Notes under the pieces: model-generated
Seen by the model: only the letters and a program-made list of their open reading frames with translations
Database searches by the model: none
Told to the model about the DNA's origin: nothing
Position numbers and translations under genes: made by a program
Source of the DNA: Minisyncoccota bacterium
GTDB lineage: Bacteria; Patescibacteriota; Minisyncoccia; Phycocordibacterales; Phycocordibacteraceae
Direction of reading: 5' to 3'
Assembly (NCBI GenBank): GCA_018062765.1
Contig: JAGORR010000001.1
Location: 78,638-142,637 of the forward strand
DNA: 64,000 bases
In this document: in pieces, positions 1-64,000 of the stretch
How positions within the stretch are numbered: position 1 is the stretch's first letter
Layout of the letters: each line of letters begins with the position of its first letter

Positions 1-424
1 TTTCTGCAGCAAGGTACGTGAATAGATTCCCGCTCGCACGCATCGCATATCGCACCTCGAGGTTCGAAAGCTGATCAGATGTCTCGAGGCTCGTCGTTGC
101 TGTGTCTGTCCGGCGCAATGCAACCGCTCCTTCGGCAACTGGCCCAGGAGTGATTTTCACGAGGCGGGGAGCAACATCCGTAGCGGTACCTCCCTCTCCA
201 GCGTCTTCGCCCCATCCGATTGTCCCCTCTTCAGGGTCGTCCCCTCCCCAGTCATCAACACCGCCACCGCCACCGGTTTCACCATCCCCTACTGGCTCGA
301 ACGGATTCGTGACGCCAGGTTCTGCAACGAGGCCGTCGTCGCCAGGTACTAGGTAGAAATAGAGCGCGACAGCGATCCCAACGAGGACGATGACGACGGC
401 GAGTATGGGAAGAAATTTACGCAT
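1..424 (-). CDS. hypothetical membrane-anchored protein, N-terminal part only (gene runs off window start)
   Basis: ATG at 424-422. Manual translation MRKFLPILAVVIVLVGIAVALYFYLVPGDDG... stays open down to position 2. One N-terminal TM helix, then a Gly/Asp/Glu-rich linker. Starts 4 nt after the stop of the upstream gene (428). Absent from the ORF track because it has no in-window stop. Confidence 0.5.
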   Translation of the reverse strand, partial: MRKFLPILAVVIVLVGIAVALYFYLVPGDDGLVAEPGVTNPFEPVGDGETGGGGGVDDWGGDDPEEGTIGWGEDAGEGGTATDVAPRLVKITPGPVAEGAVALRRTDTATTSLETSDQLSNLEVRYAMRASGNLFTYLAAE

Positions 425-427
425 AGG

Positions 428-1447
428 CTATTGGTCTCGGGACGAACGGCACCACTTATCGTCTTCGAAGTAGTTGCAGATCCGTGTGCGCTCTGGAGGA
501 AGAGGATTGAGGTCCATGTCGAGCGCTGAGTCGTGTCCTCCGCCTTGGCAGGAATCGTCTATCCCGTAAGCAAAAAGCGTACTCGGGCAAAGGCCGAATT
601 CGGCAAAGCCGCCGCAGAAGTCTTGCTGCTTTTCCTCGCTCAAGCCGACTTTCGCGTATCCGTACGAGGAGAGCTTACTGCACTCGGAAATGAGCGTCGC
701 ATTCTTTTGGCTATCAGTAACGTTGGATACTCGTATCGTCGGATTATTGTCCTGATAGAAGAATCCGTCGAAATCCATGTAGAGGCCGAAACCGGTCTCG
801 AGCCTGCACACGGCGAGTACCCCGTTTGCAACTACGTGGTGGTCGAACTCGTAATCGCCTTCGGAACATCGCTGGCTCCGGAACTCCTCGAGTTTCGCCG
901 AGAGGCTCGCATCGTCGGATGCAGGGAAGAGTTTCGCTCGTACGTAAACGCCATTAGGAATCAAATCTATCCCCTCAGGAGGAACGGGCGGGCCTTCATC
1001 TGTGCGATCGGAAAAATCAGGCTGCAGCTCCTCAAGACTCCCTTCGCATTCCGCGTTTCCAGTAAGACTCAGCGAGAGAATGCACGGGTTGATGATATTG
1101 AAGACGATGACTGGGGACAGGACCAATACGAGTCCCATGATGGCTACCGTAATGAGGTGGCGCGCCTGGCTCTTTTCCGTGAAGCTGTCCGTAAGCATCC
1201 ACAGAATGCCGCCGCGTACTATCTGCAGCACCGCAAGCACCACCGCAATGCCTATGACGAGCGTGTAGACCGTATTAAGGAACATTGGCAGATTGTCCTG
1301 CTCTTCGGCAAGCGCGCCGAACGGCCCGTCCTTCTCGGTAAGTAGAACGAAATCACCAGCTGCATCCTGTGCGGACGCCGCAAGAGGCAGCATGAAGGCG
1401 CCAAGGGCGAGGAGTGCGCGCGAAAGCATCTTCATAAGGTATCTCAT
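428..1447 (-). CDS. secreted/membrane Cys-rich hypothetical protein
   Basis: 339-aa ORF with a signal-like N-terminus (LLALGAFMLPLAASAQ), internal hydrophobic helices and a Cys-rich C-terminal half. ATGA-type overlap with the upstream gene at 1444-1447. No family recognised. Confidence 0.6.
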   Translation of the reverse strand: MRYLMKMLSRALLALGAFMLPLAASAQDAAGDFVLLTEKDGPFGALAEEQDNLPMFLNTVYTLVIGIAVVLAVLQIVRGGILWMLTDSFTEKSQARHLITVAIMGLVLVLSPVIVFNIINPCILSLSLTGNAECEGSLEELQPDFSDRTDEGPPVPPEGIDLIPNGVYVRAKLFPASDDASLSAKLEEFRSQRCSEGDYEFDHHVVANGVLAVCRLETGFGLYMDFDGFFYQDNNPTIRVSNVTDSQKNATLISECSKLSSYGYAKVGLSEEKQQDFCGGFAEFGLCPSTLFAYGIDDSCQGGGHDSALDMDLNPLPPERTRICNYFEDDKWCRSSRDQ

Positions 1448-2469
1448 AGGCCGAAGAATCCTGAATCAGGACTTGAGCCGTACCGGATACTCGCCTTCGC
1501 GTCGGCACTGTAGTATTCTCCCGCCTGCCGCGCATTTACCGAAAGTGCAGCTACGCCAGCCTCGCTCCCCGTCGTGCGCACGGTAATAGAGTCCTCCTGA
1601 CCGACTTCACTCGACCCCAACTTCCAGGTAAGCGTTGGACGACTCGAAAAAAAGTATGGAACGACCCGGAATGCTTCTTCGGTCTCTTTTAGGTCGTATG
1701 TGCCAGTAACTGCGCGCAAGAAACGAGGGCCTTCAAGTGGTCCGTCCTTATAGATGCGCACCAAGGGCTCGGTTGGCGCGATGCGCACGCTCGCTTCCCC
1801 GACGATAGCGCCGTCCCGACTCGAAACGGTCAGTGATACGCTCGCGTCACGGAACAGGACGGGAGCTGTTGCGGTGAGTACCGATTTCCCGAGCCCTGAA
1901 TCCGCGGTGAGGATGCGCCCGCCGGACTTCCAGGTATAGATAAGATCAGAGGATGCGATACGGGACCCGGGTGACGTCCGCAAGTCCGCAAGTGCAACGA
2001 CGCGCACCCGGCCCTCAGGAGCGACGAGCGCTCCACCCTGATAGAACGCGTGGGACGTGGAGATTGCGTCTATAACTAAAGAAACATCGGCGGGTCGTAT
2101 GGTGAGTTCCTCCGTGTAGACGCCGTCGGGCGCCGTCACCGTTACCTTCACTGGTACGCTCGTACCTATTGCGCCGATAGGAATCTGGTAGCTTTCCCGA
2201 CCGGAACCGCGACCGACCTCCTTCCCCGCCGCGACAACTACCACCGTGCTGCCCGAAAGATCGACTAACGTACTTTGTGGTGTGAGCGTAACGGTCTCGT
2301 ATGGGCGCGGGTAGCGCGGCGAGAGGGTTACGGTAAGCGGATCGACGCCGCTCATCGATTGCGAGGCAGCGAAAACCGGCACGAGCAGGATGAGGAGTGT
2401 GAGAAACCCTCGTATCATCGAGATAAGTATACCGTAGGCGTCAGTAGTTACGCTGCTTGCTGCGCCCAT
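1444..2469 (-). CDS. N-terminally anchored hypothetical protein (beta-rich)
   Basis: 341-aa ORF with a hydrophobic anchor (FLTLLILLVPVFAASQS) and a Thr/Val/Ser-rich body. Overlaps both neighbours. No family recognised. Confidence 0.6.
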   Translation of the reverse strand: MGAASSVTTDAYGILISMIRGFLTLLILLVPVFAASQSMSGVDPLTVTLSPRYPRPYETVTLTPQSTLVDLSGSTVVVVAAGKEVGRGSGRESYQIPIGAIGTSVPVKVTVTAPDGVYTEELTIRPADVSLVIDAISTSHAFYQGGALVAPEGRVRVVALADLRTSPGSRIASSDLIYTWKSGGRILTADSGLGKSVLTATAPVLFRDASVSLTVSSRDGAIVGEASVRIAPTEPLVRIYKDGPLEGPRFLRAVTGTYDLKETEEAFRVVPYFFSSRPTLTWKLGSSEVGQEDSITVRTTGSEAGVAALSVNARQAGEYYSADAKASIRYGSSPDSGFFGL

Positions 2470-3023
2470 TCCTCGTTATCGTTTGCCGCCGCATCCCTCG
2501 CTATGCTCGCCTCTTCGGCAGCAAGCCACCTGTCATATTTCTTACGGGCTTCCCTGTCGTCGCTACGGACGGTCTGTGTTATCGCCCAAATGCTCATTGT
2601 CGACCATGGTAATACGTTCACATACGGAAGGAATTCGAGAATGCTATTGCCAGCCATGATGAATATGCGTGCCCCCATCTTATCGAGGAAGCCGACACCT
2701 ATAAGACGGAACCATGCGATAAAGACCAGTATCGATATAGCGCTTAGAGCCGCACCGATAATCCAGCCAAGCATTGCGATGCCCACTCCCACTCCCACCG
2801 AGTAGGACGCCACTAACGAGAGACTTGAGACGTAGCAGGCGACGTCTCCAGCCCACACACTCCCTGCCCAACCCTCGACCCAATATTTCGCAAAATAACA
2901 GATCAGTAGGGGCGCAAACACTACCATCAGGGCCCCTATAGTCTGAAGCATTTCAAACGTTAAAGCTACCGCGATCATCCGTATCTGACGGCCGCGCGGC
3001 ATCTTTGGTTCTGGTTTATTCAT
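2448..3023 (-). CDS. small polytopic membrane protein, T4SS-associated by position
   Basis: 191 aa with about four hydrophobic helices. 4-nt overlap with the stop of the VirB4-like gene (3020-3023). Confidence 0.6.
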   Translation of the reverse strand: MNKPEPKMPRGRQIRMIAVALTFEMLQTIGALMVVFAPLLICYFAKYWVEGWAGSVWAGDVACYVSSLSLVASYSVGVGVGIAMLGWIIGAALSAISILVFIAWFRLIGVGFLDKMGARIFIMAGNSILEFLPYVNVLPWSTMSIWAITQTVRSDDREARKKYDRWLAAEEASIARDAAANDNEEWAQQAA

Positions 3024-4852
3024 GGACGGCGGTCCTGGTCCGCTTCAGCAGCGAGCCGTTGTTTTTCCCGTTTGATTGAAAGAATCTGAGAAGGGTCCGA
3101 GGTGATTATCTGGTCCTCCGTGTATGAGGCGACAACCTTGATGGCAACATGCTTGAGGCCAGCAAAGAATAGCCCGTCCCCCACCCCAGCCTCTAGTAGG
3201 AGGAATTTTTCCTGGTCAGTAAGGTTGAATGTTTGCTTCAGGAGATCAATCGTCGTTGGCGACTGCTTCAAAAGAAGCTGCATGGAAGAGTTTGTGAGTA
3301 TCGGGCGCCCATATGGTGAGCGGAGGAAGTCCTCGACGTCCTGGGTAACGGTTGCGAGCCCTAAATAGTATTTACGACCGCGCTTGGCGAGACTGTAGAG
3401 GAATGACGCGGTGTCATCCGATTTCATCATCCACCAAGCCTCGTCGATGACGAGAAGACGCTTTCTCAGCTCGCGCCGTACGGCGTTCCAGATGTAGTGC
3501 GTAATGATATACATCGCAACCGGTTTCAGTTCATCCTCCATATCACGCACCGAGAAGACGATGAACTGCTTATTGATATCGATATTCGTCGGCTGATTCA
3601 GGAAGCCGGCCCAAGTACCCTTTGTGTATTTCGACAGACGCGTCACGAGGGATTCGCTTCCCTCCATCCCGGAGAGTACTGATTCGAAATCCGATAGGAG
3701 CGGTGCGTCCATCCCAGTGAAGTCGCGATTCCCGGTGATGTCCTTAAGGGCATAGGTTTCCGTAATAGCGCGATCGATGATGGCGTCCTCCTCCGGCGTG
3801 AGTCCCCCGAGCATGATGCGGAAGAGACCGACGAGGTTGATGATGACCGAACGCAATATGTCGTTTGGCTCCTCCCCTTCCCGCACGGGCGGAAGATCGA
3901 AAGGATTGATGTGATGCTCCGAGGAAAGCGAGATGTTGAAAAGGCGGCCGCCTGTTGCCTCCGCAAGGTATTCGTACTCGCGCTCAGGGTCGATGACGAT
4001 GACTTCTGTATCGAACATAAGCGAACGGAGAATTTCGAGCTTCACTGCGTAGGATTTTCCGGAGCCCGACTTCGCGAATACGACCGAGTTGTAGTTCTCT
4101 AGAGAGAATCGGTCGAAGAGGACGAGGGATGAGTTGTGGCGGTTGATGCCGTAGAGGATGCCCTTATCGGAGGTGAGGTCGTAGGAGACGAACGGGAATA
4201 GAGAAGAGAGAGGTGAGGTATTGAGTTTCGAATGGACGCCTAGCTCGTCGAGCTCCAGGGGAAGCGTTGAGCGGAAGCCCTGCTCCTGCTGGAATATCGC
4301 AGGCTTTGTGTATACGAGTTTAGCGTCGAGGATACCTCGTAATTTTCCTTCAAGATTATCGAGCTCGTCCTTACTGTCTGCGTAAATGGTTAGGTACAGT
4401 CCGACCTCAAACAAGCGCTCCTGTGCCTGCTGCAGCTGGTCCCGTAGACGCTCCAGGTCCTGGTATGAGGTATCGAGCATTGGGTCGCGCACAAGACCTT
4501 TTTGCGCGCGGTCGGCCTGCTGGCTCTCCACTTCCGCGACTTTCTTCTGGAACTGGCGAAGGATCTGGCCCGTCTCTATGGGGTGGATGAAGATGCCGAC
4601 ATCGAATACTTGGTCCAAATTAATAACCGGGGAAAACCAGTCGTCGGACAAAAACCGCGGATACGAGATGGTGTAAAAGGAGCGCGCAAACTTGGCGCCA
4701 AGCTCCAATTCCCTGCCGGTGACCTTGAGTGCTGCTGGCGCGATAGTGTCCGCCAGGTCTAAGGCTCCCTCTGCATAGATATCCTTAGGAAGCACAGACG
4801 CGATGTCTGGCGCCTCTTCTTTCTTACGGTTAAGGAAATCGAGGAGTGCCAT
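3020..4852 (-). CDS. virB4: VirB4/TrsE-type type IV secretion ATPase
   Basis: Walker A FAKSGSGKSYAV and Walker B RLLVIDEAWWMM, with the layout of Gram-positive VirB4-type conjugation ATPases. Start set at ATG 4852 (MALLDFLNRK), because the 14 extra codons of the tracked ORF (to 4894) lie inside a heptamer-repeat spacer. Confidence 0.85.
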   Translation of the reverse strand: MALLDFLNRKKEEAPDIASVLPKDIYAEGALDLADTIAPAALKVTGRELELGAKFARSFYTISYPRFLSDDWFSPVINLDQVFDVGIFIHPIETGQILRQFQKKVAEVESQQADRAQKGLVRDPMLDTSYQDLERLRDQLQQAQERLFEVGLYLTIYADSKDELDNLEGKLRGILDAKLVYTKPAIFQQEQGFRSTLPLELDELGVHSKLNTSPLSSLFPFVSYDLTSDKGILYGINRHNSSLVLFDRFSLENYNSVVFAKSGSGKSYAVKLEILRSLMFDTEVIVIDPEREYEYLAEATGGRLFNISLSSEHHINPFDLPPVREGEEPNDILRSVIINLVGLFRIMLGGLTPEEDAIIDRAITETYALKDITGNRDFTGMDAPLLSDFESVLSGMEGSESLVTRLSKYTKGTWAGFLNQPTNIDINKQFIVFSVRDMEDELKPVAMYIITHYIWNAVRRELRKRLLVIDEAWWMMKSDDTASFLYSLAKRGRKYYLGLATVTQDVEDFLRSPYGRPILTNSSMQLLLKQSPTTIDLLKQTFNLTDQEKFLLLEAGVGDGLFFAGLKHVAIKVVASYTEDQIITSDPSQILSIKREKQRLAAEADQDRRP

Positions 4853-4860
4853 ACTAGAAG

Positions 4861-4944
4861 TAGCGTACAGGTGACAGCGTGCAGCGTACAGCAAAAGCGG
4901 TGCAGGAGTGTTCAGTCTGGACGCTAGCCGCTAGACGCTTCATA
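4861..4944. repeat. 7-nt periodic tract filling the spacer upstream of virB4-like gene
   Basis: Read in register: TAGCGTA CAGGTGA CAGCGTG CAGCGTA CAGCAAA AGCGGTG CAGGAGT GTTCAGT CTGGACG CTAGCCG CTAGACG CTTCATA. Confidence 0.8.
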
Positions 4945-5577
4945 TCATTTTGTAAGCCTTATCGGGCTATCGAGCTCGCCGATGTTGAATGAGCGGTAGA
5001 GAAGCTCGATGATTTCCTCAGTGCCTAGGGGTACTGCGCGAATACCGGCCGAGTTTATGGCGCCTGCAGCCAGGGACATGCGCTGCTCGAGCTGGATGCG
5101 ATGCTCAGCGAATGCGTCGTTCCCTTCCCCGCCAGACCCGGATGACGGAGTGCGCTGGAGGAACGCGAGCGCACTCTTCACTTCCGAACCCGAGCCAGGT
5201 GCCAAAGGAACGACGATGTAGAATGTCTTCGTCATGATGTTTGCTTGATCAGCGAACGCGCGGACGAATTCCATGTATTCGCGTACCTGTATCTTCATGA
5301 GCTCGGTTTCCTGCTTATCTGTGCGCTCCTGAAGGAGTGCTAGGTACGGCCGGATATCCATGCGGCGGGAGTGCACAACAAGCTCCACGGAAAAATCGAG
5401 CGAATTGAGGAAGGTCTGGAATCCGCCGATGACCGCCCGCTGCTCGTCGTCGGATTTCAAGGAGAAGTTCACTGATGAGCACATGAGTATGCCCCGATAC
5501 GTGCCGTCCTTAAGGATGATGACCCCATTACGGACCTCCTTTACTGGAACAAACGACTGAGATGCTTTAGGCGCCAT
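4945..5577 (-). CDS. hypothetical protein, T4SS-associated
   Basis: 210 aa with an 11-nt overlap with the PrgI-like gene. The N-terminal pattern VPVKEVRNGVIILKDGTYRGILMCSSVNFSLKSDDEQ recalls the pre-ATPase region of Gram-positive VirB4 proteins (recollection, not a search). Confidence 0.6.
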   Translation of the reverse strand: MAPKASQSFVPVKEVRNGVIILKDGTYRGILMCSSVNFSLKSDDEQRAVIGGFQTFLNSLDFSVELVVHSRRMDIRPYLALLQERTDKQETELMKIQVREYMEFVRAFADQANIMTKTFYIVVPLAPGSGSEVKSALAFLQRTPSSGSGGEGNDAFAEHRIQLEQRMSLAAGAINSAGIRAVPLGTEEIIELLYRSFNIGELDSPIRLTK

Positions 5578-5986
5578 GGTTTTCTTCCTGCGTGCGGTCC
5601 TTTATATCGAGGGACCATGCTAGGTCCCGAATCTTCGAGGACGACAGCCCGAGCTTCTGGCGGGCTTCTTCTGGGGCGACGACAGCTTTGGGTGCTTCTT
5701 GCGCCTTATCCTCCTTACGCCATACGTAGAGTTTCCCGCCAAACAGGTACGACACCTGTGCCTCGACAATCTCAACGAACGGCTTGTTGTTGACGCGATA
5801 GAACGCGAGGGCGCCAGAGAGTGCGCCGACGGGAAGTGCCACGATGAGGAACCCAATCATGGGAAGGTAGGCAAACGCGATGACGCAGATACCGATGCCT
5901 CCGGCAAGGTATATGAACTGCTTCAGCGTGAATGGTCCAAATATCTTCCCTTCCACTTCGAGAAACTGCGGTACTTGGTACTCCAT
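5567..5986 (-). CDS. PrgI-like (VirB3-like) T4SS membrane protein
   Basis: 139 aa: MEYQVPQFLEVEGKIFGPFTLKQFIYL followed by two adjacent TM helices. This is the PrgI-family pattern, in the prgI-like position upstream of VirB4. Confidence 0.65.
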   Translation of the reverse strand: MEYQVPQFLEVEGKIFGPFTLKQFIYLAGGIGICVIAFAYLPMIGFLIVALPVGALSGALAFYRVNNKPFVEIVEAQVSYLFGGKLYVWRKEDKAQEAPKAVVAPEEARQKLGLSSSKIRDLAWSLDIKDRTQEENHGA

Positions 5987-6026
5987 CGCTCTATAGTATA
6001 CCGCCCGAGCGCCGAGTTTTGCGTGG

Positions 6027-6635
6027 TTATTGTGACGTACCCTCGTCTATGGGTTCACGATACGGGTCGCGAGCATAATTTTTTGGTACAGGAGCCGGAA
6101 GTGGCGCGATAGACGCAGGTGTTGTGACTTCACGCTCTGTTCGAGGGAGGCGGGGCTCGAAGACTGCTGGAGGTGTCACCGGCTCAGGGCGCGGCGCGGG
6201 AGGAGCAACAGGAGCAGAAGTTATCACAGGTGCAAGCGGCGCGGCTGGAGCGATTGGAGCAGTGGGTGGAGGAGTGGTGCCAAGAGGTGCAGGCACGTCG
6301 GTGAGTGGCGCGCGCGCAGGCTTCCCGGCCTCGCTCCGCATCTTCTCGTGGAGGGGCTTGAATATCGCGTCATTAAGTTCCTTGGCGATGAGAGAGGCTT
6401 TCAGATTAGATATGCCCATCTGCTCCATCTCCTGTATGAGCTGTGCAGGATTGATGAATCCGGACAACATAAGTCCAATGGACTCATCCAAGTCGCCTAC
6501 GACGTCTATGTGTAACTGGTACTTTGCACCTATGCGGCGCACTGCTGGCCCTAATTCACCGCTCGCGAGGTACTCACGAACAGAAAGAGGAAGACCGCGA
6601 TATGCCCGCAAAAGTTCTTCGTGTGGAATCTTCAT
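6027..6635 (-). CDS. hypothetical protein with Pro/Ala-rich C-terminus
   Basis: 202 aa with a helical N-terminal domain followed by PPPTAPIAPAAPLAPV... No family recognised. Confidence 0.55.
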   Translation of the reverse strand: MKIPHEELLRAYRGLPLSVREYLASGELGPAVRRIGAKYQLHIDVVGDLDESIGLMLSGFINPAQLIQEMEQMGISNLKASLIAKELNDAIFKPLHEKMRSEAGKPARAPLTDVPAPLGTTPPPTAPIAPAAPLAPVITSAPVAPPAPRPEPVTPPAVFEPRLPRTEREVTTPASIAPLPAPVPKNYARDPYREPIDEGTSQ

Positions 6636-6641
6636 AGAGAG

Positions 6642-8933
6642 CTATAGTCCTGCAAAATCTTTCGGAAGCCCGAACAGACCGCGATCGAAATCATTACTCG
6701 TAAGATAATTATTGATACCTTCTATTTGCTTGGCGGAAAGTACGCCCGCAGCCTTACCTCGTCGAAGTTCAGCGATAACTTCCGCAGGGTCTGAGAACTT
6801 ACCCTCCGCCATACCTCGTTGCAAGTCGACTTGCGTGAAAGAATGCACGACAGCAGGTCGGGTATAGTCTTTAGCGCTTAGTTTGACCTTTGCCTTAGGC
6901 CCAAGACCGCTCGCCTGAGTCCTGATATTCACCTGTGATGCGGCTGATCCGTCGTCTTTCTCTATTAAGACGCGTAATTTACCAAAGTCCGATGAGTCCT
7001 TAACTGCGCGGCGTTGGTCATTGGTCAAGGCCTCACTCTTTTCAAGTGCCTCCAACTGTTCGTCGGAGAATTGGCCAGCAGCAAGCGCGTCTTCGAATGT
7101 CGCCGCGTTAAGCTTCGCAAACTCTGCCATATCCTTTGATGACCAGCGTTGTACCTCCTTCTTATCGTTTGTACCAATGGCCGCCACGAGTTTTTGGAAT
7201 CGCCCGCCTGCAACTTCGTCCTTAACGCTCTGATCGACCTTGTCGGTCTTCTGAATGTCGATGAACCGTTCAGTGCTGAGGTATTTCGCCGCCTCCTGTT
7301 TATCTGCATTTTTGAGTCTTTTGACGTACTCGAACGTGTCTCCCTGGTTCAGGCTCTGCAGGGTCTTCGAATACTCTTTCTCGGCTAGCATCCGCTTTGC
7401 ATCATCAGGCGCATCTTTTATGCTCTTAAGCTGCGTGCCAAGAGTGCTGAACGTGTGATCGCGATGAACTTCATGCGCGCGATGGTCACGCGCATGTTTC
7501 TCGTCATCCAGAGAAACACCAGCTACTTTTATTTTCTCGCGCTTATCGAGCGCGGATTGGATATTGGCGTCCGTCGTCGCAAGTATCTTGCTTCCTCTAA
7601 ACGCGGCGCCTATGCCAAGGCCATTATATGCCTTATCTGCCGCCCACATTCCAGCCTTCGCGCCATACCTAAGCCCCGTATTCCCTATCGCACGAGAAGG
7701 TTTTGATATTGGAGAGAGCGCTGCGCCGGTAAGACGTCGGCTCATGCCGATGGAGAAGCTCGCGCCGACCGCACCCATCTGTTTGGCGACAATGATGGAC
7801 GCCATAAGCATTCCCATGGAGATAACGAAGCCGAGTATCATTCGGGTCGTATTGGCCCAACCGGTGCCGCTGACGAGCGCGCTGAAATCGCGACTCTGTC
7901 CGATGATGAGCTGCGGCGAGGTCATCAGCGTCACACTGATGAGGAGGAACAGGAGGACAATAGGAGCAGTCGCGCTTTGGGCGATGAGCATGTGCCACCA
8001 CTGCTTCGCGCGCCCCTCTAGGGATGGTATGACCAGTCCAACGAAGCCGAGAGGGGACAGGATCATGAGGAATATGAGTACGAGGAAGCGCGCGATGAGC
8101 ATAAACGCGAGCGCAAGCATTACGAACGTAGCGACGATGAACAGGAGCGAGCCTAGTATGAGCGCAGCGAACCAGTTGTTCTCCAGCACCGTATTCTTAA
8201 GCTGCCCCGTCTGAAGCGTAGTTGCATCATAGAAATTCTGAAGTCCGACCATCTCCATAATGGCGTTCGAGACGCCCTCATTAGATGGCGACCAGCTTTC
8301 CCCCGGATCCGCGCCGAGCGCTTGCCTGCCCTCTCCGGGCTTCACCATGACGGAGTAGAACTGATAGGCGAACACGTTGCCAACGTCGATGATGGCGCGT
8401 GCAGCGAAGAGGCTGAAATTCACGGTAACGGCGACCAGGATGAGCTTCACGAGCATCTTCTTCGCGTTGTAACTCTGTACGTCGAGTATCGTCGCGACGC
8501 CGATAGCGACGAATCCGAATATGAGCGCAATGTTACCAAGATCGCGTAGCACCCTCCATGCATCGAGTATGCCGGGCATGCTATTCACGAAATCCCCCAT
8601 CTTAACGACTGTGTAGTAGACGGACGCGTTAAGCATCACGCCGGCGACTCCGGCGAGGTACGCGAACAGGGATAGCATCTTATACCCTATGGGTCCGTAG
8701 ATATCGTCTCCGGTCGTATGACTTCCAAAATTAGCGTTCGCGTCAGGGGTCCCTGCTTGCGGGGCAGCAGGAGGAGGACGATCCGGAAGCGTCAGATCAG
8801 GGGGCGAGTCCGGGGTCACTTCAGGAGGTGGAGGTGTCTGGGCAAATGCGAGACTAGGAAGCAGGAGCGAAAGCGAAAGCAGCAGGATGATACCTGCAGC
8901 CAGCCATGTCCTACCTGATACTCGGGAAGCCAT
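6642..8933 (-). CDS. large polytopic membrane protein, VirB6/TrbL-like by topology and position
   Basis: 763 aa: signal-like N-terminus, Pro-rich linker, roughly 7-9 hydrophobic helices (residues ~85-400) and a long charged soluble C-terminus. The family assignment is inference. Confidence 0.55.
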   Translation of the reverse strand: MASRVSGRTWLAAGIILLLSLSLLLPSLAFAQTPPPPEVTPDSPPDLTLPDRPPPAAPQAGTPDANANFGSHTTGDDIYGPIGYKMLSLFAYLAGVAGVMLNASVYYTVVKMGDFVNSMPGILDAWRVLRDLGNIALIFGFVAIGVATILDVQSYNAKKMLVKLILVAVTVNFSLFAARAIIDVGNVFAYQFYSVMVKPGEGRQALGADPGESWSPSNEGVSNAIMEMVGLQNFYDATTLQTGQLKNTVLENNWFAALILGSLLFIVATFVMLALAFMLIARFLVLIFLMILSPLGFVGLVIPSLEGRAKQWWHMLIAQSATAPIVLLFLLISVTLMTSPQLIIGQSRDFSALVSGTGWANTTRMILGFVISMGMLMASIIVAKQMGAVGASFSIGMSRRLTGAALSPISKPSRAIGNTGLRYGAKAGMWAADKAYNGLGIGAAFRGSKILATTDANIQSALDKREKIKVAGVSLDDEKHARDHRAHEVHRDHTFSTLGTQLKSIKDAPDDAKRMLAEKEYSKTLQSLNQGDTFEYVKRLKNADKQEAAKYLSTERFIDIQKTDKVDQSVKDEVAGGRFQKLVAAIGTNDKKEVQRWSSKDMAEFAKLNAATFEDALAAGQFSDEQLEALEKSEALTNDQRRAVKDSSDFGKLRVLIEKDDGSAASQVNIRTQASGLGPKAKVKLSAKDYTRPAVVHSFTQVDLQRGMAEGKFSDPAEVIAELRRGKAAGVLSAKQIEGINNYLTSNDFDRGLFGLPKDFAGL

Positions 8934-8938
8934 ATCGG

Positions 8939-10390
8939 TTAGCTTGTCGGGGTGCAGCGCAGGGAGGAGGTGCGCAGTTCCATATATAAGGAGGCTGGCG
9001 TGCCCTCTTCAGCTGCAAGTACCCCTGCTTCAGCAACCTCTGTGACAGAAGGGGTCGCAGGATTTGTCATGAGTGCTTGGAAGTCCTGGGCGACCGTTGC
9101 GACAGCGGTGGGATTCGCGCTCGTACGTGCCTCTAGGATTTCTGTGGTGATTGCCTGTAGCGCAGCGAGCGAGACGCCGACGCGCGCGAGTGCTGCATCC
9201 GCACGTGCTTTTGCGTCCGTTGCGCGCGCCTTCTCCTCATCCGTAGATTCATCGCAAGTAAGCGTTGACGATGCTACCGCCTCTATTTTCTGCCAATCCG
9301 TCTGATACGAAGCAAGGAGGGTTACTTGTCCCTGGATACCGCTTACAAGAAGCTCGTCGACAGATCCCCCGATAGGCGTTGTGGGAGGGGTGACCGGTGT
9401 CGGCGTCCCCGGTCTGTCTATATATCCTGAGCCGCCAGAGGATCGTGAGCCAATAGAAGAAAGTCCCTGAAGCGCCTGGCTTACAAGTTGGCTAACGAGC
9501 GCGTTCACGATCTCGTTTATCTCGTCAGCGACCTGGAGGCGCTGCTGCCCACCTGCCAAGGTCTCATTGAGCTGTTTTTCGATGACGGAACCTGGCGTCT
9601 CGATGGGGGCGTCGGCGCAGAATTCTTCCCCACCCAGATTGACCGCCGGCACAGGCGCGTTAATGCGGCCATCAGCGCCTGTTGTTGTCTGTCGGTCCCT
9701 GCACTCGCCGCGCCAAGACAGAAATCCGTTACCCCATCCGAGCTCCGTTATCCGCTTGTTAAGAGACGCTTCGATGCGGCGATTGAGCTCTTCTTTGGCA
9801 TTTAGATATGCGCCATGTGGGTTGTTTGCGCGATCTCCCGTGAGTGCGAACCACCCGTCCCAGCCGCCTTCGCTAAACCGACCGCGAGTGAACTCAAGAT
9901 CGTTCTCCACAGTGTCGCGAAGGGTGTACAGCTGCTCACGAAGGAACGCGTCGCCATTAGTCGAAAGGTAGTATCCGTACGCAACCGCCTCGACGGTACC
10001 CGAGAGCGGCGTGTCCATCATCTGATCGGCGAGCTGCCCGATGAATTCTGCGGCTACCGCGTCAGCGACCCCGCGCAGGTTCTGATTAAGGTCCTGGACG
10101 AAAGCCGGAGAGCCCTCGAAACCAGAGTTTATCCAATTGACGACGCTCCGCGACATCGACTCAAGGACGGTGTTCGCAAGCTGCCAAGCGACGCCGTCGA
10201 GGACCTGGTCGATATTGAGTTCTGCAGCATTTGTACCGAGAATGGCGTTTGTCGTTGCAAGGACTGCTTTATCGAGAACGAGCTGAACACCAAATTGTGC
10301 TTCAGCGCGTTGCGGTATTGCAAAGAGCGGCAGGATGAGCGCCAGCGTGAGCGCGGATGCGGTAGAACGATACAGGAGTGTACGCATCAT
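8939..10390 (-). CDS. secreted hypothetical protein
   Basis: 483 aa with a clear signal peptide (ALILPLFAIPQRAEAQ). 4-nt overlap with the upstream gene. No family recognised. Confidence 0.6.
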   Translation of the reverse strand: MMRTLLYRSTASALTLALILPLFAIPQRAEAQFGVQLVLDKAVLATTNAILGTNAAELNIDQVLDGVAWQLANTVLESMSRSVVNWINSGFEGSPAFVQDLNQNLRGVADAVAAEFIGQLADQMMDTPLSGTVEAVAYGYYLSTNGDAFLREQLYTLRDTVENDLEFTRGRFSEGGWDGWFALTGDRANNPHGAYLNAKEELNRRIEASLNKRITELGWGNGFLSWRGECRDRQTTTGADGRINAPVPAVNLGGEEFCADAPIETPGSVIEKQLNETLAGGQQRLQVADEINEIVNALVSQLVSQALQGLSSIGSRSSGGSGYIDRPGTPTPVTPPTTPIGGSVDELLVSGIQGQVTLLASYQTDWQKIEAVASSTLTCDESTDEEKARATDAKARADAALARVGVSLAALQAITTEILEARTSANPTAVATVAQDFQALMTNPATPSVTEVAEAGVLAAEEGTPASLYMELRTSSLRCTPTS

Positions 10391-11364
10391 AGGCTGGTTG
10401 CAGAAAGGAGTGCGTAGAACCCGGCGCCGGCACCCGTTCGCGCAGCACCCGTTGCGTCGTACGCTTTCTTCACGGCTTTGAAGCCATCGATCATGCTGCG
10501 CGCATCCTTCTCATAATTTCCAAACCCAATCATCGCGCGCACAGGATCATCAGTGAGTGAAGCCATGTCCCCAATCGTCGCTCCGAGCCGTGCGATTGCG
10601 TTCGTAAGTGACTGATGTGCGCTCGTAAGTGCTATTGGCGCAGCGACCCCTCGGAGGCCTTCTGCTATCGCAACGTAATGGTCTCCTATCCGCTTTACCT
10701 GTGCGAGCGCATTCGTATCGCTCTTGAGCACTGCGTCGCTGAAATACGTAAGCTCGCTTTCCGGGAGCGAGAGCGCGTTCTTGGCAAATGCCTGCTCAGC
10801 CCCTGCAAGGTATGAGCTAGGGGTCGCTCCCTCGCTCGCTACGAAGTCGGCAACGACGTATGCGTCATCACGCGTCGCTTCGCGGCGGATTTCGTCAACC
10901 GCGCTTACGACGAACGAGCGCAGTGCCTCAGCGGTGAGTTTCTCCCCTCCCCCGGTAGTGACGTACGTCTCGAAGAACGTGAGCGCGAATTTCTCGGTGA
11001 GGGAACCTGGTGCCGGAGTTACCCCTGGCATGCTTGCGATGATGTCGCTTCCTATAGTGCCTTCGGGCGCCTCAATCGTGGGGCGCACGAGGCCCTGGGC
11101 AAGCGCCTCGCTATCCTTGATGTCGCTCCGTACCGAAGTAGCGTCCTCCGGGTCCATCCCATACAGGAGCTCCTGCCAGTCTGGAACGCCATCGGCATCC
11201 GTATCCTTCGCGGCGTATTCTTTAAGCACCTCCTCGGTCTCCTCTGCAGATAGCGTTGGCGTTGGTGGAGCGCCGTTTTGTATGTAGTAGGCGCCTCCGA
11301 TGAGCACAATCGCGATGAGCGATGCTCCTCCTACTATCCAGTGCGTTCGTGTGACAGCAATCAC
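10387..11364 (-). CDS. membrane-anchored hypothetical protein with Ca-binding-like DxDxDG motif
   Basis: 325 aa with an N-terminal TM helix, then DTDADGVPDWQELLYGMDPED (thrombospondin-type-3-like). It is the first gene of the block. Confidence 0.55.
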   Translation of the reverse strand: MIAVTRTHWIVGGASLIAIVLIGGAYYIQNGAPPTPTLSAEETEEVLKEYAAKDTDADGVPDWQELLYGMDPEDATSVRSDIKDSEALAQGLVRPTIEAPEGTIGSDIIASMPGVTPAPGSLTEKFALTFFETYVTTGGGEKLTAEALRSFVVSAVDEIRREATRDDAYVVADFVASEGATPSSYLAGAEQAFAKNALSLPESELTYFSDAVLKSDTNALAQVKRIGDHYVAIAEGLRGVAAPIALTSAHQSLTNAIARLGATIGDMASLTDDPVRAMIGFGNYEKDARSMIDGFKAVKKAYDATGAARTGAGAGFYALLSATSL

Positions 11365-11420
11365 GGCAGTTTCGCATTAATAGTATCACCGAAATCTCAC
11401 CATCCCCCCGAGAGCGGTGG

Positions 11421-12218
11421 CTACCGTTGTGAACTGCTTGCCGAATCGGTGAGCGCGCGAGCAAGATTCTTCCACGTATCGATGGAAAGCTCCTCGGCGC
11501 GGGCGTTTGGAGATATGGAAAGTGCAGTAAATGCTTGTAAGACGCTATCGGGTGGCAGGAGATCCTCGAGATTCTTTGCAAGCCTTTTGCGTTTATGTGC
11601 GAACCCGGTCCGCAAGACTTCAAAGAACGCCTTTTCTTCCTGAAGCGAGGCAAAGGGGCTCCTGATGTCCTTGATGTGGAGTACTGCGGAGTCAATGTTC
11701 GGTGCCGGAAGAAACGCGCCGCGCGGTACGGTGAAAAGATAGGAGGGCTCTCCGAAGGCGCGCACGGCGATTGAGAGAATGCTTCCCTTTTTGTCTCGGG
11801 CGACGCGCTCTGCGACCTCTTTCTGTACCAGGATGGTTACCGAAGCTGGCTTCGCTTGGGCTGAGAGGAATGTGCGGATAATCTCACCGGTGAGGTAGTA
11901 CGGAATATTGGCGACCAGGTGGTAGCGGTCATGGAGCGCGCTTGGTCCGAATTCTCGGATATCCGCATTGATGAGCTCGAGCCGTCGACCTTTGATTTCC
12001 CCGGCAAAACGCTCCGCGAGCGCCGGGATGAGCTCGCGATCTGCCTCGACCGCGATAACCTTCTTGGCGCGCGCCAAAAGCGGCGCGGTCAGCATGCCGG
12101 TCCCGGGACCTATCTCAAGTACGACATCATCCGCTCCTACGCCGGACTCGATAGCGATATGCTCCGCTATCTTCGCGTGCATGAGAAAGTTCTGCCCGAG
12201 TGATTTCTTAGCTTGCAT
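11421..12218 (-). CDS. rsmA: 16S rRNA (adenine1518/1519-N6)-dimethyltransferase
   Basis: KKSLGQNFL and VLEIGPGTGMLT motifs. Start moved to ATG 12218 (MQAKKSLGQNF), 4 nt after the pcrA stop. Confidence 0.85.
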   Translation of the reverse strand: MQAKKSLGQNFLMHAKIAEHIAIESGVGADDVVLEIGPGTGMLTAPLLARAKKVIAVEADRELIPALAERFAGEIKGRRLELINADIREFGPSALHDRYHLVANIPYYLTGEIIRTFLSAQAKPASVTILVQKEVAERVARDKKGSILSIAVRAFGEPSYLFTVPRGAFLPAPNIDSAVLHIKDIRSPFASLQEEKAFFEVLRTGFAHKRKRLAKNLEDLLPPDSVLQAFTALSISPNARAEELSIDTWKNLARALTDSASSSQR

Positions 12219-12222
12219 ACGG

Positions 12223-14157
12223 TTAGTGTATCTGCGGCAGACCATCATGTTCGCCAATCTCCGCGACAGTGAGCGAAGGATCGATTTCCGATAGGAATTG
12301 CGACGGCTCCGAAAGGAAGTCCGTTCCATAGATACGGCGTACATGTGCGAGCGTGAGGATCAGGGTCTTTCGTGCGCGCGTCATGGCAACGTAGAAGAGG
12401 CGGCGCTCCTCCTCCTCATCGCGATCGTTATCATCGCCACCCTCATGCGGAAACAATCCCTGCTCGAGCCCTGAGACGTAGACGGTATCGAATTCGAGTC
12501 CCTTAGCCGCGTGCACCGTCATCAGAGTGACGCCGTTCTTCTTTACTTCCTCGCGCGGCCTATCGATCTCGTCCTGGTCGCCTGAGAGCGCCGCGTCTGC
12601 GAGGAATGCGCATATCCCTTCTTCGCCTGGGGTTGCGTCGAACCGGCTTGCGAAGGTCGCAAGCTCCTTCGCGTTCTCAATGCGCTCTTCGCCTTCCTCC
12701 CCGCCTTTCTCTAAGGAACTCATGAGACCGCTTTTCTCGATGACGAGCTTTACGAAAGCAGAGGGAGCAAGTTCTTTTGACGCCCTGTGGAGCGTTTCGA
12801 TGAGGGCATCAAACGCAGCGATTTTCGTGCGATCCGCGGCACGTAACTCCGCAGTTTTTCCGGCCATGATCTTCCCTACCGTAGTCTTTCCGATGCCGCG
12901 TGCAGGCGCCTGCATAGCGCGGAGCCGGTCAGACTCGCGTGTGGGGTCAAGCGCGGCGCGCATCCACGCGACCGCGTCTTTAATCTCCTTGCGGTCGAAG
13001 AAGCGGATGCCCAATAGTCGGTACGGTACGCCGTAGCGCAGGAACGCTTCCTCTAGGGCACGTGACTGGAAATTCGTCCGATATAGAACGGCGATGCTTT
13101 CCGGCTCATCCCCGCGTAGGACGCGTTTCTTCGTGTCGGATGCTATCCACGCAGCCTCGCCCTCAGCGTTCGCGGCGAGGTGTATGTGTATCGGCTCTCC
13201 GTCGTCGTTCGTCGTAACCGAACGCTTCTCCTTGCGATTCCGGTTCTTCTCGATGACCTGGTTTGCAGCTGCAACGATGGTTCCCGTCGAGCGGTAGTTT
13301 TCTTCAAGGATGACGGTTTTCGCGTCGGGATACGTGCGATCAAATTCAAGGAGGTTCTCGATAGTAGCGCCACGCCAGGTGTAGATGGTCTGATCGATAT
13401 CGCCGACCACAAACAGGTTGCGGTGCTTGCCCGAAAGCAGGTTCGCGAGCCTTCCCTGGAGTTCGTTGGTGTCCTGGTACTCGTCGATATGCACGTGCGA
13501 GAAGCGCGACTGCATCGCGTCGAGCGCTTCAGGGTGTTCTTCTAGGAGGCGAAGTGGAAGCAGAATCAGGTCATCGAAATCGAGCGCCTTTGCTTCCTTC
13601 AAGGAGCGCTCGTACTTAAGCCATGCTTCCGCGACGATGCGCGTCCGGAAGCTTTCGCGTGCATGGCGCGCATGGAACTCATCCGAACGCATTCCTGCCC
13701 CCTTTGCTTTACTGATACGCCCGAGAACGGTGCGCGGCGGCACCTCCTTGGGGTCAACATCAAGCGCCTTCAAGGCCTCCTTTATCGCACGTTCGGAATC
13801 ATCGCGATCGAATATAGAAAAGTAGCGGGGAACGCCGATAAAGCGCCCATGGGTCTCAAGTATCTCGCGTCCGAGTCCGTGGAAAGTCGCAATGAATGGA
13901 AGGTCTCGTCTGCGGCGGGTGTCGCCGGTCTCTCCGAGAAGCGTGGCGAGCCGTTCACGCATCTCACGGGCTGCCTTATTGGTGAATGTTACGGCGAGGA
14001 TTTTCTCAGGAGGCGTCCCTTCGCGGATGAGGTGGTAGATGCGACTCGTGAGTACCCGGGTTTTCCCTGAGCCTGCCCCTGCGAGTACCGAGATAGGGCC
14101 TTGGGTCGTAAGCACAGCCTCCTTTTGTCTTTCATTGAGGCCGTGGAGGTACTCCAT
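12223..14157 (-). CDS. pcrA: UvrD/PcrA-family ATP-dependent DNA helicase
   Basis: VLAGAGSGKTRVLT (motif I), IDEYQDTN (motif II) and TVHAAKGLEFD near the C-terminus. Confidence 0.9.
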   Translation of the reverse strand: MEYLHGLNERQKEAVLTTQGPISVLAGAGSGKTRVLTSRIYHLIREGTPPEKILAVTFTNKAAREMRERLATLLGETGDTRRRRDLPFIATFHGLGREILETHGRFIGVPRYFSIFDRDDSERAIKEALKALDVDPKEVPPRTVLGRISKAKGAGMRSDEFHARHARESFRTRIVAEAWLKYERSLKEAKALDFDDLILLPLRLLEEHPEALDAMQSRFSHVHIDEYQDTNELQGRLANLLSGKHRNLFVVGDIDQTIYTWRGATIENLLEFDRTYPDAKTVILEENYRSTGTIVAAANQVIEKNRNRKEKRSVTTNDDGEPIHIHLAANAEGEAAWIASDTKKRVLRGDEPESIAVLYRTNFQSRALEEAFLRYGVPYRLLGIRFFDRKEIKDAVAWMRAALDPTRESDRLRAMQAPARGIGKTTVGKIMAGKTAELRAADRTKIAAFDALIETLHRASKELAPSAFVKLVIEKSGLMSSLEKGGEEGEERIENAKELATFASRFDATPGEEGICAFLADAALSGDQDEIDRPREEVKKNGVTLMTVHAAKGLEFDTVYVSGLEQGLFPHEGGDDNDRDEEEERRLFYVAMTRARKTLILTLAHVRRIYGTDFLSEPSQFLSEIDPSLTVAEIGEHDGLPQIH

Positions 14158-14475
14158 ATAAGGAGTATAGCCAAAAACGGCCTTATTACTACGTTTTTTC
14201 GCTTTCTTGCCTGTAATACCCTGCAGATATGCGGTTTCTCTAGCTTTTCAACAGGGCTCCTTTCACTACATTGACCTCATATTCTCTTCACGGTACCCTA
14301 GTCAGGTTGGTTGCTACGGATGCACGAAAAGATACGGCTTAGGTAAGCCATATCCTGAACACGGAAGGTACGGAAGACATTCCCGAAACACCCTATCGCC
14401 TTTGATTTACAGACCTCCGAGTCTACCGCTTCGGCGGAGAATCGGAATACATACCTTGTTCTGGGTGCTATCCCT

Positions 14476-15522
14476 GTGGCCGCGGTTGCCCTTAGCATCG
14501 TGGCTTTTGCCATACCTCGTGAAGTAGTCGCTTTTTGGCCGTTCGCGCCGTTCACCCGTTCTGCCGAGGCCCAAGTCCCTTTGGTCGCGCCCGATCCATC
14601 CCTCCGCCTTCTTGCGGCAGCGACGAACACTGACCCTAACCCTGAAAAGGGTGGCTGCGCGCTCCCAACCACCGAGGGTTCTGCGCTTACTGGAGCGTCA
14701 TGCCCTGATACCGCTTATATCGAGGCTGCAAACTCGGGTGGCAGTATCTCTTTGTACGAAGTCCACGAGGGCGATACGCTTTCTGATATTGCGGAGATGT
14801 TCGATGTTTCGGGGAACACCATACTTTGGGCGAATGATCTCAAGAGCTCGAAGGACATCCATCCGGGTCAGACACTGGTCATCCTTCCTGTGACCGGGAT
14901 TCGCCACAAGGTGCTTGCGGGCGAGACACTCGCGTCCCTCGCAAAAACCTACGGTGGCGACGCGGATGAGATCGCTTCGTATAATGGCCTCCACAGTGCA
15001 GAAGCCCTCATCAAGGGTTCCGTAGTCATCATTCCCGGTGGCGAAATCAAGGTCGCGGCGAAGCCAGTAGCTAAGTCCGGCGTGAAGCAGGGCGGCAGCA
15101 TCGCGTCGATAAGCGGCAAGGGTGGAGGCGCGGCGATACCTGGGTACTACGGGAATCCGGTTCCGGGCGCCATTGTCACGCAGGGCGTTCACGGATGGAA
15201 TGGCGTCGACCTCGGTGCCCCTGCGGGTACCTCCGTTTATGCGGCTGCCGGCGGTACCGTCATCATTTCGAAAGCGAATGGCGCGTGGAATGGAGGCTAC
15301 GGGAATTACGTGGTTATCGATCACGGCAACGGGACGCAGACGCTCTACTCCCACCTCTCGTCGGTTGCGCTCTCGGTTGGAAGCTCGGTCGCCAAGGGAG
15401 CTCTGGTTGGTGGCGTGGGACGCACAGGAGAAGCGACTGGCAACCATCTTCACTTTGAAGTTCGCGGCGCAAAGAATCCTCTTTCAGGCTGCGTTACCGG
15501 AAAGACCTGCTCCGCGCAGTAA
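14476..15522 (+). CDS. LysM-LysM-M23 peptidoglycan endopeptidase
   Basis: Two LysM repeats (YEVHEGDTLSDIAEMF, HKVLAGETLASLAKTY) and an M23 core (GVDLGAP, YGNYVVIDHG, GNHLHFEVR). The tracked start is GTG 14476 and the true start is uncertain. Confidence 0.85.
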   Translation: MAAVALSIVAFAIPREVVAFWPFAPFTRSAEAQVPLVAPDPSLRLLAAATNTDPNPEKGGCALPTTEGSALTGASCPDTAYIEAANSGGSISLYEVHEGDTLSDIAEMFDVSGNTILWANDLKSSKDIHPGQTLVILPVTGIRHKVLAGETLASLAKTYGGDADEIASYNGLHSAEALIKGSVVIIPGGEIKVAAKPVAKSGVKQGGSIASISGKGGGAAIPGYYGNPVPGAIVTQGVHGWNGVDLGAPAGTSVYAAAGGTVIISKANGAWNGGYGNYVVIDHGNGTQTLYSHLSSVALSVGSSVAKGALVGGVGRTGEATGNHLHFEVRGAKNPLSGCVTGKTCSAQ

Positions 15523-15540
15523 CCGTTGCTTACGGGAAAA

Positions 15541-15566
15541 AGCCCCGGGCTGCGGGGCTTTTTTAT
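15541..15566. terminator. bidirectional intrinsic terminator
   Basis: AGCCCCG-ggctg-CGGGGCT flanked by an A-run and a T-run, between convergent genes. Confidence 0.6.
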
Positions 15567-17173
15567 TCAAATCCAAAAAGTCCGCGTGGTCGGTATTGCA
15601 ACGCTTCGTGGACGTGTTGGGGTAAGACTTCATCGCAGTCCTCTAGGTCTGCGATGGTGCGGGCCACACGCATGACGCGGTGATAGGCACGTGGTGAAAG
15701 GTCGAGCCGTGTGGCGGCGGTAAGAAGAGTTTCTCTCGCCTCAGTCGTGAAATGCGCGGCTTCAATCTCCTTGCCGGAGAGGCGTCCGTTTGCTACCTCC
15801 TTCCCACTCCTCTCTTTTGCGCGCGTTCTGGCACTAATGACACGCTTGCGCACTGCTTCCGAAGACTCCCCTTCTGAAAGCTGCGCGAGCTTCTCGTGGG
15901 CGATGTGCGGTACTTCAACCCAGAGGTCAAGACGGTCGACGATAGGCCGCGAAACCTTCCGTGCTTGCTTGCGGGCCTGCCGCACCGCTTCCTCGGCGTG
16001 CGCGGATAGCGTATCTGCGGGATTCATAGCGGCAACGAGCATGCAGTCGGCAGGAAATGTGACAGTAGCGCGAGCGCGCGAAACGGTGATTACTCGATCT
16101 TCGAGTGGCTGACGCAAAGACTCGAGGACACGTGACTCGAACTCGACGAACTCATCGAGGAAGAGAACGCCCTTATGTGCAAGCGTGATTTCTCCGGGGC
16201 GTGGGATTACTCCTCCTCCAACGACTGCCGCATGCGACGTCGTATGATGCGGCGAGCGAAACGGCGGCCAATCGACGGCGTAGTCATCATGCATGACGCC
16301 TGCTGACGAATGTATTGCAGTGACTTCGAGCACCTCATCAGGAGAAAGGGGCGGCAGGATGCCAGAGAGTGCGCGTGCGAGCATTGTCTTTCCCGTTCCT
16401 GGCGGGCCGTATAGGACGAGATTATGACGTCCAGCTGCCGCTATTTCCAAGGCGCGCTTCGCGCTCTCTTGACCCCGTACATCCGTAAGATCGACTGCAG
16501 GTGGTGCGATTTTTCTACGCACTTCCCGCGGCTTGGCTGCGAGTTTCTCTGTACCGGAAAGATGCGCGACGAGCGCCTTAAGAGACTCTGGTGCGTACAC
16601 TTTGATACCTTCGGCGAGTAAGGCCTCCTTCGCGTTACCCGGTGGAACATACGCGCAAGTAAATCCCGCGCGTTTGGCAGCCATCACTTGGGAGAGGATA
16701 CCGCGCACAGGTTTCAAGGTGCCGTCGAGTGCAAGTTCACCCGAGAATAAGCACCGTGTGTCAGTCGAGGGAAGTGCATTTGTTGCGACCAGGTAGCAGA
16801 CCGCGAGCGCAAGATCGTAGTGCGAGCCCTCCTTCTTGAGGTCTGCAGGGGAGAGTGAGAGAACGATTTTCTTATTCTCTGCCTTCGGGGATTTGATACC
16901 AGCGTGTCGTATCGCCGCGGCGATACGATCGCGTGACTCCTCGACCGCTTTATCGGGTAGGCCGACTATCGTAAACGCATGGAGTCCGCGCGTTACATCA
17001 GCCTCGACCGCGACGACTTCCCCACCGCCTGCGATAGGTTGGGAAGCGTGTACGCGAGCGTACCCGCTTCCCGTCTCGTCCCTCTTTTTCGGCGCGGCGC
17101 CGAGCGTGAGCGCGTCCTTTGCCACTTCCGCTATTGTACGACCGCGCGTACGCGCGGCGATGAGAATCCACAC
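15563..17173 (-). CDS. comM: YifB/ComM Mg-chelatase-like AAA+ protein
   Basis: N-terminal [18 protein letters not shown], Walker [14 protein letters not shown] and a ChlI-like C-terminus. The first ~35 codons may not be translated. Confidence 0.85.
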
Positions 17174-17236
17174 GACCCGCTCGATACGGCTCGAGCTGGT
17201 GCTATAGTGCGGTCACGTGCGAATTAACTCATCCTT

Positions 17237-17755
17237 ATGAAAGCCATACAGAATATCGCCGCTTACCTCTTTATCGCCGCCGTTGCGGTCCTATCTATCG
17301 TCTCCATACTTGGTGTATGGGAAGTGGTTGAGGACGACATGATCGAGAAGTCGTTCCTTACGATTGGGCTCCTCGGTGTTGTCGCCATCGTGGTCATTGC
17401 TGCAGGCCGCTTTATCGATACAACGCCTATGGACGACATGAACAGTCTCGCGTGGGTTGCCGCGTTCAAATCGATACGGCACGTAACCCTAGGCTCTCTT
17501 ATCGTCTCGGCCGTTCTTCTCGCCTTCCTTGGCGTGCTTGCGATATGGGAAGTCATCGCTGACATGGAGGTCCTTATGCGCTCCATGGGAACGCTCGCCG
17601 TCATCGGCTTCGCGTCCCTCATCATCGTCATGGTCTGTCTTGAGCGTGAGAATCGCTCGGCAAAGCCTGGAGAAGCGGTGCGTATGTCCGCCGGTACCAT
17701 CGTGCTTGGCATCATCGGCGCATTTATTCTGTTCGCATTCCTCTCCGCGCTCTAA
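17237..17755 (+). CDS. polytopic membrane protein, internally duplicated
   Basis: 172 aa with 4-5 TM helices and a repeated LGVWEVVEDD / LAIWEVIADM module. Confidence 0.55.
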   Translation: MKAIQNIAAYLFIAAVAVLSIVSILGVWEVVEDDMIEKSFLTIGLLGVVAIVVIAAGRFIDTTPMDDMNSLAWVAAFKSIRHVTLGSLIVSAVLLAFLGVLAIWEVIADMEVLMRSMGTLAVIGFASLIIVMVCLERENRSAKPGEAVRMSAGTIVLGIIGAFILFAFLSAL

Positions 17756-17769
17756 TTGAGGCACAAAAG

Positions 17770-17808
17770 AAAAACCCGGAGCCAAAGGCTCCGGGTTTTT
17801 CTTTTTTC
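17770..17808. terminator. bidirectional intrinsic terminator
   Basis: AAAAACCCGGAGCC-aaa-GGCTCCGGGTTTTT followed by CTTTTTT. Confidence 0.7.
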
Positions 17809-17810
17809 GC

Positions 17811-18161
17811 TTACGAAAGGTGCGCGGTACAAGTCGTTGCTGCGGGGTCTGCTTCAAGCCGTTCCGGCTCTATCGCCTCTCCCCCGATCGCGCAGGTGCC
17901 ATAGGTACCAGCCTCGATGCGCGTGAGTGCTGCATTTACCGCCCGGTAGCGTATCTCAAGGTCCTCGAGTATCGCTGCGTTCTCGCTATACCCTTCCATC
18001 TGGTCCGCAGTGATATTAGGGTCCGCTTCAAGTCCCGTATCCTGCGGCTTTGGCTCCCAATCAACATTAGAGTTCGGGTTCCTGTTCCCTATTGAGGCCA
18101 GTTCAGTCTCGAGCTTCGCTGCCTCTTCCGTAAGTCGTGCCTTGTATGCTTCAGTTTCCAT
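17811..18161 (-). CDS. DksA/TraR-family protein with incomplete Cys4 finger
   Basis: 116 aa with a coiled-coil N-part and YGTCAIGGEAIEPERLEADPAATTC at the finger position. Confidence 0.6.
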   Translation of the reverse strand: METEAYKARLTEEAAKLETELASIGNRNPNSNVDWEPKPQDTGLEADPNITADQMEGYSENAAILEDLEIRYRAVNAALTRIEAGTYGTCAIGGEAIEPERLEADPAATTCTAHLS

Positions 18162-18182
18162 GCAGCGATACTAGCACACGCG

Positions 18183-19901
18183 CTATTGGCGAGATGTTCC
18201 GGTAAACCGGGTCAGCACGGCGCTGAATGCTGCCTCGTCGCGGACAATAATGAGCGTTTCTGAGTCCCGATATCCGTAGAGCATGAGTGAGCGTCCTTCG
18301 GTGTCCCGGAGGATGCGAATGTCGTAGCTCTCGACTACTTCATCGGCGAAGCTGCCACTCCGAGGAGATGATGCGGAAACTTCCGGCGTCGTGGTGCCCT
18401 CCGTAAATGCTGTAGGGTAATCCGGATATAGGAGCGCAAGGTCCTGCGCCATAGTCGCCTCCCAAGCGAGCATGCCGGCGAACGATCGTTCGTAGGACGT
18501 TGCAGCGAGAACGAAGAATGGATGAGCTTCTCCATTTGTGCCAACTGAGCCGAGCGTGCTCTCAGGTCCTAGGTTGCGTCGCAAGAGGTCAGGAGCGCGC
18601 AGGCGCATCGCACCAAGGAACGTCGTACCGTTCTGCGGAACGTCGACCAGTCCGCCGGGTGTTGAGGTTGCGATTGTGTAGTAGATGACTCGGATGCTTC
18701 CGTTTGGAAGCGGTGCCTCTGCTGCGTCGCGGAAGAGACGGAACGCATCACCCGCTTCTTTCCTAACCGCAACCTCCTCATCGGCGGCGAGCAAGGATAC
18801 GATGTCAGGACCTGCGGGCGCTACCGGCTGGCGGCTCTCGAAATAGGTATAGGCGAGGTAAAGCGAGGTAGATCCGCCGACGATAAGGATTGTCGAAAGT
18901 ACGATGTATACGAGACTGTAGTCGTTCGGGCGTCGCCGAGGAGGAGGCGCCGAGCGTCTCTGGTCTGCGTCAGCCGCGATGACTGCGAACGCACTTGCCT
19001 GTTGTGTGTCAATTCGCTTCGCGAAGTCGCTGGTGTAGGTCTGGAGCGGTTCGGGACGGATGTCCTCGAGAGGTACGCCAGGCAGGTTTGGTGGAGGCGC
19101 AGCGCGCATCGGCTCAGGTGCTTTCGTCGCCTCTGGGCGCGGTGTGGGAAACACCGGCGGCGGTGCCTCTTGGTCGCGGGAGGCGACTCGCGCACGCAGC
19201 CTTGCAAGTACCGCTTCTCGCTCATCCTCAGCAGATGTAGGCACAGGCGCGAGAGGTGCAGGTGGCGGAGGCGGTGGTATGGGAAGTGGTGCAGGCGCAG
19301 GAGGAGGTGGTGGCGGAACGGGAAGCGGCGCGGGTGGCGGTGGTGCAGGAGGAGTCGCCTCGCGCACGATGGTCGAAGTAAGTATGCGTCCTTCCTCAGG
19401 TACCTGTTTGCGGGAACCAAAAAGCGACATCAAGATTCGGATAAAGAAGCCTGGTTCCTTCGGCATACGTGCAGGCTCCATGCGATTCGGTTCGGGAGCC
19501 CAGTTAGACGGTGCCGCAAGATCTGCGTCTATTGAATGGATGGCGCGCGGACGTTCCGGTGGGGATGCAGGAATGACCGGTGCCGGAGGTGTGTATGCGC
19601 GTATAGGTTCCGGGGTCGGAAGGACGACAGGTTCTGGAGGTGGCGCAGGTGGAGGTGGTACTGGGCGAGGTGCAGGAGGAGCGGGCGGTGGCGCAGATTC
19701 CACGCGTGCGGGTTTAGGTGCTTCTACGGGCGCGGATTCTCGAGGTGTCGGCGTCGAAGTTGCTTGCGGCTGTTTTCCGGAGAGTGCTGCAAGGTCTGAT
19801 GCGTACGTGCGCATAACGCGCAGTGGAGGTGCGCCTGCCGGTTCGGCGATAAGGCCGTCAGCGCCGAGCGTCATCATCTTTGGTTTCTGGTCATCCGCCA
19901 T
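18183..19901 (-). CDS. proline-rich single-pass membrane protein
   Basis: 572 aa. The N-terminal half is rich in PPPAP runs, there is a TM helix YSLVYIVLSTILIVGGSTSLYLAY near residue 330, and the C-terminal domain looks ordered. Confidence 0.6.
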   Translation of the reverse strand: MADDQKPKMMTLGADGLIAEPAGAPPLRVMRTYASDLAALSGKQPQATSTPTPRESAPVEAPKPARVESAPPPAPPAPRPVPPPPAPPPEPVVLPTPEPIRAYTPPAPVIPASPPERPRAIHSIDADLAAPSNWAPEPNRMEPARMPKEPGFFIRILMSLFGSRKQVPEEGRILTSTIVREATPPAPPPPAPLPVPPPPPPAPAPLPIPPPPPPAPLAPVPTSAEDEREAVLARLRARVASRDQEAPPPVFPTPRPEATKAPEPMRAAPPPNLPGVPLEDIRPEPLQTYTSDFAKRIDTQQASAFAVIAADADQRRSAPPPRRRPNDYSLVYIVLSTILIVGGSTSLYLAYTYFESRQPVAPAGPDIVSLLAADEEVAVRKEAGDAFRLFRDAAEAPLPNGSIRVIYYTIATSTPGGLVDVPQNGTTFLGAMRLRAPDLLRRNLGPESTLGSVGTNGEAHPFFVLAATSYERSFAGMLAWEATMAQDLALLYPDYPTAFTEGTTTPEVSASSPRSGSFADEVVESYDIRILRDTEGRSLMLYGYRDSETLIIVRDEAAFSAVLTRFTGTSRQ

Positions 19902-19954
19902 GGTGCAAGTTCAGGATTCATTTTACCCCACTGCACGCGTATTACTCATAAAAA

Positions 19955-19988
19955 CGAACACGCCGCCTCCACGGAGGCGGCGTGTTCG
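19955..19988 (-). terminator. intrinsic terminator after NYN gene
   Basis: CGAACACGCCGCCTCC-ac-GGAGGCGGCGTGTTCG, followed by a T-run on the minus strand. Confidence 0.65.
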
Positions 19989-20001
19989 ACATGCGCGGCT
20001 A

Positions 20002-20511
20002 TTAGCGCGCGCCGATGAGGAAGCGCTTCGGATCCTCGCACATGTCGGTAAACGCGTGCGCGGCTTCTTTCAGTTTCCCCGACGACGACTTCCCGAACGA
20101 GATCACCTCGGTCTGTACGCCGTTCATATCAAGGAATTCGATAAGTGGTACGAAGTCACCATCGCCAGTCGCGAGGATTATCGTATCGAGCTTGTCTGAG
20201 AGTTTCACCGCGTCTATTGCGATACCCACATCCCAGTCCGCCTTCTTCGCGCCATCGGAGAAGACCTGCAGGTCCTTGACCTTGGTCTCGATGCCGATTT
20301 TGGTGAGCGCGTCGAAGAAGTTTTTCTCGTCCCCTGCCTCGGTCGAGATGACGTATGCGATAGCGCGCACCAAGGTGCGGCCTCCCACGGCCTCTTCGAG
20401 GACCTTGGCGAAGTTGACTCGCGCTTTATAAAGGTTCTTCGCGCTGTGGTACAGGTTCTGCGTATCGATGAAAACGCCGACGCGCTGAGCCGTATGTTTA
20501 ATGACTGCCAT
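20002..20511 (-). CDS. NYN/LabA-like (DUF88) domain protein
   Basis: VGVFIDTQNLYHSAKN and ILATGDGDFVPLIEFL signatures; 169 aa. Confidence 0.75.
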   Translation of the reverse strand: MAVIKHTAQRVGVFIDTQNLYHSAKNLYKARVNFAKVLEEAVGGRTLVRAIAYVISTEAGDEKNFFDALTKIGIETKVKDLQVFSDGAKKADWDVGIAIDAVKLSDKLDTIILATGDGDFVPLIEFLDMNGVQTEVISFGKSSSGKLKEAAHAFTDMCEDPKRFLIGAR

Positions 20512-20546
20512 ATAAATAGCTATTAGCTTCTAGCTTTGAGCTTCCA
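20512..20546. repeat. 7-nt periodic tract abutting NYN start codon
   Basis: ATAAATA GCTATTA GCTTCTA GCTTTGA GCTTCCA. Confidence 0.7.
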
Positions 20547-20652
20547 GATATGAAAAAGGAAAACCCAAAAAGTTTGTAAATCGGGAACAGGCCGAGCGGC
20601 CTCCCTCTCCCATGCTACCACTGAAGCACAAAGCCCCGTTTGGGGCCTGTGA

Positions 20653-20919
20653 TTACTTCTTCAACCCGAGCTTTTTGACAATCGCGTTGTAGCGACGCTT
20701 GTCGTTTGCCTCAAGGTAGCGAAGATGCGAGCGACGATCAGCAACCATCTGAAGAAGTCCGCGACGCGAGTGTACGTCCTTATTGTTCTTCTTCAAGTGC
20801 TTCGTGAGGTCCTCGATACGACGCGTCAAAATAGCTACCTGTACGTCAGGTGAGCCTGTATCGCCTTCGTGCCGGGCGGCATTCTTCATGACTGCCGCCT
20901 TTTTCTTCGTAGTAAGCAT
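20653..20919 (-). CDS. rpsO: 30S ribosomal protein S15
   Basis: GDTGSPDVQVAILTRRIEDLTKHLKKNNKDVHSRRGLLQMVADRR. Start moved to ATG 20919. Confidence 0.9.
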   Translation of the reverse strand: MLTTKKKAAVMKNAARHEGDTGSPDVQVAILTRRIEDLTKHLKKNNKDVHSRRGLLQMVADRRSHLRYLEANDKRRYNAIVKKLGLKK

Positions 20920-21123
20920 GTGAACGTACCCTACCACATATTGACTATTCGCGCAAGGGTTATCTGGTGCGGAGTCGAGTCAAAACCGCGAACTGCTTTG
21001 TTGGGGAGGCCTCCCTGTTTTCTCCATCGTATGTATATACGACTACGAAAACCTCAGCTTCCCGCCGTGCATTTCATCGATGCTGAGCTCGCTCCGGTAA
21101 TTACAATATTTTCCGACGCTTGG

Positions 21124-21132
21124 TGGTACAAT
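21124..21132 (+). promoter_or_regulatory. extended -10 (TGgTACAAT) 7 nt upstream of recombinase ATG, possible leaderless mRNA
   Basis: TGGTACAAT at 21124-21132 and ATG at 21139. No good -35 and no SD. Confidence 0.35.
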
Positions 21133-21138
21133 TTTTTT

Positions 21139-22035
21139 ATGGACGCACAGACGATGAAGCGGCAATTCCTCGAATATATCGAAATCGAGCGCGGCCGTTC
21201 GGTGAAGACGGTTGAGAACTACGACCGCTACCTCACTCGGTACCTGACGCAGATGAAGGTAGGCCAGGTAGGAGAGATTACGGAGGAAAGTATTCGCGAG
21301 TTCCGTATGTGGCTTAACCGCCAGCCCGGGACCGGCAAGGATTCGATGAAACGCCGCACGCAGAACTACTACCTTATTGCGCTCCGCGCCTTCCTGAAGT
21401 TCCTCCGCAAGCGCGGGGTCGAAAGCTCTTCCCCGGAACGTATCGAGCTTGCAAAGCTCCCCGAACGTCATCTGGACCTCATTACCTCAGCCGAGCTCGA
21501 TAGGCTCATGAAGGCAGCCGATGGCGACTCGGAGCGCTCGCTTCGTGATAAGGCCATCCTCGAGATGCTTTTCTCTACGGGTCTTCGCGTTTCAGAGCTG
21601 TGCGCACTCGATTCCGACCTCGACCTTACCCGGGACGAGCTCTCCGTGCGCGGCAAGGGAGACAAGGTACGCGTGGTATTCCTCTCCGAAGCTGCTAAAG
21701 ACGCCGTGAAGGCGTATCTAAAGGCTCGCAAGGACATGGGCGAGGCGCTTTTCGTGAATATCGCGAAGGGTCGTGAGCGGGGCGAGCGTCTCACTCCCCG
21801 TTCTATAGAGCGCACTATGAAAACGTATGCCGCGAAGGCGGGCATCACCAAGAAGGTCACTCCCCACGTGCTCCGACACTCGTTCGCGACCGATTTACTC
21901 TCGAATGGCGCTGATATTCGTTCTGTGCAGCAGCTTTTGGGGCATGCCTCTATCAATACGACGCAGATCTATACCCACGTCACCGACTCTCATCTGCGTG
22001 AGGTCCACAAAAAGTTCCACGGGCGTACGCGCTAG
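21139..22035 (+). CDS. tyrosine recombinase, XerC/XerD family
   Basis: N-terminal SAM-like domain (FLEYIEIERGRSVKTVENYDRYL) and catalytic LRHSFATDLL ... TQIYTHV. Start at ATG 21139 rather than the tracked 20869. Confidence 0.85.
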   Translation: MDAQTMKRQFLEYIEIERGRSVKTVENYDRYLTRYLTQMKVGQVGEITEESIREFRMWLNRQPGTGKDSMKRRTQNYYLIALRAFLKFLRKRGVESSSPERIELAKLPERHLDLITSAELDRLMKAADGDSERSLRDKAILEMLFSTGLRVSELCALDSDLDLTRDELSVRGKGDKVRVVFLSEAAKDAVKAYLKARKDMGEALFVNIAKGRERGERLTPRSIERTMKTYAAKAGITKKVTPHVLRHSFATDLLSNGADIRSVQQLLGHASINTTQIYTHVTDSHLREVHKKFHGRTR

Positions 22036-22057
22036 CGGAGTGCGCTAGAATGCGCGC

Positions 22058-22852
22058 ATGCGCATCATGAGCTGGAACGTGAACGGCATCCGTGCCGTTC
22101 ATAAGAAAGGCGTCTTCCTCCCCTTCCTTAAAAAGTACAAGCCGGACATCCTCTGTCTCCAGGAGACTAAGGCGGAACAAGAGCAGTCCCCTCTTGACCT
22201 CCCTGACTATGAGGAGTATTGGAGCTCAGCAAAGAAGAAGGGCTACAGTGGAACGGCTATTTTCACCAAGGTTACCCCGGATGACGTAGTTTTTGGCATG
22301 CCGGAGGACATTGCTAAAAAGTGGGGGCTTGCGGGCGATAGCTACGGAGACCCAAACCAGGAGGGGCGTATCGTCGCCTGCGATATGCATGATTTCTGGG
22401 TGGTATCGGTCTACACTCCGAACGCTAAGGACGATCTCTCCCGTCTTCCGCTGCGTCATAAGCACTGGGACCCTGCGTTCCTCGAATATATGAAGCGACT
22501 TGAGGAGGATAAACCCGTCATATTCTGCGGGGACTTAAACGTTGCTCACACTCCGGAAGACCTCGCCCGTCCCAAGGAGAACGACGGTAAGAAAGGATTT
22601 ACTAATGAGGAGCGCGAAGGGATTGATAACATCATCTCCGCTGGCTTCTTCGACACCTTTCGTGCCTTCAAGCAGGGCGGCGGTTTCTATACATGGTGGA
22701 CCGCATGGGGCGGGGCGCGTGAGCGCAATGTGGGATGGCGTATCGACTACATTTTTGCCTCAAGTTCTTTTAAGAAGCATGTTAAAGGCGCCGACATACA
22801 TCCTGATGTCATGGGCTCCGATCACTGCCCCGCTTCCCTTACTCTGGGATAA
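22058..22852 (+). CDS. xth: exodeoxyribonuclease III
   Basis: MRIMSWNVNGIRA ... GSDHCP. Confidence 0.9.
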   Translation: MRIMSWNVNGIRAVHKKGVFLPFLKKYKPDILCLQETKAEQEQSPLDLPDYEEYWSSAKKKGYSGTAIFTKVTPDDVVFGMPEDIAKKWGLAGDSYGDPNQEGRIVACDMHDFWVVSVYTPNAKDDLSRLPLRHKHWDPAFLEYMKRLEEDKPVIFCGDLNVAHTPEDLARPKENDGKKGFTNEEREGIDNIISAGFFDTFRAFKQGGGFYTWWTAWGGARERNVGWRIDYIFASSSFKKHVKGADIHPDVMGSDHCPASLTLG

Positions 22853-22873
22853 AGGACAAATGTCCTTTATCCC
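22846..22873. repeat. perfect 13-bp-arm palindrome GGGATAAAGGACA-aa-TGTCCTTTATCCC overlapping xth stop
   Basis: Read directly. It is the fused form of the GGGATAA and AGGACA half-motifs that recur up to 28508. Confidence 0.85.
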
Positions 22874-22879
22874 CACTAA

Positions 22880-22920
22880 TGTCCTTTACACTAAGTAACT
22901 ACGCCGTAAGATAAAGGACA
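22880..22920. repeat. two further TAAAGGACA copies in divergent orientation
   Basis: TGTCCTTTA at 22880-22888 and GATAAAGGACA at 22910-22920. Confidence 0.8.
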
Positions 22921-23223
22921 GAGCGAGACGGCGCACCGAGATTTGGTAGGCGCATTTGACCCGGGCTTCGAGATTTCTGTACGCCGTCTGGCACTAACCC
23001 AGATGTTCTTTACGGCTCTTTCCAAAACCTAGTGAAGCGCGAAGTTAGCGAGATCGGCTACGAACTTCGGGGCGTATCCCCGCATACTAAAGAGGCCCGT
23101 TTCCCGTGAAAAGCGCTGTAGTCGTACCTTCGAGACGAAGTCCAAAAATAAAGACCGCCACAGAGAGGCGCATCTATTGGGGTCCTATCACATGCCCCCT
23201 GCTCCTTTCCGGGACCCCGCCAA

Positions 23224-23252
23224 ACCGCCTTACCTAAGGCGGTCTTTTATTT
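23224..23252. terminator. intrinsic terminator next to cca stop
   Basis: ACCGCCTTA-cc-TAAGGCGGT followed by CTTTTATTT. Confidence 0.55.
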
Positions 23253-23269
23253 CACGCGAAACAGCTCCC

Positions 23270-24733
23270 CTAGCAAACGTTGTGCTTCTCGAGGATGCGC
23301 CGTACTTCCAACTCCTCCTCAATCTCGCGACGTTTTTTGCCGGACTCCCCCATGTCCTTTAGCTCACTGTCCTTTAGAGCAAGTAATTCCCCTGCCCTAC
23401 TATCCATATACTCCTCCGTATTCTTCTCAGGATCGATAAGTACCTCCTCCAAGAGTGCATTTAAAGTCCACCCAATGCGCGGACCAGGTTCCACGTGAAA
23501 GCGGCTCATAAGACGTCTACCGTCAGTCTTAAGCATTGCTACGGATATCGGGTCGCGAAGCGCCTGTTCAACCATGGCCTTGTACTTACGGAAACGAAAA
23601 GGCTGCTCTTTAGGGCGGCCAGTACCTATGCGGTCACATATCCTAAGGTTCAACAGATCCCAAATATTCTCCTCCCCTACGTTCACAATCATCCGGCGGA
23701 CAGCGGACAGCGATATTTGGTCAGGGTCGGAGAAGAACATGTGCCAGCGTACTAGTTTCACAACTTTTGAGATAGTTTCCCGTGAAAACCGGAGGTCCTC
23801 TAGAGCTTTGCGTGTTACACGTGAACCAACTACCTCGTGTCCGTGGAAAGTCCAGTCCTGTTTCTCTTCGGACCAACGCCTAGTGTCTGGCTTAGCGATA
23901 TCGTGGAATAGGGCAGAAAGGCGTATATCGAAGCCCCATCCCTTGTCTGCGGCGTGCTGCATGCTTCGCATAAGATGCTCGAACACGTCGTAGCTGTGTG
24001 CCTGATTTTGCGCCACGCCGACGGACTGCGGCAAATCAGGAACTATATGTGGCAACAAACCGAGCTGCAGAGCCAAGGTGAATGCCATCATTGGCTGGTC
24101 AGACATGAGGATTCGGGTAAGTTCATCCCGAACCCTTTCACGTGAAATAGCCCCTAGATTGCTAGCTTTTTCGCTTATTGCAGCCGCAGTTTCGCCATCT
24201 AGGACAAATCCAAGCTCTGCGACGAGGCGTATAGCCCGCATAAGGCGCAGTCCGTCTTCCTCAAATCGGATGCTAGGTACTCCTACGGCCCGGAGAACCT
24301 TGGCTTTCAGGTCTACTTGTCCTTTATAGGGGTCTACGATGTGTCCTTTAGAGTCGTCCAGGGCTATGGCGTTCACGGTGAAGTCCCGGCGAGCGAGGTC
24401 ATCCTCGAGGCTCTCGCCGAATATGACTTCGTCCGGCCGGCGCTTATCGGAGTACCCGGTCTCGGTTCGATATGGGGTCACCTCGACAACTGCCGTTGTC
24501 TCGTCCTCAGACCCGGTCTTTACCCCGACTGTCCCGAACTCGTTTTCGTAAAAGGAGTCGGGGAAGACTCTTTGGATGTCTCCTGGCTTTGCGTTGGTGG
24601 TGACATCCCAATCCTTGGGCTTTCGATTGAGCAATAGATCACGTACACAGCCGCCCACCAGGTAGGCCTCGAAGCCTGCATTGCGCAAGTCCCCGGCGAC
24701 CTTCTCTACTACGTTTGGAATAGGGAAGTGCAT
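23270..24733 (-). CDS. cca: CCA-adding tRNA nucleotidyltransferase with HD domain
   Basis: GGCVRDLLLNRKPKDWDVTT head domain and FHDIAKP HD motif. Confidence 0.9.
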   Translation of the reverse strand: MHFPIPNVVEKVAGDLRNAGFEAYLVGGCVRDLLLNRKPKDWDVTTNAKPGDIQRVFPDSFYENEFGTVGVKTGSEDETTAVVEVTPYRTETGYSDKRRPDEVIFGESLEDDLARRDFTVNAIALDDSKGHIVDPYKGQVDLKAKVLRAVGVPSIRFEEDGLRLMRAIRLVAELGFVLDGETAAAISEKASNLGAISRERVRDELTRILMSDQPMMAFTLALQLGLLPHIVPDLPQSVGVAQNQAHSYDVFEHLMRSMQHAADKGWGFDIRLSALFHDIAKPDTRRWSEEKQDWTFHGHEVVGSRVTRKALEDLRFSRETISKVVKLVRWHMFFSDPDQISLSAVRRMIVNVGEENIWDLLNLRICDRIGTGRPKEQPFRFRKYKAMVEQALRDPISVAMLKTDGRRLMSRFHVEPGPRIGWTLNALLEEVLIDPEKNTEEYMDSRAGELLALKDSELKDMGESGKKRREIEEELEVRRILEKHNVC

Positions 24734-24799
24734 AACAATATTCTACGGCATGACCTAGCGCGCTTCCTAAATGAATTATATGATTGTGTGTATAGAACT

Positions 24800-25462
24800 A
24801 TGAAAGAGAAAGTTCAGCATAAGAAATACGCGACTGATTTGCGACTAGCAGGGAGCACCTATTCGGAGATACTCGCGCAAGTCCCTGTTTCGCGTGGCAC
24901 ATTATCAGCGTGGCTTAGTGATGTTCCTCTACCGGAGAACGTGGTAAAGCACCTCTCCGCCAATCGGCGAGCGAGGGTCAGTCAGGCAAGAAGAAGGGAA
25001 GCGACGGTCCGGAAAGCGGCAGCGATAGTTCGCCGCGGATTCGCTGAAAAAGGTGCAAAAAAGGAATTCGAAAGACACTCGAAGGAACCCTTTTTCCTGG
25101 CCGGTCTCGGTCTTTATCTTGGTGGCGGGACCTTTGGGAAGGCATCCTTCTCGTACATGTCCGGGGAGGAGCGCCAGATAGCGCTAATGGTCCGCTGGGC
25201 TAAGGAATACCTTGCCCACGAGAGTCGTATAGCGCTCCGACTCTATCTGCCGCCCTCCATGGACCTCGGATCTGCCCGTGTGCACTGGTCCAAGGCCACC
25301 GGGCTCCCTGCAGCAGCCTTCAAGAAGGCGGTGATGACGAAGGAAAGGGCCAGAAAACCTAGTAATTACGCGGGTATTGCCCGATTGGAGCTTACGGGTG
25401 GCAGGGCAGCGCTTCGTGTGCGCGTGTGGCTGGATATGCTTGTTGTGCGCTATGCGGAATAA
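24800..25462 (+). CDS. HTH protein with degenerate LAGLIDADG-like domain
   Basis: N-terminal YSEILAQVPVSRGTLSAWL (HTH), then FFLAGLGLYLGGGTFGK ... VHWSKATGLPAAAFKK. Resembles a homing-endonuclease-like family I recall from Actinobacteria/CPR. Start set at ATG 24800. Confidence 0.55.
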   Translation: MKEKVQHKKYATDLRLAGSTYSEILAQVPVSRGTLSAWLSDVPLPENVVKHLSANRRARVSQARRREATVRKAAAIVRRGFAEKGAKKEFERHSKEPFFLAGLGLYLGGGTFGKASFSYMSGEERQIALMVRWAKEYLAHESRIALRLYLPPSMDLGSARVHWSKATGLPAAAFKKAVMTKERARKPSNYAGIARLELTGGRAALRVRVWLDMLVVRYAE

Positions 25463-25481
25463 AGCTAGTGTTTACCTCAGG

Positions 25482-25553
25482 CTCCGATAGTGAAATGGAT
25501 ATCACATCAGTCTTCGGAACTGACGTTCCAGGTTCGAATCCTGGTCGGAGCAC
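25482..25553 (+). tRNA. tRNA-Arg (anticodon TCG), no encoded CCA
   Basis: Hand fold: acceptor GCTCCGA/TCGGAGC, D GTGA/TCAC, anticodon stem TCAGT/ACTGA with loop CTTCGGA, T arm CCAGG-TTCGAAT-CCTGG, discriminator A. Confidence 0.9.
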
Positions 25554-25555
25554 AG

Positions 25556-25747
25556 AAAGCAGCAAACCCGAGCTTACGCTTGGGTTTGCTGCTTTCTGGC
25601 TCAAGGCCAGGATTCGAAAGACGGAGTCGGTATACAAGCGAGCGAAGCGAGGCTTGAGACGATGAAAGCTGCCGGGGGTCGCTTTCATGGGTCGCGGAAA
25701 TCCCGCGTAGAGGGATTATCCGTGACCGAATCCTGGTCGGAGCACAC
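25556..25747 (+). other. tRNA-Arg-trailing unit: 15-bp hairpin plus 5'-truncated tRNA-Arg copy with 120-nt T-loop
   Basis: Hairpin GAAAGCAGCAAACCC/GGGTTTGCTGCTTTC (25556-25597). CCAGG-ATTCGAAAG at 25608. Exact 20-nt repeat of the tRNA 3' end (25536-25555) at 25728-25747. Confidence 0.8.
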
Positions 25748-25793
25748 TAAGAATTGAAGAAAAGGCATAGCTATGGGAATATAGAGCCCGTAG

Positions 25794-25864
25794 CGGCTAT
25801 GGTTTAGTGGTAGAACGCGTCCTTGCCAAGGACGAGTCGGGAGTTCGATTCTCCCTAGCCGCAC
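25794..25864 (+). tRNA. tRNA-Gly (anticodon GCC), no encoded CCA
   Basis: Acceptor GCGGCTA/TAGCCGC, anticodon stem CGTCC/GGACG with loop TTGCCAA, T arm GGGAG-TTCGATT-CTCCC. Confidence 0.9.
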
Positions 25865-25865
25865 T

Positions 25866-25990
25866 AAGAAAAGCGAAGCTTTGCGTGTACAGACGAGGGA
25901 GGATCGAAGGCCGGAGCGCGGCGGCGCGAGGCGAGGTCGCGGCCATTTTCAGAAGAAAATGAGCTGTGACCGATTCTCCCTAGCCGCACC
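25866..25990 (+). other. tRNA-Gly-trailing unit: 5'-truncated tRNA-Gly copy with 74-nt T-loop
   Basis: GACGA-GGGAG-GATCGAAGG at 25893. Exact 19-nt repeat of the tRNA 3' end (25847-25865) at 25972-25990, here followed by CCA. Confidence 0.8.
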
Positions 25991-25996
25991 AGAGCG

Positions 25997-26028
25997 AAAA
26001 GCGCCCGGAAGGGCGCTTTTCGTTTATA
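25997..26028 (+). terminator. intrinsic terminator of the tRNA transcription unit
   Basis: GAAAAGCGCCC-ggaa-GGGCGCTTTTC followed by GTTTAT. Confidence 0.7.
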
Positions 26029-26085
26029 GACAATAGGGGATAACTACCTACCTCTCCCTTGAACGCATAATTTCTAGGCCATTTC

Positions 26086-26114
26086 TTGGTGTTGACTTCA
26101 TGAAATGGTATAAT
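26086..26114 (+). promoter_or_regulatory. sigma70-type promoter with extended -10
   Basis: TTGGTG, 17-nt spacer, TGgTATAAT (26106-26114). Confidence 0.5.
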
Positions 26115-26120
26115 CCTAGA

Positions 26121-26355
26121 GCCTCGCAAGGGGTGGCAGGTATGGTCAGGTATCGGGACGAAAGTCGTTGCGTAAGCACAGCTCTAGTGGTCGGTACTTG
26201 TAAGGTCGAAAGACCTCGAGTACCTGCCAGTGGAGCTGTTTTCGTGGGCCCGCGGAACCAGTTTGAGCCCTCCACGGGTTAGCGATGAACCTGCACCTCG
26301 AATTTCGCGGTGTCGCTGGTCGACAAGATACCAGCATCGTAATCTTGGTCAAAAC
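26121..26355 (+). ncRNA. candidate structured leader/ncRNA (family unknown)
   Basis: 8-bp closing helix GGCAGGTA (26135-42) / TACCTGCC (26221-28) enclosing two GAAA-tetraloop hairpins (GAC-GAAA-GTC, AGGTC-GAAA-GACCT). Further nested helices (GTGGA..GGGC..GCCC-TCCAC; AGCGA..TCGCT). No credible ORF. Confidence 0.3.
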
Positions 26356-26475
26356 ATGACTAAGACGATTACGAGGAGCGCGAAGACAGGTCGCTTCGTA
26401 CCGGCAAGGCAGGCGATCACTCGCCCCGCTACGACGGTACGGGAGACAATCTTCGTCCCTCGCAAAAAGAAGTAA
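26356..26475 (+). CDS. 39-aa basic protein (KTGRFV...TTV.E type)
   Basis: MTKTITRSAKTGRFVPARQAITRPATTVRETIFVPRKKK. Resembles small conserved hypothetical proteins I recall from actinobacterial mobile DNA. Below the track cutoff as a stand-alone ORF. Confidence 0.4.
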   Translation: MTKTITRSAKTGRFVPARQAITRPATTVRETIFVPRKKK

Positions 26476-26551
26476 GCCCCCTAGCTAAACGCTAGAGAGC
26501 TTGCTTCGTAAGGAAGCAAAAGCGCTCACAGCAGGTGTGGGTGCTTTTGCT

Positions 26552-26628
26552 TAAGGACATGGTACCACAGGTGTCCTTTAGACCACCAACCACACCGATA
26601 GGCAGGGGATAATCATGTAATTTATCCC
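26552..26628. promoter_or_regulatory. two palindromes upstream of the NYN-Zn gene (operator-like)
   Basis: TTAAGGACA-N12-TGTCCTTTA (26551-26580) and GGGGATAA-N9-TTATCCC (26605-26628). Confidence 0.45.
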
Positions 26629-26759
26629 TAGAAAGCATAATCGATTGAATAAAATCAAAGGATCTCAGGAATATTATCGGCTTATGCAAGGCACATTTTA
26701 TCGCTGTCCACACCTGCATTGTACGTTCACGGAATAAGGTGTAGCGTTGAAGTAAAGAT

Positions 26760-27371
26760 ATGAAGCGGTACGCATTTATAGATGTCGAAAATACGGCCAC
26801 GACAGCCGAAGATATGCTTGGCTTTGTCGTTGATTGGTCAAAAGTGGCTGATTTCCTCAAGAATGTGAAAAGTTGTACAGAAGTGTTCTACTACACGGCT
26901 ATAGAGACTGGTGATGCCCAGAAGGCGGCAGAGTTCGAGGCGATCGATAAAACTGCCTGCTGCGTTGTTAGGGCGAAACAAAAGATGCTCTATAAGCGTA
27001 AGGACAAGTATCTTTCTTTCACGTGCTCAAAGTGCGGGGAACCCGGCAATAAAAGCATTGACATGGGGTACAACGTCAAAGGTAACTGCGATGTTGAATT
27101 AACGGTGGATGCTCTCGAGCATGGAGAGAAAGATAACGAATTTTACATATTCACGGGCGACGGTGATTTCGAGTACCTAGCTATAAAGCTTATGGAGCGG
27201 GGCGTTAAGGTCGTGTTTGTTTCTCACGCAAAAGTGATTCAGAGGGCTGGTCAGCCCTATGGACGGTATTCAAAAAAGCTTAGAGATCTTGTTGCTGCCA
27301 ACCCGACCCACCTCTCTTTCCAAGAACTAGATAATTGGAAGAAGAAATTTGAGCGCGTAATTGTGCCGTAA
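26760..27371 (+). CDS. NYN/LabA-like domain protein with inserted CxxC zinc-ribbon-like segment
   Basis: YAFIDVENT ... FTGDGDFEYLAIKLMERG (NYN), with inserted FTCSKCGEPGNKSIDMGYNVKGNC. Confidence 0.7.
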   Translation: MKRYAFIDVENTATTAEDMLGFVVDWSKVADFLKNVKSCTEVFYYTAIETGDAQKAAEFEAIDKTACCVVRAKQKMLYKRKDKYLSFTCSKCGEPGNKSIDMGYNVKGNCDVELTVDALEHGEKDNEFYIFTGDGDFEYLAIKLMERGVKVVFVSHAKVIQRAGQPYGRYSKKLRDLVAANPTHLSFQELDNWKKKFERVIVP

Positions 27372-27562
27372 ATACGCCGTATAAATACGAAAACGCCGCG
27401 AAGCGCGGCGCCTTCTAAGGACTCCCTCAGTATACTCAGGACCCATGAGGTGTCAATTAAGGGTCAAGGGGTCTTTCTAATAACCTGTTGATAGCTGATT
27501 TAAGAAGAATTTAAGATAGTTTCAAGTATAATTTTCACAAATGGATCAACCCGAGTTTCTTT

Positions 27563-28450
27563 CTATACTTTCGAGAGCAATACGGTTCCGAGGAGCGCAG
27601 AAAACCGCTGACTGTCGCTGTGTCGGTTGTTCCAATGGAACGAATACGCATCTAGATACCCCTGAAGGTGTCGCTTCGACACCACCTTATACGTCCCCCG
27701 AAGAGAGCGCTTCACGTGCGCCCAATACGCCTCAATAGTGTTTATGTAGATTGGGCCTCGCGCCCATTCTTTCTTTGAGTGATTCACCATGTATCGCTCG
27801 TAGCCTATAGCTACATTGTCTAGGGTCTTAGTAGCGTCAGTCATGAGCGCGGTGCCTTCCTCCTCAACGTTTTCCCGAAGAAACCGGCCGTGGGTATCTG
27901 CGCCTATGTCGGGTACGACCTTGGTGCGTACCTCGCCGTTTCGCTGTACCGCGCCTATAACCGGGGACTTAGCCCTAATGTTCCTGCTCTGGTGCATATT
28001 GTCCTTCCCGCCGTCACCCTTGCCGCCCATATAGGTGCTATCCACCTCGACAACCCCCGACAGCTTCTTGGGAGTCTGTTTCCCGAGGGATTCGCGGATC
28101 AGTTTCAGCATTCGCCACGCCGTCTTATAGGTCACTTCAAGCTGTCGCTCCATCTCCTTAGCTGAAATGCCGCTCTTGGCGTTAGAAAAGACCCACAGGG
28201 CATGGAACCAGAGGGAAAGGGGAGTATCTGACTTATGGAAGATCGTGCCTGCTGTAGGGGCTATCTGGAACCTACACTTGGAGCATTGATACTGTTTCCG
28301 GCCTGAAATGCGCCTGTAGGTACCACCACAGGAGCACTCCCGGCTGTGGAGGGAATCGAAAATGAAGTCCAGACAGACCGCGTCGGTCGGGAAATCACGT
28401 TTTAGGGAAGATAGGCCGTATTTACTCATTATTCTCACTCTATCGGACAT
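27563..28450 (-). mobile_element. IS1595-family transposase gene (element ends not defined)
   Basis: N-terminal Zn ribbon CSCGGTYRRISGRKQYQCSKCRF and an ISXO2-like DDE region (VVEVDSTYMGG, LMTDATKTLD, NTIEAYWAHVKR). Terminal inverted repeats not found by eye. Confidence 0.75.
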
Positions 28451-28474
28451 GGATTATGTTGTCAAGGGATATCG

Positions 28475-28508
28475 GGGGATAACTAAGGGGACATGTGGAT
28501 AAAGGACA
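28475..28508. repeat. GGGGATAACTAAGGGGACATGTGGATAAAGGACA motif cluster
   Basis: Contains GGGGATAA, a TAAGGGGACA variant and GGATAAAGGACA. Lies between the transposase start and yraN. Confidence 0.7.
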
Positions 28509-28577
28509 GCGTCCAAGATGAACGGATTATGATGAGTCTTAAGAAAAGCTAGTAAATAAGCCGTTTTTCTAAACTCC

Positions 28578-28973
28578 ATGAATCTCGAGAAGGCCACAAA
28601 GAAGGAAATCGGTGATTATGGTGAAAGGGCCGTCGTCCGAGAGCTCGAGAGGAATGGCTACAGGCTAGTTGGTAGGAATATCGCACGAAAGACAGGAGAA
28701 ATAGACGTGCTAATGCGAAAGAGCGATACCCTCCACTTTATCGAAGTTAAGGCGCTCTCATGTGAGGAGTTGCCGGATCTTGAAGCGGTAAACGATCGCT
28801 ATGACCCCTCTGCAAACCTTCATGAGGCGAAGGTACGAAAAGTCGCCCGGACAGCTGAGTGGATAGTCGCAGAAAAGGAGTGGGAAGGGGATTGGCAGGT
28901 TGATGGCGCCCTAGTATGGCTCCGGCTGCGCGATGGAGTCGCCAAGGTCCTCCATCTGCCGCAAATCGTCTAG
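28578..28973 (+). CDS. yraN: YraN-family (UPF0102) endonuclease-like protein
   Basis: GDYGERAVVRELERNGYRLVGRN ... GEIDVLMRK ... FIEVKA. Confidence 0.8.
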   Translation: MNLEKATKKEIGDYGERAVVRELERNGYRLVGRNIARKTGEIDVLMRKSDTLHFIEVKALSCEELPDLEAVNDRYDPSANLHEAKVRKVARTAEWIVAEKEWEGDWQVDGALVWLRLRDGVAKVLHLPQIV

Positions 28974-29074
28974 CAATGCTAGGATGGCCCATATAGGACG
29001 TTGGCCTATGTGTATGGGCGGTGAGCTAGGGTCATTATGTGCCGGAGTAGCTTGGGTGGGTTAAATCATTTGGT

Positions 29075-29148
29075 CGGGCCGTCGTATACCGGTAGTACGC
29101 TTGGTTTGGGACCAAGATGACCGGGTTCGATTCCCGGCGGCCCGACCA
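29075..29148 (+). tRNA. tRNA-Pro (anticodon TGG) with encoded CCA
   Basis: Acceptor CGGGCCG/CGGCCCG, anticodon stem CTTGG/CCAAG with loop TTTGGGA, T arm CCGGG-TTCGATT-CCCGG, ACCA end. Flanked by a perfect 14-bp leader/trailer complement (29061-29074 / 29145-29158). Confidence 0.85.
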
Positions 29149-29191
29149 AATGATTTAACGGCTCTCTGGGAGAGAGCCAAGGTCCGGAGGA

Positions 29192-29324
29192 AAGATGACC
29201 GGGACGACCCCTTACAGGGGCGGTATACCTTTCGGATATTTTGCATCGCAAGCTCGCAAATTATCTCGAAAGGTCTTGCGAACGCTCCAAGCATTCGCGT
29301 TCTCACCCGGCGGCCCGACCAAAT
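29192..29324 (+). other. tRNA-Pro-trailing unit: 5'-truncated tRNA-Pro copy with 102-nt T-loop
   Basis: AAGATGACCGGG (tRNA 29114-29125) is repeated at 29192-29203. CCCGGCGGCCCGACCAAAT (29133-29151) is repeated exactly at 29306-29324. Confidence 0.8.
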
Positions 29325-29383
29325 TTTTCGTGATGCGCACTGAATCGATTCTCCGGGGGAGAACCGTATGACTGGGTTAATGC

Positions 29384-29411
29384 AAAAAAGATCCGCGAAC
29401 GGATCTTTTTT
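29384..29411. terminator. bidirectional intrinsic terminator
   Basis: AAAAAAGATCCG-cgaa-CGGATCTTTTTT. Confidence 0.75.
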
Positions 29412-29434
29412 GCAATTGTAATTCCAGCGGTCCC

Positions 29435-30484
29435 CTAATCACTCGTCGCTTCAATAAGTATCTCCCGCAACGCTTTCGCCCTCGCCGCAAACGCATCTGC
29501 AAGATTCGGAAGTGGCGCGCTTAGGAGGTATTGCGAAAGACTCATGCCAGCGTCGAGCTCGAAGTTCTTCCTGATATGACGAGGTGTGATGGCGCGCACT
29601 TGGCGAGATGAGAGATCTGCTTCCGCCGAGCTTGTGGTGATGAGTCCGACCATTTCCCCGGAAAGCGAAGCGACAGCACCCCCCGAAGAACCTTCCTGCG
29701 CCGTATCGCTTCCAGACACTGACAGCAAATCGATAGTATTCTCGCCAAACGTATAAACCTTCTCAATCTCTCCGCCATCAACAATGAGTGGTAATGCATT
29801 CTGGATGAGTTCGCTCCCAGCAAACTCAGCGCCGTACGCTGCGAGTACTACGGTGTCGCCTGTGCGTGCATCCGTATCAGCAAGTGGAAGTGAAGGAAAT
29901 GAGGAGGGAAGTGGTGTGCCAGAAATTGTTCCGGTGATGTACAGGAGCGCAAAATCACTCTCACCGGTCCCAGTTGGTGCTGCGTCTGAAAGAGTCGCTT
30001 GATTAGCGGTTATCCAGTGCGTCGATACGTACAGGGGATCTGCCGTGTATGTCGCAACAGCAGGACTTCCAACTCGTACAGAACAACGAATGCTATTTGG
30101 TTTCGGATAATCGCGCAGGATAAAGTACTGTCCGATGTGAGCGGCGGTAAGGATGACACCGCGCGAATCGATGAAGACGCCGCTTCCAGAAATTGATTTG
30201 AATGGACTACCGTCCGTCGTGCAGAGAATATTCACCGCAGCATTTCCGGCAAGTCGAACCGCAGCGTCCAATTTTCGCGTATCCAGAGGTGCGCCCGCGT
30301 CTGCGACTGCTGCGGGCTGCGGAGGAGCTTCGATCAGTGTTGCGCCAGGAAGTGTCGTAGTCGCGAGTGGCGTCGCTTCCTCTATGACGATAGTCGTTGG
30401 AGAGCGAAAACCTGTGGTTGCTATGGCGATAACAGCAAACGCAAGGAGGCCTGCGCCCGCGTAGGAGATCCAGTCACGCTTCAT
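29435..30484 (-). CDS. membrane-anchored trypsin-like serine protease
   Basis: N-terminal TM helix. Catalytic-triad contexts TAAHI, DFALL and GSSGGAV. Confidence 0.7.
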   Translation of the reverse strand: MKRDWISYAGAGLLAFAVIAIATTGFRSPTTIVIEEATPLATTTLPGATLIEAPPQPAAVADAGAPLDTRKLDAAVRLAGNAAVNILCTTDGSPFKSISGSGVFIDSRGVILTAAHIGQYFILRDYPKPNSIRCSVRVGSPAVATYTADPLYVSTHWITANQATLSDAAPTGTGESDFALLYITGTISGTPLPSSFPSLPLADTDARTGDTVVLAAYGAEFAGSELIQNALPLIVDGGEIEKVYTFGENTIDLLSVSGSDTAQEGSSGGAVASLSGEMVGLITTSSAEADLSSRQVRAITPRHIRKNFELDAGMSLSQYLLSAPLPNLADAFAARAKALREILIEATSD

Positions 30485-30485
30485 G

Positions 30486-30556
30486 TGCGGGATAGGAGAA
30501 TCGAACTCCTGCTAGCAGTTTGGAAAACTGCAGTTCTACCATTAAACTAATCCCGC
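30486..30556 (-). tRNA. tRNA-Gly (anticodon TCC), no encoded CCA
   Basis: Reverse complement folds as GCGGGAT..ATCCCGC, anticodon stem GCAGT/ACTGC with loop TTTCCAA, T arm AGGAG-TTCGATT-CTCCT. Confidence 0.9.
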
Positions 30557-30642
30557 GTTCTTCGCCGCTACGATACCATTTTGACGGCAACCGCGCATCG
30601 GTCCCGGTATCGAGCTGGTCCCCCGTGCGTTATGCTTTCATC

Positions 30643-30915
30643 ATGATTCCTGATCCCCTCCACCACCTAGAGCGCACCACCGAGCGTATGAATGAGTTCA
30701 TGCACGCAAGGCATCATACGGCCTTCAGCAAATACCCACTCCTGTTTGCCTTGCTAGGCGCTTTTGGCGTTGTTGCCGTCATGTATGGGCTCGAGAACAT
30801 GCTCGGCCAGATACGGGTTGTTAAAGAGTATCCGGTACTTTCGTTCCTCGCGGGCGTAGCAATCCTCCTTTTCACTGGGTCGTTGTATAAGCGTATCGAT
30901 AAGAAGCTCGATTAA
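30643..30915 (+). CDS. small two-TM membrane protein
   Basis: 90 aa from ATG 30643 (MIPDPLHHLE...). The upstream part of the tracked ORF overlaps the tRNA. Confidence 0.5.
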   Translation: MIPDPLHHLERTTERMNEFMHARHHTAFSKYPLLFALLGAFGVVAVMYGLENMLGQIRVVKEYPVLSFLAGVAILLFTGSLYKRIDKKLD

Positions 30916-30984
30916 CCCCGATTCACTCTTTCTCCATATCTGTGCTATAGAATGCGGTTAGGTATTACCGGCTAGTTTTCTCAT

Positions 30985-32391
30985 ATGACCATCACTTCCA
31001 ACCTCAAAAGGGCGGCAGGCTTTGCGCTCGTCCTCGGGCTCGTGCTCTCCTCTGGTGCCGTCATAGGCGCCAAGGGCGTAGAAGCTGCTTCCTGCTCCTT
31101 TTCCCGAGACCTCTACATAGGCGTCTCGTGGGGAGAGGATGTGCGTTGTCTCCAGGGCACGCTCTCCTCTATGGGCTACTACGTACCCCAGACGGGGACC
31201 TATGGCAATGAGACGGCCATCGCCGTCGCTCGCTGGCAGGCCACCAAGGGTATTAGCCTCGCAAATGGGGTATTTGGCCCTGTCTCCCGTTCCGCTATGG
31301 GTGGCTACTCGGGCACCCCGACCTACCCAGGTACCTCATGGCAGGACAACGACTCAGACGAGGCATACCGAGCCATTTTGGACGCGGTCGCGGCTTACGT
31401 GGACGCCCTGGACGAGTTCCGGGACGCTGAGGACGATAACGACCGCACGGGGGACGCTGAGGACCTTCTTGAGGACGCCCTCGATGAGATACGCGACGCA
31501 CTCCAGTCCTTCATCCGTCATGACTTCGATGACGCGATAGATGCCGCCGAGGAAGCAGAGGACCTCGCAGACGAGGCGATGGACGAAATAGATGGAGATC
31601 GCGATGACGATAACGACAACGACCGCGAAGACGCCGAGGATGCCATCGATGAGGCGTGGGACGCTATCGATGAGGCCGAGGATGAGATAGAGAACGCAGA
31701 CGACCGCGGCGACGATGTCGATGAGGCCGAAGAGCTTCTTGATGACGCCTGGGATGCCATCAATGATGCTGAAGAGGCATACGATGACCGCGATTACGAT
31801 GACGCAGTCGACTACGCGCGGGACGCGGAGGACCTCGCCAAGGACGCAATCGATGCTATCGACGAGGATCGTAACGATTACGACGACGACGATGCAGCCG
31901 ACGCACTCGATGACGCGAACGACGCTATCAATGACGCATGGGACGAAGTTGATGATGCGCGCCGCGATGGCGACGATGTCGACCGCGCCGAGGACCTCCT
32001 TGATGACGCAGAGAACCGTTACGATGATGCGATCGAAGCGTTCGATGATGAGGATTGGGATGATGCGGTCGAGTTTGCGCATGACGCTGAGGACCTCGCG
32101 CATGACGCAGTTGATGCCATCGACGAAGACGACAACGATGGTGATCGGCAAGACGCGATCGACGAAATAAATGATGCGTACGACATAATCCGTGATGCGC
32201 AGGATGAGATTGAGGATGCGGACGACGATGGCGCGGATGTCGACGAGGCGGAGGATCTCTTGCAGGATGCGGTAGACGCATACAACGATGCCGTCGAAGC
32301 GTTTGAAGATCACGACTACGACGATGCTATCGATCTTGCTGAGGAAGCTCAGGATCTTGCCGACGACGCGGTAGACGCAATTGGCTACTAA
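30985..32391 (+). CDS. secreted peptidoglycan-binding protein with hyper-acidic helical repeats
   Basis: Signal peptide, then a PG_binding_1-like domain (RDLYIGVSWGEDVRCLQGTLSSMGYY ... AIAVARWQATKGI). About 340 aa follow that look about half Asp/Glu by eye, in ~95-aa repeats (DVDEAEELLDDAWDAINDAEEAYDDRDYDDAVDYARDAEDLAKDAIDAID). Confidence 0.75.
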   Translation: MTITSNLKRAAGFALVLGLVLSSGAVIGAKGVEAASCSFSRDLYIGVSWGEDVRCLQGTLSSMGYYVPQTGTYGNETAIAVARWQATKGISLANGVFGPVSRSAMGGYSGTPTYPGTSWQDNDSDEAYRAILDAVAAYVDALDEFRDAEDDNDRTGDAEDLLEDALDEIRDALQSFIRHDFDDAIDAAEEAEDLADEAMDEIDGDRDDDNDNDREDAEDAIDEAWDAIDEAEDEIENADDRGDDVDEAEELLDDAWDAINDAEEAYDDRDYDDAVDYARDAEDLAKDAIDAIDEDRNDYDDDDAADALDDANDAINDAWDEVDDARRDGDDVDRAEDLLDDAENRYDDAIEAFDDEDWDDAVEFAHDAEDLAHDAVDAIDEDDNDGDRQDAIDEINDAYDIIRDAQDEIEDADDDGADVDEAEDLLQDAVDAYNDAVEAFEDHDYDDAIDLAEEAQDLADDAVDAIGY

Positions 32392-32406
32392 TTAGTTTCT
32401 TCTAGA

Positions 32407-32446
32407 GAAAATCCGCAGCCGTCGAGGCTGCGGATTTTCTCTTTAT
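32407..32446 (+). terminator. intrinsic terminator
   Basis: GAAAATCCGCAGCC-gtcga-GGCTGCGGATTTTC followed by TCTTTAT. Confidence 0.75.
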
Positions 32447-32512
32447 GCGCACATCATTAGCTCATAAGGTGCGTGCTATCGTTTACGCATTACTCAAAAA
32501 GCATCGTTTCGT

Positions 32513-33679
32513 ATGAAAACGTCACGCCTGTCACGCTTATCCGCCGCTGCACTTCTCGCACTCTCGCTTGCCGTCGCGAGTTTCGCACCGCTCGCTGCAT
32601 CCGCAGCAGCGTGCTCACTTACTCGCGACCTGTATCTCGGTGATACTGGCGAGGATGTGCGCTGCTTGCAGCGGTACTTGAACGGCGCGGGCTTTACCGT
32701 ATCGTCGAGCGGTGTTGGTTCTCCCGGGTCGGAGACGAATCAGTACCAGTTGAAGACAGTCGATGCGGTGAAGAAGTGGCAGACGGCGAACGGAATTAGT
32801 CCAGCGACCGGAGGATTCGGTCCGTTGTCGCGCGCGAAGTATGCGGCGCTTGCGGGCGGCAGCGTGACTATGCCGACACCTTCGACACCTTCCACTGGCG
32901 CCGTGACCGCAGCAAGCGTATCCGCTTTGACTGCGATAAACGAGGCGCGTGAAGCGTACGAAGATGCGCGGGATGCCGTAGCGGATGATGGAAGCGATGA
33001 CGCCGATGACTATCTCGATACCGCGCGAGAGAATTTACTCAACGCGCTCTACGCATACATCGCGGGAAACTATCCATCAGCTGAGTCGCGTGCTGATACT
33101 TCGACCAGTGCTTCCAAAAACGCGCTCGATGAAGTTGGTGGCGACGAAGATGAAGATGAGGACGAAGATCATGACACCGATGAGGAGGGGGCAGACGACG
33201 CGATAGAGGAAGCTAAGCAGGCGATACGTGACGCCGATGACGCGATTGAAGAGGCGCAGGATGAGGGTGACGACACTGAGGACGCAGAAGATTTGATTGA
33301 GGATGCACGAGAGAAACTCGACGAAGCAGAGGAAGCATTCGACGATGAGGAGTGGGATGACGCGATAGAAGCTGCGGAAGAAGCGAAAGACCTTGCGGAT
33401 GAATCCTATGAGGAGGCAGGAGGAGAGGATGCTGACGCGGAGGAAGCGGCGGACGATGCAATCGATGCTGCAGTGCACGCTATTAACGTCGCGTGGAACG
33501 CTATAGAGGAAGCGGATGACGACGGTGATGATACGGAAGAGGCAGAGGACATCGTAAACGAAGCGGAGGCACGGCTCGATGACGCCCGGGATGAGTTCGA
33601 GGACGAGGATTGGGATGAAGCAATCGAGTCCGCAGAGGAGGCCGAGGAGCTTGCAGAAGAGGCTGAAAACGCGCTCTAG
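32513..33679 (+). CDS. paralogous secreted PG-binding protein with acidic repeats
   Basis: Signal peptide, RDLYLGDTGEDVRCLQRYLNGAGF ... AVKKWQTANGI, then Asp/Glu-rich repeats (DDTEDAEDLIEDAREKLDEAEEAFDDEEWDDAIEAAEEAKDLADE). Confidence 0.75.
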   Translation: MKTSRLSRLSAAALLALSLAVASFAPLAASAAACSLTRDLYLGDTGEDVRCLQRYLNGAGFTVSSSGVGSPGSETNQYQLKTVDAVKKWQTANGISPATGGFGPLSRAKYAALAGGSVTMPTPSTPSTGAVTAASVSALTAINEAREAYEDARDAVADDGSDDADDYLDTARENLLNALYAYIAGNYPSAESRADTSTSASKNALDEVGGDEDEDEDEDHDTDEEGADDAIEEAKQAIRDADDAIEEAQDEGDDTEDAEDLIEDAREKLDEAEEAFDDEEWDDAIEAAEEAKDLADESYEEAGGEDADAEEAADDAIDAAVHAINVAWNAIEEADDDGDDTEEAEDIVNEAEARLDDARDEFEDEDWDEAIESAEEAEELAEEAENAL

Positions 33680-33697
33680 CCCTCAGGTTCCACGCTA

Positions 33698-33730
33698 ACA
33701 AGCCGCGACTCAAAGAGAGTCGCGGCTTGT
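33698..33730 (+). terminator. hairpin terminator candidate
   Basis: ACAAGCCGCGACTC-aaaga-GAGTCGCGGCTTGT with a weak T tail. Confidence 0.45.
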
Positions 33731-33818
33731 TTCGCAACTAGGCAATGAATAGTTGCGGGGCACGCACGTTTTGATAGGGTCAGGATAGAAACCAACGTAC
33801 CTGCAAAAGGAGGCAACA

Positions 33819-34937
33819 ATGCCAAGAACACGTACGAAACGTCTCGCGGCGCACCAGCGGCTCCGGTACGGGGAGAACCCGCACACCAAGAACGCGGAGC
33901 ACCTCGTCATCCTTCCTGAGAAGAAGGATCTCTTTGCGGCACATCGCTTCGAGCAGATTCTCGGTCGGATTCCAAGTTATGGGAATGTCGCTGGTCTCGA
34001 TGAGGTGGTGCGGACGATGACTCGCATCGCCGCTTGCTACGCAGTGAACTTTGGCAGAAGCAAACGCCGGCGCATTACCGTGGTTCAGAAGCACGGCATC
34101 ACGTGTGGTGCGGCCGTTCGCACGATTCCGCTTCGTGCGCCGCCGCGTAAGCGAGCCGAGGTCACGCTCGAGTCGGCGCGGATGGCAATCGCGGGTGATC
34201 CGGAGAGTGCGCACGGCGGCGTCGTCGGAGCGAATTACGTCATCGACGGTGTTGTCGCAAGTGCGCTCCGAAGTCACCTCAATGATTCCAACATGCCTCT
34301 GCGTCCCTTCGACGTCGTCGTTGCCGCAGGGTTTACCAAGGAAGCGGTTCGTATCCTCAATCGAGCGAAAGAGGCGCGTTGCATACTGCTCGTGAATCCT
34401 GCACTCGAACGCATGGGCAAGGGGTCGATGGAGCGCGGGGTACGTTATCGTTTTGTGCGCGGTGGTCTTCTCACTGAAAATGTTGAGACGCCGATACCGG
34501 TCATCGAGGAGGATGGTGGCGCGGTTTACCGTATCTGGGGAAACAAGGATCCTAAGAAGCAGGGAACCGATTACGTGAAGCTCCATCAGGCGAACCTCGC
34601 CCTCGCGTGGGCCGTAGGCGCGGCTCCCGCGAATGCGATTGCGATAACCGGTGACGAAATGCTTCTTGCACTTGCGGCTGGTGATCAGAATCGCAAACGT
34701 GCGGCCTTGCGCGCCAAGCAGATGATCTTTTCGGTGACCGAATTCCTCGCTCCAAAAGCTGCGTACAGCAACGGATTCTTTGGATTTGTGGACGCGCCGC
34801 GTGTCCTCGCGTACGGCATCGACGTCATCATGGTTCCCGCGGGATCCATGCGCGACCAAGAAATCGGGATGGAGCTCGCCGACAGAACGGTGCTCATGCA
34901 GATTCCGCGTGAGTGGCGAAGCTTCGCGAAAGAGTGA
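33819..34937 (+). CDS. stand-alone AICAR-transformylase-like protein (PurH C-terminal half)
   Basis: LRYGENPH motif, KHGITCG and C-terminal SNGFFGFVDAP ... VPAGSMRD. 372 aa with no IMP-cyclohydrolase/MGS half. Confidence 0.7.
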   Translation: MPRTRTKRLAAHQRLRYGENPHTKNAEHLVILPEKKDLFAAHRFEQILGRIPSYGNVAGLDEVVRTMTRIAACYAVNFGRSKRRRITVVQKHGITCGAAVRTIPLRAPPRKRAEVTLESARMAIAGDPESAHGGVVGANYVIDGVVASALRSHLNDSNMPLRPFDVVVAAGFTKEAVRILNRAKEARCILLVNPALERMGKGSMERGVRYRFVRGGLLTENVETPIPVIEEDGGAVYRIWGNKDPKKQGTDYVKLHQANLALAWAVGAAPANAIAITGDEMLLALAAGDQNRKRAALRAKQMIFSVTEFLAPKAAYSNGFFGFVDAPRVLAYGIDVIMVPAGSMRDQEIGMELADRTVLMQIPREWRSFAKE

Positions 34938-34939
34938 CG

Positions 34940-34973
34940 AAAACGGCCGCCCCTCGGGCGGCCGTTTCTTTTT
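34940..34973. terminator. bidirectional intrinsic terminator
   Basis: AAACGGCCGCCC-ctc-GGGCGGCCGTTT followed by CTTTTTT. Confidence 0.75.
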
Positions 34974-34984
34974 TGTTATGCGCG

Positions 34985-35863
34985 CTAAAGTCTAAATATG
35001 AGTTTCGCTTGATATGCAATTTCCTCGACCGTGGGATCAGACCGAAGCTCTGCGTCCGCGATGTGTCGCTTGGCAACGCGCAGGGGTCGAAGAGTATCGA
35101 GCGCCTCTTCTATCGACGCCGCTGCTTCGTGCCTCATCCAGTTTCGCGCGTATTTAAGCTGCAGCTCGAGCTGCGTATACATCTGTTCGATAGCTATTTT
35201 TTGTACGCCATGCTCGGCAAGTGCCTTGTGCTTCCCGTTCACCCAGAGCCCTGCAATTTGTTTGACCGCACCCTCGGATACGCCGACTATCGTTCTCGGC
35301 ACGTCCTTTCTAGCAGGGAGCGCGTCTCCTTGCCGGTCCTTGAGATAGCGTATTTCCGAAAGCTTTCCTTGCTGCAGGGAATCACGTATAGCTTTAAGCT
35401 TCTTTGAAATTGCTTCTTTGCTTGATGTCAGGTCAACGCCAAGTGCAAGAAGATTTGAGCCGCCGCGCGGTCGTCGGAATTCCGCGACCATATCGACGCC
35501 GTGTTTAATGTCGTCCAATTCCGATGTCTTAAGTACGTGCGCATCCCCAAGCCAGCCGTTCTCGCGAGTCTGCGTTATGTAGGCGGCCTCGAATATGTCA
35601 GCGGTCTTCTTCATGTTCGCTTCTTCGCGCGAGTCATGGAACGAAGACTTGATGCGGCGCACGTACTCAAGGTCCTGGCGGACGATATGAGGACCGCCGT
35701 CCATCGTGTGTGTAAAATCCTGCTCTCGAATCGCATACGCCGGGTCCTTGAAGACATCCATCGCCTTCCTATAAGCTGTTTCCATTACCGGCGAAGTGGT
35801 CTCGTGGCGTTCGCGCTGCCTGTCTATGCGCGCCTCCATGCCGCTCATGCTTCCGAATCCCAT
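34985..35863 (-). CDS. hypothetical protein
   Basis: 292-aa ORF, soluble and helical. No family recognised. Confidence 0.6.
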   Translation of the reverse strand: MGFGSMSGMEARIDRQRERHETTSPVMETAYRKAMDVFKDPAYAIREQDFTHTMDGGPHIVRQDLEYVRRIKSSFHDSREEANMKKTADIFEAAYITQTRENGWLGDAHVLKTSELDDIKHGVDMVAEFRRPRGGSNLLALGVDLTSSKEAISKKLKAIRDSLQQGKLSEIRYLKDRQGDALPARKDVPRTIVGVSEGAVKQIAGLWVNGKHKALAEHGVQKIAIEQMYTQLELQLKYARNWMRHEAAASIEEALDTLRPLRVAKRHIADAELRSDPTVEEIAYQAKLIFRL

Positions 35864-35891
35864 ACCTCAAGTATAGCTGCATACCCTAAAG

Positions 35892-35922
35892 CAGAGCGGC
35901 CGCCCTGTGGGCGGCCGCTCTG
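35892..35922 (-). terminator. hairpin after hup
   Basis: CAGAGCGGCCGCCC-tgt-GGGCGGCCGCTCTG with a weak T tail on the minus strand. Confidence 0.5.
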
Positions 35923-35946
35923 GAACGACACACTACACTCGACTCG

Positions 35947-36219
35947 CTACTTCACTGCATCCTTAAGGCCCTTTGCGGGGCGGAACTTCGGCGTGCGGGT
36001 AGCGGCGATGCGGATAGTCTCTCCAGTGCGCGGATTGCGACCCTCGCGCGCGGGGCGCGCCTTCGTGACGAAGATGCCGAGCCCTGCGATAGAAACCTCG
36101 TCGCCCTTTGCAAGCGAGCTCGTGATGGAGTCGATGATGGTTTCCATCGCGCGCTCCGCATCGGCCTTGGTGGAGCCCAAGACCTCCTGCACCTTCCCGA
36201 CGATGTCTGCTTTGTTCAT
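35947..36219 (-). CDS. hup: HU-family DNA-binding protein
   Basis: MNKADIVGKVQE ... GRNPRTGETIRIAATRTPKFRPAKGLKDAV. Start at ATG 36219. Confidence 0.9.
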   Translation of the reverse strand: MNKADIVGKVQEVLGSTKADAERAMETIIDSITSSLAKGDEVSIAGLGIFVTKARPAREGRNPRTGETIRIAATRTPKFRPAKGLKDAVK

Positions 36220-36396
36220 GGTGGTGGATCTTATGGGTAACACCGGGCTCGGCCGGTTACGGGAGAAAGTATAGGAAATAGGCCGTTTAGCGCAATACTT
36301 GCCAGAAAGACGCGTGGATAGCGTAGCGAGCGCGACGTTTCTCAAAGAAAGTCAAAGGGGTGGGTGTTTCTGGGGCGTAAATGCTAGGATTCGGGG

Positions 36397-36957
36397 ATGA
36401 AAATCGGTGTTTCGGGCGCGAAAGGGAGCTTTACGGAGCAGGCTGCAAACCAATATTGCAGAGAGAATGGGGTCGAAGGAGCCGAGATCGTCTACCTTAC
36501 CTTCGTCGAGCAGGTTCTGGAGGCTCTTGAGAGCGGCCAGATAGATACGGGGATATTTGCTATCGAAAATAGCAACGGCGGCGTAGTTACTGAGTATCTT
36601 CCGGCTATCGCGGCCCACCGCTTCCGTATCGAGCGCATCTTCGAGATGAACGTCGAGCACATGCTCATGGTATTGCCGGGCACCAGAAGGGAAGAGGTGA
36701 AGCAAATCGTCTCCCAGAATCAGGCTCTACGGCAGTGCCGCCTCTATATAAAGCGCGTTTGGCCGGACGCCGACGTTAAGGAGTACGTAGACACCGCTAC
36801 CGCCGCTAAGGACCTTCATGAGGGAACCTTGGACAAGGATTCGGCTGTTGTGGCACCCAAGAGCGCGGCAGAACTCTACGGCTTGGAGATCCTTGAGGCA
36901 AGCATTCAGGACCTGAAGTTCAACTTCACCACCTTCATCGTCGCTAAACAGGCGTAA
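36397..36957 (+). CDS. prephenate dehydratase domain protein (no ACT domain)
   Basis: KIGVSGAKGSFTEQAA, AIENSNGGVV and TTFIV in a PDT-like arrangement; 186 aa. Confidence 0.65.
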   Translation: MKIGVSGAKGSFTEQAANQYCRENGVEGAEIVYLTFVEQVLEALESGQIDTGIFAIENSNGGVVTEYLPAIAAHRFRIERIFEMNVEHMLMVLPGTRREEVKQIVSQNQALRQCRLYIKRVWPDADVKEYVDTATAAKDLHEGTLDKDSAVVAPKSAAELYGLEILEASIQDLKFNFTTFIVAKQA

Positions 36958-36980
36958 GAAAGGCCCCGCAGGGGGCCTTT
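36958..36980. terminator. bidirectional hairpin terminator
   Basis: AAAGGCCCC-gca-GGGGGCCTTT. Confidence 0.6.
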
Positions 36981-36983
36981 CTG

Positions 36984-38513
36984 CTAGCGAGCGAACTCCA
37001 CGACGCGGTTTTCGCGGATGACGTTTACCTTTATCTCGCCCGGATACTTCAATTCCTCCTGGATGCGCTCGGCTATCGCGCGTGCGAGCTTGTGGGTGTC
37101 GATATCAGAAATCTTTCCTGGATTCACGAAGACGCGTATCTCGCGGCCCGCCTGTATCGCATATACCTTCTCGACGCCAGGGAAGGAAAGGGCGATACGC
37201 TCGAGGTCGCCGAGACGCTCGAGATAGCGCTCTACGGTGTCGCGACGCGCACCGGGGCGTCCGCCTGAAACGGCGTCCGCAACCTGCACAATCATCGACT
37301 CAGGAGTCTCGTACGGATATTCCTCGTGATGGGACTGCATCGCCTGGATGACGCGCTTATCGATACCGAATTTCTCGAGGATGCGGCGGCCTATCTCCAC
37401 ATGCGTGCCCTGCACCTCATGGTCTACGGCTTTTCCGATGTCGTGAAGCAAAGCGCCTGTCTTCGCGATAGTGACGTCAGCACCGAGCTCCTCTGCGAGC
37501 ATGCCCGCGATATGCGCCATCTCTATAGAGTGCTGCAGAACGTTCTGTCCGTAGCTCGTACGGAAGTGGAGCCGGCCGAGGAGTGCGGTGACTTTTGGAT
37601 CGAGTCCCACAACGCCCGCCTCGTACGCAGCTTCCTCGCCCTTCTGCTTTACGATGTCGTTCACTTCCTGCTTGGTCTTCTCGACCGCCTCCTCGATCTT
37701 CGCGGGCTGTATGCGGCCGTCGAGGATAAGCTTTTCGAGTGCAATTTTTGCAATGTGGCGGCGAAGCGGGTCAAAGGACGAGAGCGTAATCTTGTCCGGT
37801 TGGTCATCGATAAGCACATCAACGCCAGTCGCACGCTCGAACGCCTTGATGTTGCGTCCTTCCTTGCCGATGATCTTCCCCTTCACTTCTTCCGAAGGGA
37901 TTTGGACGGAAAGCGTCGTTACGTCAGCGTTCACGGCGCTTCCGAGACGGTGGATGACGGAGGTTAGGATGGTGCGGGCCTTATCCTCGAGGCGCTCGCG
38001 TCCGCCAGCCTCCAGTTTCTGGATGCGCGCGAGGATAGAGTCCTCGTATGCGCGTTCGATGTCTTTCATCAAGAGCTCCTTGGCTGCTGTTTCCGAGAGA
38101 CGTGCGAACTTCGTGAGTTCCGAGACGCGCTCAGCGATGAGTTCCTCTGCCTCGCGACGCTTCCTGGCAGCCTCGTTCTCGCGGCTCTTAAGCTCGTCCA
38201 TGGACTCTGCTAAGGAACGCTCCCGATCGTCGAGGAATTCCTCTTTCTTCGTAAGGCGGTCCTCAATCTTCTCCAGTTTCTGCTTCTCCTCTTCAAGTGG
38301 TGCTAGGCGCTCGTCAGCGAGCTTTTCGGCGCGCTCCTCAGCTTCCTTCAAAAGGCGCTGTGCTTTCTCGCGAGCTTCGAGCATCTTCTGTTTAATCTCC
38401 AATTCCAAAGAGCCCCGCTGTCCGAGCGCGATGAGGAGGCGAAGCACGTAACCGAGCGCGATTCCGGCAAGGCCGGAGAACGCGAGGAGGATGAACACGA
38501 GTTTTATAGACAT
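36984..38513 (-). CDS. rny: ribonuclease Y
   Basis: N-terminal TM helix, coiled coil, KH (GKIIGKEGRNIKAFE) and HD (LLHDIGKA). Confidence 0.9.
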   Translation of the reverse strand: MSIKLVFILLAFSGLAGIALGYVLRLLIALGQRGSLELEIKQKMLEAREKAQRLLKEAEERAEKLADERLAPLEEEKQKLEKIEDRLTKKEEFLDDRERSLAESMDELKSRENEAARKRREAEELIAERVSELTKFARLSETAAKELLMKDIERAYEDSILARIQKLEAGGRERLEDKARTILTSVIHRLGSAVNADVTTLSVQIPSEEVKGKIIGKEGRNIKAFERATGVDVLIDDQPDKITLSSFDPLRRHIAKIALEKLILDGRIQPAKIEEAVEKTKQEVNDIVKQKGEEAAYEAGVVGLDPKVTALLGRLHFRTSYGQNVLQHSIEMAHIAGMLAEELGADVTIAKTGALLHDIGKAVDHEVQGTHVEIGRRILEKFGIDKRVIQAMQSHHEEYPYETPESMIVQVADAVSGGRPGARRDTVERYLERLGDLERIALSFPGVEKVYAIQAGREIRVFVNPGKISDIDTHKLARAIAERIQEELKYPGEIKVNVIRENRVVEFAR

Positions 38514-38659
38514 AGCCCTTTAGAAGCTCCTTCCGCAGCGATAGAGCATCCGAGTCATCCGTACGGCCTAGGAAGGAGGAAATCGATCAAATAAAGCACC
38601 CGAACCTACCCTTTGTACCGGGTTACATTGCCACAAAATGCGGCTTGCGGCGAGCATAA

Positions 38660-38688
38660 TTGACTTACTGTACTTTATATGCTATTAT
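38660..38688 (+). promoter_or_regulatory. sigma70-type promoter for lipoprotein gene
   Basis: TTGACT, 17-nt spacer, TATTAT (a TATAAT lies 3 nt further on). Confidence 0.5.
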
Positions 38689-38748
38689 AATCTCAGGAAC
38701 AAGCGACTCATCGGGAGTTGTCAGCGTCCTTACGAGAAGGATTTATAG

Positions 38749-39033
38749 ATGAAGAAGATTCTGTATGCGGCGGCGCTCCTCGCGACGTTCGCTGCGGCTG
38801 GCTGCACCGAACAGGAGCGCGTCAAGGCGTTTGGCGGCACGATGACGCTCGAGATCCCGGCCTGCGTCAAACTCGTCAACATGACGTGGAAGGAGACGAA
38901 TCTCTGGTACCTCACGCGGCCGCTGAAGGCCGGCGAGGTGACCGAGACGCACAGCTTCAATGAGTCGAGCAGTTTCGGCACCTTCGAGGGCACGATCCAC
39001 GTGGTCGAGCGCCGCGACAAGACCTGCCCGTAA
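38749..39033 (+). CDS. small lipoprotein
   Basis: Signal plus lipobox LATFAAAGC; 94 aa. Confidence 0.65.
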   Translation: MKKILYAAALLATFAAAGCTEQERVKAFGGTMTLEIPACVKLVNMTWKETNLWYLTRPLKAGEVTETHSFNESSSFGTFEGTIHVVERRDKTCP

Positions 39034-39051
39034 GCCAGCTCATAGACGCCA

Positions 39052-39087
39052 AACGGCCCGCACATATGTGCGGGCCGTTATCTTTTT
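39052..39087. terminator. bidirectional intrinsic terminator
   Basis: AACGGCCCGCACAT/ATGTGCGGGCCGTT palindrome followed by ATCTTTTT. Confidence 0.75.
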
Positions 39088-39097
39088 GAGTCTTGGC

Positions 39098-39697
39098 TTA
39101 AGAGAAAACCTTGTCGACGATGCCGTACTTCTTCGACTCGTCCGCCGTCATGAAGAAGTCGCGCTCGACATCCTTCTCAATCTTCGCAAGAGGTTGCCCG
39201 GTGGCTTTAGAGAGAATCTTATTAAGGCGGTCACGGGTCGCAAGGATGTGACGCGCCGTAAGCTCGATGTCGGTCGCCTGACCCTCTGCGCCGCCTGAAG
39301 GCTGGTGAATCATCACCTCTGCGTTTGGGAGCGCGAAGCGTTTACCCTTCTCGCCGCCGGCGAGGAGCACTGCGGCGCCTGAAGCTGCGAGTCCGACCGC
39401 CACCGTCGAAACCTGCGGCTTCACATGGTTCATGGTGTCGAGCATCGCCAAGGTTGCCGTTACCGAGCCACCTGGAGAATTGATGTAAAGCGAAATATCC
39501 TTCTTCGGGTCTTCAGCCTCAAGGAATAGGAGCTGCGCAATGACGAGGTTCGCGACGTCGTCATGTATGGGGCCGCCGAGGAATACGATGCGCTCCCGGA
39601 GGAGGCGCGAGTAGATGTCGTAGGCGCGCTCGCCGAACTGCGACTTCTCGATAACCATCGGGACGAGCATGGATGCCTGCGGGGTTATGTGCTTCAT
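39098..39697 (-). CDS. clpP: ATP-dependent Clp protease proteolytic subunit
   Basis: [15 protein letters not shown] (active Ser) and MIHQPSGG (His). Confidence 0.9.
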
Positions 39698-39895
39698 AGT
39701 GAACGCAGCCTATCAAAAAAGGGCGCTCGCATCAATTCTTGCGGGAGCACGCGTTCCGTCATTCCAGCGATGACGGCCGCTCTCTCTCATCGGCGTGACT
39801 CGCAAAACGGCCTCCAAACTGTTTTGCTCGTGCCAAGCCACGCCTCTTCCGAGAGTCTCCCTCAGAATCGATGCTCGCTAAGAAGCAGAGTCGCG

Positions 39896-40051
39896 CTAGA
39901 AAGTCTGGCTTTCTGCTGCAGGGGTCGGAAGAGGAGCCTTACGCTTTTCGATTCGTTCGCCCCAGACGTAGAAGGCACCGATGACGACGATGGCGAGGAT
40001 GAGAAAGATGGAGATGAGTGCACCGTACGACGCGTTCTTCTTTGGGGGCAT
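39896..40051 (-). CDS. possible 51-aa single-TM protein
   Basis: MPPKKNASYGALISIFLILAIVVIGAFYVWGE... from ATG 40051. The upstream part of the tracked ORF is heptamer-repeat DNA. Confidence 0.35.
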   Translation of the reverse strand: MPPKKNASYGALISIFLILAIVVIGAFYVWGERIEKRKAPLPTPAAESQTF

Positions 40052-40054
40052 ATG

Positions 40055-40089
40055 AATACAGGGTACAGCGTACAGGTTACAGCGTACAG
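40055..40089. repeat. 7-nt periodic tract
   Basis: AATACAG GGTACAG CGTACAG GTTACAG CGTACAG. Confidence 0.85.
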
Positions 40090-40095
40090 TGGAAA

Positions 40096-40124
40096 ACGAA
40101 CAAACGCCGCGATGCGACGTTTGT
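40096..40124 (-). terminator. ppa terminator hairpin
   Basis: GAACAAACG-N11-CGTTTGTTC followed by GTTTTCC on the minus strand. Confidence 0.6.
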
Positions 40125-40127
40125 TCC

Positions 40128-40155
40128 TGACAGCTAAAAGCTAGAAGCTGTAAGC
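40128..40155. repeat. 7-nt periodic tract
   Basis: TGACAGC TAAAAGC TAGAAGC TGTAAGC. Confidence 0.85.
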
Positions 40156-40673
40156 TATTTTGACGTGTCGTACATCTCGCGCGAGCGCAGGAATGCGGCT
40201 TCTGCGTCACTCTTGCCGCCGAACCCGTTTACCTCAACCACTTTGTTCTGAAGTTTCTTATAGGTGGAGTAGAAGTGCTCGATTTCCTTAAGCGTGTGCT
40301 TATTGATGTCGCCAAGGTCTTTCATTTCCGCAAAGCGCGGATCGCCCACAGGAACCGCAATGACCTTATCGTCTTTATCACCACTGTCGACCATATTGAG
40401 GAGCGCGATAGGTCGCGCACGTACCATGATGCCAGGGAGAAGGGGATGGGTCGTAAGTAGGATGACGTCGAGGGCGTCACCATCGTCCCAGAGGGTCTGC
40501 GGCACGAAGCCGTAGTCAAACGGGAAGTCCTGCGCCGTGTGCGCAACGCGATCGAGCGCGATGATGCCCGTCTCTTTGTCTATCTCATACTTATTCTTCG
40601 AGCCCTTGTTAATCTCGACGATGACGGTCATCTCGTCTTTGGTTCCCGGGTCAATGTCGTGAAGCAGGTTCAT
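40155..40673 (-). CDS. ppa: inorganic pyrophosphatase (family I)
   Basis: KYEIDKETGIIALDRV ... DGDALDVILL. Start at ATG 40673. Confidence 0.9.
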   Translation of the reverse strand: MNLLHDIDPGTKDEMTVIVEINKGSKNKYEIDKETGIIALDRVAHTAQDFPFDYGFVPQTLWDDGDALDVILLTTHPLLPGIMVRARPIALLNMVDSGDKDDKVIAVPVGDPRFAEMKDLGDINKHTLKEIEHFYSTYKKLQNKVVEVNGFGGKSDAEAAFLRSREMYDTSK

Positions 40674-40680
40674 ATAAGAG

Positions 40681-40715
40681 ATAGCGTATAGCTGACAGCG
40701 TGCGGCGTACAGGGG
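40681..40715. repeat. 7-nt periodic tract filling nusA-ppa spacer
   Basis: ATAGCGT ATAGCTG ACAGCGT GCGGCGT ACAGGGG. Confidence 0.85.
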
Positions 40716-40716
40716 A

Positions 40717-42141
40717 TTACTCGTCGCGGCTTTCTGCGACGTCAGAGGCCGACTCGTTTCCTTCGTCTGCGACGGTGGTCTCCTCCTCAGCAGCAAGAGT
40801 GGTGTGCTCCTTAGGTGCCTCGAGTGACTCCTCTGCGTCCGCGCTTTCAGCGCCGATGTCGGTCGCGTCTACAGGAGTTGCGGTCTCAACCATCGCTTCC
40901 GTCATCTCCTCTTTTCCGGCGTCGGCTGCCTCGTCGATAGAAGGCGCAGGAGCCGCTTCGGGTGCTACATTGGCTGCCTCAGCGCCGGCATCTGCGACTT
41001 CCGTACCGCCCGACGAGATGATGTCGATGTTCCACCCAGTGAGCTTTGCGGCAAGGCGTACGTTCTGCCCGCCGCGACCGATGGCAAGGGACTGCTGATC
41101 GTCGGAAACCGATACCTTCGCGCGCTTCTCTTCCTCGTTAAGCTCGATTTCAAGGACGGATGCGGGAGAGAGTGCTTCTTTGATGAACGCGGACTGGTCC
41201 TCGCTCCACTCGATGATGTCGATGCGCTCGCCGCCGAGTGCCGCCATGACGGTTGAAACGCGCACGCCGCGCTGACCGACGAGGGATCCGACAGGGTCGA
41301 CATGAGGGTCGACAGATGCGACTGCAATCTTCGTGCGGCTTCCAGGCTCGCGTGCGATGCTCTTCACTTCGATGGCGCCCGAAGCGAGTTCTGGTACTTC
41401 CATTTCAAACAACTGCACCAAAAAGCGTGGGTGGCTGCGCGAGAGGCGGAGGAATACGCCGCGGAAGCCCTCATCTACCGCGTAAAGATACGCGCGGATG
41501 CGCTCCCCGGGACGATACCGCTCACCAGGAATCTGCTCCTCATACGGGATGATGCCGGTTGCACGGCCGAGGTCGACGAATATCGCGCCGCGCTCCATGC
41601 GCTGCACGATTCCGGAAATTATCTCGCCCTTCTTGTGGCCGAACTCCTCAAGTATGGACATCTTCTCCGCTTCGCGGATTTTCTGGATAACGACCTGCTT
41701 TGCAGTTTGTGCGGCGATGCGGCCGAAATCGTCCTGGGGCTCAAGAGGGAAGATAATCTCCTCGCCCAAGGTTGCGGTGCGGCGGATACGCTTCGCGTCA
41801 TCAAGAAGCATGTGCTTCTCGGCGTTGTAGCGGGGGAGCTCGCCCTCAGGGACGACCTCCTCGCGCTCACGACCAAAATGGTGCTCAGGCTCGGGAGTAA
41901 ACTCCTCGCCTTCCTCGGGGAAACGCACCATCGTCTCATCGACGACAGACTTCACCTGCTCGAAGGAGACGGTGCCGGTGTCCATATCAACCTTGGCACG
42001 CACGACCTGGTCGCGCTTTCCGTACTCTTTCTTATATGCGGTGGCCATCGCGGTTTCGATAGCCTCAATCATCGTTTCCTTCGTGATACCGCGGTCTTCG
42101 AACTCTCCGAGCACTGAGTGAATAGTTTTGAGATCCAACAT
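40717..42141 (-). CDS. nusA: transcription termination/antitermination factor NusA with acidic tail
   Basis: N-terminal NusA domain, S1 (GEIISGIVQRMERGAIFVDLG), KH repeats and a ~90-aa Asp/Glu/Ala-rich C-terminus. Confidence 0.9.
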   Translation of the reverse strand: MLDLKTIHSVLGEFEDRGITKETMIEAIETAMATAYKKEYGKRDQVVRAKVDMDTGTVSFEQVKSVVDETMVRFPEEGEEFTPEPEHHFGREREEVVPEGELPRYNAEKHMLLDDAKRIRRTATLGEEIIFPLEPQDDFGRIAAQTAKQVVIQKIREAEKMSILEEFGHKKGEIISGIVQRMERGAIFVDLGRATGIIPYEEQIPGERYRPGERIRAYLYAVDEGFRGVFLRLSRSHPRFLVQLFEMEVPELASGAIEVKSIAREPGSRTKIAVASVDPHVDPVGSLVGQRGVRVSTVMAALGGERIDIIEWSEDQSAFIKEALSPASVLEIELNEEEKRAKVSVSDDQQSLAIGRGGQNVRLAAKLTGWNIDIISSGGTEVADAGAEAANVAPEAAPAPSIDEAADAGKEEMTEAMVETATPVDATDIGAESADAEESLEAPKEHTTLAAEEETTVADEGNESASDVAESRDE

Positions 42142-42283
42142 AGTCCTATATTTAGTTGTAGTCGCACATATTAAGTTTTCGCTTCTTCAGTATGTCCTAC
42201 CTGCGTGATTCCTAAAAAGAAAATCCGCCAAGCGGACATTCAGTACCCGTAACGTACCACGCTGAGCCTGTTGCGTCAATGAA

Positions 42284-42322
42284 GCTATATAAAGAAAGCG
42301 CCCCGGCATAGTGCCGAGGCGC
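42284..42322 (-). terminator. intrinsic terminator of RTX gene
   Basis: GCGCCtCGGCA-cta-TGCCGgGGCGC followed by TTTCTTTATAT on the minus strand. Confidence 0.65.
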
Positions 42323-42353
42323 GAAGTTGGGTAAAGAACTCAGTCGTGAGGGG

Positions 42354-43331
42354 TTAGGCGAATGCCCAGTCACCATTGATCGTGGTCGCTTCTGCAGCGA
42401 ACACCAAAGGCGGGGGCGGAACCCACTCGACGCCAGGAGCCAGATAGATGTGGCCGACGTTCGCCCCGTTCTCGATCGTCAACGACTTGGACGAGATTAC
42501 GAGGTCGTGTCCGACCATCGTGATTTCGCTGTTGTCGAGGCCGAGCGAGGTCAGGACAAGCGAGTCGTGGACGTTCGCATCGGAGAGCACGGTAGTGCCG
42601 TTGCCGAACCGGGCGTCGAAGACGTCCGAGCCCGAGCCGCCGTGCATGGTGTCGTTGCCGCCACCGCGCAGGACGTCGCGTCCGTCGCCGCCAACGAGGA
42701 AGTCGCCCACCCCGTCTTCGACACCGTTCGACTGGAAACCACGGACGTCGTCGTTGCCGTCGCCGCCGTGGACCGTGTCGGCTCCGTTGCCGCCGAACAG
42801 TGTGTCGTTGCCGTCCTCGCCGTAGAGCGAGTCGTCACCGTTGTTGCCGTTCAGCGTGTCGCTGTCAGCACCGCCCCAGGCGCGATCGCGCGCCGACGAA
42901 CCGCTGACCCAGTCGTTGCCGGCGCCGCCGAAAAACTGGTCGAGGCCGGTACCGCCGAACATCTTGTCGTGGCCGTCGCCGCCGATGAACATGTTGTCCC
43001 CGGTCGAGCCGCGAGCGTAGAGGTAGTCGTCGCCTTGTACGCCGAGCAGCCAGTTGTCGCCGCTCCCGTTGACCCTGACCTCGTCGTTGCCTTCGCCGCC
43101 GACCAGCTGGTCGTTCCCGGAGGCAGAGATCAGCTGGTCGTTCCCGGAGTGGCCCTCTAGGTGGTCGTCGCCCTGGGTGCCGATGAGGGTGTCGTTGCCG
43201 GCACCTGCAAGGATGGCGAGGCCGTGATCCGTAAACGCGCGGAAGTCCATGCGATTCGGGTCGTGGTCGCCCCACCTGGTGGTGGCGTCAGTGGCGAAGT
43301 AGGTCGGCATCACGGGTTCTGCACGGTTCAT
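42354..43331 (-). CDS. RTX (hemolysin-type Ca-binding) repeat protein
   Basis: 325 aa. About 20 tandem GGxGxD-type nonapeptides by eye (GGEGNDEV, GGDGHDKM, GGAGNDWV, GGNGADTV, GGDGNDDV...). No N-terminal signal peptide. Visibly GC-richer than its neighbours. Confidence 0.8.
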   Translation of the reverse strand: MNRAEPVMPTYFATDATTRWGDHDPNRMDFRAFTDHGLAILAGAGNDTLIGTQGDDHLEGHSGNDQLISASGNDQLVGGEGNDEVRVNGSGDNWLLGVQGDDYLYARGSTGDNMFIGGDGHDKMFGGTGLDQFFGGAGNDWVSGSSARDRAWGGADSDTLNGNNGDDSLYGEDGNDTLFGGNGADTVHGGDGNDDVRGFQSNGVEDGVGDFLVGGDGRDVLRGGGNDTMHGGSGSDVFDARFGNGTTVLSDANVHDSLVLTSLGLDNSEITMVGHDLVISSKSLTIENGANVGHIYLAPGVEWVPPPPLVFAAEATTINGDWAFA

Positions 43332-43379
43332 CTTAGTCTCCTGTTTAGGACATCTGCGAGAAGTCGCAGGTCTGGTATT

Positions 43380-43408
43380 ATAGTATCATACATAGTCACC
43401 TGTGTCAA
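43380..43408 (-). promoter_or_regulatory. near-consensus sigma70 promoter for RTX gene
   Basis: Minus strand: TTGACA (43408-43403), 17-nt spacer, TACTAT (43385-43380). Downstream are a CTGCGA/TCGCAG hairpin and an AGGAGA SD 7 nt before the ATG. Confidence 0.55.
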
Positions 43409-43531
43409 TAGGCATCGGCAGCACTTCATATCGCTCGCGCGTGACGCACAAACTCGAACTTTTTCTTTTCCCCGCGTTTGTTTTTATGTTCTCTGTTCTC
43501 TCTACTCGGTCAGCTATACTTATATATAGTC

Positions 43532-45283
43532 ATGCAGGTCTCGGAGAGCGAACTTAAGGAATTCATCACGGATTCGGGACTGGTGTCCCGGAAGGATGTC
43601 GACGCTGCAGAAGTAACTGCCAAAGAGCGTAAGCAGTCGGTGGGCGACATCCTGGTGGGTTCAGGCGCGCTTACCTCGGATGCGCTCCGTCGCATCAAGG
43701 CATACGTGCTTGGTATACCGTTTGTGAACCTCAAGGATAAGAAGATAGACGTTGCCGTGCTCTCTCTTATCCCGGAGCCAATCGCACGTACGCACTCCAT
43801 CATTGCGTACCAGAAAAAAGGGACTGAACTTGAGGTCGCGATGCTCGATACGGAAGACCTGCCCGCAATAGACTCGGTCAGGAAGAAGACAGGCCTCAAG
43901 ATACAGGCGCGTCTTACTGATGACGAGTCCGTAAAGCATGCCTTGCTGCAGTACCAGAAGTCCTTGAAGGAGGAGTTTGGTGACTTGATTGCAACTGAAG
44001 CAGGGAAGCTCACGGTCGTTAAGGAATCGTCTGATAAAGAGGCGTCGGGAGAGGAGCTTAAGAAGTTGGCGGAGGATCTGCCTATCGTGCGCATCGTCGA
44101 CACCTTGTTGCGGCACGCCATCATCCAGAAAGCATCTGACATACATATAGAGCCAGGAGAACAGGAAGTCATGGTGCGCTACCGCATCGACGGCTCACTC
44201 CATGACGCGATGACGCTGCCGCGCCAGGCTGCGGCCGGCATTACTGCCCGCATCAAGGTTCTCGCTAACCTGAAGCTCGATGAGAAACGTCTGCCGCAGG
44301 ACGGACGTTTCAAGATGGAGACGGAGAGCGACAAGGTTTCGTTCCGTGTTTCTTTGCTCCCTACCTACTTCGGCGAGAAGGTCGTGATGCGACTTTTGCG
44401 CGAGAGCGGCGACGGATTCACGCTAGAAGGACTTGGCTTTCATGGCGACTCCCTGGAGCGCATTCATAAAGCAACGAAGCAAGCGAACGGACTCATTTTG
44501 ATTTCTGGACCTACGGGCTCAGGTAAAACGACAACGCTTTATACGGTGCTCGATATTCTGAATACGCCGGACGTGAACATCAGTACGATAGAAGACCCCA
44601 TCGAGTACCAGATGAAGCGCGTAAATCAGACACAGGTGAATCCGGCGATAGGATTCTCATTCGCAAACGGACTACGCGCACTCGTTCGACAGGACCCAGA
44701 TGTCATCATGGTCGGAGAAATTCGAGACGGCGAGACAGCCGCGCTTGCGGTGAATGCTGCGCTTACCGGACACTTAGTGCTTTCAACCATCCACACGAAC
44801 AGCGCCGCGGGAGCGATACCGAGGCTTGTCGACATGGGCGTCGAGCCATTTCTTCTCGTCTCGACGTTGAAGGTTATCGTCGGTCAGCGCCTCGTACGTC
44901 GCCTGTGCGACGACAAGGAGGAATACAAATCTACCCAGGCTGAGCGCGATAAGGTTGCGGGCGTCGATAAGTTTGATGCGGCTCTCAAGGCGCTTTTGGA
45001 CGAGAAGCTCGTTAAGCCAAAGACGGATATCGACGACGTTCCGTTTTATCACCCGAAGGCGGGCGGGGAGTGCGAGGAGGGGTACGCAGGCCGCATGGGC
45101 ATACACGAAGTCCTTTCTATGAGTTCTACGATAAAGGATCTCATCATAAAGGGTGCGACCTCCGACGCTATAGAGGCGCAAGCCAGGAAGGAAGGCATGC
45201 TCACCATGCTTGAGGACGGTATTTATAAGGCATCGCGCGGGATTACGAGCCTTGAGGAAGTGCTTGGCGCGGTGACGGAATAA
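43532..45283 (+). CDS. pilB: type IV pilus assembly ATPase PilB/GspE family
   Basis: Walker A GPTGSGKTTT, Walker B DPDVIMVGEIRD, His box LTGHLVLSTIHT and an N-terminal MshEN-like domain. Start at ATG 43532. Confidence 0.9.
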   Translation: MQVSESELKEFITDSGLVSRKDVDAAEVTAKERKQSVGDILVGSGALTSDALRRIKAYVLGIPFVNLKDKKIDVAVLSLIPEPIARTHSIIAYQKKGTELEVAMLDTEDLPAIDSVRKKTGLKIQARLTDDESVKHALLQYQKSLKEEFGDLIATEAGKLTVVKESSDKEASGEELKKLAEDLPIVRIVDTLLRHAIIQKASDIHIEPGEQEVMVRYRIDGSLHDAMTLPRQAAAGITARIKVLANLKLDEKRLPQDGRFKMETESDKVSFRVSLLPTYFGEKVVMRLLRESGDGFTLEGLGFHGDSLERIHKATKQANGLILISGPTGSGKTTTLYTVLDILNTPDVNISTIEDPIEYQMKRVNQTQVNPAIGFSFANGLRALVRQDPDVIMVGEIRDGETAALAVNAALTGHLVLSTIHTNSAAGAIPRLVDMGVEPFLLVSTLKVIVGQRLVRRLCDDKEEYKSTQAERDKVAGVDKFDAALKALLDEKLVKPKTDIDDVPFYHPKAGGECEEGYAGRMGIHEVLSMSSTIKDLIIKGATSDAIEAQARKEGMLTMLEDGIYKASRGITSLEEVLGAVTE

Positions 45284-45284
45284 T

Positions 45285-46502
45285 ATGAGATTCAAAGCGA
45301 CTTTTAAAAAGGAAGACGGGAGTGAAGAAACGCGCGTCGTCGAAGCCGAGAACCGGTTCTCGGTCTATCAGGAGGCCGAGAAGACAGGAGAGACCGTGAC
45401 TGCGATAGAGGAAGCAGGGCGCGGATGGAACTTCAAGGCACTTGCGAGCCTCACTATCGGCAAGGGAATCAAAGTCGAGGAGCATATTACCTTCGTCAAA
45501 AACCTTGCGGCCATGCTCTCAGCAGGGCTTAACCTCAACCGTGCGCTCTCTGTTATTGAGCGACAGACTTCCAATAAGGTGCTGAAGCGCATCGTCACCG
45601 AGCTCCAGACCGCAGTGAAGGGCGGTATGTCATTTCACGAAGCGCTTGCGCAGCATCCGAAGATATTCTCGAAGCTTGAAATCGCGATGTCGAAGGCAGG
45701 AGAGGAGTCTGGAACGCTCGCCGAGTCTCTGCGCGTGGTCGCAAAGCAGATGGACCGCGCGCACACCCTTATGAAGAAGGTGAAGGGTGCGATGATTTAC
45801 CCGGGCATCATCCTGTTTGCCATCATCGTTATCGGTATTCTTATGATGGTGTACGTGGTGCCTACTCTCGCGTCGACCTTCACGGAGCTCGGTGTTGAAC
45901 TCCCGACATCGACCAAGATTATCCTCGCGGTCTCGGATTTCATGGTTAACAACATCGTACTTGTCATTGCGTCGGTACTGCTTCTTATGGGTCTCATCGT
46001 TTACGCCCTACGCTCTCCCGCTGGAGCCGCGGTCGCGCTTCGCGGCTCGTTATATATCCCGGTCGTATCGACCATCGTAAAGGAGACATTCAGTGCGCGC
46101 GCGGCGCGCACCCTCTCCTCGCTCCTCTCTTCCGGAGTCGAGATGCTAACCGCCATCTCCATCACGCGTGAAGTCGTCGGAAATCGCATTTTCGGCAAGC
46201 CTATAGAAGAGGCAGAGGAGCTCGTCCGGAAAGGTGAGCCGCTCTCTGCTTCATTTGCTAAGTACCCAAAGCTCTATCCAGTCCTGTTCACCGATATGAT
46301 CGCGGTGGGGGAGGAGACGGGTAAGGTCGCCGATATGCTCGGACAGGTCGCGGAATACTACGAAACAGACGTTGAGGATAAGACGAAGGACCTCTCGACT
46401 GTCATAGAGCCGGTGTTGATGCTTATTATTGGCGCGGCAGTGGGCGTGTTTGCCTTTTCAATGATTGGACCGATATATTCCCTCACCTCCCAAATCGGTT
46501 AA
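45285..46502 (+). CDS. pilC: type IV pilus platform protein PilC/GspF family
   Basis: Two T2SSF-type halves with TM helices. Starts 2 nt after the pilB stop. Confidence 0.9.
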   Translation: MRFKATFKKEDGSEETRVVEAENRFSVYQEAEKTGETVTAIEEAGRGWNFKALASLTIGKGIKVEEHITFVKNLAAMLSAGLNLNRALSVIERQTSNKVLKRIVTELQTAVKGGMSFHEALAQHPKIFSKLEIAMSKAGEESGTLAESLRVVAKQMDRAHTLMKKVKGAMIYPGIILFAIIVIGILMMVYVVPTLASTFTELGVELPTSTKIILAVSDFMVNNIVLVIASVLLLMGLIVYALRSPAGAAVALRGSLYIPVVSTIVKETFSARAARTLSSLLSSGVEMLTAISITREVVGNRIFGKPIEEAEELVRKGEPLSASFAKYPKLYPVLFTDMIAVGEETGKVADMLGQVAEYYETDVEDKTKDLSTVIEPVLMLIIGAAVGVFAFSMIGPIYSLTSQIG

Positions 46503-46503
46503 T

Positions 46504-46629
46504 GGTGCGCTTAAAAAACGGGAACCTGCTTCGTTGCAGGCGCCCGTCGATGTTCTCCACCGTATAGTCCATACGTTTCCGAACATCGCCTGCCCGCGCC
46601 TCGCATCTTCCTCGTTTTTTAAACGCACC
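46504..46629 (+). promoter_or_regulatory. long-range 17-nt inverted repeat enclosing ~90 nt between pilC and pilin-like gene
   Basis: GGTGCGCTTAAAAAACG (46504-46520) pairs with CGTTTTTTAAACGCACC (46613-46629), 16/17 complementary. There is an internal CGGGaaCCTGC-ttcgtt-GCAGGcgCCCG hairpin. Confidence 0.45.
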
Positions 46630-46678
46630 GGAAGGCGCAACAGGTATTCATGGTTAAGGGGTGCGTTATCATTTCATT

Positions 46679-48391
46679 ATGCCGTTTGAAAATCGGGGGA
46701 TGACTTTAATCGACGTTCTCGTCGGTACTTCCGTCGCGGTCATCATTTTCCTCGGCATCTTCGTTATCCTTCAGGCATCCGCATCCATTACGGGCGCGTC
46801 TGCATCGAAGGCGACCGCATTGGCGCTCGCCAACGGGCGTATTGAGATGTTGCGCTCCTTACCATACGCATCCATAGGAACGGTGGGCGGCATTCCGTCA
46901 GGTGCCATCGCGCAGGAAGAGACCATTTATTCCGATCTGGTGCCGTACGAGGTCCGTACCTTCATCTCTTACTACGACGATGCGAAGGACGGCTCGGGCG
47001 CTGCAGACTCTAATGGCATCCAGGCGGACTACAAGCGGGCGAAGGTGACAGTTACCTACGAGACACAGAACGGGGAGCGGGAAGTAGCCGTCGTTTCGAC
47101 CTTTGCGCCGATTGGAATCGAGACGACTGCGGGTGGCGGCACGCTACGCGTCGTCGTTGTGGACGCTGACGGCGTAGCGGTTCCAGGAGCAGAAGTTGTT
47201 GTCGAAAATCCAAATACAACTCCCACAATCGACGTAACGACGTACACAGACTTCGCGGGGTACGCCTTATTCCCGGGTGCCGCGACCTCAACGGGGTACG
47301 AGGTGTCAGTCACAAAGGGCGGGTGGTCTACGGCGCGCACCTATAGTCAGGACGCAACCAACCAGAACCCGACACCGGGACATCTCACCATCGCTGGGGG
47401 GCAGACGACGACCGGCACGTTTGCGATAGATGAGCTTGCGGCCGTCCTCGTGCGTTCCTTTACACCGGTTGTGCCTGGCACATGGTCCGATGCATTTATA
47501 GATGCGTCGAATCTCGTGACGATGGTGGGTGTATCGGTAGGTGGAGGCGAGCTCACGCTCGCAACTGGCGCGGACGGGTATGAGGCGTCAGGTGCTGCCG
47601 TCGCGTCATCGGTAGCACCCACCTATCTTGTTGCGTGGCACGAAGCGTCATTTACTCCCGCAACTCCTGGCGGGACGACGCTTCTGGTGAAAGTTACCGA
47701 CGCTGCCGGTACCTTGGTGCCGGACGCCGCGCTCCCCGGGAACAGCAGTGGTTTCGCGGCATCACCAATAGACCTCTCCGCGCTCGCAACATCGACCTAT
47801 CCATCTCTTTCGCTACGTGCTGAGCTTTCAACCGCTGCCACTACGACAACGCCGACGCTTGCGGATTGGGGGCTGGCCTATAGTCGTGGTCCGATACCGT
47901 ATCCGTCTCTGGCGTTCTCGCTTACAGGCGCGAAAGCCATAGGTTCTACCGTAGGCGGCGCACCTATATATAAGACCGAACTCGATGAGACGACCGATTC
48001 TTCCGGAAGCATCGGCCTCGATCTTGAGTGGGACAGCTACACACTCTCGCTCTCAGGCCCCGTGATTATCGATACCTGTGCCGCGTTCCCACTTGAAGTG
48101 GCGCCTGGCGCGGGTATGACGGCGGACATTATCGTTGCGACTTCGACTGGGAATGCGCTCAAGGCGTATGCGAAATTTCTGTCGGGGAGCGCTGTGGCGA
48201 GTCCTACGTTCACTCTCTCGAGGAGCGGCTTTTCGCGCACGTTGCCTGGGAACGTGTGCGGATTTGCTTACTTTGGAGACCTCACGCCAGCTGCCGATTA
48301 CGCGCTTTCTGTGACTTCGACCTCTACGACCGAGTCGTTCACTGACATTTCTATTTCCGGTCTTTCAAGCTATGACGCGATTCTCGATTGA
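46679..48391 (+). CDS. giant pilin-like protein (class III signal-like N-terminus)
   Basis: NRG|MTLIDVLVGTSVAVIIFLGIF and a CarboxypepD_reg-like segment GTLRVVVVDADGVAVPGAEVVVENP; ~570 aa. Confidence 0.65.
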   Translation: MPFENRGMTLIDVLVGTSVAVIIFLGIFVILQASASITGASASKATALALANGRIEMLRSLPYASIGTVGGIPSGAIAQEETIYSDLVPYEVRTFISYYDDAKDGSGAADSNGIQADYKRAKVTVTYETQNGEREVAVVSTFAPIGIETTAGGGTLRVVVVDADGVAVPGAEVVVENPNTTPTIDVTTYTDFAGYALFPGAATSTGYEVSVTKGGWSTARTYSQDATNQNPTPGHLTIAGGQTTTGTFAIDELAAVLVRSFTPVVPGTWSDAFIDASNLVTMVGVSVGGGELTLATGADGYEASGAAVASSVAPTYLVAWHEASFTPATPGGTTLLVKVTDAAGTLVPDAALPGNSSGFAASPIDLSALATSTYPSLSLRAELSTAATTTTPTLADWGLAYSRGPIPYPSLAFSLTGAKAIGSTVGGAPIYKTELDETTDSSGSIGLDLEWDSYTLSLSGPVIIDTCAAFPLEVAPGAGMTADIIVATSTGNALKAYAKFLSGSAVASPTFTLSRSGFSRTLPGNVCGFAYFGDLTPAADYALSVTSTSTTESFTDISISGLSSYDAILD

Positions 48392-48437
48392 TATGGAAAG
48401 AGCAGCGAGCAGCGAAAAGTGTACAGCGACTAGGAAT

Positions 48438-49058
48438 ATGACCACCGCTTCTTCCGCGGCTATACGCTTTCGGGCCGGCTTTACGCTTATCGAGACGTTG
48501 ATGGTGATTGGTCTTACCGCCGTCGTGGGACTCGCGATTTCGAACATGATTTTGTTCACCTATCGCACGAACACCTACCTCTACCAGCAGAGCGCAGCGA
48601 CTGATAACGCGCGACGCGGCCTCGACCCGGCGCTGCAGAACCTACGCGAGGCGACCTACGCTGCTGATGGCTCGTATCCGCTGTCGACGGCAGCTACTTC
48701 GTCCGTAACTTTCTTCAGCGACGTCGATGTCGACGGATCGGTTGAGAAAATTCGTTACTATCTCTCAGGGACGACGTTCTATCGCACGATTACGAATCCG
48801 GCAGGTTCGCCCCCGTCATACGTGGGGCAGGCAGCCGCGACGTCGACTATCGCTTCCTACGTGAAGAATTTCTCCGCAAACGCGAGCGTGTTCCGCTATT
48901 ACGACAGCACCGGAACGGAGCTTGCAGCGCCCATTGATGTTGCTGAGGTGAGGAGTATCAGTATCTCGGTAATGGTCGACGTGGACCCAAACCGCACACC
49001 AACGACCTATTCGCTCACGGGCTCGGCGACATTCCGCAACCTGCGCGATACTGATTGA
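48438..49058 (+). CDS. pilin/pseudopilin-like protein
   Basis: Prepilin motif RAG|FTLIETLMVIGLTAVVGLAI. Start uncertain (ATG 48393 or 48438). Confidence 0.65.
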   Translation: MTTASSAAIRFRAGFTLIETLMVIGLTAVVGLAISNMILFTYRTNTYLYQQSAATDNARRGLDPALQNLREATYAADGSYPLSTAATSSVTFFSDVDVDGSVEKIRYYLSGTTFYRTITNPAGSPPSYVGQAAATSTIASYVKNFSANASVFRYYDSTGTELAAPIDVAEVRSISISVMVDVDPNRTPTTYSLTGSATFRNLRDTD

Positions 49059-49070
49059 TATGGAAAGGAA

Positions 49071-49155
49071 AGCGTTTAGCGTAGAGCGTAGAGCATGTAG
49101 GAAAGACGGACCGGCTTCTTCTATACGCTATACGCTATCAGCTAGACACTCTCTG
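49071..49155. repeat. two 7-nt periodic tracts of opposite polarity
   Basis: AGCGTTT AGCGTAG AGCGTAG AGCATGT (49071-49098) and CTATACG CTATACG CTATCAG CTAGACA CTCTCTG (49121-49155). Confidence 0.8.
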
Positions 49156-49170
49156 CAAGGCGGGTATCTC

Positions 49171-50589
49171 ATGCTCCTGTCGCTCGTCTTTGGCGGGATA
49201 TTCCTAGGACTCCTCGGAGCGCTAACGAGCTACGTTCTTCTTGAGAATCGGCTTCAGGACCAGAAGGACGCGCAAGGTCGTGCATTTGCGATAGCTGAAG
49301 CAGGGCTCGAGTACTATCGATGGTTCTTGGCGCACTATCCGGGAAACGTCACGAATGGAGTTTCAGGCGGCCCCACAACGTTTACGCTTCCGTACTATGA
49401 CCCGGAGGGCGAGCAGCTCGGAAACTACACGCTGACGCTGAATCAGAATTCCGCCTGTGGCGCCGTCTCCTCCGTAGATATCGAATCGGAGGGCGCTACG
49501 CTCGATATGCCACAGGTGACACAGACGGTATCGGCGCGCTACGCGCAGCCTTCGGTTGGGCGTTATTCCTACGTATTGAATGACAGCGTATGGGCCGGCG
49601 CGGACCGCATCATCCTGGGGCCCTATCACTCCAATGGTGGTATCCGTATGGACGGGACCGCAAACTCATCTGTGTCGAGCTCGGTTTCGACTTGGAACTG
49701 CACGAGTAGCTACGGCTGTAGCCCAACGCAGTCGGCTGCGCCAGGCGTTGTTGGCACAGGCCCCAATCAGAGTCTTTGGACGTATCCGGTGCCGCAGGTG
49801 GACTTTGCGGCCATAGCTGCGGATTTTGCCTCGCTCAAATCGACCGCGCAGGCGCAGGGTCTCTACTATCCTCGCTACAGTAATACGAACAATCCGAATT
49901 CCTCTGCGTACTGGCACGGATACCACCTCACATTTAACGCAAACGACACCGTTACGGTTCGGCGCGTGACCTCAACAACGGAACTCGAGGTCGAGCCAGT
50001 GAATCCGGCGGAGACCCTCGATACAGACCGCGCGCTGATAGCGAACGAAACCATGTATGAAACGAGGACGATACCCGCTTCATGCGGACTCATCTACGTG
50101 GAGGATCACGTATGGATAGATGGCACCATCCCGTCTGAAGTGACGGTCGTTGCCGCTAATACAGCGTCGGGGCTCTCACCAAACGCATACCTGCGCAACA
50201 ACATCGTGTATGAAAATACAGACGGTAGTTCTGGCCTCACACTTATTGCGGAGAACAACGTGCTGATTGCACCTAACGCGCCTGCTGCAATGACCCTGAA
50301 CGGCATCTTCATCGCACAGAACGGTGCGTTTGGTCGGAACCTCTACTACAACAATTCCCGGACAGCATGCCACTCAACCTATGAACCGAAAACATCTCTC
50401 ACCATCCTTGGCACCACGGTCTCGAACAAGCGCACCGGAACCAAGTGGACCGGCGTTTCCTGCTCGGGCGGATACGCGGGCTTCGGTACCCGTATCGACT
50501 CCTACGACGAGCAGATGGCCATAGATCCACCACCCTTCACTCCTATCGTTTCGACCGATTACGAGATTATGGATTGGCGTGAACGGTAG
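49171..50589 (+). CDS. PilX-like pilus-associated protein
   Basis: Hydrophobic N-terminus MLLSLVFGGIFLGLLGAL, then AFAIAEAGLEYYRWFL (PilX_N-type pattern). Start set downstream of the heptamer tracts. Confidence 0.55.
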   Translation: MLLSLVFGGIFLGLLGALTSYVLLENRLQDQKDAQGRAFAIAEAGLEYYRWFLAHYPGNVTNGVSGGPTTFTLPYYDPEGEQLGNYTLTLNQNSACGAVSSVDIESEGATLDMPQVTQTVSARYAQPSVGRYSYVLNDSVWAGADRIILGPYHSNGGIRMDGTANSSVSSSVSTWNCTSSYGCSPTQSAAPGVVGTGPNQSLWTYPVPQVDFAAIAADFASLKSTAQAQGLYYPRYSNTNNPNSSAYWHGYHLTFNANDTVTVRRVTSTTELEVEPVNPAETLDTDRALIANETMYETRTIPASCGLIYVEDHVWIDGTIPSEVTVVAANTASGLSPNAYLRNNIVYENTDGSSGLTLIAENNVLIAPNAPAAMTLNGIFIAQNGAFGRNLYYNNSRTACHSTYEPKTSLTILGTTVSNKRTGTKWTGVSCSGGYAGFGTRIDSYDEQMAIDPPPFTPIVSTDYEIMDWRER

Positions 50590-50630
50590 TCACACGGTAC
50601 CCTGCTGCCAGAAGAATCGAGGAGGCTTCG

Positions 50631-51098
50631 ATGAAGAGGGCAACACTGGTGTTCGTTGTTAAAGACGGGCACGTACTGCTTGGTATGAAGAAGTCCGGTG
50701 AAATCGGTACCGGAACCTGGAACGGTCCCGGAGGAAAGATTGAACCCGGAGAGACGGCGATCGCCTGCTTGTTGCGTGAGGTCGAGGAGGAGCTCGACAT
50801 TCGGCTGATTCCGGACGCGCTTGAGGAAATCGCCACTATCCTTTTCCGTAACAACGAGTCCGATGACTTCTATGTCCACGTGTATCGGACGGCCCGGTTT
50901 GAGGGAACGCCTCGCGAGACCCGGTACATGCTCCCTCGCGCCTTTCCGATTGATGAACTACCGTACGAGCACATGCTCCCAGGAGATTCTCTCTGGATTC
51001 CACGCGTTCTATCGGGCTCACGCTTTTCCGCTCTTGTTGAGCGGCGCAGCGCAGACCTCTCGATTGAATTTCTGCCCTTCGGGGCGATTCTTGCCTGA
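50631..51098 (+). CDS. NUDIX hydrolase (MutT-like)
   Basis: Nudix box GGKIEPGETAIACLLREVEEELDI. GAGGAGG SD upstream. Confidence 0.8.
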   Translation: MKRATLVFVVKDGHVLLGMKKSGEIGTGTWNGPGGKIEPGETAIACLLREVEEELDIRLIPDALEEIATILFRNNESDDFYVHVYRTARFEGTPRETRYMLPRAFPIDELPYEHMLPGDSLWIPRVLSGSRFSALVERRSADLSIEFLPFGAILA

Positions 51099-51148
51099 CC
51101 GAGGCCTCTTAAAACGAGGCCTCTTTCACTGTCTGCTACAATTGGCCC

Positions 51149-51892
51149 ATGCTCATCGTTGCTAACTGGAAGGCGTACGTAGAGGAGGGGAAGCGAGCAA
51201 AGGCATTGTTCGCTCTTGCGAAGCGTCTTTCGGGAAAGTACAAGCACGAGATAGTGCTCGCGCCTTCCTTTCCACAGCTCGGACTCCTTGCTCCAGGGAA
51301 CCGCACCAAAGTCCGCTTCGCGTCTCAGGACGTGTCGGTTGTTACCGGTGGTGCGCAGACTGGCGAGACGACCGCGCAGGTCGTGAAAGATACCGGCGCC
51401 ACATACGCCATCATTGGGCACTCCGAACGCCGTGGCTCGGGCGAGGACGACGCAATAGTGGCGCTCAAGGTGCAGCACGCTCTCGCGCAAGGGCTTATAC
51501 CTATTCTTTGTGTCGGAGAACGCGAGCGCGATCAGAGTGCTGAGTATCTTGGCTTCGTTCGCGCGCAACTCGCGGCGGTGATGGCGCCCTTGTCGCAGAA
51601 GGAGCGTATGCAGGTTGTCGTCGCGTATGAGCCCATTTGGGCCATAGGGAAGTCTGCGGCCGAGGCCATACTGCCCGCAGATCTTGCGGAGATGTCCTTA
51701 TATATACGCAAAGTGCTCGGCGACTATCTCCCCGGGAAGGCCCCCGCAAAGACTCGGGTCATTTACGGTGGATCGGTTGAGCCCGGCAACATCCGCGACC
51801 TCGCGGCCGCTGGTGGCATCGACGGATTCCTTATCGGCCACGCTTCGGTCGAAGTGCCGTCCTTCGCATCGCTCGTCGCAGCCATTTCCTAA
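51149..51892 (+). CDS. tpiA: triosephosphate isomerase
   Basis: ANWK, IGHSERR, AYEPIWAIG and YGGS. Confidence 0.9.
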   Translation: MLIVANWKAYVEEGKRAKALFALAKRLSGKYKHEIVLAPSFPQLGLLAPGNRTKVRFASQDVSVVTGGAQTGETTAQVVKDTGATYAIIGHSERRGSGEDDAIVALKVQHALAQGLIPILCVGERERDQSAEYLGFVRAQLAAVMAPLSQKERMQVVVAYEPIWAIGKSAAEAILPADLAEMSLYIRKVLGDYLPGKAPAKTRVIYGGSVEPGNIRDLAAAGGIDGFLIGHASVEVPSFASLVAAIS

Positions 51893-51893
51893 T

Positions 51894-52172
51894 ATGAAGG
51901 GTCTCGAGAGCGCGGGTTCAGGAGGGGGGCGTACAGGCACTGACGAGGCATTTCTCCAGCGCAATGCCCTGCAGATAGCGCTAGCAAAAAAAGCTTTTCC
52001 GGGCGTAGAGGGCGGCGACGCAATGATGGAATGGGCTACGGGTCCGCTTTCAAGTCGCTTTGCTCGCTATGAAAAGATGCACCCAGAACTTGATCTGCGT
52101 GACAGTAGTAGCCAGGCTCTCGACGCGATTATTACGGAACTTCGTGCGATGACGGACGATACCGTCCACTAA
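51894..52172 (+). CDS. hypothetical 92-aa protein between tpiA and pgk
   Basis: ATG 2 nt after the tpiA stop; ends 5 nt before pgk. No family recognised. Confidence 0.4.
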   Translation: MKGLESAGSGGGRTGTDEAFLQRNALQIALAKKAFPGVEGGDAMMEWATGPLSSRFARYEKMHPELDLRDSSSQALDAIITELRAMTDDTVH

Positions 52173-52177
52173 GTGGT

Positions 52178-53311
52178 ATGCGGAGCGTCCGCGATATACC
52201 GGTCCTCGAGAACATTCCTGTTCTTGTTCGTGCAGCACTGAACGCTGAGGTGGAAAAGGGAAAGGTAACCGAAGACTATCGGCTCCGCGCGGCGCTCCCG
52301 ACGATTGAGTATCTCGCAAAGCGTCATGCGCGCGTGGTTTTGCTGGGGCACATATCAGGGAAGGGAACAGAATCGCTCCGTCCCATGCAGGAAGCGATGA
52401 AGAAATGGATTCCGAGTATCGCGTTCTGTCCGACAACTTCCGGAGAAGAGGCAAGAGCGGCAATACGCGCGCTTTCCCCAGGGGGCGTCCTTATGCTTGA
52501 GAACCTGCGACGCGATGTTCGAGAAGAGAAGAATGACCCTGCTTTCGCGCGTGAGCTCGCAGAGCTTGGCGACATATTCATTGAGGATGCGTTTGATGTC
52601 TGTCACCGCGCGCACGCGTCTGTCGTTGGTATACCGAAGTTCCTACCGTCCTACGCAGGACTACTCGTAGAGAAGGAAGTCAACGCGCTTACTAAGGCGC
52701 TTGCGCCGGCAACGCCCTCGCTCGCCATAATCGGTGGTGCGAAGTTCTCGACTAAGGAGCCGGTCTTAGCAAAGCTCATAAACACATACGATCAGGTGTT
52801 TATAGGAGGGGCGCTCGCGAATGATTTTATACAAGCATCTGGAAAGCCTGTAGGAACTTCGCTCGTATCTGGGGCGGATCAGGATAAGTTAAAAATGCTG
52901 CTCGCAACCGGAAAGATTCTTTTGCCAATCGATTACGTCGTCGCCCCTAAAGGGAAGACTCGAAACGAAGGGCGTGTGTGCGAGCCGGACGAGGTGCTCC
53001 CGGAGGAAGCGATTCTCGATAACGGACCAGCCTCCATAGCGCTCCTCAATGAACGGATACAAAACGCGAAGACCGTTCTTTGGAACGGTCCCTTGGGGAA
53101 TTATGAGAACGGATTCGTTGAGGGCACGGAGGCACTTGCGGTTATCGTCGCGCGCGCAAAAGCGTATTCAATACTCGGTGGAGGAGACACGGTGGCTGCG
53201 ATAGAGAAAACCGGCGTTGAGAAACACATTGATTTCGTCTCGACTGGCGGCGGCGCGATGCTCGAGTTTCTCGCAAGCGGAACACTCCCTGGCCTTAAGG
53301 CGCTTTCCTAG
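52178..53311 (+). CDS. pgk: phosphoglycerate kinase
   Basis: LENLRRDVREEKNDP, ILGGGDTVAA and STGGGAMLEFL. Confidence 0.9.
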   Translation: MRSVRDIPVLENIPVLVRAALNAEVEKGKVTEDYRLRAALPTIEYLAKRHARVVLLGHISGKGTESLRPMQEAMKKWIPSIAFCPTTSGEEARAAIRALSPGGVLMLENLRRDVREEKNDPAFARELAELGDIFIEDAFDVCHRAHASVVGIPKFLPSYAGLLVEKEVNALTKALAPATPSLAIIGGAKFSTKEPVLAKLINTYDQVFIGGALANDFIQASGKPVGTSLVSGADQDKLKMLLATGKILLPIDYVVAPKGKTRNEGRVCEPDEVLPEEAILDNGPASIALLNERIQNAKTVLWNGPLGNYENGFVEGTEALAVIVARAKAYSILGGGDTVAAIEKTGVEKHIDFVSTGGGAMLEFLASGTLPGLKALS

Positions 53312-53712
53312 CCGAGAGCGAGCTTCACACGGACCTTCTCGAGTTCCTCTGCGTCCGGGCTCCCGCGCTTTCCCGTAAGGATGAGGTTCGAGGTGAGGTC
53401 GAGGGAGTCTTCCATCGGTACCACATGCACATGGGCGTGCGGTACATCCCATCCAGCGACCTGAAATCCGACCCGTTTTGGGGAAAGGGTTCGCTCAATC
53501 ATGCCCGCTACCCTTTTGGATGCGCGCGTAACAGCGTCAAAGGTCCCATCGTCGAGGTGGTGCAGGTCCGGGTCGTGAACTTTGGGTATCACAAGGGTGT
53601 GGCCAGGCCGGAGCGGATGGATATCAAGGAATGCGACCACCTGATTATCCTCGTACACCACGGAGGCAGGCAGTTCGCCAGCTGCGATCTTGCAGAATAT
53701 GCAGTCTTTCAT
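53308..53712 (-). CDS. HIT-family nucleotide hydrolase/transferase
   Basis: CIFCKI and HAHVHVVP. Start at ATG 53712. Confidence 0.85.
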   Translation of the reverse strand: MKDCIFCKIAAGELPASVVYEDNQVVAFLDIHPLRPGHTLVIPKVHDPDLHHLDDGTFDAVTRASKRVAGMIERTLSPKRVGFQVAGWDVPHAHVHVVPMEDSLDLTSNLILTGKRGSPDAEELEKVRVKLALG

Positions 53713-53755
53713 GCGGCAAGCATACTCCCGAAGGCGATTTTGATACAATCCACGA

Positions 53756-55465
53756 ATGTCGCCCTTGCACGCTCCTATCGATGACGCCATTCGCGAGGAG
53801 CTCAAGGAATTTGATGACCTCACTGCAGCGCTTCTTGCGCGTCGCGGCGTCACGACGCGCGCGGAGGCCGAGACGTTTCTTAATCCTTCGTATGAAGACC
53901 ATATTCACGACCCGCTCCTCCTCAAGAATATGCACGCCGCAGCAAAGCGCGTTGCGCGTGCGATACATGCAGGCGAGCGCATCACGATATGGAGCGATTA
54001 TGACTGCGACGGCATACCTGGCGCCGTCATCCTCCATGATTTTCTGAAGAAGGCAGGAGCTAATTTCGATAATTACATTCCGCATAGGCACTTGGAGGGG
54101 TATGGCGTGAACTCGGAGGGAATCGAGAAGCTCGCCAAAGCAGGGACCTCGCTCGTCATCACGGTCGACTCAGGTATCACTGATAACGAGGCAGTGGCGC
54201 ATGCGCGGGAACTTGGCATGGACGTTATCGTGACTGATCACCATCTGCCGCAGCCACCTATGCCGGACGCCATCATCCTCGACCATAAACAGGAAGGAGA
54301 GACATATCCCTTTAAAGAGCTTTGCGGCGCTGTGATGGCGTGGAAGCTTGTGTGCGGGGTCTTAGCAGTAGATGCCCCGTTGCGCGAGAAGATACCCGTT
54401 GGATGGGAAAAGTGGCTTCTTGATATGGCCGCCTTGGCGACCATCGCCGACATGATGCCGCTTACAGGAGAGAATCGCGTCATTGTGCGTTACGGACTTC
54501 TCGTCCTTCGGAAATCCCCACGCGTGGGACTCCAGAAGCTCTGTAAGGCGATGCGTGTGAACCAGTCGCGCATCACCGAGGACGATGTCGCGTTCATGCT
54601 CGCCCCTCGCGTGAACGCCGCAAGTCGCATGGGAGACCCGCGGTACGCGTTTACGCTTTTCACAACGAGTGACGAAGCCGAGGCCGAGACGCTCGCAAAG
54701 AAACTCGAGAGCCTTAACCGGAGTCGGAGAGCAAGCGCAGGCGCCATCACAAAAGCGGTTCACGCGAAACTCGAGGAGCTCAAGGCATCGGGTACCATCC
54801 CCTCGGTCATCGTGCTCGGAGACCCAGAGTGGCGACCGGCACTGCTCGGGCTCGTTGCAAGCGGTATCGCAAGCGAGTACGAGCGCCCCGTATTCCTCTG
54901 GGGACGAGAAGGGAACGACACCCTTAAGGGCTCGTGCCGTAGCTGGGGAAACGTGCATCTGGTCGAACTCATGAAGGCAGCTAAGGACGCATTCGCGGAA
55001 TTTGGCGGTCACGCATACTCGGCGGGGTTTAGTGTCGCGGGTGACCAGATATTTAAGCTGTCGGAGAGACTTGTTGCTGCGCGAGAAATGCTTGCTGAAT
55101 CTTCGGAAGAGGATGCTGTACGGGCGGACGCGCCGCTCGCGCTTTCTGCCGCGACGTTCAGATTGTTGTCGACTCTTGAGAAGCTTGCGCCGTACGGGCA
55201 ATCGAATCCGAAGCCCGTATTCGGTTTCGAGAATGCCACAGTAGATGCGGTCGCATGGTTTGGGAAAACCGGAGAGCATCTGCGACTCTCCATCAGCGAC
55301 GGGTTCGTAGAGCTCGAAGCGATATCCTTCTTCGCGAGGCGCGAGCTTGGAAAGAAGGCAGACAGGCTTGAAAAGGGTAGTACGGTGACAGTCCTCGGTA
55401 ATCTTGAGCGCGACCAATTCTCTCGGAGCCGCGTACCGCGAGTACGTATCGTCTCCTTGGTATAG
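53756..55465 (+). CDS. recJ: single-stranded-DNA-specific exonuclease RecJ
   Basis: DHH motifs IWSDYDCDG, VITVDSG and VTDHH; DHHA1 motif GGHAYSAGF. Confidence 0.85.
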   Translation: MSPLHAPIDDAIREELKEFDDLTAALLARRGVTTRAEAETFLNPSYEDHIHDPLLLKNMHAAAKRVARAIHAGERITIWSDYDCDGIPGAVILHDFLKKAGANFDNYIPHRHLEGYGVNSEGIEKLAKAGTSLVITVDSGITDNEAVAHARELGMDVIVTDHHLPQPPMPDAIILDHKQEGETYPFKELCGAVMAWKLVCGVLAVDAPLREKIPVGWEKWLLDMAALATIADMMPLTGENRVIVRYGLLVLRKSPRVGLQKLCKAMRVNQSRITEDDVAFMLAPRVNAASRMGDPRYAFTLFTTSDEAEAETLAKKLESLNRSRRASAGAITKAVHAKLEELKASGTIPSVIVLGDPEWRPALLGLVASGIASEYERPVFLWGREGNDTLKGSCRSWGNVHLVELMKAAKDAFAEFGGHAYSAGFSVAGDQIFKLSERLVAAREMLAESSEEDAVRADAPLALSAATFRLLSTLEKLAPYGQSNPKPVFGFENATVDAVAWFGKTGEHLRLSISDGFVELEAISFFARRELGKKADRLEKGSTVTVLGNLERDQFSRSRVPRVRIVSLV

Positions 55466-55473
55466 TCAATTCT

Positions 55474-55890
55474 ATGCGTTTTTACATACAGGCGGATGGC
55501 GGAGCCCGCGGGAACCCCGGGCCCGCAGGGTCAGGTGCTGTCGTCCGTGACGCCGAGGGCAACACCATTCTAGAAGTCTCCGAGTTTATCGGGCACGCAA
55601 CCAACAATGTTGCTGAGTACACCGCGATTATCCGGGCTCTGGAAGGACTCAAGGAGCGGCTTGGCGCTGATGCATCGCAGGCGACGGTGACCATTGAGAT
55701 GGACAGCAAGCTCGTCGTCGAGCAGATGGAGGGTCGTTGGAAGGTGAAGCATCCAAACATGCGCCCTTTAGCCGCAAGGGCTGCCGTGCTCGCCTTATCG
55801 TTCGGACACGTTTCTTATGCGCACATTCCGCGCGAGAAGAATGGCGCGGCTGACGCCCTGGCGAACGCGGCGATGGATAGAGGACAGTAG
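55474..55890 (+). CDS. rnhA: ribonuclease HI family protein
   Basis: ADGGARGNPGPAG and NNVAEYTAIIRAL. Confidence 0.8.
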   Translation: MRFYIQADGGARGNPGPAGSGAVVRDAEGNTILEVSEFIGHATNNVAEYTAIIRALEGLKERLGADASQATVTIEMDSKLVVEQMEGRWKVKHPNMRPLAARAAVLALSFGHVSYAHIPREKNGAADALANAAMDRGQ

Positions 55891-55892
55891 CT

Positions 55893-57371
55893 ATGATTGC
55901 GCGATACGCGCTCTTCCTGGTCGCCATAGGGTTCTCGCTCGGAGCGCTGTCGCGCTCCTTGTTCGTGTATGACGTTGTCGCGCTCGGCTTCGTCGCGATA
56001 CTCGTCACAATATTCATCATCGCGTGGGCGATAACCCGGTTTAACGCGTACGCGTTTGCAACCATACTCCTAATAAGCGCTCTCGCAGGCTCTGGACGTG
56101 CGGTGCTCGCGATTGAATCACTCCCGAGCACATTCGCTCCGCTTGTTGGAAGCGAAGTGTCTTTTGAGGGAAGGGTAGCGACCGAGCCTGATATACGCGA
56201 AACGAGCCAGCGCATCACGGTTCGCGTCGAAAATACAGGAGAGGTGACGCGGCTGCTTGCGGTAGTACCCTCGTACCCACAGGTCGCATACGGCGAGTAT
56301 GTCAGGGTTTCGGGAAGGCTCGAGCTGCCTGAGCCCTTCGATACGGAGAATGGACGTGAGTTTCGTTATGATCGGCACCTTGCGAAGGACGGCGTGTTAC
56401 TCATCATGCCGCGGGCAAGTATAGAATCGTTCGCGCCACCGAGCGCTTGGGATGCCTACACGTTCGGTCTCTTGTACCAACTGAAAGCAGTATTCATGGA
56501 TGGCGTCGAGGCGGCGCTTCCGGAGCCATCTGCAGCGCTTGCCGAGGGGATCCTCGTGGGTGGTAAGCAAGGCCTCGGCAAGGAATTGCTCGATGTGTTC
56601 ACGATAGCTGGGCTCGTCCATGTCGTGGTGTTATCCGGCTACAACATCATGCTGGTTGCGCGCGGATTCCTTACTGTATTCGGGAAAGGTAGGAGGACGG
56701 GTCAAGTAGCGGCAGGCGTCGCGATACTTCTGTTCGTTCTTATGGCTGGTGCTGGGAGCGCTTCGATACGCGCAGGACTTATGGCGGGTCTCGCGCTTTT
56801 CGCGCGGGCTACAGGGCGCACCTATGATGCACTGCGTGCACTTGCCGCGGTCACGCTCCTCATGCTTCTTCACAACCCGCTTCTTCTTGCGTATGACATC
56901 GGCTTTCAATTCACGCTTGCCGCAACCATCGGCGTCATCTGGCTCACACCCCTTATAGAGCGAAGACTTGCGAAGCTTAAGCCCGGATTCATTCGAGAGA
57001 TTGCGGCGACGACCCTTGCCGCGCAGATAGGAATTCTTCCGATACTCCTCTACCAAACGGGAATCCTATCTCCGTATGCGCTTCCGGCTAACCTCATCGT
57101 GCTCTCCCTCATACCGCCCGCGATGCTGTTCTCGTTTGTCGCTGGTATCGCGGGAATGCTCGTGCCCGCCGTTGCTCCTATCATTGCGTTTCCCGCGAAC
57201 GTGCTCCTCATGGTCGTCGTTTCAATTGCCGAAGGCGTCTCCAAGCTTCCTGGTGCGACCGCGACCGTTCCTGAGTTTGGTATCTGGGTCGTCGTCTTCG
57301 CCTACGCGGTGCTCATTGCGCTCTCTATAAGCTTGCAGCGCGGAGAGAGAAGGGGTAGTTTCAAAAACTAG
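55893..57371 (+). CDS. comEC: ComEC/Rec2 competence channel, membrane part only
   Basis: DUF4131-like N-part plus the competence domain (GLVHVVVLSGYNI) and many TM helices. No beta-lactamase domain in this ORF. Confidence 0.8.
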   Translation: MIARYALFLVAIGFSLGALSRSLFVYDVVALGFVAILVTIFIIAWAITRFNAYAFATILLISALAGSGRAVLAIESLPSTFAPLVGSEVSFEGRVATEPDIRETSQRITVRVENTGEVTRLLAVVPSYPQVAYGEYVRVSGRLELPEPFDTENGREFRYDRHLAKDGVLLIMPRASIESFAPPSAWDAYTFGLLYQLKAVFMDGVEAALPEPSAALAEGILVGGKQGLGKELLDVFTIAGLVHVVVLSGYNIMLVARGFLTVFGKGRRTGQVAAGVAILLFVLMAGAGSASIRAGLMAGLALFARATGRTYDALRALAAVTLLMLLHNPLLLAYDIGFQFTLAATIGVIWLTPLIERRLAKLKPGFIREIAATTLAAQIGILPILLYQTGILSPYALPANLIVLSLIPPAMLFSFVAGIAGMLVPAVAPIIAFPANVLLMVVVSIAEGVSKLPGATATVPEFGIWVVVFAYAVLIALSISLQRGERRGSFKN

Positions 57372-57393
57372 GAGCAGGGAAGGAGATACGGTA

Positions 57394-57573
57394 ATGAAGA
57401 CGTACCCAGGACACCAGGACTTTGAGGATTACACGCGACAGGAGTATCCGCTTTCTCCGCTTGGCTACGGCCTTGTGGGCGCCCTAGCGGGGGTGGTGAT
57501 TATCTCGCTCATCGGCGCCGTGAGCTACGGTATCGGAAGCGCCGTCGACGCAGTCGCCTCATTCCTCACGTAG
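57394..57573 (+). CDS. possible 59-aa membrane protein
   Basis: GGAG 8 nt upstream. MKTYPGHQDFEDYTRQEYPLSPLGYGLVGALAGVVIISLIGAV... Confidence 0.35.
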   Translation: MKTYPGHQDFEDYTRQEYPLSPLGYGLVGALAGVVIISLIGAVSYGIGSAVDAVASFLT

Positions 57574-57586
57574 CGAAGCTACGAAA

Positions 57587-57616
57587 AAGGCCCGCGCACT
57601 AAGGTGCGCGGGCCTT
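57587..57616. terminator. bidirectional hairpin terminator
   Basis: AAGGCCCGCGCAC-taag-GTGCGCGGGCCTT. Confidence 0.65.
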
Positions 57617-57630
57617 CACTTGTATCGGTG

Positions 57631-58227
57631 CTACGCAACGGCGTTCACGAATCGTTCCTCGACCGTCTTCCAATTAAGGTTATCGAAAAACGCGCTCACA
57701 TAGTCTTTCTTTTCTGCCGGAAGATAATCGACCATGTAGGCATGCTCCCAAAGATCGAGCGCAAGAATGATGGGAAGCCCCGCAAGCTGGCCAAGCTCAT
57801 GATCGGCGACGAAGACAGTATGGAGGGTGCGCGCGACAGGGTCCGCATACACGACTACCCAGCCGATGCCACGCGTACCGGCGACTTCTTTTATATGTGC
57901 GACGAGTCCACCACGGTCGCCATAACGCTCCTCGGAGAGCTTCGCGAGTGCGCTCCCCACATCGATACCGCACGCTCCGCCCTCAAACTGTTCGAAGTAG
58001 TACTCGTGCATGCGCATACCGTCGAACTCAAATGCGAAGCGCCGTCGCAACTCCGCCATGGGGTACATATTCCCCTCGGCGTCCGATTCGCGCATTTTCT
58101 TGAGCATGTCAGCGATGAGGTTCGTATGCTTCACGTACCCCTCGTAAAGCGCGAGATGGGCATCTATCTGCGCCTTGGAGAGCCCCTTCAACTCCGGTAG
58201 TGAGAATTTCCGTGCTTCGTATGTCAT
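57631..58227 (-). CDS. sodA: Fe/Mn superoxide dismutase
   Basis: DLWEHAYMVDY signature; 198 aa. Confidence 0.9.
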   Translation of the reverse strand: MTYEARKFSLPELKGLSKAQIDAHLALYEGYVKHTNLIADMLKKMRESDAEGNMYPMAELRRRFAFEFDGMRMHEYYFEQFEGGACGIDVGSALAKLSEERYGDRGGLVAHIKEVAGTRGIGWVVVYADPVARTLHTVFVADHELGQLAGLPIILALDLWEHAYMVDYLPAEKKDYVSAFFDNLNWKTVEERFVNAVA

Positions 58228-58281
58228 GACTCTAAGCTAGCGCGCGACGCGTGAGCGTCTAATGACGGTAGTATAGCAATA

Positions 58282-59133
58282 ATGAGACTCCGTCCGGCAC
58301 TCTGGCTCCTCATATGCGCGCTTATTCTCGGAAACGGTGCGCTCTGGTACGTTGCTGTCGCCCGGGAGACGGGGAAGCTCCACGTATCCGTGCTTGATGT
58401 AGGGCAGGGCGACGCGATCCTCATCGAAGGGCCAACGGGCACCCAGGTGCTTATCGACGGGGGACGGGATCGGTCCGTGCTGCGGCGGCTCGGGACTCTG
58501 ATGCCGCTTTTCGACCGCAGTATCGACCTTGTTATCGCTACGCACCCGGATGCCGACCATATCGGCGGGCTTCCCGGCGTTTTCTCTCGCTACCGGGTTT
58601 CGTATTACATGGATGGAGCCGCCGCGGGAGACACTGCGCAGGCCGCGGCTCTTGATAAGACGGTCGAGGATGAGGATGGGATGGAGGTAATCGAGACTGA
58701 GCGCGGCACCCGCATCGATCTCGGGGGCGGAGCATACCTCGACGTCCTCTACCCGGATCGCGAAGCTCCCTCAATAGAAAACAATACCGGTTCCGTCGTC
58801 GCGCGGCTCGTCTACGGCGAGACATCATTCATGTTCACCGGTGACGCGCCGAGCGCGGTCGAGGATTGGCTCGTGCGCCTTGATGGCGAAGCGCTTAAAA
58901 GCGACATGCTTAAGGCCGGACACCACGGTTCGAAAACATCGACGGGTGAGGCCTGGCTCACTGCCGTCGCTCCCGACTATGTCGCCATATCGGCAGGAAA
59001 GGATAATTCCTACGGCCACCCATCTCCGGAGGTGGTCGCGCGGGCCGTTGCGACTGGTGCGCGAATCGTCTCTACGATGGAGGAGGGCACGCTTACATTC
59101 CTCTCTGACGGCGCCGCAGTAACCTATAAATGA
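58282..59133 (+). CDS. ComEC-type metallo-beta-lactamase domain protein (separate ORF)
   Basis: N-terminal TM helix, then VLDVGQGDAILIE, THPDADHIGG and GHHGS. Confidence 0.8.
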   Translation: MRLRPALWLLICALILGNGALWYVAVARETGKLHVSVLDVGQGDAILIEGPTGTQVLIDGGRDRSVLRRLGTLMPLFDRSIDLVIATHPDADHIGGLPGVFSRYRVSYYMDGAAAGDTAQAAALDKTVEDEDGMEVIETERGTRIDLGGGAYLDVLYPDREAPSIENNTGSVVARLVYGETSFMFTGDAPSAVEDWLVRLDGEALKSDMLKAGHHGSKTSTGEAWLTAVAPDYVAISAGKDNSYGHPSPEVVARAVATGARIVSTMEEGTLTFLSDGAAVTYK

Positions 59134-59184
59134 AAAAACTCCGTAAGGAGCCGTTCTCGAAGCTTCTCGCTAGCAGTTGATAGC

Positions 59185-59427
59185 TTAAATGACGCCGGCC
59201 TTCTTAAGGGTTGCGTGCGCGCCGTTCTTCTTGATGTGGCGCATACCCTTTACCGATACCTCGAGGATAATCGTCTTATTGAGCTCGGGCACAAAGATGC
59301 GACGCTTCTGGATGTTCGCCTTGCGACGAACTTTCCCCGTAGGGTTGAACTGGGTCGCGCGCGTACGGTTAGAGTACCGTCCGCCTATCTGCGTCGACTT
59401 CCCGGTGACTGCGCATTCCCTTGCCAT
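59185..59427 (-). CDS. rpmB: 50S ribosomal protein L28
   Basis: MARECAVTGKSTQIGGRYSNRTRATQ... (80 aa). Start at ATG 59427. Confidence 0.9.
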   Translation of the reverse strand: MARECAVTGKSTQIGGRYSNRTRATQFNPTGKVRRKANIQKRRIFVPELNKTIILEVSVKGMRHIKKNGAHATLKKAGVI

Positions 59428-59458
59428 AATTCCCGCATGGTAGCATGGTTTTGCCTCC

Positions 59459-60100
59459 ATGCAACCGGAACTCATAGAAATCATTTTCACGCTCGCGATC
59501 CTCGTCCTTTCCATCATCGTCCACGAGGTGGCGCACGGATATGCAGCCAATTCCCTAGGGGATCCGACCGCGAAGCTCCAGGGACGCTTGACCCTTAACC
59601 CCATACCGCACATAGACCCTATCGGCTCGATACTCATTCCCGGAGCACTCATTCTCTCGTCGGCGGGGGTATTTTTCGGATGGGCCAAGCCGGTTCCCTA
59701 TAATCCCTATAACCTGAGGAGTCAGCGCTGGGGCGAGGCCATTGTTGCTTCTGCTGGAGCGGTTACCAATCTCACACTCGCCCTCATCTTCGGGCTCATT
59801 GTGCGGTTCGGGGTTGGAACGTTGCCGCTCCCGTTCTTGGAACTTTCCGCAACGATATGTGCCATGAACCTCTTCCTCGGCATTTTTAACCTTATTCCGA
59901 TTCCACCCCTCGACGGCTTCACAGTGCTGCGGGGACTCCTTCCATATCGACTCGGCTCCCGGCTCCAGGAATTTGAGGAGCGCATGCGCGCGGGAGGCAT
60001 CCTGACCCTCATCCTCATTCTGTTTGCGTTTTCCTACCTCTTTGCGGGCTATTTCGTTGCATTCATAGGAACAATCTTCAGTCTCATCACCGGAGTGTAG
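59459..60100 (+). CDS. site-2 protease (M50) family membrane metalloprotease
   Basis: HEVAHGYAA in a TM helix and NLIPIPPLDG. Confidence 0.8.
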   Translation: MQPELIEIIFTLAILVLSIIVHEVAHGYAANSLGDPTAKLQGRLTLNPIPHIDPIGSILIPGALILSSAGVFFGWAKPVPYNPYNLRSQRWGEAIVASAGAVTNLTLALIFGLIVRFGVGTLPLPFLELSATICAMNLFLGIFNLIPIPPLDGFTVLRGLLPYRLGSRLQEFEERMRAGGILTLILILFAFSYLFAGYFVAFIGTIFSLITGV

Positions 60101-60245
60101 GTCTTGCGTTTTATCTCATATACGGCATACTCCCAGCAGTCAGTTTTGTCTGGAACGACCCTAAAGCCCCCAGCCCCCCGCGGTTGTTCCAGACTAGGGG
60201 GCGGCAGGAAGTCCTCCAAACACGCTTGCCGCCCCCGACTTCTAC

Positions 60246-60278
60246 CGACCCTTCCGCTTGGAGGGTCGTTTGCTTTTA
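60246..60278 (+). terminator. hairpin terminator upstream of rpsL promoter
   Basis: CGACCCTtCC-gctt-GGAGGGTCG followed by TTTGCTTTT. Preceded by two further strong hairpins (60148-60194, 60197-60236). Confidence 0.5.
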
Positions 60279-60298
60279 CGGCCTATCTTTTATATAGT
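60270..60298 (+). promoter_or_regulatory. candidate rpsL promoter
   Basis: TTGCTT, 17-nt spacer, TATAGT (60293-60298). Confidence 0.45.
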
Positions 60299-60335
60299 CA
60301 TCGTGACTCGGGACGCGAGTCTTCTTTATTGCCAC

Positions 60336-60743
60336 ATGGCGACCATCAATCAGCTTTCGAAGAAGCACCGCAAGGACAAGACTCGTAAGTCTAAGGTCCT
60401 TGCTCTTGGGCGTGGTTTCAATCACCTCGAGAACCGTCCCACCTACTACTCGGCCCCCTTCAAGCGCGGTGTCTGCACGAAGGTAACGACGAAGACTCCT
60501 CGCAAGCCTAACTCGGCTATTCGTAAGATTGCCCGTGTCCGTCTCTCTAACGGTATGGAGGTTACGGCGTATATCCCAGGCGAGGGACACAACCTCCAGG
60601 AGCACTCCGTCGTCCTGCTTCGTGGTGGTCGCGTGAAGGACATCGGTGTCCAGTACACTATCGTTCGCGGCAAGCTCGACACTGCAGGCCTTGAGAAGCG
60701 ACGCCGTGGACGATCGCGCTACGGAGCGAAGAAACCAAAATAG
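60336..60743 (+). CDS. rpsL: 30S ribosomal protein S12 (with ~12-aa insertion near N-terminus)
   Basis: MATINQL ... [22 protein letters not shown] ... LRGGRVKD. Extra segment [17 protein letters not shown]. Start at ATG 60336. Confidence 0.95.
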
Positions 60744-60768
60744 CTATCAGCTACTAGCTACGAGCTTT
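60741..60768. repeat. 7-nt periodic tract in rpsL-rpsG spacer
   Basis: TAGCTAT CAGCTAC TAGCTAC GAGCTTT. Confidence 0.8.
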
Positions 60769-60781
60769 AAATACAAGAAAT

Positions 60782-61246
60782 ATGCGACGTCCTCTCAAAC
60801 ACAAGCGAACCTGGCGCCCCGACCTTAAGTACGGGAGCGAAACCCTCACCCGTTTCATCAATGCGGTGATGTGGGACGGAAAGAAAGACACTGCCCGCAA
60901 GGTCGTTTACGAGGCACTTGAGATAGTGAAGAAGGAGGGCATGGACCCACTTGAGACCTTTGATACCGCTATCCGTAACGTGTCTCCTCTCATGGAGGTC
61001 CGCTCGCGCCGCGTGGGAGGTGCAAACTACCAGGTTCCACGCGAAGTTCCTCAGGCGCGCCGTCTCGCGCTCGCATTCCGTTGGCTCATCAACGGCGCTC
61101 GCGCCAAGAAGGGGAAACCTATGGCCGAGAAGCTCGCCGGGGAGCTCCTCCTTGCGGTTAAGAACGAGGGAGATGCAATCAAGAAGAAGGACGAGATGCA
61201 CCGCATGGCCGATGCGAACAAGGCGTTTGCCCACTTCGCCTGGTAG
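60782..61246 (+). CDS. rpsG: 30S ribosomal protein S7
   Basis: FINAVMWDGKKDTARKVVYEAL ... EVRSRRVGGANYQVP. Confidence 0.95.
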   Translation: MRRPLKHKRTWRPDLKYGSETLTRFINAVMWDGKKDTARKVVYEALEIVKKEGMDPLETFDTAIRNVSPLMEVRSRRVGGANYQVPREVPQARRLALAFRWLINGARAKKGKPMAEKLAGELLLAVKNEGDAIKKKDEMHRMADANKAFAHFAW

Positions 61247-61267
61247 TTCATCTAGTTCGATAGAAGT

Positions 61268-61291
61268 GAAAAGCGCCTCAGGGCGCTTTTC
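61268..61291 (+). terminator. intrinsic terminator directly after rpsG
   Basis: GAAAAGCGCC-tcag-GGCGCTTTTC. Confidence 0.65.
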
Positions 61292-61357
61292 ACTTTGCTC
61301 ACTCGGTATTCATGCATCCCGTGGCTTAGTGGGGTGATATCCGCTAAACCGTCCCTC

Positions 61358-61432
61358 ATGAAAGGCATCATCCTCTGGCTCGCAGGAGTCCCGGTAATCG
61401 TCATCATCCTGCTCTATATCTTCATATTTTAG
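61358..61432 (+). CDS. possible 24-aa hydrophobic peptide
   Basis: MKGIILWLAGVPVIVIILLYIFIF, followed at once by a terminator hairpin. Confidence 0.3.
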   Translation: MKGIILWLAGVPVIVIILLYIFIF

Positions 61433-61461
61433 GAAAAGCCCGGCGTACGCCGGGCTTTTCC
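61432..61461 (+). terminator. intrinsic terminator
   Basis: GGAAAAGCCCGGCG-ta-CGCCGGGCTTTTCC. Confidence 0.65.
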
Positions 61462-61505
61462 TATCACTCCCTTTTTGAACGATGTCTAGCTGATATGCTT
61501 AGTTT

Positions 61506-61895
61506 ATGGAAGGAATGCCAAAATCGCTAAAGCGGCTTGATGTAGAAACACTACTGCCGCGAGCTGAGGGGGAGCCAATTGCACACGGAGAGAATCTCGA
61601 AAGACTTCGCTACACCGAAGAGGATCTCCAGGTGATTGACGCAATTCTTAACGCTGCGGGTATACCACCGCTACTTATTGGAGACGGAACCGTGGTGGAT
61701 CAAGAAATGGTGAAATTTCTCAATACGGTCTCCGGGAGCGACTTGCTCGAGCTAGACAGATATCTCCATGAGATGGATGGGAATGCGATGAATACCCCAG
61801 AAGGTCGAGAGCTGAAGAAATACCTCAGAGACACCATTTTCACTCTTTGGAAGAATTACGAGCCGGTTGGAGAGGGGTTTCGCAAGGCTGCCTAG
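61506..61895 (+). CDS. hypothetical protein inserted between rpsG and fusA
   Basis: 129-aa ORF. No family recognised. Confidence 0.5.
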   Translation: MEGMPKSLKRLDVETLLPRAEGEPIAHGENLERLRYTEEDLQVIDAILNAAGIPPLLIGDGTVVDQEMVKFLNTVSGSDLLELDRYLHEMDGNAMNTPEGRELKKYLRDTIFTLWKNYEPVGEGFRKAA

Positions 61896-62034
61896 AAAAG
61901 ACCCAAGAGTTTTCTTTACGAGAACCGCCTCTTTTGCTTTATAGCCGTGTTTTCGCTACTATCAGGGGTAACGCGCAGGCGGTTTTTCTTTATTATCAGG
62001 CCGCCTACTGCTAACTGCATTCCGCTCACCATTC

Positions 62035-64000
62035 TATGAACCGTGATTACCCGCTTGAGAGAGTGCGCAACTTCGGCATCATCGCCCACATCGACGCGGG
62101 CAAGACCACCACGTCCGAGCGCGTGCTCTTCTACACGGGCTCCCAGCACAAGATCGGCGAGGTCCATGAGGGCGAGACTACGACCGACTGGATGGAACAG
62201 GAGCGCGAGCGCGGCATCACCATCACCGCAGCCGCCATCACCTGCTTCTGGAACAAGACGGATGCTACGTCGGAGGATACCAAGGTTCGCTTCAACGTCA
62301 TCGACACCCCAGGACACATCGACTTCACCGTGGAGGTGAAGCGCTCTATGCGCGTGCTGGACGGCGCGGTCGTCGTGTTCGACGGCGTTGCGGGCGTCGA
62401 GCCACAGTCTGAAACGAACTGGCGTTACGCGGACGAGGCGAATGTGCCGCGTCTCTGCTTCATCAACAAGCTCGATCGTACGGGTGCGTCATTCGAGCGC
62501 TCCTACGCATCTATCCTCGACAGACTTTCTAAGAAAGCCGTGCGCGTGCAGATACCTATCGGCGAGGAAGGGGAGCATGAGGGTGTCGTCGACCTCCTCA
62601 AGATGAAGGCGTTCCGTTTCGAGGGCGAGATGGGCTCGAAAGTCATCGAGGGAGAGATTCCCGAGAATCTGCTTGCGGACGCGAAGAAGTACCGTGCAGA
62701 GCTCATCGAGCGCATCGTCGAGCACGATGATGCGGCTATGAGCGCGTATCTAGAAGGCACCGAGCCGTCGTTTGAGGACCTGAAGAAGATTCTCCGTAAG
62801 GCGGTTATCGCAAACGCGATATTCCCGGTCTACACTGGTTCTGCCCTCAAGAACAAAGGTGTGCAGCTTGTTCTCGACGGCGTCGTCGACTACCTGCCTT
62901 CTCCTCTCGATATGCCGGAGATTAAGGGCATCAATCCAAAGACGGGTGAGGAGATTACCCGCAAGGCCTCAGACGAGGAGCCGTTTACCGCGCTCGCTTT
63001 CAAGCTCCAGGCCGACCCATTCGTGGGAGCGCTTACGTTCTTCCGCGTGTACGCAGGCTCTCTGGAGTCCGGTTCGTACGTCTACAACTCTTCTACGGGT
63101 ACGAAGGAGCGCGTCGGCCGTATCGTGCGCCTCCAGGCTGACAAGCGCGAGGAAGTGAAGAAGGTGTTCGCAGGAGAGATTGCTGCAGCCGTCGGGCTTA
63201 AGGACACCAAGACGTCGCACACCCTGTGCGACGAGGCAAATCCGATAATCCTCGAGACCATCAAGTTCCCAGAGCCAGTGGTGTCGCTTCGCATTGAGCC
63301 TGCGACGAAGGTTGACCAGGAGAAGATGGGTATGGCGCTCAAGAAGCTCGCGGACGAGGACCCTACCTTCCGCATCACCTCGGACGATGAGACGGGAGAG
63401 ACGATTATCGCCGGCATGGGTGAGCTCCACCTTGAGATTCTCGTCGACCGTATGAAGCGCGAATTCAACGTGAGCGCGAACGTCGGCAAGCCACAGGTCG
63501 CCTACCGCGAGACCATACAGGCGGCTGCGGACGCAGATCACAAGTACATCAAGCAGACCGGCGGTAAGGGTCAGTACGGTCACGTGAAGATCAAGATGAA
63601 GCACCTCGAGCCGCTTGAGGAGGGCGCGAAGATTGCGAAGAACGTCACCCGCGAGGACCACTTCGAGTTCATTAACTCGATCAAGGGAGGTGTCATCCCC
63701 CAGGAATACATTCCAGCGGTGGAAAAGGGTATTCGCGAAGCAATGGACCGAGGTATTCTCGCCGGCTTCCCGGTCGTAGATATCTCAATAGACCTCTACG
63801 ACGGCTCCTTCCACGAGGTGGACTCCTCGGAAATCGCCTTCAAGATTGCTGCATCTATGGCCTTCAAGGAGGCGGCGCAGAAAGCTCGCCCCGTTATCCT
63901 CGAGCCAATCATGAAGGTCGAGGTCGTCGTCCCAGAGCAGTTCATGGGCGATATCACAGGCTCTCTTTCAGGGAAGCGTGGCGCTATCGAAGGTATGGAG
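62035..64000 (+). CDS. fusA: elongation factor G, 3'-truncated by window end
   Basis: Manual translation [35 protein letters not shown]... is open to the window end. Absent from the track because there is no stop. Confidence 0.95.

Follow-up and report, generated by a model that had tools for sequence, protein, structure and literature searches.

The sequences that trail tRNA genes in the window, as we call the whole 64,000-nucleotide stretch of DNA analyzed here, are copies of a large and apparently undescribed family of non-coding elements of ~100-190 bp that lie behind tRNA and tmRNA genes of Patescibacteria (CPR). Each unit comprises a left arm, a folded core, and a second copy (C2) of the 3' end of the preceding tRNA gene, the first copy (C1) being the end of that gene itself. 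The findings suggest a novel type of insertion element or RNA that is specific to tRNA genes. Our preferred explanation, held tentatively, is that the units are quite possibly miniature, protein-less elements that target tRNA genes at the T-loop and 3' end, create a second copy of this target, and rely on the folding of a single strand.

Trailing units behind three tRNA genes

Both ARAGORN and Rfam call the tRNA-Arg, tRNA-Gly, and tRNA-Pro genes intact (Table 1), as a preliminary description of this DNA had stated for the first two, and neither calls a second tRNA in the window trailers. At the gathering score Rfam returned tRNAs only, and at E <= 10 over 25400-26300 it returned only hairpin-like noise to miRNA models. 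The 3' ends of all three genes are repeated exactly inside 4 kb, over 20 nt for Arg (within a 25-nt match of 92%) and over 19 nt for Gly and Pro; the Arg and Gly repeats had been described at the right length, with coordinates 1 nt too high. The trailers had been parsed as T-stem, large loop, T-stem, and acceptor 3' strand, which is correct. The sequence that had been taken for a copy of the T-stem 5' strand exists and is better understood as an arm complementary to tRNA positions 56-65. All three trailers fold far better than shuffled sequence does, with z = -6.35, -6.26, and -3.28 for Arg, Gly, and Pro, respectively.

Table 1. Positions in the window of the three tRNA genes, the parts of their trailing units, and adjacent hairpins
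Feature	Position	Strand	Remarks
tRNA-Arg(TCG)	25481-25553	+	Intact; ARAGORN, Rfam
Arg C1	25535-25554	+	Last 20 nt, from T-loop C56
Arg hairpin H1	25556-25597	+	19-nt arms, TTAC loop, no T tract after it
Arg left arm	25598-25616	+	GGCTCAAGGCCAGGATTCG
Arg core, family A	25617-25726	+	AAAG; P2, long CCGGUAUAC-type variant; P3, GGUCGCGG...CCGUGAC
Arg C2	25727-25746	+	Exact second copy of tRNA-Arg positions 56-73 plus CA
tRNA-Gly(GCC)	25793-25864	+	Intact; ARAGORN, Rfam
Gly C1	25846-25864	+	
Gly left arm	25897-25906	+	GGGAGGATCG; complementary to CGATTCTCCC with one G·U
Gly core, family A	25907-25970	+	Canonical short form
Gly C2	25971-25989	+	Exact second copy of tRNA-Gly positions 56-74 (19/19)
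Terminator-like hairpin 3' of Gly unit	25995-26022	+	Perfect 12-bp stem, GGAA loop, T-rich tail
tRNA-Pro(TGG)	29075-29148	+	Intact; ARAGORN, Rfam
Pro C1	29133-29151	+	
Hairpin separating tRNA-Pro from trailer	29160-29178	+	GGCTCTCT-GGG-AGAGAGCC
Pro left arm	29192-29203	+	AAGATGACCGGG
Pro core, family B	29204-29305	+	CCCCUUACAGGGG; CGGUAUACCUUUCGG...CGAAAGGUCUUGCG; extra hairpin
Pro C2	29306-29324	+	Exact second tRNA-Pro 3' end (T-stem 3' strand, acceptor 3' strand, ACCA, AAT; 19/19)

Within the Arg arm, 25607-25616 is complementary at 10 of 10 positions to 25727-25736, and the arm is able to pair with either C1 or C2 to form helix P1; for its GCTC, the GAGC of the acceptor 3' strand is a further possible partner. 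The hairpin previously noticed after tRNA-Arg lies at the center of an inverted repeat (25533-25573 / 25578-25618; 41 nt, 80%) extending over both the tRNA-Arg 3' end and the left arm. The Arg core matches the family-A covariance model at 40.1 bits (E 3.7e-10), and an ortholog is present at L006 (loci in other genomes carry L numbers here). It is probably damaged, given an additional ~36-nt insert with partial duplication (GGGGGUCGC...GGGUCGCGG).

The Gly unit matches the same model at 93.5 bits (E 1e-26; 25892-25987), and the Arg and Gly inserts are homologous, as had been proposed. On its P2 side, the Gly core consists of J1/2 AAG, P2a GCC/GGC, a GGA/GA internal loop, P2b GCGC-GGCG-GCGC, and J2/3 GA; its P3 reads GGUCGCGG-CCAUUUUC-AGAA-GAAAAUG-A-GCUGUGAC. 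The CCA that had been pointed out after the second Gly copy is present. Gly C2 is followed by CAGAG and a terminator, the same flank as in the relative at L009, in which the site is empty. Because L009 has the same ...GCACCAGAG plus terminator, we take the sequence 3' of Gly C2, CCA included, to be ancestral chromosomal flank. A retro-copy of a mature tRNA, which CCA after C2 could suggest, was rejected for Gly since the empty site already encodes CCAGAG. The terminator reported after this second trailer was found, and the co-transcription of trailers with tRNAs that had been deduced from it holds for the window, but not family-wide (see below).

The same design had been claimed at three tRNAs. 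The Pro trailer does have an exact repeat and a structured insert, but its core gave no match to the family-A model and belongs to a second family (B/C). The Pro arm is a 12/12 direct copy (29114-29125 = 29192-29203) of the variable-loop/T-stem 5' side of tRNA-Pro, and its CCGGG pairs with CCCGG in C2. The tRNA-Pro gene is itself bracketed by a perfect 15-nt inverted repeat (29060-29074 / 29145-29159).

A common architecture in more than 100 genomes

When GTDB genomes were searched with a permissive motif, at least 119 loci came up, almost exclusively in Patescibacteria, and the family-A covariance model gave 123 + 31 = 154 copies. More than 100 independent genomes, complete chromosomes among them, share this architecture. 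Matches of the regular expression in Sorangium, Pyrinomonadaceae, Solirubrobacteraceae, Erythrobacter, and Planctomycetota are due to chance and fail the covariance model.

The family-A fold is a three-way junction composed of P1, GAAA, P2 with a GGA/GA loop, GG, and P3 (GGUCGC.../...GUGACC); P3 contains one G·U that never varies and one bulged A. P1, the arm paired with the tRNA 3'-end copy on the tRNA-sense strand, closes the junction, and the right boundary (...GUGAC|C56) falls exactly at the helix junction without a linker. The junctions and helix bases contain ~30 near-invariant nucleotides. Pairing holds in 94% of cells, as opposed to 70.6% in shuffles; double-sided changes occur at 25 of the 29 pairs; and the covariation score is 0.558, compared with 0.154 for shuffled and 0.06-0.09 for slid controls. 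Covariation, which the preliminary description had proposed to look for, is present, and these compensatory changes support one common single-strand fold. GU and UG outnumber AC and CA by 205:12 in P3 and 19:4 in P2, while P1 is without wobble bias (25 vs. 23). Because of the invariant G·U and the wobble excess in P2 and P3, we conclude that it is the tRNA-sense strand that folds.

Apart from the noise to miRNA models, no ribozyme or other RNA family in Rfam 15 matched the Arg and Gly units of the window, even at E <= 10. A hammerhead-like permutation considered by eye was dropped because the CUGAUGA element is missing, and a K-turn because the GGA/GA loop is without the 3-nt bulge and tandem G·A layout. 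Our literature search did not find the element described; the closest paper (PMC13011429) concerns group I introns in the anticodon loop.

Duplication of the tRNA 3' end

A same-strand tRNA lies upstream of 95 of the 123 family-A copies, at a median gap of 50 nt, and the orientation of core relative to tRNA is 95:0. Whether other tRNAs carry such trailers had been posed as a check, and they do: 33 anticodons are represented, with at least five further copies behind tmRNA genes. At the loci sampled, ~40% of tRNA genes (90/224) carry a unit, and subfamilies are common to different tRNA types. Of 126 copies, 75 have upstream of them a perfect repeat of 12 nt or more, whose first letters are typically CGA (C56), and in nearly all of these 75 measurable cases the two repeat copies are 106-191 bp apart. 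The duplication is 12-23 nt long, at times longer, and C1 equals C2 over 18/18 positions in 40 of 100 copies. The arm is generally the complement of tRNA positions 56-6x, over up to 18 nt, and the inverted arms are target-specific rather than a fixed sequence. The P1 duplex has the sequence of the double-stranded target from position 56 on. A T-stem-equivalent helix exists in nearly all copies, with complementarity to the acceptor strand as well in ~15-20%, where the arm also matches the acceptor 5' strand. By circular permutation, the unit is equivalent to an insertion at 55/56 that brings its own replacement 3' end and leaves the tRNA intact.

CCA follows C2 in 14 of 53 scorable copies; family-wide, it stands after C2 only in eight cases and after C1 only in four. 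A terminator-like hairpin lies between tRNA and core in 47 of 98 copies, compared with 26 of 134 tRNAs without an element, and it is here that the expectation of co-transcription fails. This enrichment fits an element that supplies a 3' end and terminator, and fits poorly with an RNA that needs read-through.

Gain, loss, and genetic context

At the same syntenic tRNAs, sites are empty at L003-5 and L009 (79% CCA-enzyme identity) and filled at L002 and L006 (85-86% CCA-enzyme identity) and at the distant L124. Tandem units of different subtypes follow one tRNA at L037, L066, and L032, a family-B/C core is nested within a family-A core at L082, and the covariance-model search returned many decayed, low-scoring copies. 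Being gained and lost between close relatives, and found in tandem, nested, and decayed form, the units behave as insertions would; short-read contigs also break repeatedly at this locus. Family-B homologs are found at L024 (also after a tRNA-Pro TGG gene), L059, L082, L019, and L051; family B is a reverse-complement relative of family C. Family B/C occurs in both orientations and shows double changes at 10 of 14 pairs (in eight sequences only).

Between the orthologous copies of the window, L002, and L006, most differences are compensatory, and five tRNA-Arg substitutions between the window and L006 are tracked by C2 and arm. Short of frequent turnover or gene conversion, this pattern suggests that the copies are under selection in place, as an RNA useful to the host would be.

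Within 3.5 kb of 110 elements we found no enrichment of integrase, transposase, HUH, or RT genes, and when 856 neighboring ORFs were clustered in search of a linked recombinase, transposase, or RT, only housekeeping families recurred. No typical locus has an integrase between the repeats. Large between-repeat intervals were seen only at L061 (852 bp) and L047 (1121 bp, holding two further tRNA genes), with no integrase recognized in either. Neither IMG/VR nor the phage and plasmid collections contain the core; a scan of viral contigs gave two matches, both chance, inside a phage ORF. No filled/empty polymorphism at the population level and no excision junction were observed.

In the window, a Xer-like recombinase gene, universal in these genomes and also present in the empty-site relatives, lies 3.4 kb away. 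The IS1595 transposase (27563-28450) is part of an insertion that L002 and L003 lack, and it is unlinked to elements elsewhere. An adjoining 244-aa ORF (24728-25462) matched no family in Pfam, NCBIfam, and PDB searches; its homologs occur at five of ~110 loci, with no general link to elements. An exact-protein look-up for the window ORF gave no match.

Weighing the explanations

Among the options listed in the preliminary description, a small tRNA-targeting element with target duplication is the best fit: the size range is tight, empty sites exist, copies are tandem, nested, or decayed, typical loci are without an integrase between the repeats, and targets span the 33 anticodons and tmRNA. In such a scheme, elements of ~105-190 bp, specific to tRNA and tmRNA genes and widespread in Patescibacteria, would use the folded single strand as a cis-acting substrate for insertion and/or maintenance. 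That strand might be ssDNA during replication or DNA uptake, or a read-through RNA. Mobilization would occur in trans, either through a recombinase of the host or, once DNA has been taken up by natural transformation, through homologous recombination, for which the tRNA gene and its trailing copy could act as two built-in homology arms. Several observations count against this explanation. Arm and both 3'-end copies are tRNA-specific although subfamilies are shared, which a simple cut-and-paste element cannot explain, and we know of no mechanism that templates such target-matched arms. With no linked mobility gene, and a core absent from the viral, phage, and plasmid sets, there is no known autonomous partner or vehicle. 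A G·U bias this strong is commoner in RNA than in DNA. The compensatory divergence of orthologs and the failure to observe filled/empty polymorphism or an excision junction also weigh against the explanation.

The main rival, a real contender although on balance an unlikely one, is a host-functional non-coding RNA, which takes in the functional minihelix mimic suggested earlier. Arm, core, and C2 would be read through from the tRNA promoter and fold into the three-way junction, closed by a helix that imitates the T-arm and that, in part of the copies, takes in an acceptor-stem likeness too. Enzymes of tRNA processing would release the RNA, a putative ribozyme, protein-binding RNA, or tRNA top-half decoy, and the tRNA-like helix could serve as a processing or stability scaffold for different cores (A and B/C). 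Such an RNA agrees with the strong covariation and near-invariant nucleotides, the wobble excess on the tRNA-sense strand, the strict co-orientation of family A, the compensatory divergence of orthologs whose C2 stays identical to an evolving tRNA, the lack of a terminator between tRNA and core in the window and in about half of the copies, the arms that extend P1 to a full minihelix, and the absence of mobility genes nearby. It is at odds with terminator-like hairpins upstream of the core above the tRNA baseline, with close relatives that manage without elements, with decayed, tandem, and nested copies, with a family B/C present in both orientations, and with a P1 free of wobble bias. It also leaves unexplained why the 3' tail beyond P1 equals the neighboring tRNA and how matched copies came about at >=33 tRNA types. 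Nucleic-acid-guided or self-catalyzed mobility, with target specificity written in the arm, appears improbable to us. It could take the form of a putative small ribozyme or guide RNA that, with its arm paired to tRNA positions 56-6x, cleaves or ligates at the P3/P1 junction (55/56), or of a folded ssDNA att site (cf. integron attC and CTX-phage attP) used by a host Xer-type recombinase. The boundary lying exactly at the three-way junction, the identity of P1 with the double-stranded target, the long complementarity of the arm to the tRNA, the strand-specific fold without a linked protein gene, and the universal Xer-like recombinase would suit it. Yet Rfam offers no ribozyme match, the Xer gene is also found where sites are empty, an arm paired to C2 would mask the guide, and retargeting would still require arm and 3'-end copy to change together.

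The remaining readings fare worse. Integrase crossover in tRNA and tmRNA genes is reportedly recognized, classically, by direct repeats of the 3' end from the T-loop onward, and the units, with family-wide repeats from C56 and tmRNA genes among their targets, might be remnants of integrase-driven islands or prophages that have lost their interior. This ordinary att-scar reading is largely refuted, and we give it very little credence: the units are uniform in size, their interior covaries as double-stranded protein-binding arms would not, the same core serves at least 33 tRNA types and is missing from the mobile-element collections, and the only large intervals hold other material with no integrase recognized. 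The preliminary description had likewise judged a plain att scar insufficient, and size, covarying core, and typical loci free of integrase bear this out. A T-loop intron, or a 5'-truncated dead tRNA copy with an intron-like insertion, is just as hard to credit, even though the T-stem and loop parse is correct and the Pro arm is exceptional in directly copying the variable-loop/T-stem side. Group I and II introns are at least ~200 nt long with a conserved catalytic core, far above the 60-110-nt cores seen here, which also gave no Rfam intron match. The group I introns known from CPR tRNA genes occupy position 35/36 (PMC13011429). The unit is always preceded by an intact, uninterrupted tRNA; splicing out the core in silico yields an ARAGORN tRNA call in only one of 115 cases; the sequence upstream of the arm has no similarity to the tRNA variable side beyond chance; and no genome was seen in which a tRNA is represented solely by a spliced gene with the core inside its T-loop. 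Assembly artefact or chance repetition, to which the frequent breaks of short-read contigs at these loci might point, is already refuted: 25440-26100 is identical in two other assemblies (three in all), and the hundreds of independent copies, complete chromosomes included, and the three exact repeats of the window tell against it as well.

Implications

CPR genomes are tiny and streamlined, yet such a large share of their sampled tRNA genes carries units that these amount to a major unannotated non-coding class across a large part of the bacterial tree. If mobile, they would exploit a genome's most conserved genes as landing sites in a new way, encoding no enzyme and sparing the gene, and the matching of the arm to each tRNA would hint at target-templated or base-pair-guided insertion. 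If they act as RNA, family A would be a new, deeply conserved three-way-junction RNA and a candidate ribozyme or protein-binding module. More speculatively, and with doubt prevailing, the units could be a mobile or self-propagating nucleic acid without protein genes that finds its target by base pairing, arm and fold directing cleavage and joining at 55/56 as RNA or folded ssDNA, and arm and 3'-end copies being re-templated for each target; or CPR could mount several unrelated RNA cores, with catalytic or regulatory roles, on a tRNA top-half scaffold and express them from behind tRNA genes. In practice, the units break short-read assemblies at tRNA loci, may be mistaken for att scars or pseudo-tRNAs, and are possible markers of CPR strain dynamics.

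Comparison with known systems

Islands, prophages, and CIMEs at tRNA and tmRNA genes resemble the units in the 3'-end direct repeat that starts in the T-loop, in tmRNA targets, in tandem arrangement, and in an intact gene maintained by a replacement 3' end, often with a terminator. The units differ in being only 105-190 bp long, with no integrase found nearby and no large parent element; in an interior that is a covarying single-strand fold instead of double-stranded arm sites; and in an arm complementary to the target, with one core serving all of the tRNA types. The attC sites of integrons and the attP(+) site of CTX phage, used by XerCD, share with them a strand-specific imperfect fold with a bulged base, distal structure conserved above sequence, a stem that mimics the double-stranded target, and no need for a recombinase gene in the element (the IMEX logic). 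Unlike these, the units have no R''/R' core sites (RYYYAAC/GTTRRRY) and no dif-like site, their target is the tRNA T-loop, they form a three-way junction with ~30 invariant nucleotides, and they show no link to an integron integrase in their neighborhoods. The family-A consensus ends in ..NNUCG / CGANN.. with GGUCGC/GUGACC, no cassette ORFs are present, and the units do not qualify as integron attC sites.

Correia/NEMIS, Rickettsia RPE, REP/BIME, and the IS200/IS605-derived PATEs are similarly short, non-coding, multicopy, and structured, with nested and decayed copies, a patchy distribution among relatives, and a tendency to break short-read assemblies. These miniature repeat families, however, have fixed termini and short or no target duplications, whereas the arms described here are rewritten for each target gene, and none of them is confined to tRNA and tmRNA 3' ends. 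Parvovirus and AAV ITRs, T-shaped three-way hairpins nicked by an HUH Rep, have the same topology, a long stem closed by two small hairpins, and their functional nick or boundary likewise lies at the stem. The parallel goes no further than analogy: no Rep gene accompanies the units, their sequence is unrelated, and flip/flop isomers of the AAV kind, considered for family A, are contradicted by its single orientation. The tRNA-like modules, namely mascRNA/MALAT1, plant mitochondrial t-elements, viral TLS, and sRNAs of the 3'ETS-leuZ type, share a T-arm (sometimes acceptor) helix beside a tRNA gene and possible recognition by tRNA-processing enzymes, which is putative for the units. In the units, by contrast, the T-loop is replaced by a junction domain of 60-110 nt, the helix copies the neighboring tRNA exactly, and a terminator often precedes it.

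The repeated tRNA 3' ends of the window

Four intact tRNA genes are called in the window, and for tRNA-Arg, tRNA-Gly(GCC) and tRNA-Pro the gene's own 3' end is repeated exactly downstream (table below). The Arg and Gly repeats start at T-loop position C56, and each insert is preceded by a short arm complementary to the start of the repeat, in the Arg unit at 10 of 10 positions (25607-25616 with 25727-25736). These exact repeats and pairing arms bear out the preliminary description of the Arg and Gly trailers, whose coordinates were each one base too high. All three trailers are far more stable than shuffled sequence when folded (z = -6.35, -6.26 and -3.28), and the Arg and Gly units have no T tract after the hairpin between tRNA and arm. 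Two further assemblies of the same organism are identical across 25440-26100, so the assembly duplication raised earlier as a concern is excluded for the Arg and Gly repeats.

Features of the window at and around the trailer-bearing tRNA genes
Feature	Positions	Strand	Source, length or context
CCA-adding enzyme gene	23270-24733	minus	adjoins Arg/Gly tRNAs
244-aa ORF	24728-25462	+	immediately upstream of tRNA-Arg
tRNA-Arg(TCG)	25481-25553	+	ARAGORN, Rfam
Arg direct repeat	25535-25554 = 25727-25746		20 nt
tRNA-Gly(GCC)	25793-25864	+	ARAGORN, Rfam
Gly direct repeat	25846-25864 = 25971-25989		19 nt
Near-consensus promoter	about 26085-26113	+	TTGACT-N17-TATAAT
Folding region	within 26085-26262	+	~150 nt
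NYN-domain gene	26760-27371		
IS1595-family transposase	27563-28450	minus	
Inverted repeat around tRNA-Pro	29060-29074 / 29145-29159		15 nt, perfect
tRNA-Pro(TGG)	29075-29148	+	ARAGORN, Rfam
Pro direct repeat	29133-29151 = 29306-29324		19 nt
Pro insert	29204-29305		
tRNA-Gly(TCC)	30485-30556	minus	ARAGORN, Rfam

Several neighboring features deserve mention in their own right. The inverted repeat flanking tRNA-Pro (GTTAAATCATTTGGT / ACCAAATGATTTAAC; overall 25 nt, 96%) lengthens the acceptor stem so that it takes in the discriminator and CCA, and may be a processing stem; it occurs in neither L002 nor L003, two loci of relatives. The promoter just past the Gly-unit terminator is followed by a strongly folding region (z = -4.84) that matches nothing in Rfam and lacks homologs among the fetched loci; it could be an unannotated small RNA or leader and belongs to a segment missing from L002 and L003. 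The NYN gene and the IS1595 transposase, between the Arg/Gly tRNA cluster and yraN, are absent at that position in syntenic L002 and L003, so 26760-28450 is a separate insertion beside the trailers. The 244-aa ORF, without a match in Pfam, NCBIfam or PDB, combines an HTH-like N-terminus with a LAGLIDADG-like FFLAGLGLYLGGG motif; its homologs adjoin tRNA genes in L002, L006, L008, L009 and five scan loci, including trailer-free sites.

A conserved three-way junction

The core shared by the Arg and Gly trailers (family A), as defined from relatives, reads (arm)NN-UCG-AAAG-N-CGGAG-[hairpin]-CGAG-N'-CGGGGUCGCG-[hairpin]-YGUGAC-CGA-NN-(T-stem 3' strand, acceptor 3' strand). When one genome for each GTDB species was scanned with a degenerate pattern, at least 119 loci matched, and the great majority of the matches listed are from Saccharibacteria, Paceibacteria/Parcubacteria, Nomura-, Kaiser-, Zambryski-, Campbell-, Taylor- and Falkowbacteria. 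The few clearly non-CPR matches are due to chance, because they lie inside ORFs and fail the covariance model. Good matches were also seen in MAGs labeled Elusimicrobia or Gammaproteobacteria (L029, L053, L072, L069, L076), which may be either mis-binned CPR contigs or genuine non-CPR occurrences.

The RNAalifold consensus of a 29-sequence seed alignment is a three-way junction in which P1 pairs the arm with the repeat copy, J1/2 is GAAA, P2a is G-N-C / G-N'-C with covarying N and is followed by an internal loop (GGA/GA), P2b is a variable hairpin, J2/3 is GG, and P3 is GGUCGC.../...GUGACC with a bulged A and a variable top. R1, the covariance model built from this seed, recognizes both the Gly trailer (93.5 bits, E 1e-26) and the Arg trailer (40.1 bits, E 3.7e-10), confirming the homology proposed for the two inserts; it gives no match to the Pro trailer. 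The Arg copy carries an additional insert of ~36 nt with partial duplication and is probably damaged.

R1 copies over the fetched loci number 123 + 31. Covariation, suggested earlier as a check, proved strong in the 123-sequence alignment: 94.0% of pairing cells are paired versus 70.6% in shuffles, both sides change in 25 of 29 pairs, and the covariation score is 0.558 versus 0.154 for shuffled sequence and 0.06-0.09 when partners are slid. At one P3 pair, 116 of 120 sequences have G·U; the ratio of GU+UG to AC+CA is 205:12 in P3, 19:4 in P2 and 25:23 in P1, and the bulged A, like the nucleotides of the junctions, is conserved at 94-99%. The G·U pair and the wobble excess show that family A folds on the tRNA-sense strand, as RNA or single-stranded DNA. 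P1 behaves unlike the core helices.

Two variants recur. In L015, L016, L026, L037, L061, L091 and L096 (after GTGACCGA), a mini-hairpin of 12-14 nt (e.g., AAGTGTACTCACG, GGTGTAATCACC) sits between CGA and the remainder of the tRNA 3' copy, which makes the junction four-way; in L002 Arg, L066 and L101, P1 draws on no more than the final ~5 nt of the tRNA, with left end GTGCGA and right end ..GACCACA.

Association with tRNA and tmRNA genes

A same-strand tRNA lies upstream of 95 of the 123 family-A copies (median gap 50 nt), with a relative orientation of 95:0, and 90 of 224 tRNAs in the examined loci bear a copy. Among copies without an ARAGORN tRNA call, at least five sit behind tmRNA (ssrA) genes (L025, L032, L035, L074, L123), whose 3' end is duplicated in the same manner, and others lie at contig ends. 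Whether other tRNAs carry trailers, a question left by the preliminary description, is thus answered: the tRNAs ahead of those 95 copies represent 33 different anticodons, and tmRNA genes are occupied as well.

Among 126 copies defined by regex, 75 have an exact upstream repeat of 12 nt or more from the tRNA-like segment that lies downstream, usually starting at CGA (C56) and in nearly all at a distance of 106-191 bp. In 40 of 100 cases the two 3'-end copies are identical over 18/18 positions, and in many of the rest the second retains just its first 8-12 nt, the P1-pairing part. Arm sequences complement tRNA positions 56-6x, over up to 18 nt in some copies; in family A they do not copy the tRNA variable side, and in ~15% of copies an added likeness to the acceptor 5' strand gives a full minihelix. 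Between tRNA and arm there is often a long hairpin overlapping the tRNA 3' end, and a terminator-like stem with a T tract (47 of 98 copies, versus 26 of 134 behind element-free tRNAs).

A scan of all tRNAs in the loci for repeats of each gene's 3' end farther downstream revealed trailers with other cores in the same slot. Family C units read arm-UCGAAG-[long hairpin]-GUACUG-[hairpin with CUGUAAG]-CGA-copy (L014, L028, L038, L056, L073, L081, L114). Family B, the type of the window's Pro insert, has homologs in L024 (likewise after tRNA-Pro TGG), L059, L082, L019 and L051, and aligns with family-C members in reverse complement; its stems covary, with double changes in 10 of 14 pairs but n = 8 sequences. 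Units also combine: L082 (about 4790-5080) has a B/C core nested in a family-A unit, oriented opposite to the window's Pro unit, and tandem units of different subtypes stand behind one tRNA or tmRNA gene in L037 (1336-1660), L066 (4080-4500) and L032.

Filled and empty sites

The window's CCA-adding enzyme shares 100% identity with a protein from a 'Candidatus Pacebacteria' MAG, in keeping with a CPR/Patescibacteria genome. Gene order around the tRNAs is conserved among relatives. Trailers follow the same Arg, Gly and Pro genes in L002 (CCA-enzyme identity 86%) and the Arg and Gly genes in L006 (85%), whose contig stops before the Pro locus, and all three recur with the same synteny in the far more distant L124, whereas L003-L005 and L009 (79%) have the same tRNAs and wholly lack trailers. 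Trailer presence is therefore patchy. Downstream of the second Gly copy come CCAGAG and a GCGCC...GGCGC terminator, matching what directly follows tRNA-Gly in empty L009, so this copy and its flank represent the ancestral chromosome. The CCA reported earlier after the second Gly copy is indeed present, but it is ancestral flank and gives no support to a retro-copied mature tRNA. Short-read (Logan) contigs L001, L006, L007, L008 and L009 repeatedly stop within or beside the tRNA-Arg/Gly locus, which multicopy assembly-breaking elements would explain.

What the trailers may be

A T-loop intron is rejected, and the intron-like insertion in a dead gene copy offered in the preliminary description finds no support: in silico deletion of the core yields a tRNA call in only one of 115 cases. 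Uniform size and a covarying interior likewise reject deletion remnants of ordinary islands. Large inter-repeat intervals are limited to two, 852 bp (L061) and 1121 bp (L047, containing two more tRNA genes), with no integrase recognized in either; a plain att scar is, as argued before, insufficient.

The main rival to the reading preferred below, and a less likely one, is an RNA of use to the host, produced by read-through and matured by way of the tRNA-like helix. It would account for the pronounced G·U bias, for the single orientation kept by family A and for the absence of mobility genes nearby: 856 clustered neighboring ORFs include no recombinase, transposase, HUH or RT, only housekeeping families. 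Gly cores of the window, L002 and L006 differ chiefly by compensatory pair changes, and where the tRNA-Arg 3' segment changed at five positions between the window (CGAATCCTGGTCGGAGCACA, twice) and L006 (CGAATCCTGACGGACGCACA, twice), the second copy and the arm (CCAGG versus TCAGG) changed alongside, which also favors host function. Against it stand the terminators enriched upstream of the core, close relatives whose sites are empty, copies that are decayed, in tandem or nested, both orientations in family B/C, and a P1 without wobble bias. A guide/ribozyme or folded-att mechanism we regard as improbable, and all other explanations, taken jointly, as more improbable still.

We tentatively read the trailers as miniature elements that encode no protein and have the T-loop/3' end of tRNA and tmRNA genes as their target. 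This corresponds to the first of the three options in the preliminary description, a small tRNA-targeting element that duplicates its target, and neither of the other two has as much support. Relative to empty-site relatives the unit is an insertion, bounded by a duplication of the tRNA 3' end from C56, that keeps the tRNA intact; a terminator-like hairpin often immediately follows the first 3'-end copy, the right boundary of the sense-strand three-way junction is exactly the helix junction, and units stack in tandem, nest and decay. For such an element, the folded single strand would be a cis-acting structure for insertion or maintenance, with mobilization in trans. One possible route is recombination of a folded single-stranded site, whose P1 duplex is identical in sequence to the double-stranded target from position 56 onward, following the logic of CTX-phage/Xer or integron attC. 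Another is host homologous recombination after DNA uptake, for which the conserved tRNA gene and the trailing copy may serve as two built-in homology arms. Both routes are compatible with the data. In each of at least 33 tRNA types, the arm and both copies are matched to the tRNA while core subfamilies are common to different types, so some step must re-template arm and copies from the target.

Relation to known elements

Rfam has no family matching the trailers, and the core is absent from phage and plasmid collections and from IMG/VR, where two matches inside a phage ORF are chance. A full-text literature search returned no description of the element, the closest paper being on group I introns at position 35/36 of CPR tRNAs (PMC13011429). 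Within these databases and literature the family is undescribed, and if the base-pair-guided or self-catalyzed reading were true, it would be categorically new. Its nearest kinds are tRNA-gene integrative elements and structured miniature repeats, from which it is set apart by arms matched to the target, by the junction fold and by the lack of any enzyme.

Follow-up and report, generated by a model that had tools for sequence, protein, structure and literature searches.

Integrative elements that target tRNA and tmRNA genes, including phages, islands and tycheposon-type arrays, use the part of the gene that extends from the T loop to its 3′ end. Element-borne sequence keeps the gene intact, the original 3′ end is displaced downstream, the elements can stand in tandem arrays, and filled and empty sites are found among relatives. 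In phage Ms6, for instance, the attP core lies in the T loop of tRNA-Ala (PMC1762012), and in Dehalococcoides tandem islands occupy ssrA (PMC3146451). The family of tRNA-linked sequences described here shares these traits. However, its members measure only 110–190 bp, carry neither an integrase nor any other gene and were not seen in viral contigs, and in place of protein-binding DNA sites the region corresponding to att is an RNA structure with covariation and a defined strand, which mimics the T arm and, in some members, the acceptor stem as well.

Mimicry of this kind is known from plant mitochondrial t-elements and mascRNA-type ends, in which a mimic of the acceptor and T arm within a longer transcript could serve to attract RNase P, RNase Z or the CCA-adding enzyme. 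The sequences studied here likewise place such a mimic within a longer transcript but, unlike t-elements, they replace the T loop by a three-way junction, copy the neighbouring tRNA exactly and for the most part lack the acceptor 5′ strand. Theta (minimal HDV-like) ribozymes, which follow phage tRNAs (PMC10879173), are also small, structured and co-transcribed RNAs 3′ of a tRNA, whereas the present family has no HDV-like fold or Rfam match, is set off from the tRNA by a spacer of 4–120 nt, copies the tRNA 3′ end and is chromosomal, in Patescibacteria rather than phage. Non-coding insertions linked to tRNAs have been reported from the same phylum in the form of group I introns (PMC13011429); those are ribozymes of 200 nt or more that RF00028 detects, they sit in the anticodon loop (35/36) and duplicate no exon, and none of this applies here. 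Lastly, bacterial rRNA operons have leader–trailer helices that RNase III cuts (PMC10250234). Here too the flanks of a stable RNA pair into a long duplex, and its length of about 22 bp would be compatible with a double-strand RNase; in contrast to the rRNA helices as described there, it surrounds a single tRNA (tRNA-Pro), is continuous with the acceptor stem and occurs at about one-fifth of related tRNA-Pro loci.

The window, by which we mean the whole 64-kb stretch of DNA analysed, represents about 10% of the genome of a candidate-phyla-radiation bacterium of the Patescibacteria (Paceibacterota/Parcubacteria). ARAGORN and Rfam identify four tRNA genes in it: tRNA-Arg(TCG) at 25481–25553, tRNA-Gly(GCC) at 25793–25864 and tRNA-Pro(TGG) at 29075–29148 on the + strand, and tRNA-Gly(TCC) at 30485–30556 on the − strand. 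The tRNA-Pro (anticodon UGG) has its CCA encoded at 29146–29148, and its cloverleaf (29075–29145) scores 58.7 bits against an RF00005 threshold of 29, as expected of a canonical bacterial tRNA; ARAGORN calls it Pro(tgg). No tmRNA, permuted forms included, was called by ARAGORN, and the match to RF04321 was weak (19.3 bits, threshold 47). A CCA-adding enzyme is encoded at 23270–24733 (− strand); its product is 100% identical to a protein of ‘Candidatus Pacebacteria’, and all close homologues are from ‘Candidatus Pacebacteria’. Synteny in relatives extends over genes for a trypsin-like peptidase, a UPF0102 protein, an HTH-like ORF, the CCA enzyme, exonuclease III and an Xer-like recombinase.

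Downstream of tRNA-Pro, parts of the gene recur. The 12-nt AAGATGACCGGG is found at 29114 and again at 29192, and the 19-nt CCCGGCGGCCCGACCAAAT at 29133 and again at 29306; neither has a further occurrence in the window, and 102 nt of hairpins separate the two downstream copies. All the repeats and complementary strings listed in the initial annotation proved exact. When 29050–29420 is folded, the structure is far better than those of shuffled sequences (z = −8.96), and the minimum free energy fold contains the leader/trailer helix described below. We calculate p ~1e-9 for a 19-mer that recurs within 200 nt and p ~4e-9 for a 14-nt complement whose position is fixed, hence chance does not explain these features. 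The 8-mer CGGTATAC, present in both the Pro and the Arg trailers as had been pointed out, is another matter: it occurs seven times on both strands of the window, where about two occurrences are expected, and includes the palindrome GTATAC, and so its sharing carries little weight and is not significant.

The leader of tRNA-Pro pairs with the sequence that follows the gene. TTAAATCATTTGGT (29061–29074) is the reverse complement of 29145–29158, and a perfect helix of 21 bp had been proposed from this. The helix is perfect as proposed, with a length of 22 bp: its 5′ arm (29060–29081, + strand) comprises 15 leader nucleotides and the 7-nt acceptor 5′ strand, and its 3′ arm (29138–29159, + strand) the acceptor 3′ strand, A73, the CCA and 11 trailer nucleotides. 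The discriminator and the encoded CCA are thus buried in the paired 3′ arm, as had been claimed. We surveyed 105 distinct metagenomic tRNA-Pro(TGG) loci with an identical 3′ half for helices of this type, in which leader and trailer had to pair for another 13 bp or more with no more than one mismatch. They were present at 22 loci (21%), against 1.2% for shuffled leader/trailer pairings, and over the 105 loci the lengths are bimodal, with either 0–3 or 13–18 bp beyond the 7-bp acceptor stem. The helix sequences vary between loci with compensatory changes, G·U pairs included. Such recurrence with covariation in a subset of loci argues that the helix is a selected RNA feature, independent of the trailer family described below; helix and trailer occur together only in the window and at one other tRNA-Pro locus, L234.

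We consider the long helix most likely to be a pre-tRNA processing stem. Its length of about two helical turns (21–23 bp in total across loci) and its origin in the flanks of a stable RNA are those of an RNase III-type stem, and cleavage by a double-strand RNase of this type would suit it. A search for the RNase III signature motif returned nothing in the 64-kb window, which covers about 10% of the genome. Bacterial RNase P is reported to be inhibited when the leader pairs with the RCCA end (PMC9433436), so that tRNA-Pro would need an earlier cut or unwinding. Of the two comparisons offered by the initial annotation, RNase III-type and BHB-like, the first accords with the covariation and with the recurrence at about one-fifth of loci. 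The second was rejected, since a BHB has two 3-nt bulges around a 4-bp helix and the 22-bp helix is free of bulges.

The initial annotation had also regarded the tRNA-Pro unit as a third independent instance of an architecture present near tRNA-Arg and tRNA-Gly(GCC). This architecture is real, non-random and occurs three times in the window. At all three tRNAs a trailer follows the gene in which a closing helix, made of a T-stem-5′-like strand and a copied T-stem 3′ strand, encloses two or three hairpins; tRNA-Gly(TCC) has no such trailer. Among syntenic relatives, L002 (86% identity) has trailers at all three tRNAs, including the orthologous tRNA-Pro, which in that genome lacks both an encoded CCA and a leader that pairs with the trailer; in L125 (85% identity) trailers follow tRNA-Arg and tRNA-Gly, and L003–L005 (79% identity) have the same tRNAs and no trailers at all. 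The conservation on which the initial annotation had made its reading depend is accordingly partial: the Pro trailer persists in L002 and the long helix in a fifth of the surveyed loci, but the helix is missing from both L002 and L003 and the trailers are missing from L003. At two tRNAs, parts of the trailer change along with the gene. About five tRNA-Arg substitutions that distinguish the window from L125 recur in the downstream copy and the T-stem-5′-like strand, and so does one tRNA-Gly substitution between the window and L002/L125, which calls for gene conversion, re-insertion or function. The contigs of relatives tend to break in the trailer region.

The comparison with L002 revealed a core shared by the trailers, consisting of (A/G)GCCGGAG, a variable hairpin, GAGGCGGGGUCGCGG, a covarying stem with an AGCA loop, and CYGUGACC. 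MAFFT alignment of the three window trailers had been uninformative until L002 exposed this core. Directly 3′ of it comes sequence of the upstream tRNA, namely the 3′ part of its T loop, the 3′ strands of T stem and acceptor, and N73. We described the class-1 module by a covariance model, R1, derived from the Gly-type core and of the form AGCCGGAG – P2 – GAGGCGGGGUCGCGG – P3 – CYGUGACC within the closing helix P1; the module is a conserved three-way junction of about 65 nt enclosed by a T-stem-like helix. R1 scores the tRNA-Gly(GCC) trailer (25865–25990, + strand) at 89.4 bits (match 25893–25987) and the tRNA-Arg trailer (25554–25747, + strand) at 28.7 bits (match 25668–25743), and it finds more copies in other tRNA operons. 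The Gly trailer is a canonical class-1 module within a T-arm mimic, followed by the copy of the tRNA 3′ end (repeat at 25847/25972); the CCA is encoded in this copy and not in the gene. The Arg trailer, which has an orthologue in L125, starts with a spacer hairpin and continues with the P1 5′ strand (25605–25616), the family module with an enlarged P2 and the tRNA 3′-end copy (25728–25746, repeating the sequence from 25536).

A scan for the core, using one genome per species, returned more than 119 loci, about 65 of them in Patescibacteria, where they are spread over Paceibacterota, Saccharibacteria, Adler-, Kaiser-, Nomura-, Harrison- and Taylorbacteria. Matches outside the Patescibacteria were discounted as GC-rich coding sequence in which the upstream half of the motif was lacking. 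About 55 of 66 copies lie 45–130 nt downstream of a tRNA on the same strand, and the hosts cover at least 14 identities (Gly, Ala, Val, Leu, Ser, Asp, Glu, Arg, Cys, Trp, Ile, Tyr, Met and Pro). In 30 of the 66 the module is followed by a copy, identical at 16 or more of 18 positions, of the tRNA from C56 to its 3′ end. In a second flavour, common behind tRNA-Arg, the tRNA end directly adjoins a hairpin and the 3′ repeat is short or absent. Module variants group by lineage and not by tRNA. At tRNA-Pro genes elsewhere the same position holds class-1 modules (L002, L234), a related class 2 (L231, L239, L242, L147, L185, L218) or other inserts (L229, L144). Most of the metagenomic ‘second copies’ of the Pro 3′ end, at a spacing of 76–102 nt, were ordinary tandem tRNA-Pro isoacceptor genes and were excluded.

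The module is conserved as an RNA. In an alignment of 54 sequences, 86.7% of cells are paired compared to 72% in shuffles, and double-change cells number 263 compared to 89. Seven pairs covary in upper P3, one G·U pair of P3 is invariant and a second position alternates between G·U and G-C; these G·U pairs establish that the functional strand is that of the tRNA sense. Selection on the structure is evident even where the 3′ copy has decayed. Searches of 25400–26100 and 28950–29450 against Rfam 15 at E up to 10 returned the tRNAs and nothing for the module, and at gathering thresholds, too, Rfam matched tRNAs only. Known self-cleaving ribozymes (HDV-like, hammerhead, twister, hatchet, pistol) and group I introns had no match there at the same limit, and none at gathering thresholds across the window. 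HDV-like, hammerhead and k-turn readings of the module were dropped by eye, as the strands and junctions do not fit. Of 2.9 million viral contigs (IMG/VR) none matched the core pattern. In the literature on tRNA-linked motifs of Patescibacteria we found anticodon-loop group I introns and phage theta ribozymes only, and not this family.

In several trailers the mimicry extends beyond the T arm. Unconstrained folds of L234 (Pro), L002 (Pro), L090 (Leu) and L034 give a 7-bp acceptor stem followed by N73. The acceptor stem of this minihelix is stacked on the T-stem mimic or linked to it by a hairpin, and the module takes the place of the T loop. L019 (Asp) has an acceptor 5′ strand and a hairpin in its sequence, and its unconstrained fold is without the minihelix architecture. 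An acceptor 5′ strand with 7/7 complementarity is present in 5 of 44 trailers, against 2.4% by chance, and is absent from most copies.

In the Pro trailer of the window the helix arm is followed by a spacer hairpin, GGCTCTCT-GGG-AGAGAGCC (29160–29178, + strand), which has no U tract and was not called as a terminator. Next comes AGGTCCG (29180–29186, + strand), a putative degenerate acceptor-5′-like strand. By eye, the window sequence AGGTCCG-GAG-GAAAGATG resembles CGGGCCG-CAG-CAAGATG of L002, in whose unconstrained fold CGGGCCG closes the 7-bp acceptor stem; this correspondence is our own reading of a stretch that MAFFT leaves unaligned. The exact copy of 29114–29125 (anticodon-stem end, variable loop and T-stem 5′ strand) at 29192–29203 (+ strand) forms the 5′ strand of P1 in the folds. 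The T-loop position is taken by the 102-nt insert (29204–29305, + strand), for which hairpins had been noted and which folds into three of them (29208–29220, 29227–29274 and ~29272–29307). Only the last aligns by MAFFT with L002, at P3 of the family module (GGUCGCGG...CYGUGACC). The insert has no blastn homologue in 1.6 Mb of fetched loci and no Rfam match, nhmmer searches of those loci with the Pro trailer or insert gave at best a marginal hit (E = 0.012), and the trailer has no + strand match to R1 at E up to 10 and falls outside the class-1 modules. The tRNA-Pro unit is thus a third instance by architecture, while R1 finds the Gly and Arg modules and not the Pro insert. We read the insert best as an orphan or decayed core, in which the three-way junction has probably decayed or been replaced.

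The insert is followed by the exact copy of 29133–29151 (T-stem 3′ strand, acceptor 3′ strand, A73, CCA and AAT) at 29306–29324 (+ strand). Further downstream, GAATCG, a hairpin and ATGACTGGG (29342–29376, + strand) are conserved with L002 in the alignment. Because of this alignment and the tandem arrays at other loci, the stretch seems to be what is left of the beginning of a second, tandem element, with another copy of the variable loop and T-stem 5′ strand. The terminator expected after the unit was called as an intrinsic terminator at 29381–29414 (+ strand), at the end of the tRNA-Pro and trailer transcription unit, and none was called between tRNA-Pro and the second copy.

Which of the two copies of a tRNA 3′ end is the older can be judged from filled and empty sites. 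At tRNA-Gly, the flanks of copy 2 in the window and in L002 match the empty site of L127 with scores of 21 and 18, whereas the copy-1 flanks score 6; these resemble each other and not the empty site. The common flank, CCAGAG...GCGCC-loop-GGCGCTTTT, stands after the downstream copy in the window and L002 and at the empty site in L127. At the Pro locus L234 the downstream copy is followed by CAGAGAACGTCTCC, which is the native trailer of the empty relative L220 (14/14), and the copy-2 flank shares 12 of 14 positions with the native trailer of another empty relative, L143. A CCA encoded in copy 2 and missing from the gene is seen three times (window Gly, L002 Pro and L029 Glu); the converse was never seen. 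The flanks and the CCA pattern show that the downstream copy is the original tRNA 3′ end, so that the inserted DNA comprises the 3′ end that the gene has now, together with spacer, P1 5′ strand and module. The polarity was established at Gly and at L234; for the Pro locus of the window, blastn of the leader, trailer and downstream flank found no close empty allele among the fetched loci. By analogy with those filled and empty pairs, 29306–29324 would be the displaced original 3′ end of tRNA-Pro. A displaced end beside inserted DNA is not a designed ‘trailing half’. The scenario that was to overturn that annotation, a recently excised element leaving these repeats, comes close to what is observed, except that the element was inserted rather than excised.

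Other properties also recall integrative elements of the T-loop class. A direct repeat from the T loop to the 3′ end with the gene intact is present at tRNA-Pro (29133/29306), tRNA-Arg and tRNA-Gly, tandem arrays occur at L049, L078 and L185/L218, and module classes can be mixed at one tRNA. The direct repeats can run past the tRNA end, by more than 90 nt in L020 and by 14–16 nt in L229 and L144. This geometry would suit Campbell-type or site-specific insertion into the T loop. An integrase or recombinase with cargo was not found: the elements span 110–190 bp without an ORF, and in L020, where 2.5 kb lie between tRNA-Ala and the module, no ORF is of recombinase size (longest 183 aa, judged by ORF length only). 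The Xer(C)-like gene nearby is syntenic also in relatives without trailers.

Taken together, we propose that two unrelated features meet at this locus, a tRNA-Pro with a processing stem and a decayed member of a Patescibacteria-wide family of tRNA-mimicking insertions; on the present evidence we are evenly divided as to whether this is correct. The precursor duplex would lengthen the acceptor stem of tRNA-Pro to 22 bp and so keep A73 and the CCA buried, until a double-strand-specific RNase of the RNase III type cuts it or it is unwound, after which RNase P and 3′ trimming could act. The ‘pseudo-3′-half’ would be the right-hand end of a protein-less insertion of about 110–190 bp. Inserted DNA of this kind may enter a tRNA gene by recombination within the segment from the T loop to the 3′ end, and the tRNA would stay intact because the element brings its own copy of that segment, with the original 3′ end and its native flank displaced downstream. 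The RNA of the element would be a mimic of the tRNA ‘top half’ in which P1 replaces the T arm and the three-way junction the T loop, and younger copies would in addition have the acceptor stem, N73 and sometimes the CCA. At tRNA-Pro the trailer is probably co-transcribed with the tRNA up to the terminator. Direct observation covers the repeats, the family, the structure and strand of its RNA, its link to tRNAs, the polarity at two further loci and the reappearance of the helix elsewhere; the recombination mechanism, the enzyme acting on the helix and any role of the junction RNA, for the element or for the cell, are inferred.

Several observations count against insertion. The element is not accompanied by a recombinase, transposase or reverse transcriptase, it was not seen in a free or excised state, and the viral contigs were without a match. 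Long-term purifying selection on the module structure is not expected of a dead scar. Moreover, the leader in the window pairs perfectly with the trailer of copy 1, which under insertion would be element-borne. The copies that track their tRNA, the structural selection and this leader/copy-1 pairing keep alive the ideas of a tRNA-mimic RNA, of a self-propagating RNA and, less likely, of a guide RNA. We put forward, tentatively and as something that is probably not but may well be the case, that the junction in its minihelix mimic is a new functional RNA specific to Patescibacteria, either a small protein-less mobile RNA or ribozyme that pairs with T arms and spreads by way of tRNA genes or a tRNA mimic that plugs into tRNA processing, CCA addition or charging in these reduced symbionts.

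A related explanation, which we judge unlikely yet deserving of serious attention, holds that the trailer is a tRNA-like small RNA useful to the host. Its minihelix would serve as a handle for RNase P, RNase Z and the CCA-adding enzyme, its junction would be a functional domain or a processing or punctuation signal in tRNA operons, comparable to plant mitochondrial t-elements, and its match to the neighbouring tRNA would be selected instead of left over from insertion. Complete minihelices do fold at several loci, but the acceptor 5′ strand is not in most copies (7/7 in 5/44). Between orthologous loci, changes in the tRNA are matched in copy 2 and P1, yet the 3′ copy is decayed or lacking in about half of the family, and the direct repeat at times reaches well beyond the mature tRNA end. 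Conservation of the module with covariation from Saccharibacteria to Paceibacterota, its persistence in variants without any 3′ copy and its location between tRNAs of one operon all speak for use by the host. Against it, the trailers are missing in a close relative (79% identity) with the same tRNAs, terminator-like hairpins often intervene between tRNA and module, and the conserved core has been lost from the Pro copy in the window.

It is improbable, in our judgement, that the module is the scaffold of a guide RNA, in the manner of a TnpB/Cas12 omega-RNA or a crRNA, with a 3′ guide of 18–20 nt. The target would be the tRNA gene immediately after the GGTT(C) that is universal in T loops and would act as PAM/TAM, and a nuclease, transposase or repressor would be directed there. 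A short crRNA and a GTN PAM guide type V-K CASTs to tRNA genes, and in the trailers a scaffold is followed by about 18–20 nt identical to the tRNA gene, starting from C56/G57 after GGTT and tracking the target across species. However, the first ~10 nt of the would-be guide are paired in P1, with covariation, half of the copies keep the module without a matching ‘guide’, and no effector gene adjoins any copy. The intact upstream gene would be self-targeted, and known omega-RNAs are far larger than a scaffold of ~65 nt.

Slightly more improbable still is an intron-like unit, in which the 5′ part of the tRNA would pair with either 3′ copy. Read-through transcripts would lose everything between the start of the first copy and the end of the module, through self-splicing or cleavage and ligation, and the module would be a new ribozyme that reverse-splices into T loops. 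The two alternative folds are symmetrical and of near-equal energy, although the 22-bp helix locks the tRNA-Pro of the window onto copy 1. The GAA at the end of the P1 5′ strand complements the universal U54-U55-C56 of a real T loop, and the invariant G·U pair and conserved junction nucleotides would befit a ribozyme, but no Rfam ribozyme or intron matches at E up to 10. Self-splicing tRNA introns are abundant in Patescibacteria (PMC13011429) and phage ribozymes directly 3′ of tRNAs exist (PMC10879173); in the present case the upstream gene is complete, so splicing is unnecessary, and decayed 3′ copies could not give a tRNA. That the repeats are due to chance or assembly is a negligible prospect, for although contigs of relatives often break in the region, the repeats are exact and far beyond chance, and the same architecture is present in independent NCBI, JGI and Logan assemblies and in more than 60 species-level genomes.

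The Patescibacteria account for a large share of bacterial diversity and have tiny genomes with little room for junk, and yet more than 60 of their species-level genomes have tRNAs, of at least 14 identities in all, with a conserved structured RNA behind them that reproduces the T arm and tail of its neighbour. If mobile, these would be protein-less insertions that spare an essential gene by carrying its end; they could explain the contig breaks in this region and might affect the annotation of tRNA ends in such MAGs. If functional, they would constitute an unnamed RNA family with a clear structure. The duplex of 21–23 bp around tRNA-Pro, for its part, would be expected to protect this bacterial tRNA from RNase P for as long as no other nuclease has cut.

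About 65 Patescibacteria genomes carry a conserved three-way-junction RNA module of about 65 nt behind their tRNAs, which together cover at least 14 identities; the module has no Rfam family. This first class of module is built from the sequence blocks AGCCGGAG, GAGGCGGGGUCGCGG and CYGUGACC and contains one invariant G.U pair; copies lie at 25893-25987 and 25668-25743 of the window and among loci L006-L124 from other genomes.

A second module class, related to the first, occupies the same T-loop position in tRNA-Pro trailers (L231, L239, L242, L147, L185 and L218). Its layout is GGGAAUCGAA-CAGCGGAGGGGGUC-GGGGAACC..GGUUCCCC-GUGUCGGAGG-hairpin-AGCGAGCG..GUGAG, and at two loci it is arranged in tandem. 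Behind the window tRNA-Pro, downstream of the displaced end of the tRNA and ahead of the terminator, positions 29342-29376 comprise GAATCG, a hairpin and ATGACTGGG, and are shared with the syntenic relative L002. This segment resembles the start of a further element in tandem, cut short.

Immediately 5' of the module, some copies carry a recurrent extra hairpin with the conserved loop GCGAAUACNUGGAGC (in the spacers of L010, L025, L079, L120 and L124), which in L120 turns the module into a four-way junction. At the tRNA-Ala locus of L020 (5080-7700), 2.5 kb containing only small ORFs, among them one for a protein of 183 aa and one for a Cys-rich protein of 110 aa, separate the tRNA from its module, and the direct repeat runs more than 90 nt beyond the tRNA, across a terminator and a promoter.

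Three of the window tRNAs have a trailer, whereas tRNA-Gly(TCC) (minus strand, 30484-30556) has none and ends one base ahead of the ATG of a trypsin-like peptidase ORF (29435-30484).

About 2.5 kb of the window (26030-28570) is missing in the syntenic relatives. Its features are a promoter-like sequence, TTGACT..TATAAT (about 26092-26122), a structured, GC-rich part without an Rfam match (26125-26260), a second NYN-domain ORF (26760-27371) and, on the minus strand, an IS1595-family transposase (27563-28450).

The tRNA-Arg/Gly/Pro region is also the site of contig ends in several close relatives (L001, L125 and L127); short-read assemblies may break at the repeats formed by the modules and the copied tRNA ends. 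In one of these, L125 (85% identity), tRNA-Gly(GCC) and its trailer (1-160, compared with window 25793-25990) lie in the opposite orientation with respect to tRNA-Arg, and the tRNA-Gly(GCC) gene encodes its CCA. This points to local rearrangement around the trailer elements.

Follow-up and report, generated by a model that had tools for sequence, protein, structure and literature searches.

Short arrays of the degenerate heptad YAGCKTA occupy many of the gaps between same-direction genes in a Patescibacterium with a tiny genome, and they are confirmed here as a real feature of its DNA. In the window, by which we mean the whole 64-kb stretch that was analysed, 10-11 head-to-tail arrays were found in seven spacers, each of 4-5 heptads (28-35 nt), with seven arrays of exactly 35 nt and four of exactly 28 nt. 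Within the heptad, A2 is conserved in 41/42 units, G3 in 42/42 and C4 in 32/42, followed by K and T; positions 1, 5 and 7 are loose and units differ at ~2/7 positions. An earlier description made from the DNA letters alone (the sequence-only reading) had proposed the core AGC(G/T)T, of which AGC, K and T were recovered, but the invariant part is A-G alone. It had also placed three period-7 tracts around ppa, which are present at 40059-40093, 40123-40157 and 40682-40716, and further members of the family at 4861-4944, 20512-20546, 49071-49155 and 60741-60768, all of which are real, although the array at 48403-48437 was missing from its list. Its description of a true 7-nt periodic family that is restricted to spacers and abuts start and stop codons holds. 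The features are as follows.

4861-4895, + strand: heptad array 5' of the ATG (4852) of a VirB4/TraG-like gene; antisense reading
4913-4940, - strand: heptad array right after the stop (4945-4947) of a TraC-like gene; sense reading
20517-20551, + strand: AGCT-type heptad array in a divergent spacer of 519 nt, next to an NYN-domain gene (ATG at 20511, - strand)
40059-40093, + strand: heptad array between the terminator and a 51-aa membrane-protein ORF; CAGGGTA CAGCGTA CAGGTTA CAGCGTA CAGTGGA
40098-40126, - strand: intrinsic terminator hairpin 3' of ppa, with a stem of 13 bp, a loop of 3 nt and a T-rich tail
40123-40157, - strand: heptad array from the ppa stop; TAGCTTA CAGCTTC TAGCTTT TAGCTGT CAGGAAC; PWM 27.7
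40682-40716, + strand: heptad array in the nusA-ppa spacer; TAGCGTA TAGCTGA CAGCGTG CGGCGTA CAGGGGA; PWM 24.9
48403-48437, + strand: heptad array filling the 46-nt spacer of two pilin-like genes; sense reading
49070-49104, + strand: heptad array 3' of a pilin-like gene (stop at 49056-49058); sense reading
49117-49144, - strand: heptad array that converges with 49070-49104 and lies 27 nt 5' of the ATG at 49171
60741-60768, strand ambiguous: AGCT-type array from the rpsL stop (TAG) to 13 nt before the rpsG ATG; PWM 19.2 (+) and 19.9 (-)

The periodicity was assessed by a generic test that required four units with at least four invariant columns, with 50 dinucleotide shuffles as the control. The test returned 6 period-7 segments in the window, compared with 0.08 in the shuffles, and 0 segments at periods 4, 5, 8, 10, 11 and 13. 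The period-7 autocorrelation check that the sequence-only reading had proposed was also run; intergenic DNA displayed a peak at lag 7 (z = +4.3) and weaker signals at lags 14 and 21 (z = 2.1 each), and this excess is tied to the tract-bearing spacers, as on removal of these seven it was gone at lags 7 and 14 and smaller at lag 21. Singlets and doublets occur at chance level (26 doublets vs 21 expected), and arrays of 3-5 units are the sole length class in excess, with 10 seen vs 0.28 expected. An uptake-signal-like motif was ruled out, as single heptamers and hexamers outside the arrays match the Markov expectation. Array density is uneven along the genome, since the further 10 kb leftward in the same genome holds no array. 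The tracts were recognised via their core, and its conservation may partly reflect ascertainment bias.

Placement and orientation of the arrays

The window is 88% coding and all arrays lie in the non-coding 12%, where they occur in 6/13 co-directional spacers of 38-112 nt and in 0/10 convergent spacers. Co-directional genes flank six of the seven tract-bearing spacers; the sequence-only reading had the tracts always between same-strand genes, which does not apply to the array by the NYN gene, located in the divergent spacer. The ATG at 20550 opens an ORF of only 9 codons. Every array is found 0-27 nt from a stop or start codon, its best unit always adjoins the stop or start codon of the neighbouring gene, and YAGC reads away from that gene; two arrays in one spacer are therefore convergent, as in 4913-4940/4861-4895, 40123-40157/40059-40093 and 49070-49104/49117-49144, and a further four arrays have no partner. 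The neighbours include the housekeeping genes nusA, ppa, rpsL and rpsG as well as surface and secretion genes (pilin-like, type IV secretion-like), and a Shine-Dalgarno (SD) sequence is missing at no fewer than five of the seven tract-bearing starts. For gene calling, the arrays produce false N-terminal extensions, as the sequence-only reading had pointed out; ORF 40155-40796, for example, reads ...PLYAARCQLYAISY...

The region around ppa illustrates both types of placement. The 43-nt nusA-ppa spacer (40674-40716) does contain the third tract, as had been claimed, with YAGC on the + strand, antisense to the genes; on the gene-sense strand it reads TGTACGC CGCACGC TGTCAGC TATACGC TATCTCT TAT-ATG, and unit by unit it is 83% identical to 4856-4890. 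On the other side of the gene, the ppa stop TAG is itself the first YAG of the 40123-40157 array, which carries YAGC on the sense strand and extends into the 5' foot of the terminator. The first two tracts bracket this terminator, as the sequence-only reading had noted with slightly different limits (40096-40124 instead of 40098-40126), and relatives carry a terminator at the same place 3' of ppa. Beyond it, the sense strand of 40059-40093 reads CTGTACG CTGTAAC CTGTACG CTGTACC CTGTATT CAT-ATG, with the ATG at 40051, and the array has a 14-nt super-period with 94% matches at period 14.

The convergent pairs present in three spacers, which are also common in Xanthomonas (PMC4692102), could form the two arms of extended stem-loops of the REP/BIME kind, in RNA or DNA, that would act in termination, mRNA stabilisation or RNase III cleavage, and 49056-49175 indeed folds into an elongated, imperfect hairpin (-36.6 kcal/mol, z = -1.8). 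We consider this very improbable, given that 4850-4948 folds no better than its shuffles (z = +0.65), the centroid structure of the 112-nt ppa spacer (z = -4.4) keeps the separate terminator as its sole element, arm complementarity is 0.61, 0.61 and 0.71 within loci and up to 0.83 between loci, and four arrays are unpaired; the arrays thus lack the stable stem-loop and the locus-specific complementarity of REP/BIME-like elements. An RNA-hairpin reading fails, as only the ppa terminator was robust among the seven spacer segments folded. Searching Rfam gave four tRNAs only at the gathering threshold, and 39990-40760 gave chance miRNA matches only (E ≤10). Two further candidates were rejected: the arrays are not footprints of target-site duplication by the IS1595-family transposase (27563-28450), as neither matching ends nor 7-bp duplications were seen, nor are they a triple-frame stop barrier with TAG every 7 nt, as merely about half of the units begin with T.

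The sense-strand arrays also resemble a known RNA element. HutP reads XAG-N4 three times, contacting only A and G, and its sites at the Bacillus hut terminator have XAG every 7 nt beside a G+C-rich terminator stem (PMC2425495), as seen here. The arrays could accordingly act at the mRNA level, either as a platform for a HutP- or TRAP-like RNA-binding protein that takes one YAG per 7 nt and modulates the terminator or read-through, or as an unstructured, SD-free leader that aids translation (re-)initiation of the downstream gene. The sequence-only reading had listed a binding array on the mRNA, a stand-in for missing SD sequences and operon punctuation among its possible roles. Stop-proximal arrays do provide four to five YAG-N4 repeats on the sense strand, transcripts of 40123-40157, 4913-4940, 48403-48437 and 49070-49104 contain three or more XAG triplets spaced 7 nt apart, and the entry of the ppa array into the terminator foot resembles HutP site I (PMC2425495). 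The frequent lack of an SD, the co-directional setting of six of the seven spacers and the unstructured state of the solo arrays relative to shuffles (z = +1.38, -0.17 and -0.05) are in agreement with such a role; that of a leader for translation has been proposed for the TAACTGA repeats of Beggiatoaceae (PMC4679880). However, start-proximal arrays display the complement GCUR on the mRNA, and one RNA specificity cannot read both kinds. HutP also requires two same-sense sites around the stem, with three triplets each and 12-17 nt apart (PMC2425495), whereas the second array here is inverted, so that the transcript past the terminator reads GCUR, conservation extends to the C that follows AG, and there are 4-5 units. 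Moreover, no HutP or TRAP homologue is found in the ~74 kb of genome read, and relatives start ppa translation from 8-25-nt spacers without arrays. On balance, a role at the mRNA level appears unlikely.

Relatives and the origin of the arrays

Judging by the sequences compared, the array family is specific to one species-level lineage. The search for the motif in relatives, suggested by the sequence-only reading, gave no PWM match of at least 17 in 1.39 Mb from 82 relatives, compared with 11 in the 64-kb window, and the orthologous spacers of the closest relatives, whose NusA is 86-87% identical, have no arrays. Indeed, the nusA-ppa spacer of 43 nt has a median of 19 nt among 58 relatives, and in the closest relatives it measures 20 and 9 nt, without heptads. 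Positional conservation, which the sequence-only reading had taken as decisive, is thus absent, and this counts against a conserved function, not against the observation itself; as the nearest relatives have the same junctions without arrays, the arrays are evolutionarily dispensable. A general period-7 excess in relatives was ruled out, since the generic test found 8 period-7 segments in their 1.37 Mb and at least as many at period 8. Separate heptad arrays do exist at similar sites in a small number of relatives (L020 at 16850, L022 at 7995, L071 at 1678 and L069 at 9617). A metagenome scan with the shared 21-mer GCACGCTGTCASCTRTACGCT returned two unrelated chance matches.

The spacer between the ppa terminator and the next ATG is informative with regard to origin. 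Nearly all relatives have TATACT in this spacer, which here is filled by the 40059-40093 array. In one relative, L086, CTGTACG and TACGCT are both present in single copy, at the same positions and distances after the orthologous terminator. These single-copy motifs and the 14-nt super-periods suggest that recent slipped-strand duplication, copying units of 7 and 14 nt, probably gave rise to the arrays from seed motifs that the spacers already contained. In its upstream part, the organism's extended -10 box (G-14 C-13 T-12 A-11) agrees with the complementary core GCTR.

Such an origin raises the question of whether the arrays are anything more than its by-product, that is, heptameric long simple-sequence repeats (SSRs) left by DNA-polymerase slippage, with its supposed preference for 7-nt units, and with no sequence-specific reader, tolerated in spacers as 7 is not a multiple of 3, and alike in motif through common seeds, for instance -10 boxes and terminator feet. 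Among long SSRs, heptamers form the most abundant class in many bacterial genomes, for which slippage has been proposed (Mrazek 2007, as cited in PMC4679880 and PMC4692102), and the array-free orthologous spacers, the super-periods, the single-copy seed in L086 and the identity of the core with the clade's extended -10 core are all as neutral slippage would have it. Nevertheless, doublets are not in excess and only 3-5-unit arrays are, with sizes fixed at 28 or 35 nt, and A and G are invariant beside varying positions, which neither uniform decay nor whole-unit homogenisation would give; a conserved core together with an excess limited to 3-5 units argues against purely neutral slippage. Array length is also equal in five assemblies, and the terminator-to-ATG spacer of ~41 nt (hand count) vs 40 nt in L086 indicates that the array replaced sequence rather than simply expanding the spacer. 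We therefore regard a purely neutral by-product as a serious alternative but a rather doubtful one.

The five independent assemblies also bear on slipped-strand variation in copy number, one of the roles considered in the sequence-only reading. No such variation was seen: their contigs are identical over the arrays covered, at near-zero divergence overall (≤1 SNP in 15.6 kb). Contingency loci, in which changes in unit number switch the expression of neighbouring genes (phase variation), would suit the surface and secretion genes among the neighbours, and an SSR located between a promoter and the start codon is able to modulate expression (reviewed in PMC4679880). Phase-variable SSRs, however, are perfect repeats of variable number, and here the units are imperfect, which suppresses slippage, five assemblies from several samples carry the same arrays without any difference, and housekeeping genes (nusA, ppa, rpsL, rpsG) are flanked as well; we find this explanation extremely improbable.

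The overall reading that we tentatively favour is that slippage-born arrays have been kept as periodic protein-recognition DNA at gene junctions. That the arrays are a periodic protein-recognition site and not neutral filler is possible, if still uncertain, and is suggested by the constant AGC/GCT core in a strict 7-nt register, the free flanks and the fixed number of 4-5 units. One protein subunit or one contact would fall on each heptad, and recognition would take place on double-stranded DNA at junctions, which must contain the promoter of the following, largely leaderless gene. At the three TGTACGC-type arrays described below, the reader may be the sigma factor of RNA polymerase or a lineage-specific, ribbon-helix-helix (RHH)/omega-like repressor.

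Known heptameric repeats and the putative reader

Heptameric intergenic repeats have been known from cyanobacteria since 1990 and were later described in Xanthomonas, Burkholderia and Beggiatoaceae. To our knowledge, no function has been established for such repeats in bacteria. The arrays described here belong to this class of intergenic heptameric simple-sequence repeats, which includes the STRR, the GGGAATC repeats of Xanthomonas and the TAACTGA repeats of Beggiatoaceae: 7-nt units are repeated head to tail beyond chance, a single genome carries one unit at numerous scattered loci (as seen in the window), the repeats are biased to non-coding DNA near ORF ends and the motif is limited to a narrow lineage. 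The unit is identical to none of CCCCAGT-type STRR, GGGAATC or TAACTGA; YAGCKTA is a new motif family inside a class already described in other phyla. The searchable literature gave us no account of such repeats in Patescibacteria, as the sequence-only reading had supposed, and its comparison with cyanobacterial STRR was apt (PMC4692102, PMC4679880). The STRR of Calothrix and Anabaena are likewise tandem heptanucleotides dispersed intergenically in one lineage, but have other motifs, and the arrays cited for them are longer, e.g. 26 units of GGGGATT in Nostoc (PMC4692102).

The closest likeness in architecture is to the GGGAATC repeats of Xanthomonas and GGGGA(T/C)T repeats of Nostoc (Rehm et al. 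2015, PMC4692102), which also consist of degenerate 7-nt units (GGGANTN in Xanthomonas) with a conserved core and free positions, have a modal four units, lie near ORFs, are ~90% intergenic with frequent convergent pairs, and have neighbouring genes without a functional theme; no regulatory role was found for those of Xanthomonas (PMC4692102). The host here differs, being a Patescibacterium with a genome of ~1 Mb, and the positions in Xanthomonas are largely common to two species (PMC4692102), whereas the nearest available relatives here have none. The motifs of Xanthomonas and Nostoc have G runs and YAGCKTA has none, which rules out for it the explanation by G-quadruplexes that was put forward for those repeats. 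The class is thereby extended to Patescibacteria with a motif unable to form G-quadruplexes, and the architecture is kept: 4-5 degenerate units, a conserved core, convergent pairs and a direction tied to the adjoining gene end. The same architecture with a non-G-quadruplex motif favours a cause that is independent of sequence over chemistry tied to one motif, and such a cause could be the 7-nt register of a polymerase or a binding protein.

The TAACTGA repeats (MacGregor 2015, PMC4679880) are similar in being a species-specific, mostly intergenic heptamer (2-6 copies) that lies directly 5' of SD-less start codons, also in ribosomal-protein operons, with no neighbour-gene theme; a binding protein was proposed for them, not found (PMC4679880). 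They are mostly exact copies with many doublets, in a falling length distribution, and have one dominant orientation to the start codon (PMC4679880), whereas the YAGCKTA arrays have degenerate units and no excess of doublets, and their direction is set by the adjoining gene end.

With respect to mechanism, the RHH protein omega/ParB of plasmid pSM19035 offers what we take as an analogy, not membership. It binds contiguous 7-bp WATCACW arrays over promoters, in direct and inverted arrangements, with one dimer per 7-bp unit and four or more units needed (PMC9499535). Together with HutP (PMC2425495), it serves as a precedent for recognition at a 7-nt period. The arrays described here share the contiguous 7-bp units, at least four in number, but the consensus is YAGCKTA; inverted units are contiguous in the omega/ParB sites (PMC9499535), whereas inverted arrays here are 12-38 bp apart, and the plasmid-borne arrays have the binding-protein gene alongside, whereas no RHH gene, and no member of the HutP or Omega families, is found among the window proteins (~74 kb of genome read).

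The arrays indicate the sites at which leaderless genes must have their promoters, and the three TGTACGC-type arrays (40052-40097, 40674-40716 and 4853-4895) have the common form TGTACG-N17-TAC(G/C)CT-N8/9-ATG; they may be the promoter DNA of the small ORF, ppa and the VirB4-like gene, respectively. TAnnnT is found 6-11 nt before the start codon at 19 starts, at exactly 6 nt in 15, with G at -14 in 16/19 and GC at -14/-13 in 9/19. In the three arrays, TACGCT or TACCCT lies 8-9 nt before the ATG, and in that register the base at -14 is not G. The three fitting arrays (3 of 10-11) are mutually homologous, so their geometry amounts to about one observation. A promoter role is further weakened by the stop-proximal arrays, which aim the -10-like core into the upstream gene, and a sigma-70 reading by the invariant G3 and the C4, which are not needed for -10 recognition. 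A canonical sigma-70 scan (TTGACA/TATAAT) gave no match in the tract regions, and this genome has no -35 consensus by which TGTACG could be judged.

A more specific form of protein recognition, which we put forward as speculative and rather improbable, is that the arrays are the cis half of a lineage-specific junction-control system, in which each subunit of a putative oligomeric protein would contact one YAGC heptad; the protein would require 4-5 units and set transcription initiation or read-through at perhaps a hundred junctions of the ~1-Mb genome. If this is true, finding the reader here could explain bacterial heptameric repeats generally, as G-quadruplexes are excluded and the architecture recurs with unrelated motifs. 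The search for such a reader would be short, since the genome is small and has few regulators.

Heptad arrays in the window

The window has a G+C content of 56% and derives from a Patescibacterium of the Paceibacteria/Kaiserbacteria-like group. Three heptad arrays, built of head-to-tail 7-nt units, lie around ppa.

39098-39697, - strand: clpP
39896-40051, - strand: ORF for a 51-aa membrane protein
40059-40093, + strand: heptad array, CAGGGTA CAGCGTA CAGGTTA CAGCGTA CAGTGGA
40123-40157, - strand: heptad array, TAGCTTA CAGCTTC TAGCTTT TAGCTGT CAGGAAC
40155-40673, - strand: ppa
40682-40716, + strand: heptad array, TAGCGTA TAGCTGA CAGCGTG CGGCGTA CAGGGGA
40717-42141, - strand: nusA

The three tracts are genuinely 7-nt periodic when read in register, and Tandem Repeats Finder also detects them, reporting in addition a super-period of 14 nt (94% matches) at 40057-40089. 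The remaining loci listed in the sequence-only reading are real, and one array beyond that list was found at 48403-48437. An annotation-free test looked for runs of four units in which no fewer than four columns are invariant. The window gave 6 segments at period 7 vs 0.08 in dinucleotide shuffles, so that the claimed periodicity exceeds its shuffled controls, and 0 segments at periods 4, 5, 8, 10, 11 and 13; signals at periods 6, 9 and 12 are coding repeats. The strongest signal in the intergenic autocorrelation over all window spacers is that of lag 7 (z = +4.3); lags 14 and 21 also stand out, though less so (z = 2.1 each). Without the seven tract-bearing spacers the excess at lags 7 and 14 was lost and that at lag 21 reduced, which indicates that the periodicity belongs to discrete arrays and not to intergenic DNA generally. 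The existence of heptad arrays is confirmed. Tandem repeats of 27 and 54 nt at 42750-42985, within a HemolysinCabind-type gene (42354-43331, - strand), are coding and bear no relation to the heptads.

In an alignment of 42 heptads, position 1 is Y, position 2 A (41/42), position 3 G (42/42), position 4 C (32/42; 30/33 in internal units), position 5 G or T, position 6 T (26/42) and position 7 weakly A. In every array the best unit adjoins the neighbouring gene and the final unit is a degenerate YAG-purine. Array length is exactly 35 nt in seven cases and exactly 28 nt in the other four. Single good heptads occur at chance frequency, as do doublets (26 vs 21 expected), and runs of 3-5 units were observed 10 times vs 0.28 expected.

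The only stable fold among the spacers is the ppa terminator (40098-40126). A structured RNA was rejected, as shuffled sequence folds just as well as the solo arrays and array pairs sharing a spacer gave folding z values of +0.65 at one pair and -1.8 at another. Complementarity of hairpin arms within a locus is no higher than with arms elsewhere, and hairpins have little to recommend them as an explanation. The Rfam search returned no match for the arrays, and a genome-wide word of the uptake-sequence kind was rejected for the heptad.

The window DNA is also present in NCBI MAG GCA_017991435.1 and four further assemblies, and in the array-bearing contigs of five assemblies all arrays are as in the window. 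Slipped-strand copy-number variation, one of the roles suggested from sequence alone, was not visible among these near-identical assemblies (at most 1 SNP in 15.6 kb), which leaves little weight for phase variation; at such identity, uniform arrays offer no divergence to learn from.

Placement of the arrays and comparison with relatives

Non-coding DNA makes up 12% of the window and contains every array. The sequence-only reading placed the tracts always between same-strand genes; this holds for 6/7 array-bearing spacers and fails for 20517-20551, in a 519-nt divergent spacer, where the array is next to the point at which an NYN gene begins, and the ORF opened by the ATG at 20550 has just 9 codons. 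Arrays occupy 6/13 co-directional spacers of 38-112 nt and 0/10 convergent spacers in the window. YAGC always reads away from the adjoining gene (sense strand 3' of a stop codon, antisense strand 5' of a start codon), and two arrays within one spacer are thus convergent. Such a rule, drawn from three pairs plus four or five solo arrays, is no more than suggestive.

The sequence GATTGATATGGAAAG, stop codon included, is repeated at 48385-48399 and 49046-49060, where two adjacent pilin-like genes end. A heptad array in sense reading comes after each copy, and the two junctions look paralogous. The region 20002-30600 appears mobile or accessory, with two NYN-domain genes, a XerC/D-like integrase (20869-22035), an IS1595-family transposase (27563-28450) and four tRNA genes (Arg, Gly, Pro, Gly).

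A NusA search gave 80 syntenic loci in MAGs of the Paceibacteria/Kaiserbacteria-like group, and nusA-ppa synteny is kept in 68/80. The median length of the nusA-ppa spacer in these relatives is 19 nt (at most 25 nt in 39/58), and the spacer is G-poor and SD-free, often with TATACT placed 8-11 nt ahead of the ATG; 3' of ppa, a terminator is followed by TATACT, mostly 6-7 nt before the small-ORF ATG. Positional conservation of the tracts in close relatives, on which the sequence-only reading had made its case depend, is lacking: heptads are absent from the nusA-ppa spacers (20 and 9 nt) of L086 and L087, the nearest relatives among those available (NusA identity 86-87%). A heptad position matrix gave 11 matches in the window and none in 1.39 Mb of relatives; at the same threshold it matched only L088 and L089, two loci retrieved by the motif pattern itself.

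After the orthologous terminator, L086 starts CGTTTTCCCCTGTACG and ends TACGCT-7 nt-ATG, and the corresponding stretch of the window reads CGTTTTCCACTGTACG ... TACCCT-8 nt-ATG, the terminator-to-ATG spacer being 41 nt in the window vs 40 nt in L086 by hand count on the alignment. The common CTGTACG and TACSCT suggest that seed and box are older than the array, and the nearly equal length that the array replaced intervening sequence and did not simply lengthen the spacer. A few other relatives carry heptad arrays of their own, among them L022 (7995-8025, CTA-N4 as CTAnnnC, upstream of nusA), L071 (1678-1708, CTA-N4 as ACTAnnn, upstream of ppa), L020 (16850-16886, CAG-N4 as ACAGnnn, between stop codon and terminator) and L069 (9617-9654, CTAATTT, just upstream of the T2SSE start codon). 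A YAG/CTR triplet recurs in these cases, too few for testing, and the relatives taken together show no period-7 excess.

In the public MAG of L020, a poly-G stretch followed by an N run at 16700-16800 is an assembly gap or artefact. The nusA leader of the window contains a hairpin resembling a terminator, T run included (42223-42237, - strand). It has counterparts in L022 (7950-7975), L086 (~3155-3180) and L087 (~530-555), of the form GATGTCCGCG...CGGGCATTT, and may be a nusA autoregulatory attenuator.

Relation of the arrays to promoters

About one third of window starts, ~19 in all, e.g. 14157(-), 35863(-), 51149(+), 53756(+) and 55474(+), show TAnnnT at a distance of 6-7 nt upstream of the ATG, the predicted extended -10 box and putative mark of leaderless mRNAs; SD-like AGGAG precedes only ~12 starts. 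Relatives have the same TATACT-N6/7-ATG layout. In the window G stands at -14 in 16/19 of these promoters and GC at -14/-13 in 9/19, which gives a local consensus G-C-T-A-n-n-n-T. The array core has GCTR as its complement, and the sense units before starts (GCTATAC, GCTGTAC, GCTAGAC) look like truncated copies of the GCTAnnnT box.

All three TGTACGC-type arrays (40052-40097, 40674-40716, 4853-4895) share TGTACG, 17 nt, TAC(G/C)CT, 8-9 nt and ATG, a geometry whose weight is limited by their mutual homology. The small ORF lies after a strong terminator, and the array is the sole DNA where its promoter could be. Together with the shared geometry, this favours the view that these three arrays originated as promoters and probably act as such. 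The window genome offers no -35 consensus to set TGTACG against, a standard promoter scan of the tract regions gave no match, and the stop-proximal and AGCT-type arrays fall outside the promoter explanation. The 35-mers upstream of ppa (40677-40711) and of a VirB4-like gene (4856-4890) are 83% identical, with variant heptads in the same order down to the ATG and unrelated downstream genes, which points to common descent or common constraint; they would represent a dispersed promoter-like cassette and not two independent arrays.

Known heptameric repeats and the origin of the arrays

Among long simple-sequence repeats, heptamers are described as the most frequent class in many bacterial genomes, with polymerase slippage proposed as their cause (Mrazek 2007, as cited in PMC4679880 and PMC4692102). 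Xanthomonas GGGAATC and Nostoc repeats have degenerate units (GGGANTN) with a mode of four, are ~90% intergenic, lie near ORF ends, often as convergent pairs, and have neighbours without functional theme and no function found (PMC4692102). Beggiatoaceae TAACTGA repeats lie just upstream of SD-less starts, including those of ribosomal-protein operons (PMC4679880). In each of these architectural points the window family agrees, but its motif has no G runs, and it is thus a new example of a known, unexplained kind of repeat. No report for Patescibacteria was found in the searchable literature, in agreement with the earlier claim. Purely neutral slippage is a rather unlikely explanation here, since the fixed core, fixed register and 4-5 units point to protein recognition.

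Two systems provide analogies for reading a 7-nt register, and their defining features are partly present in the window arrays: dimers of RHH omega/ParB occupy contiguous 7-bp units that overlie promoters and require at least four (PMC9499535), and in XAG-N4 repeats next to a terminator HutP makes contact with the A and G alone (PMC2425495). A reader acting on the mRNA is, in our judgement, improbable. The most economical account, which we hold tentatively, has two layers. Slippage by 7 and 14 nt would act on seeds present in every spacer of the clade, and a putative protein would then constrain core, register and unit number by recognizing the DNA of the gene junction that holds the next promoter.

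The genes rnpA, yidC, dnaA and dnaN lie on L092, the leftward contig of the same genome, at 13589-16253, 2-5 kb past the left end of the window, which therefore probably begins near the replication origin. Two independent Logan contigs (L090, L091) end at 61459, a possible sign of a strain-variable boundary or of a break in coverage.
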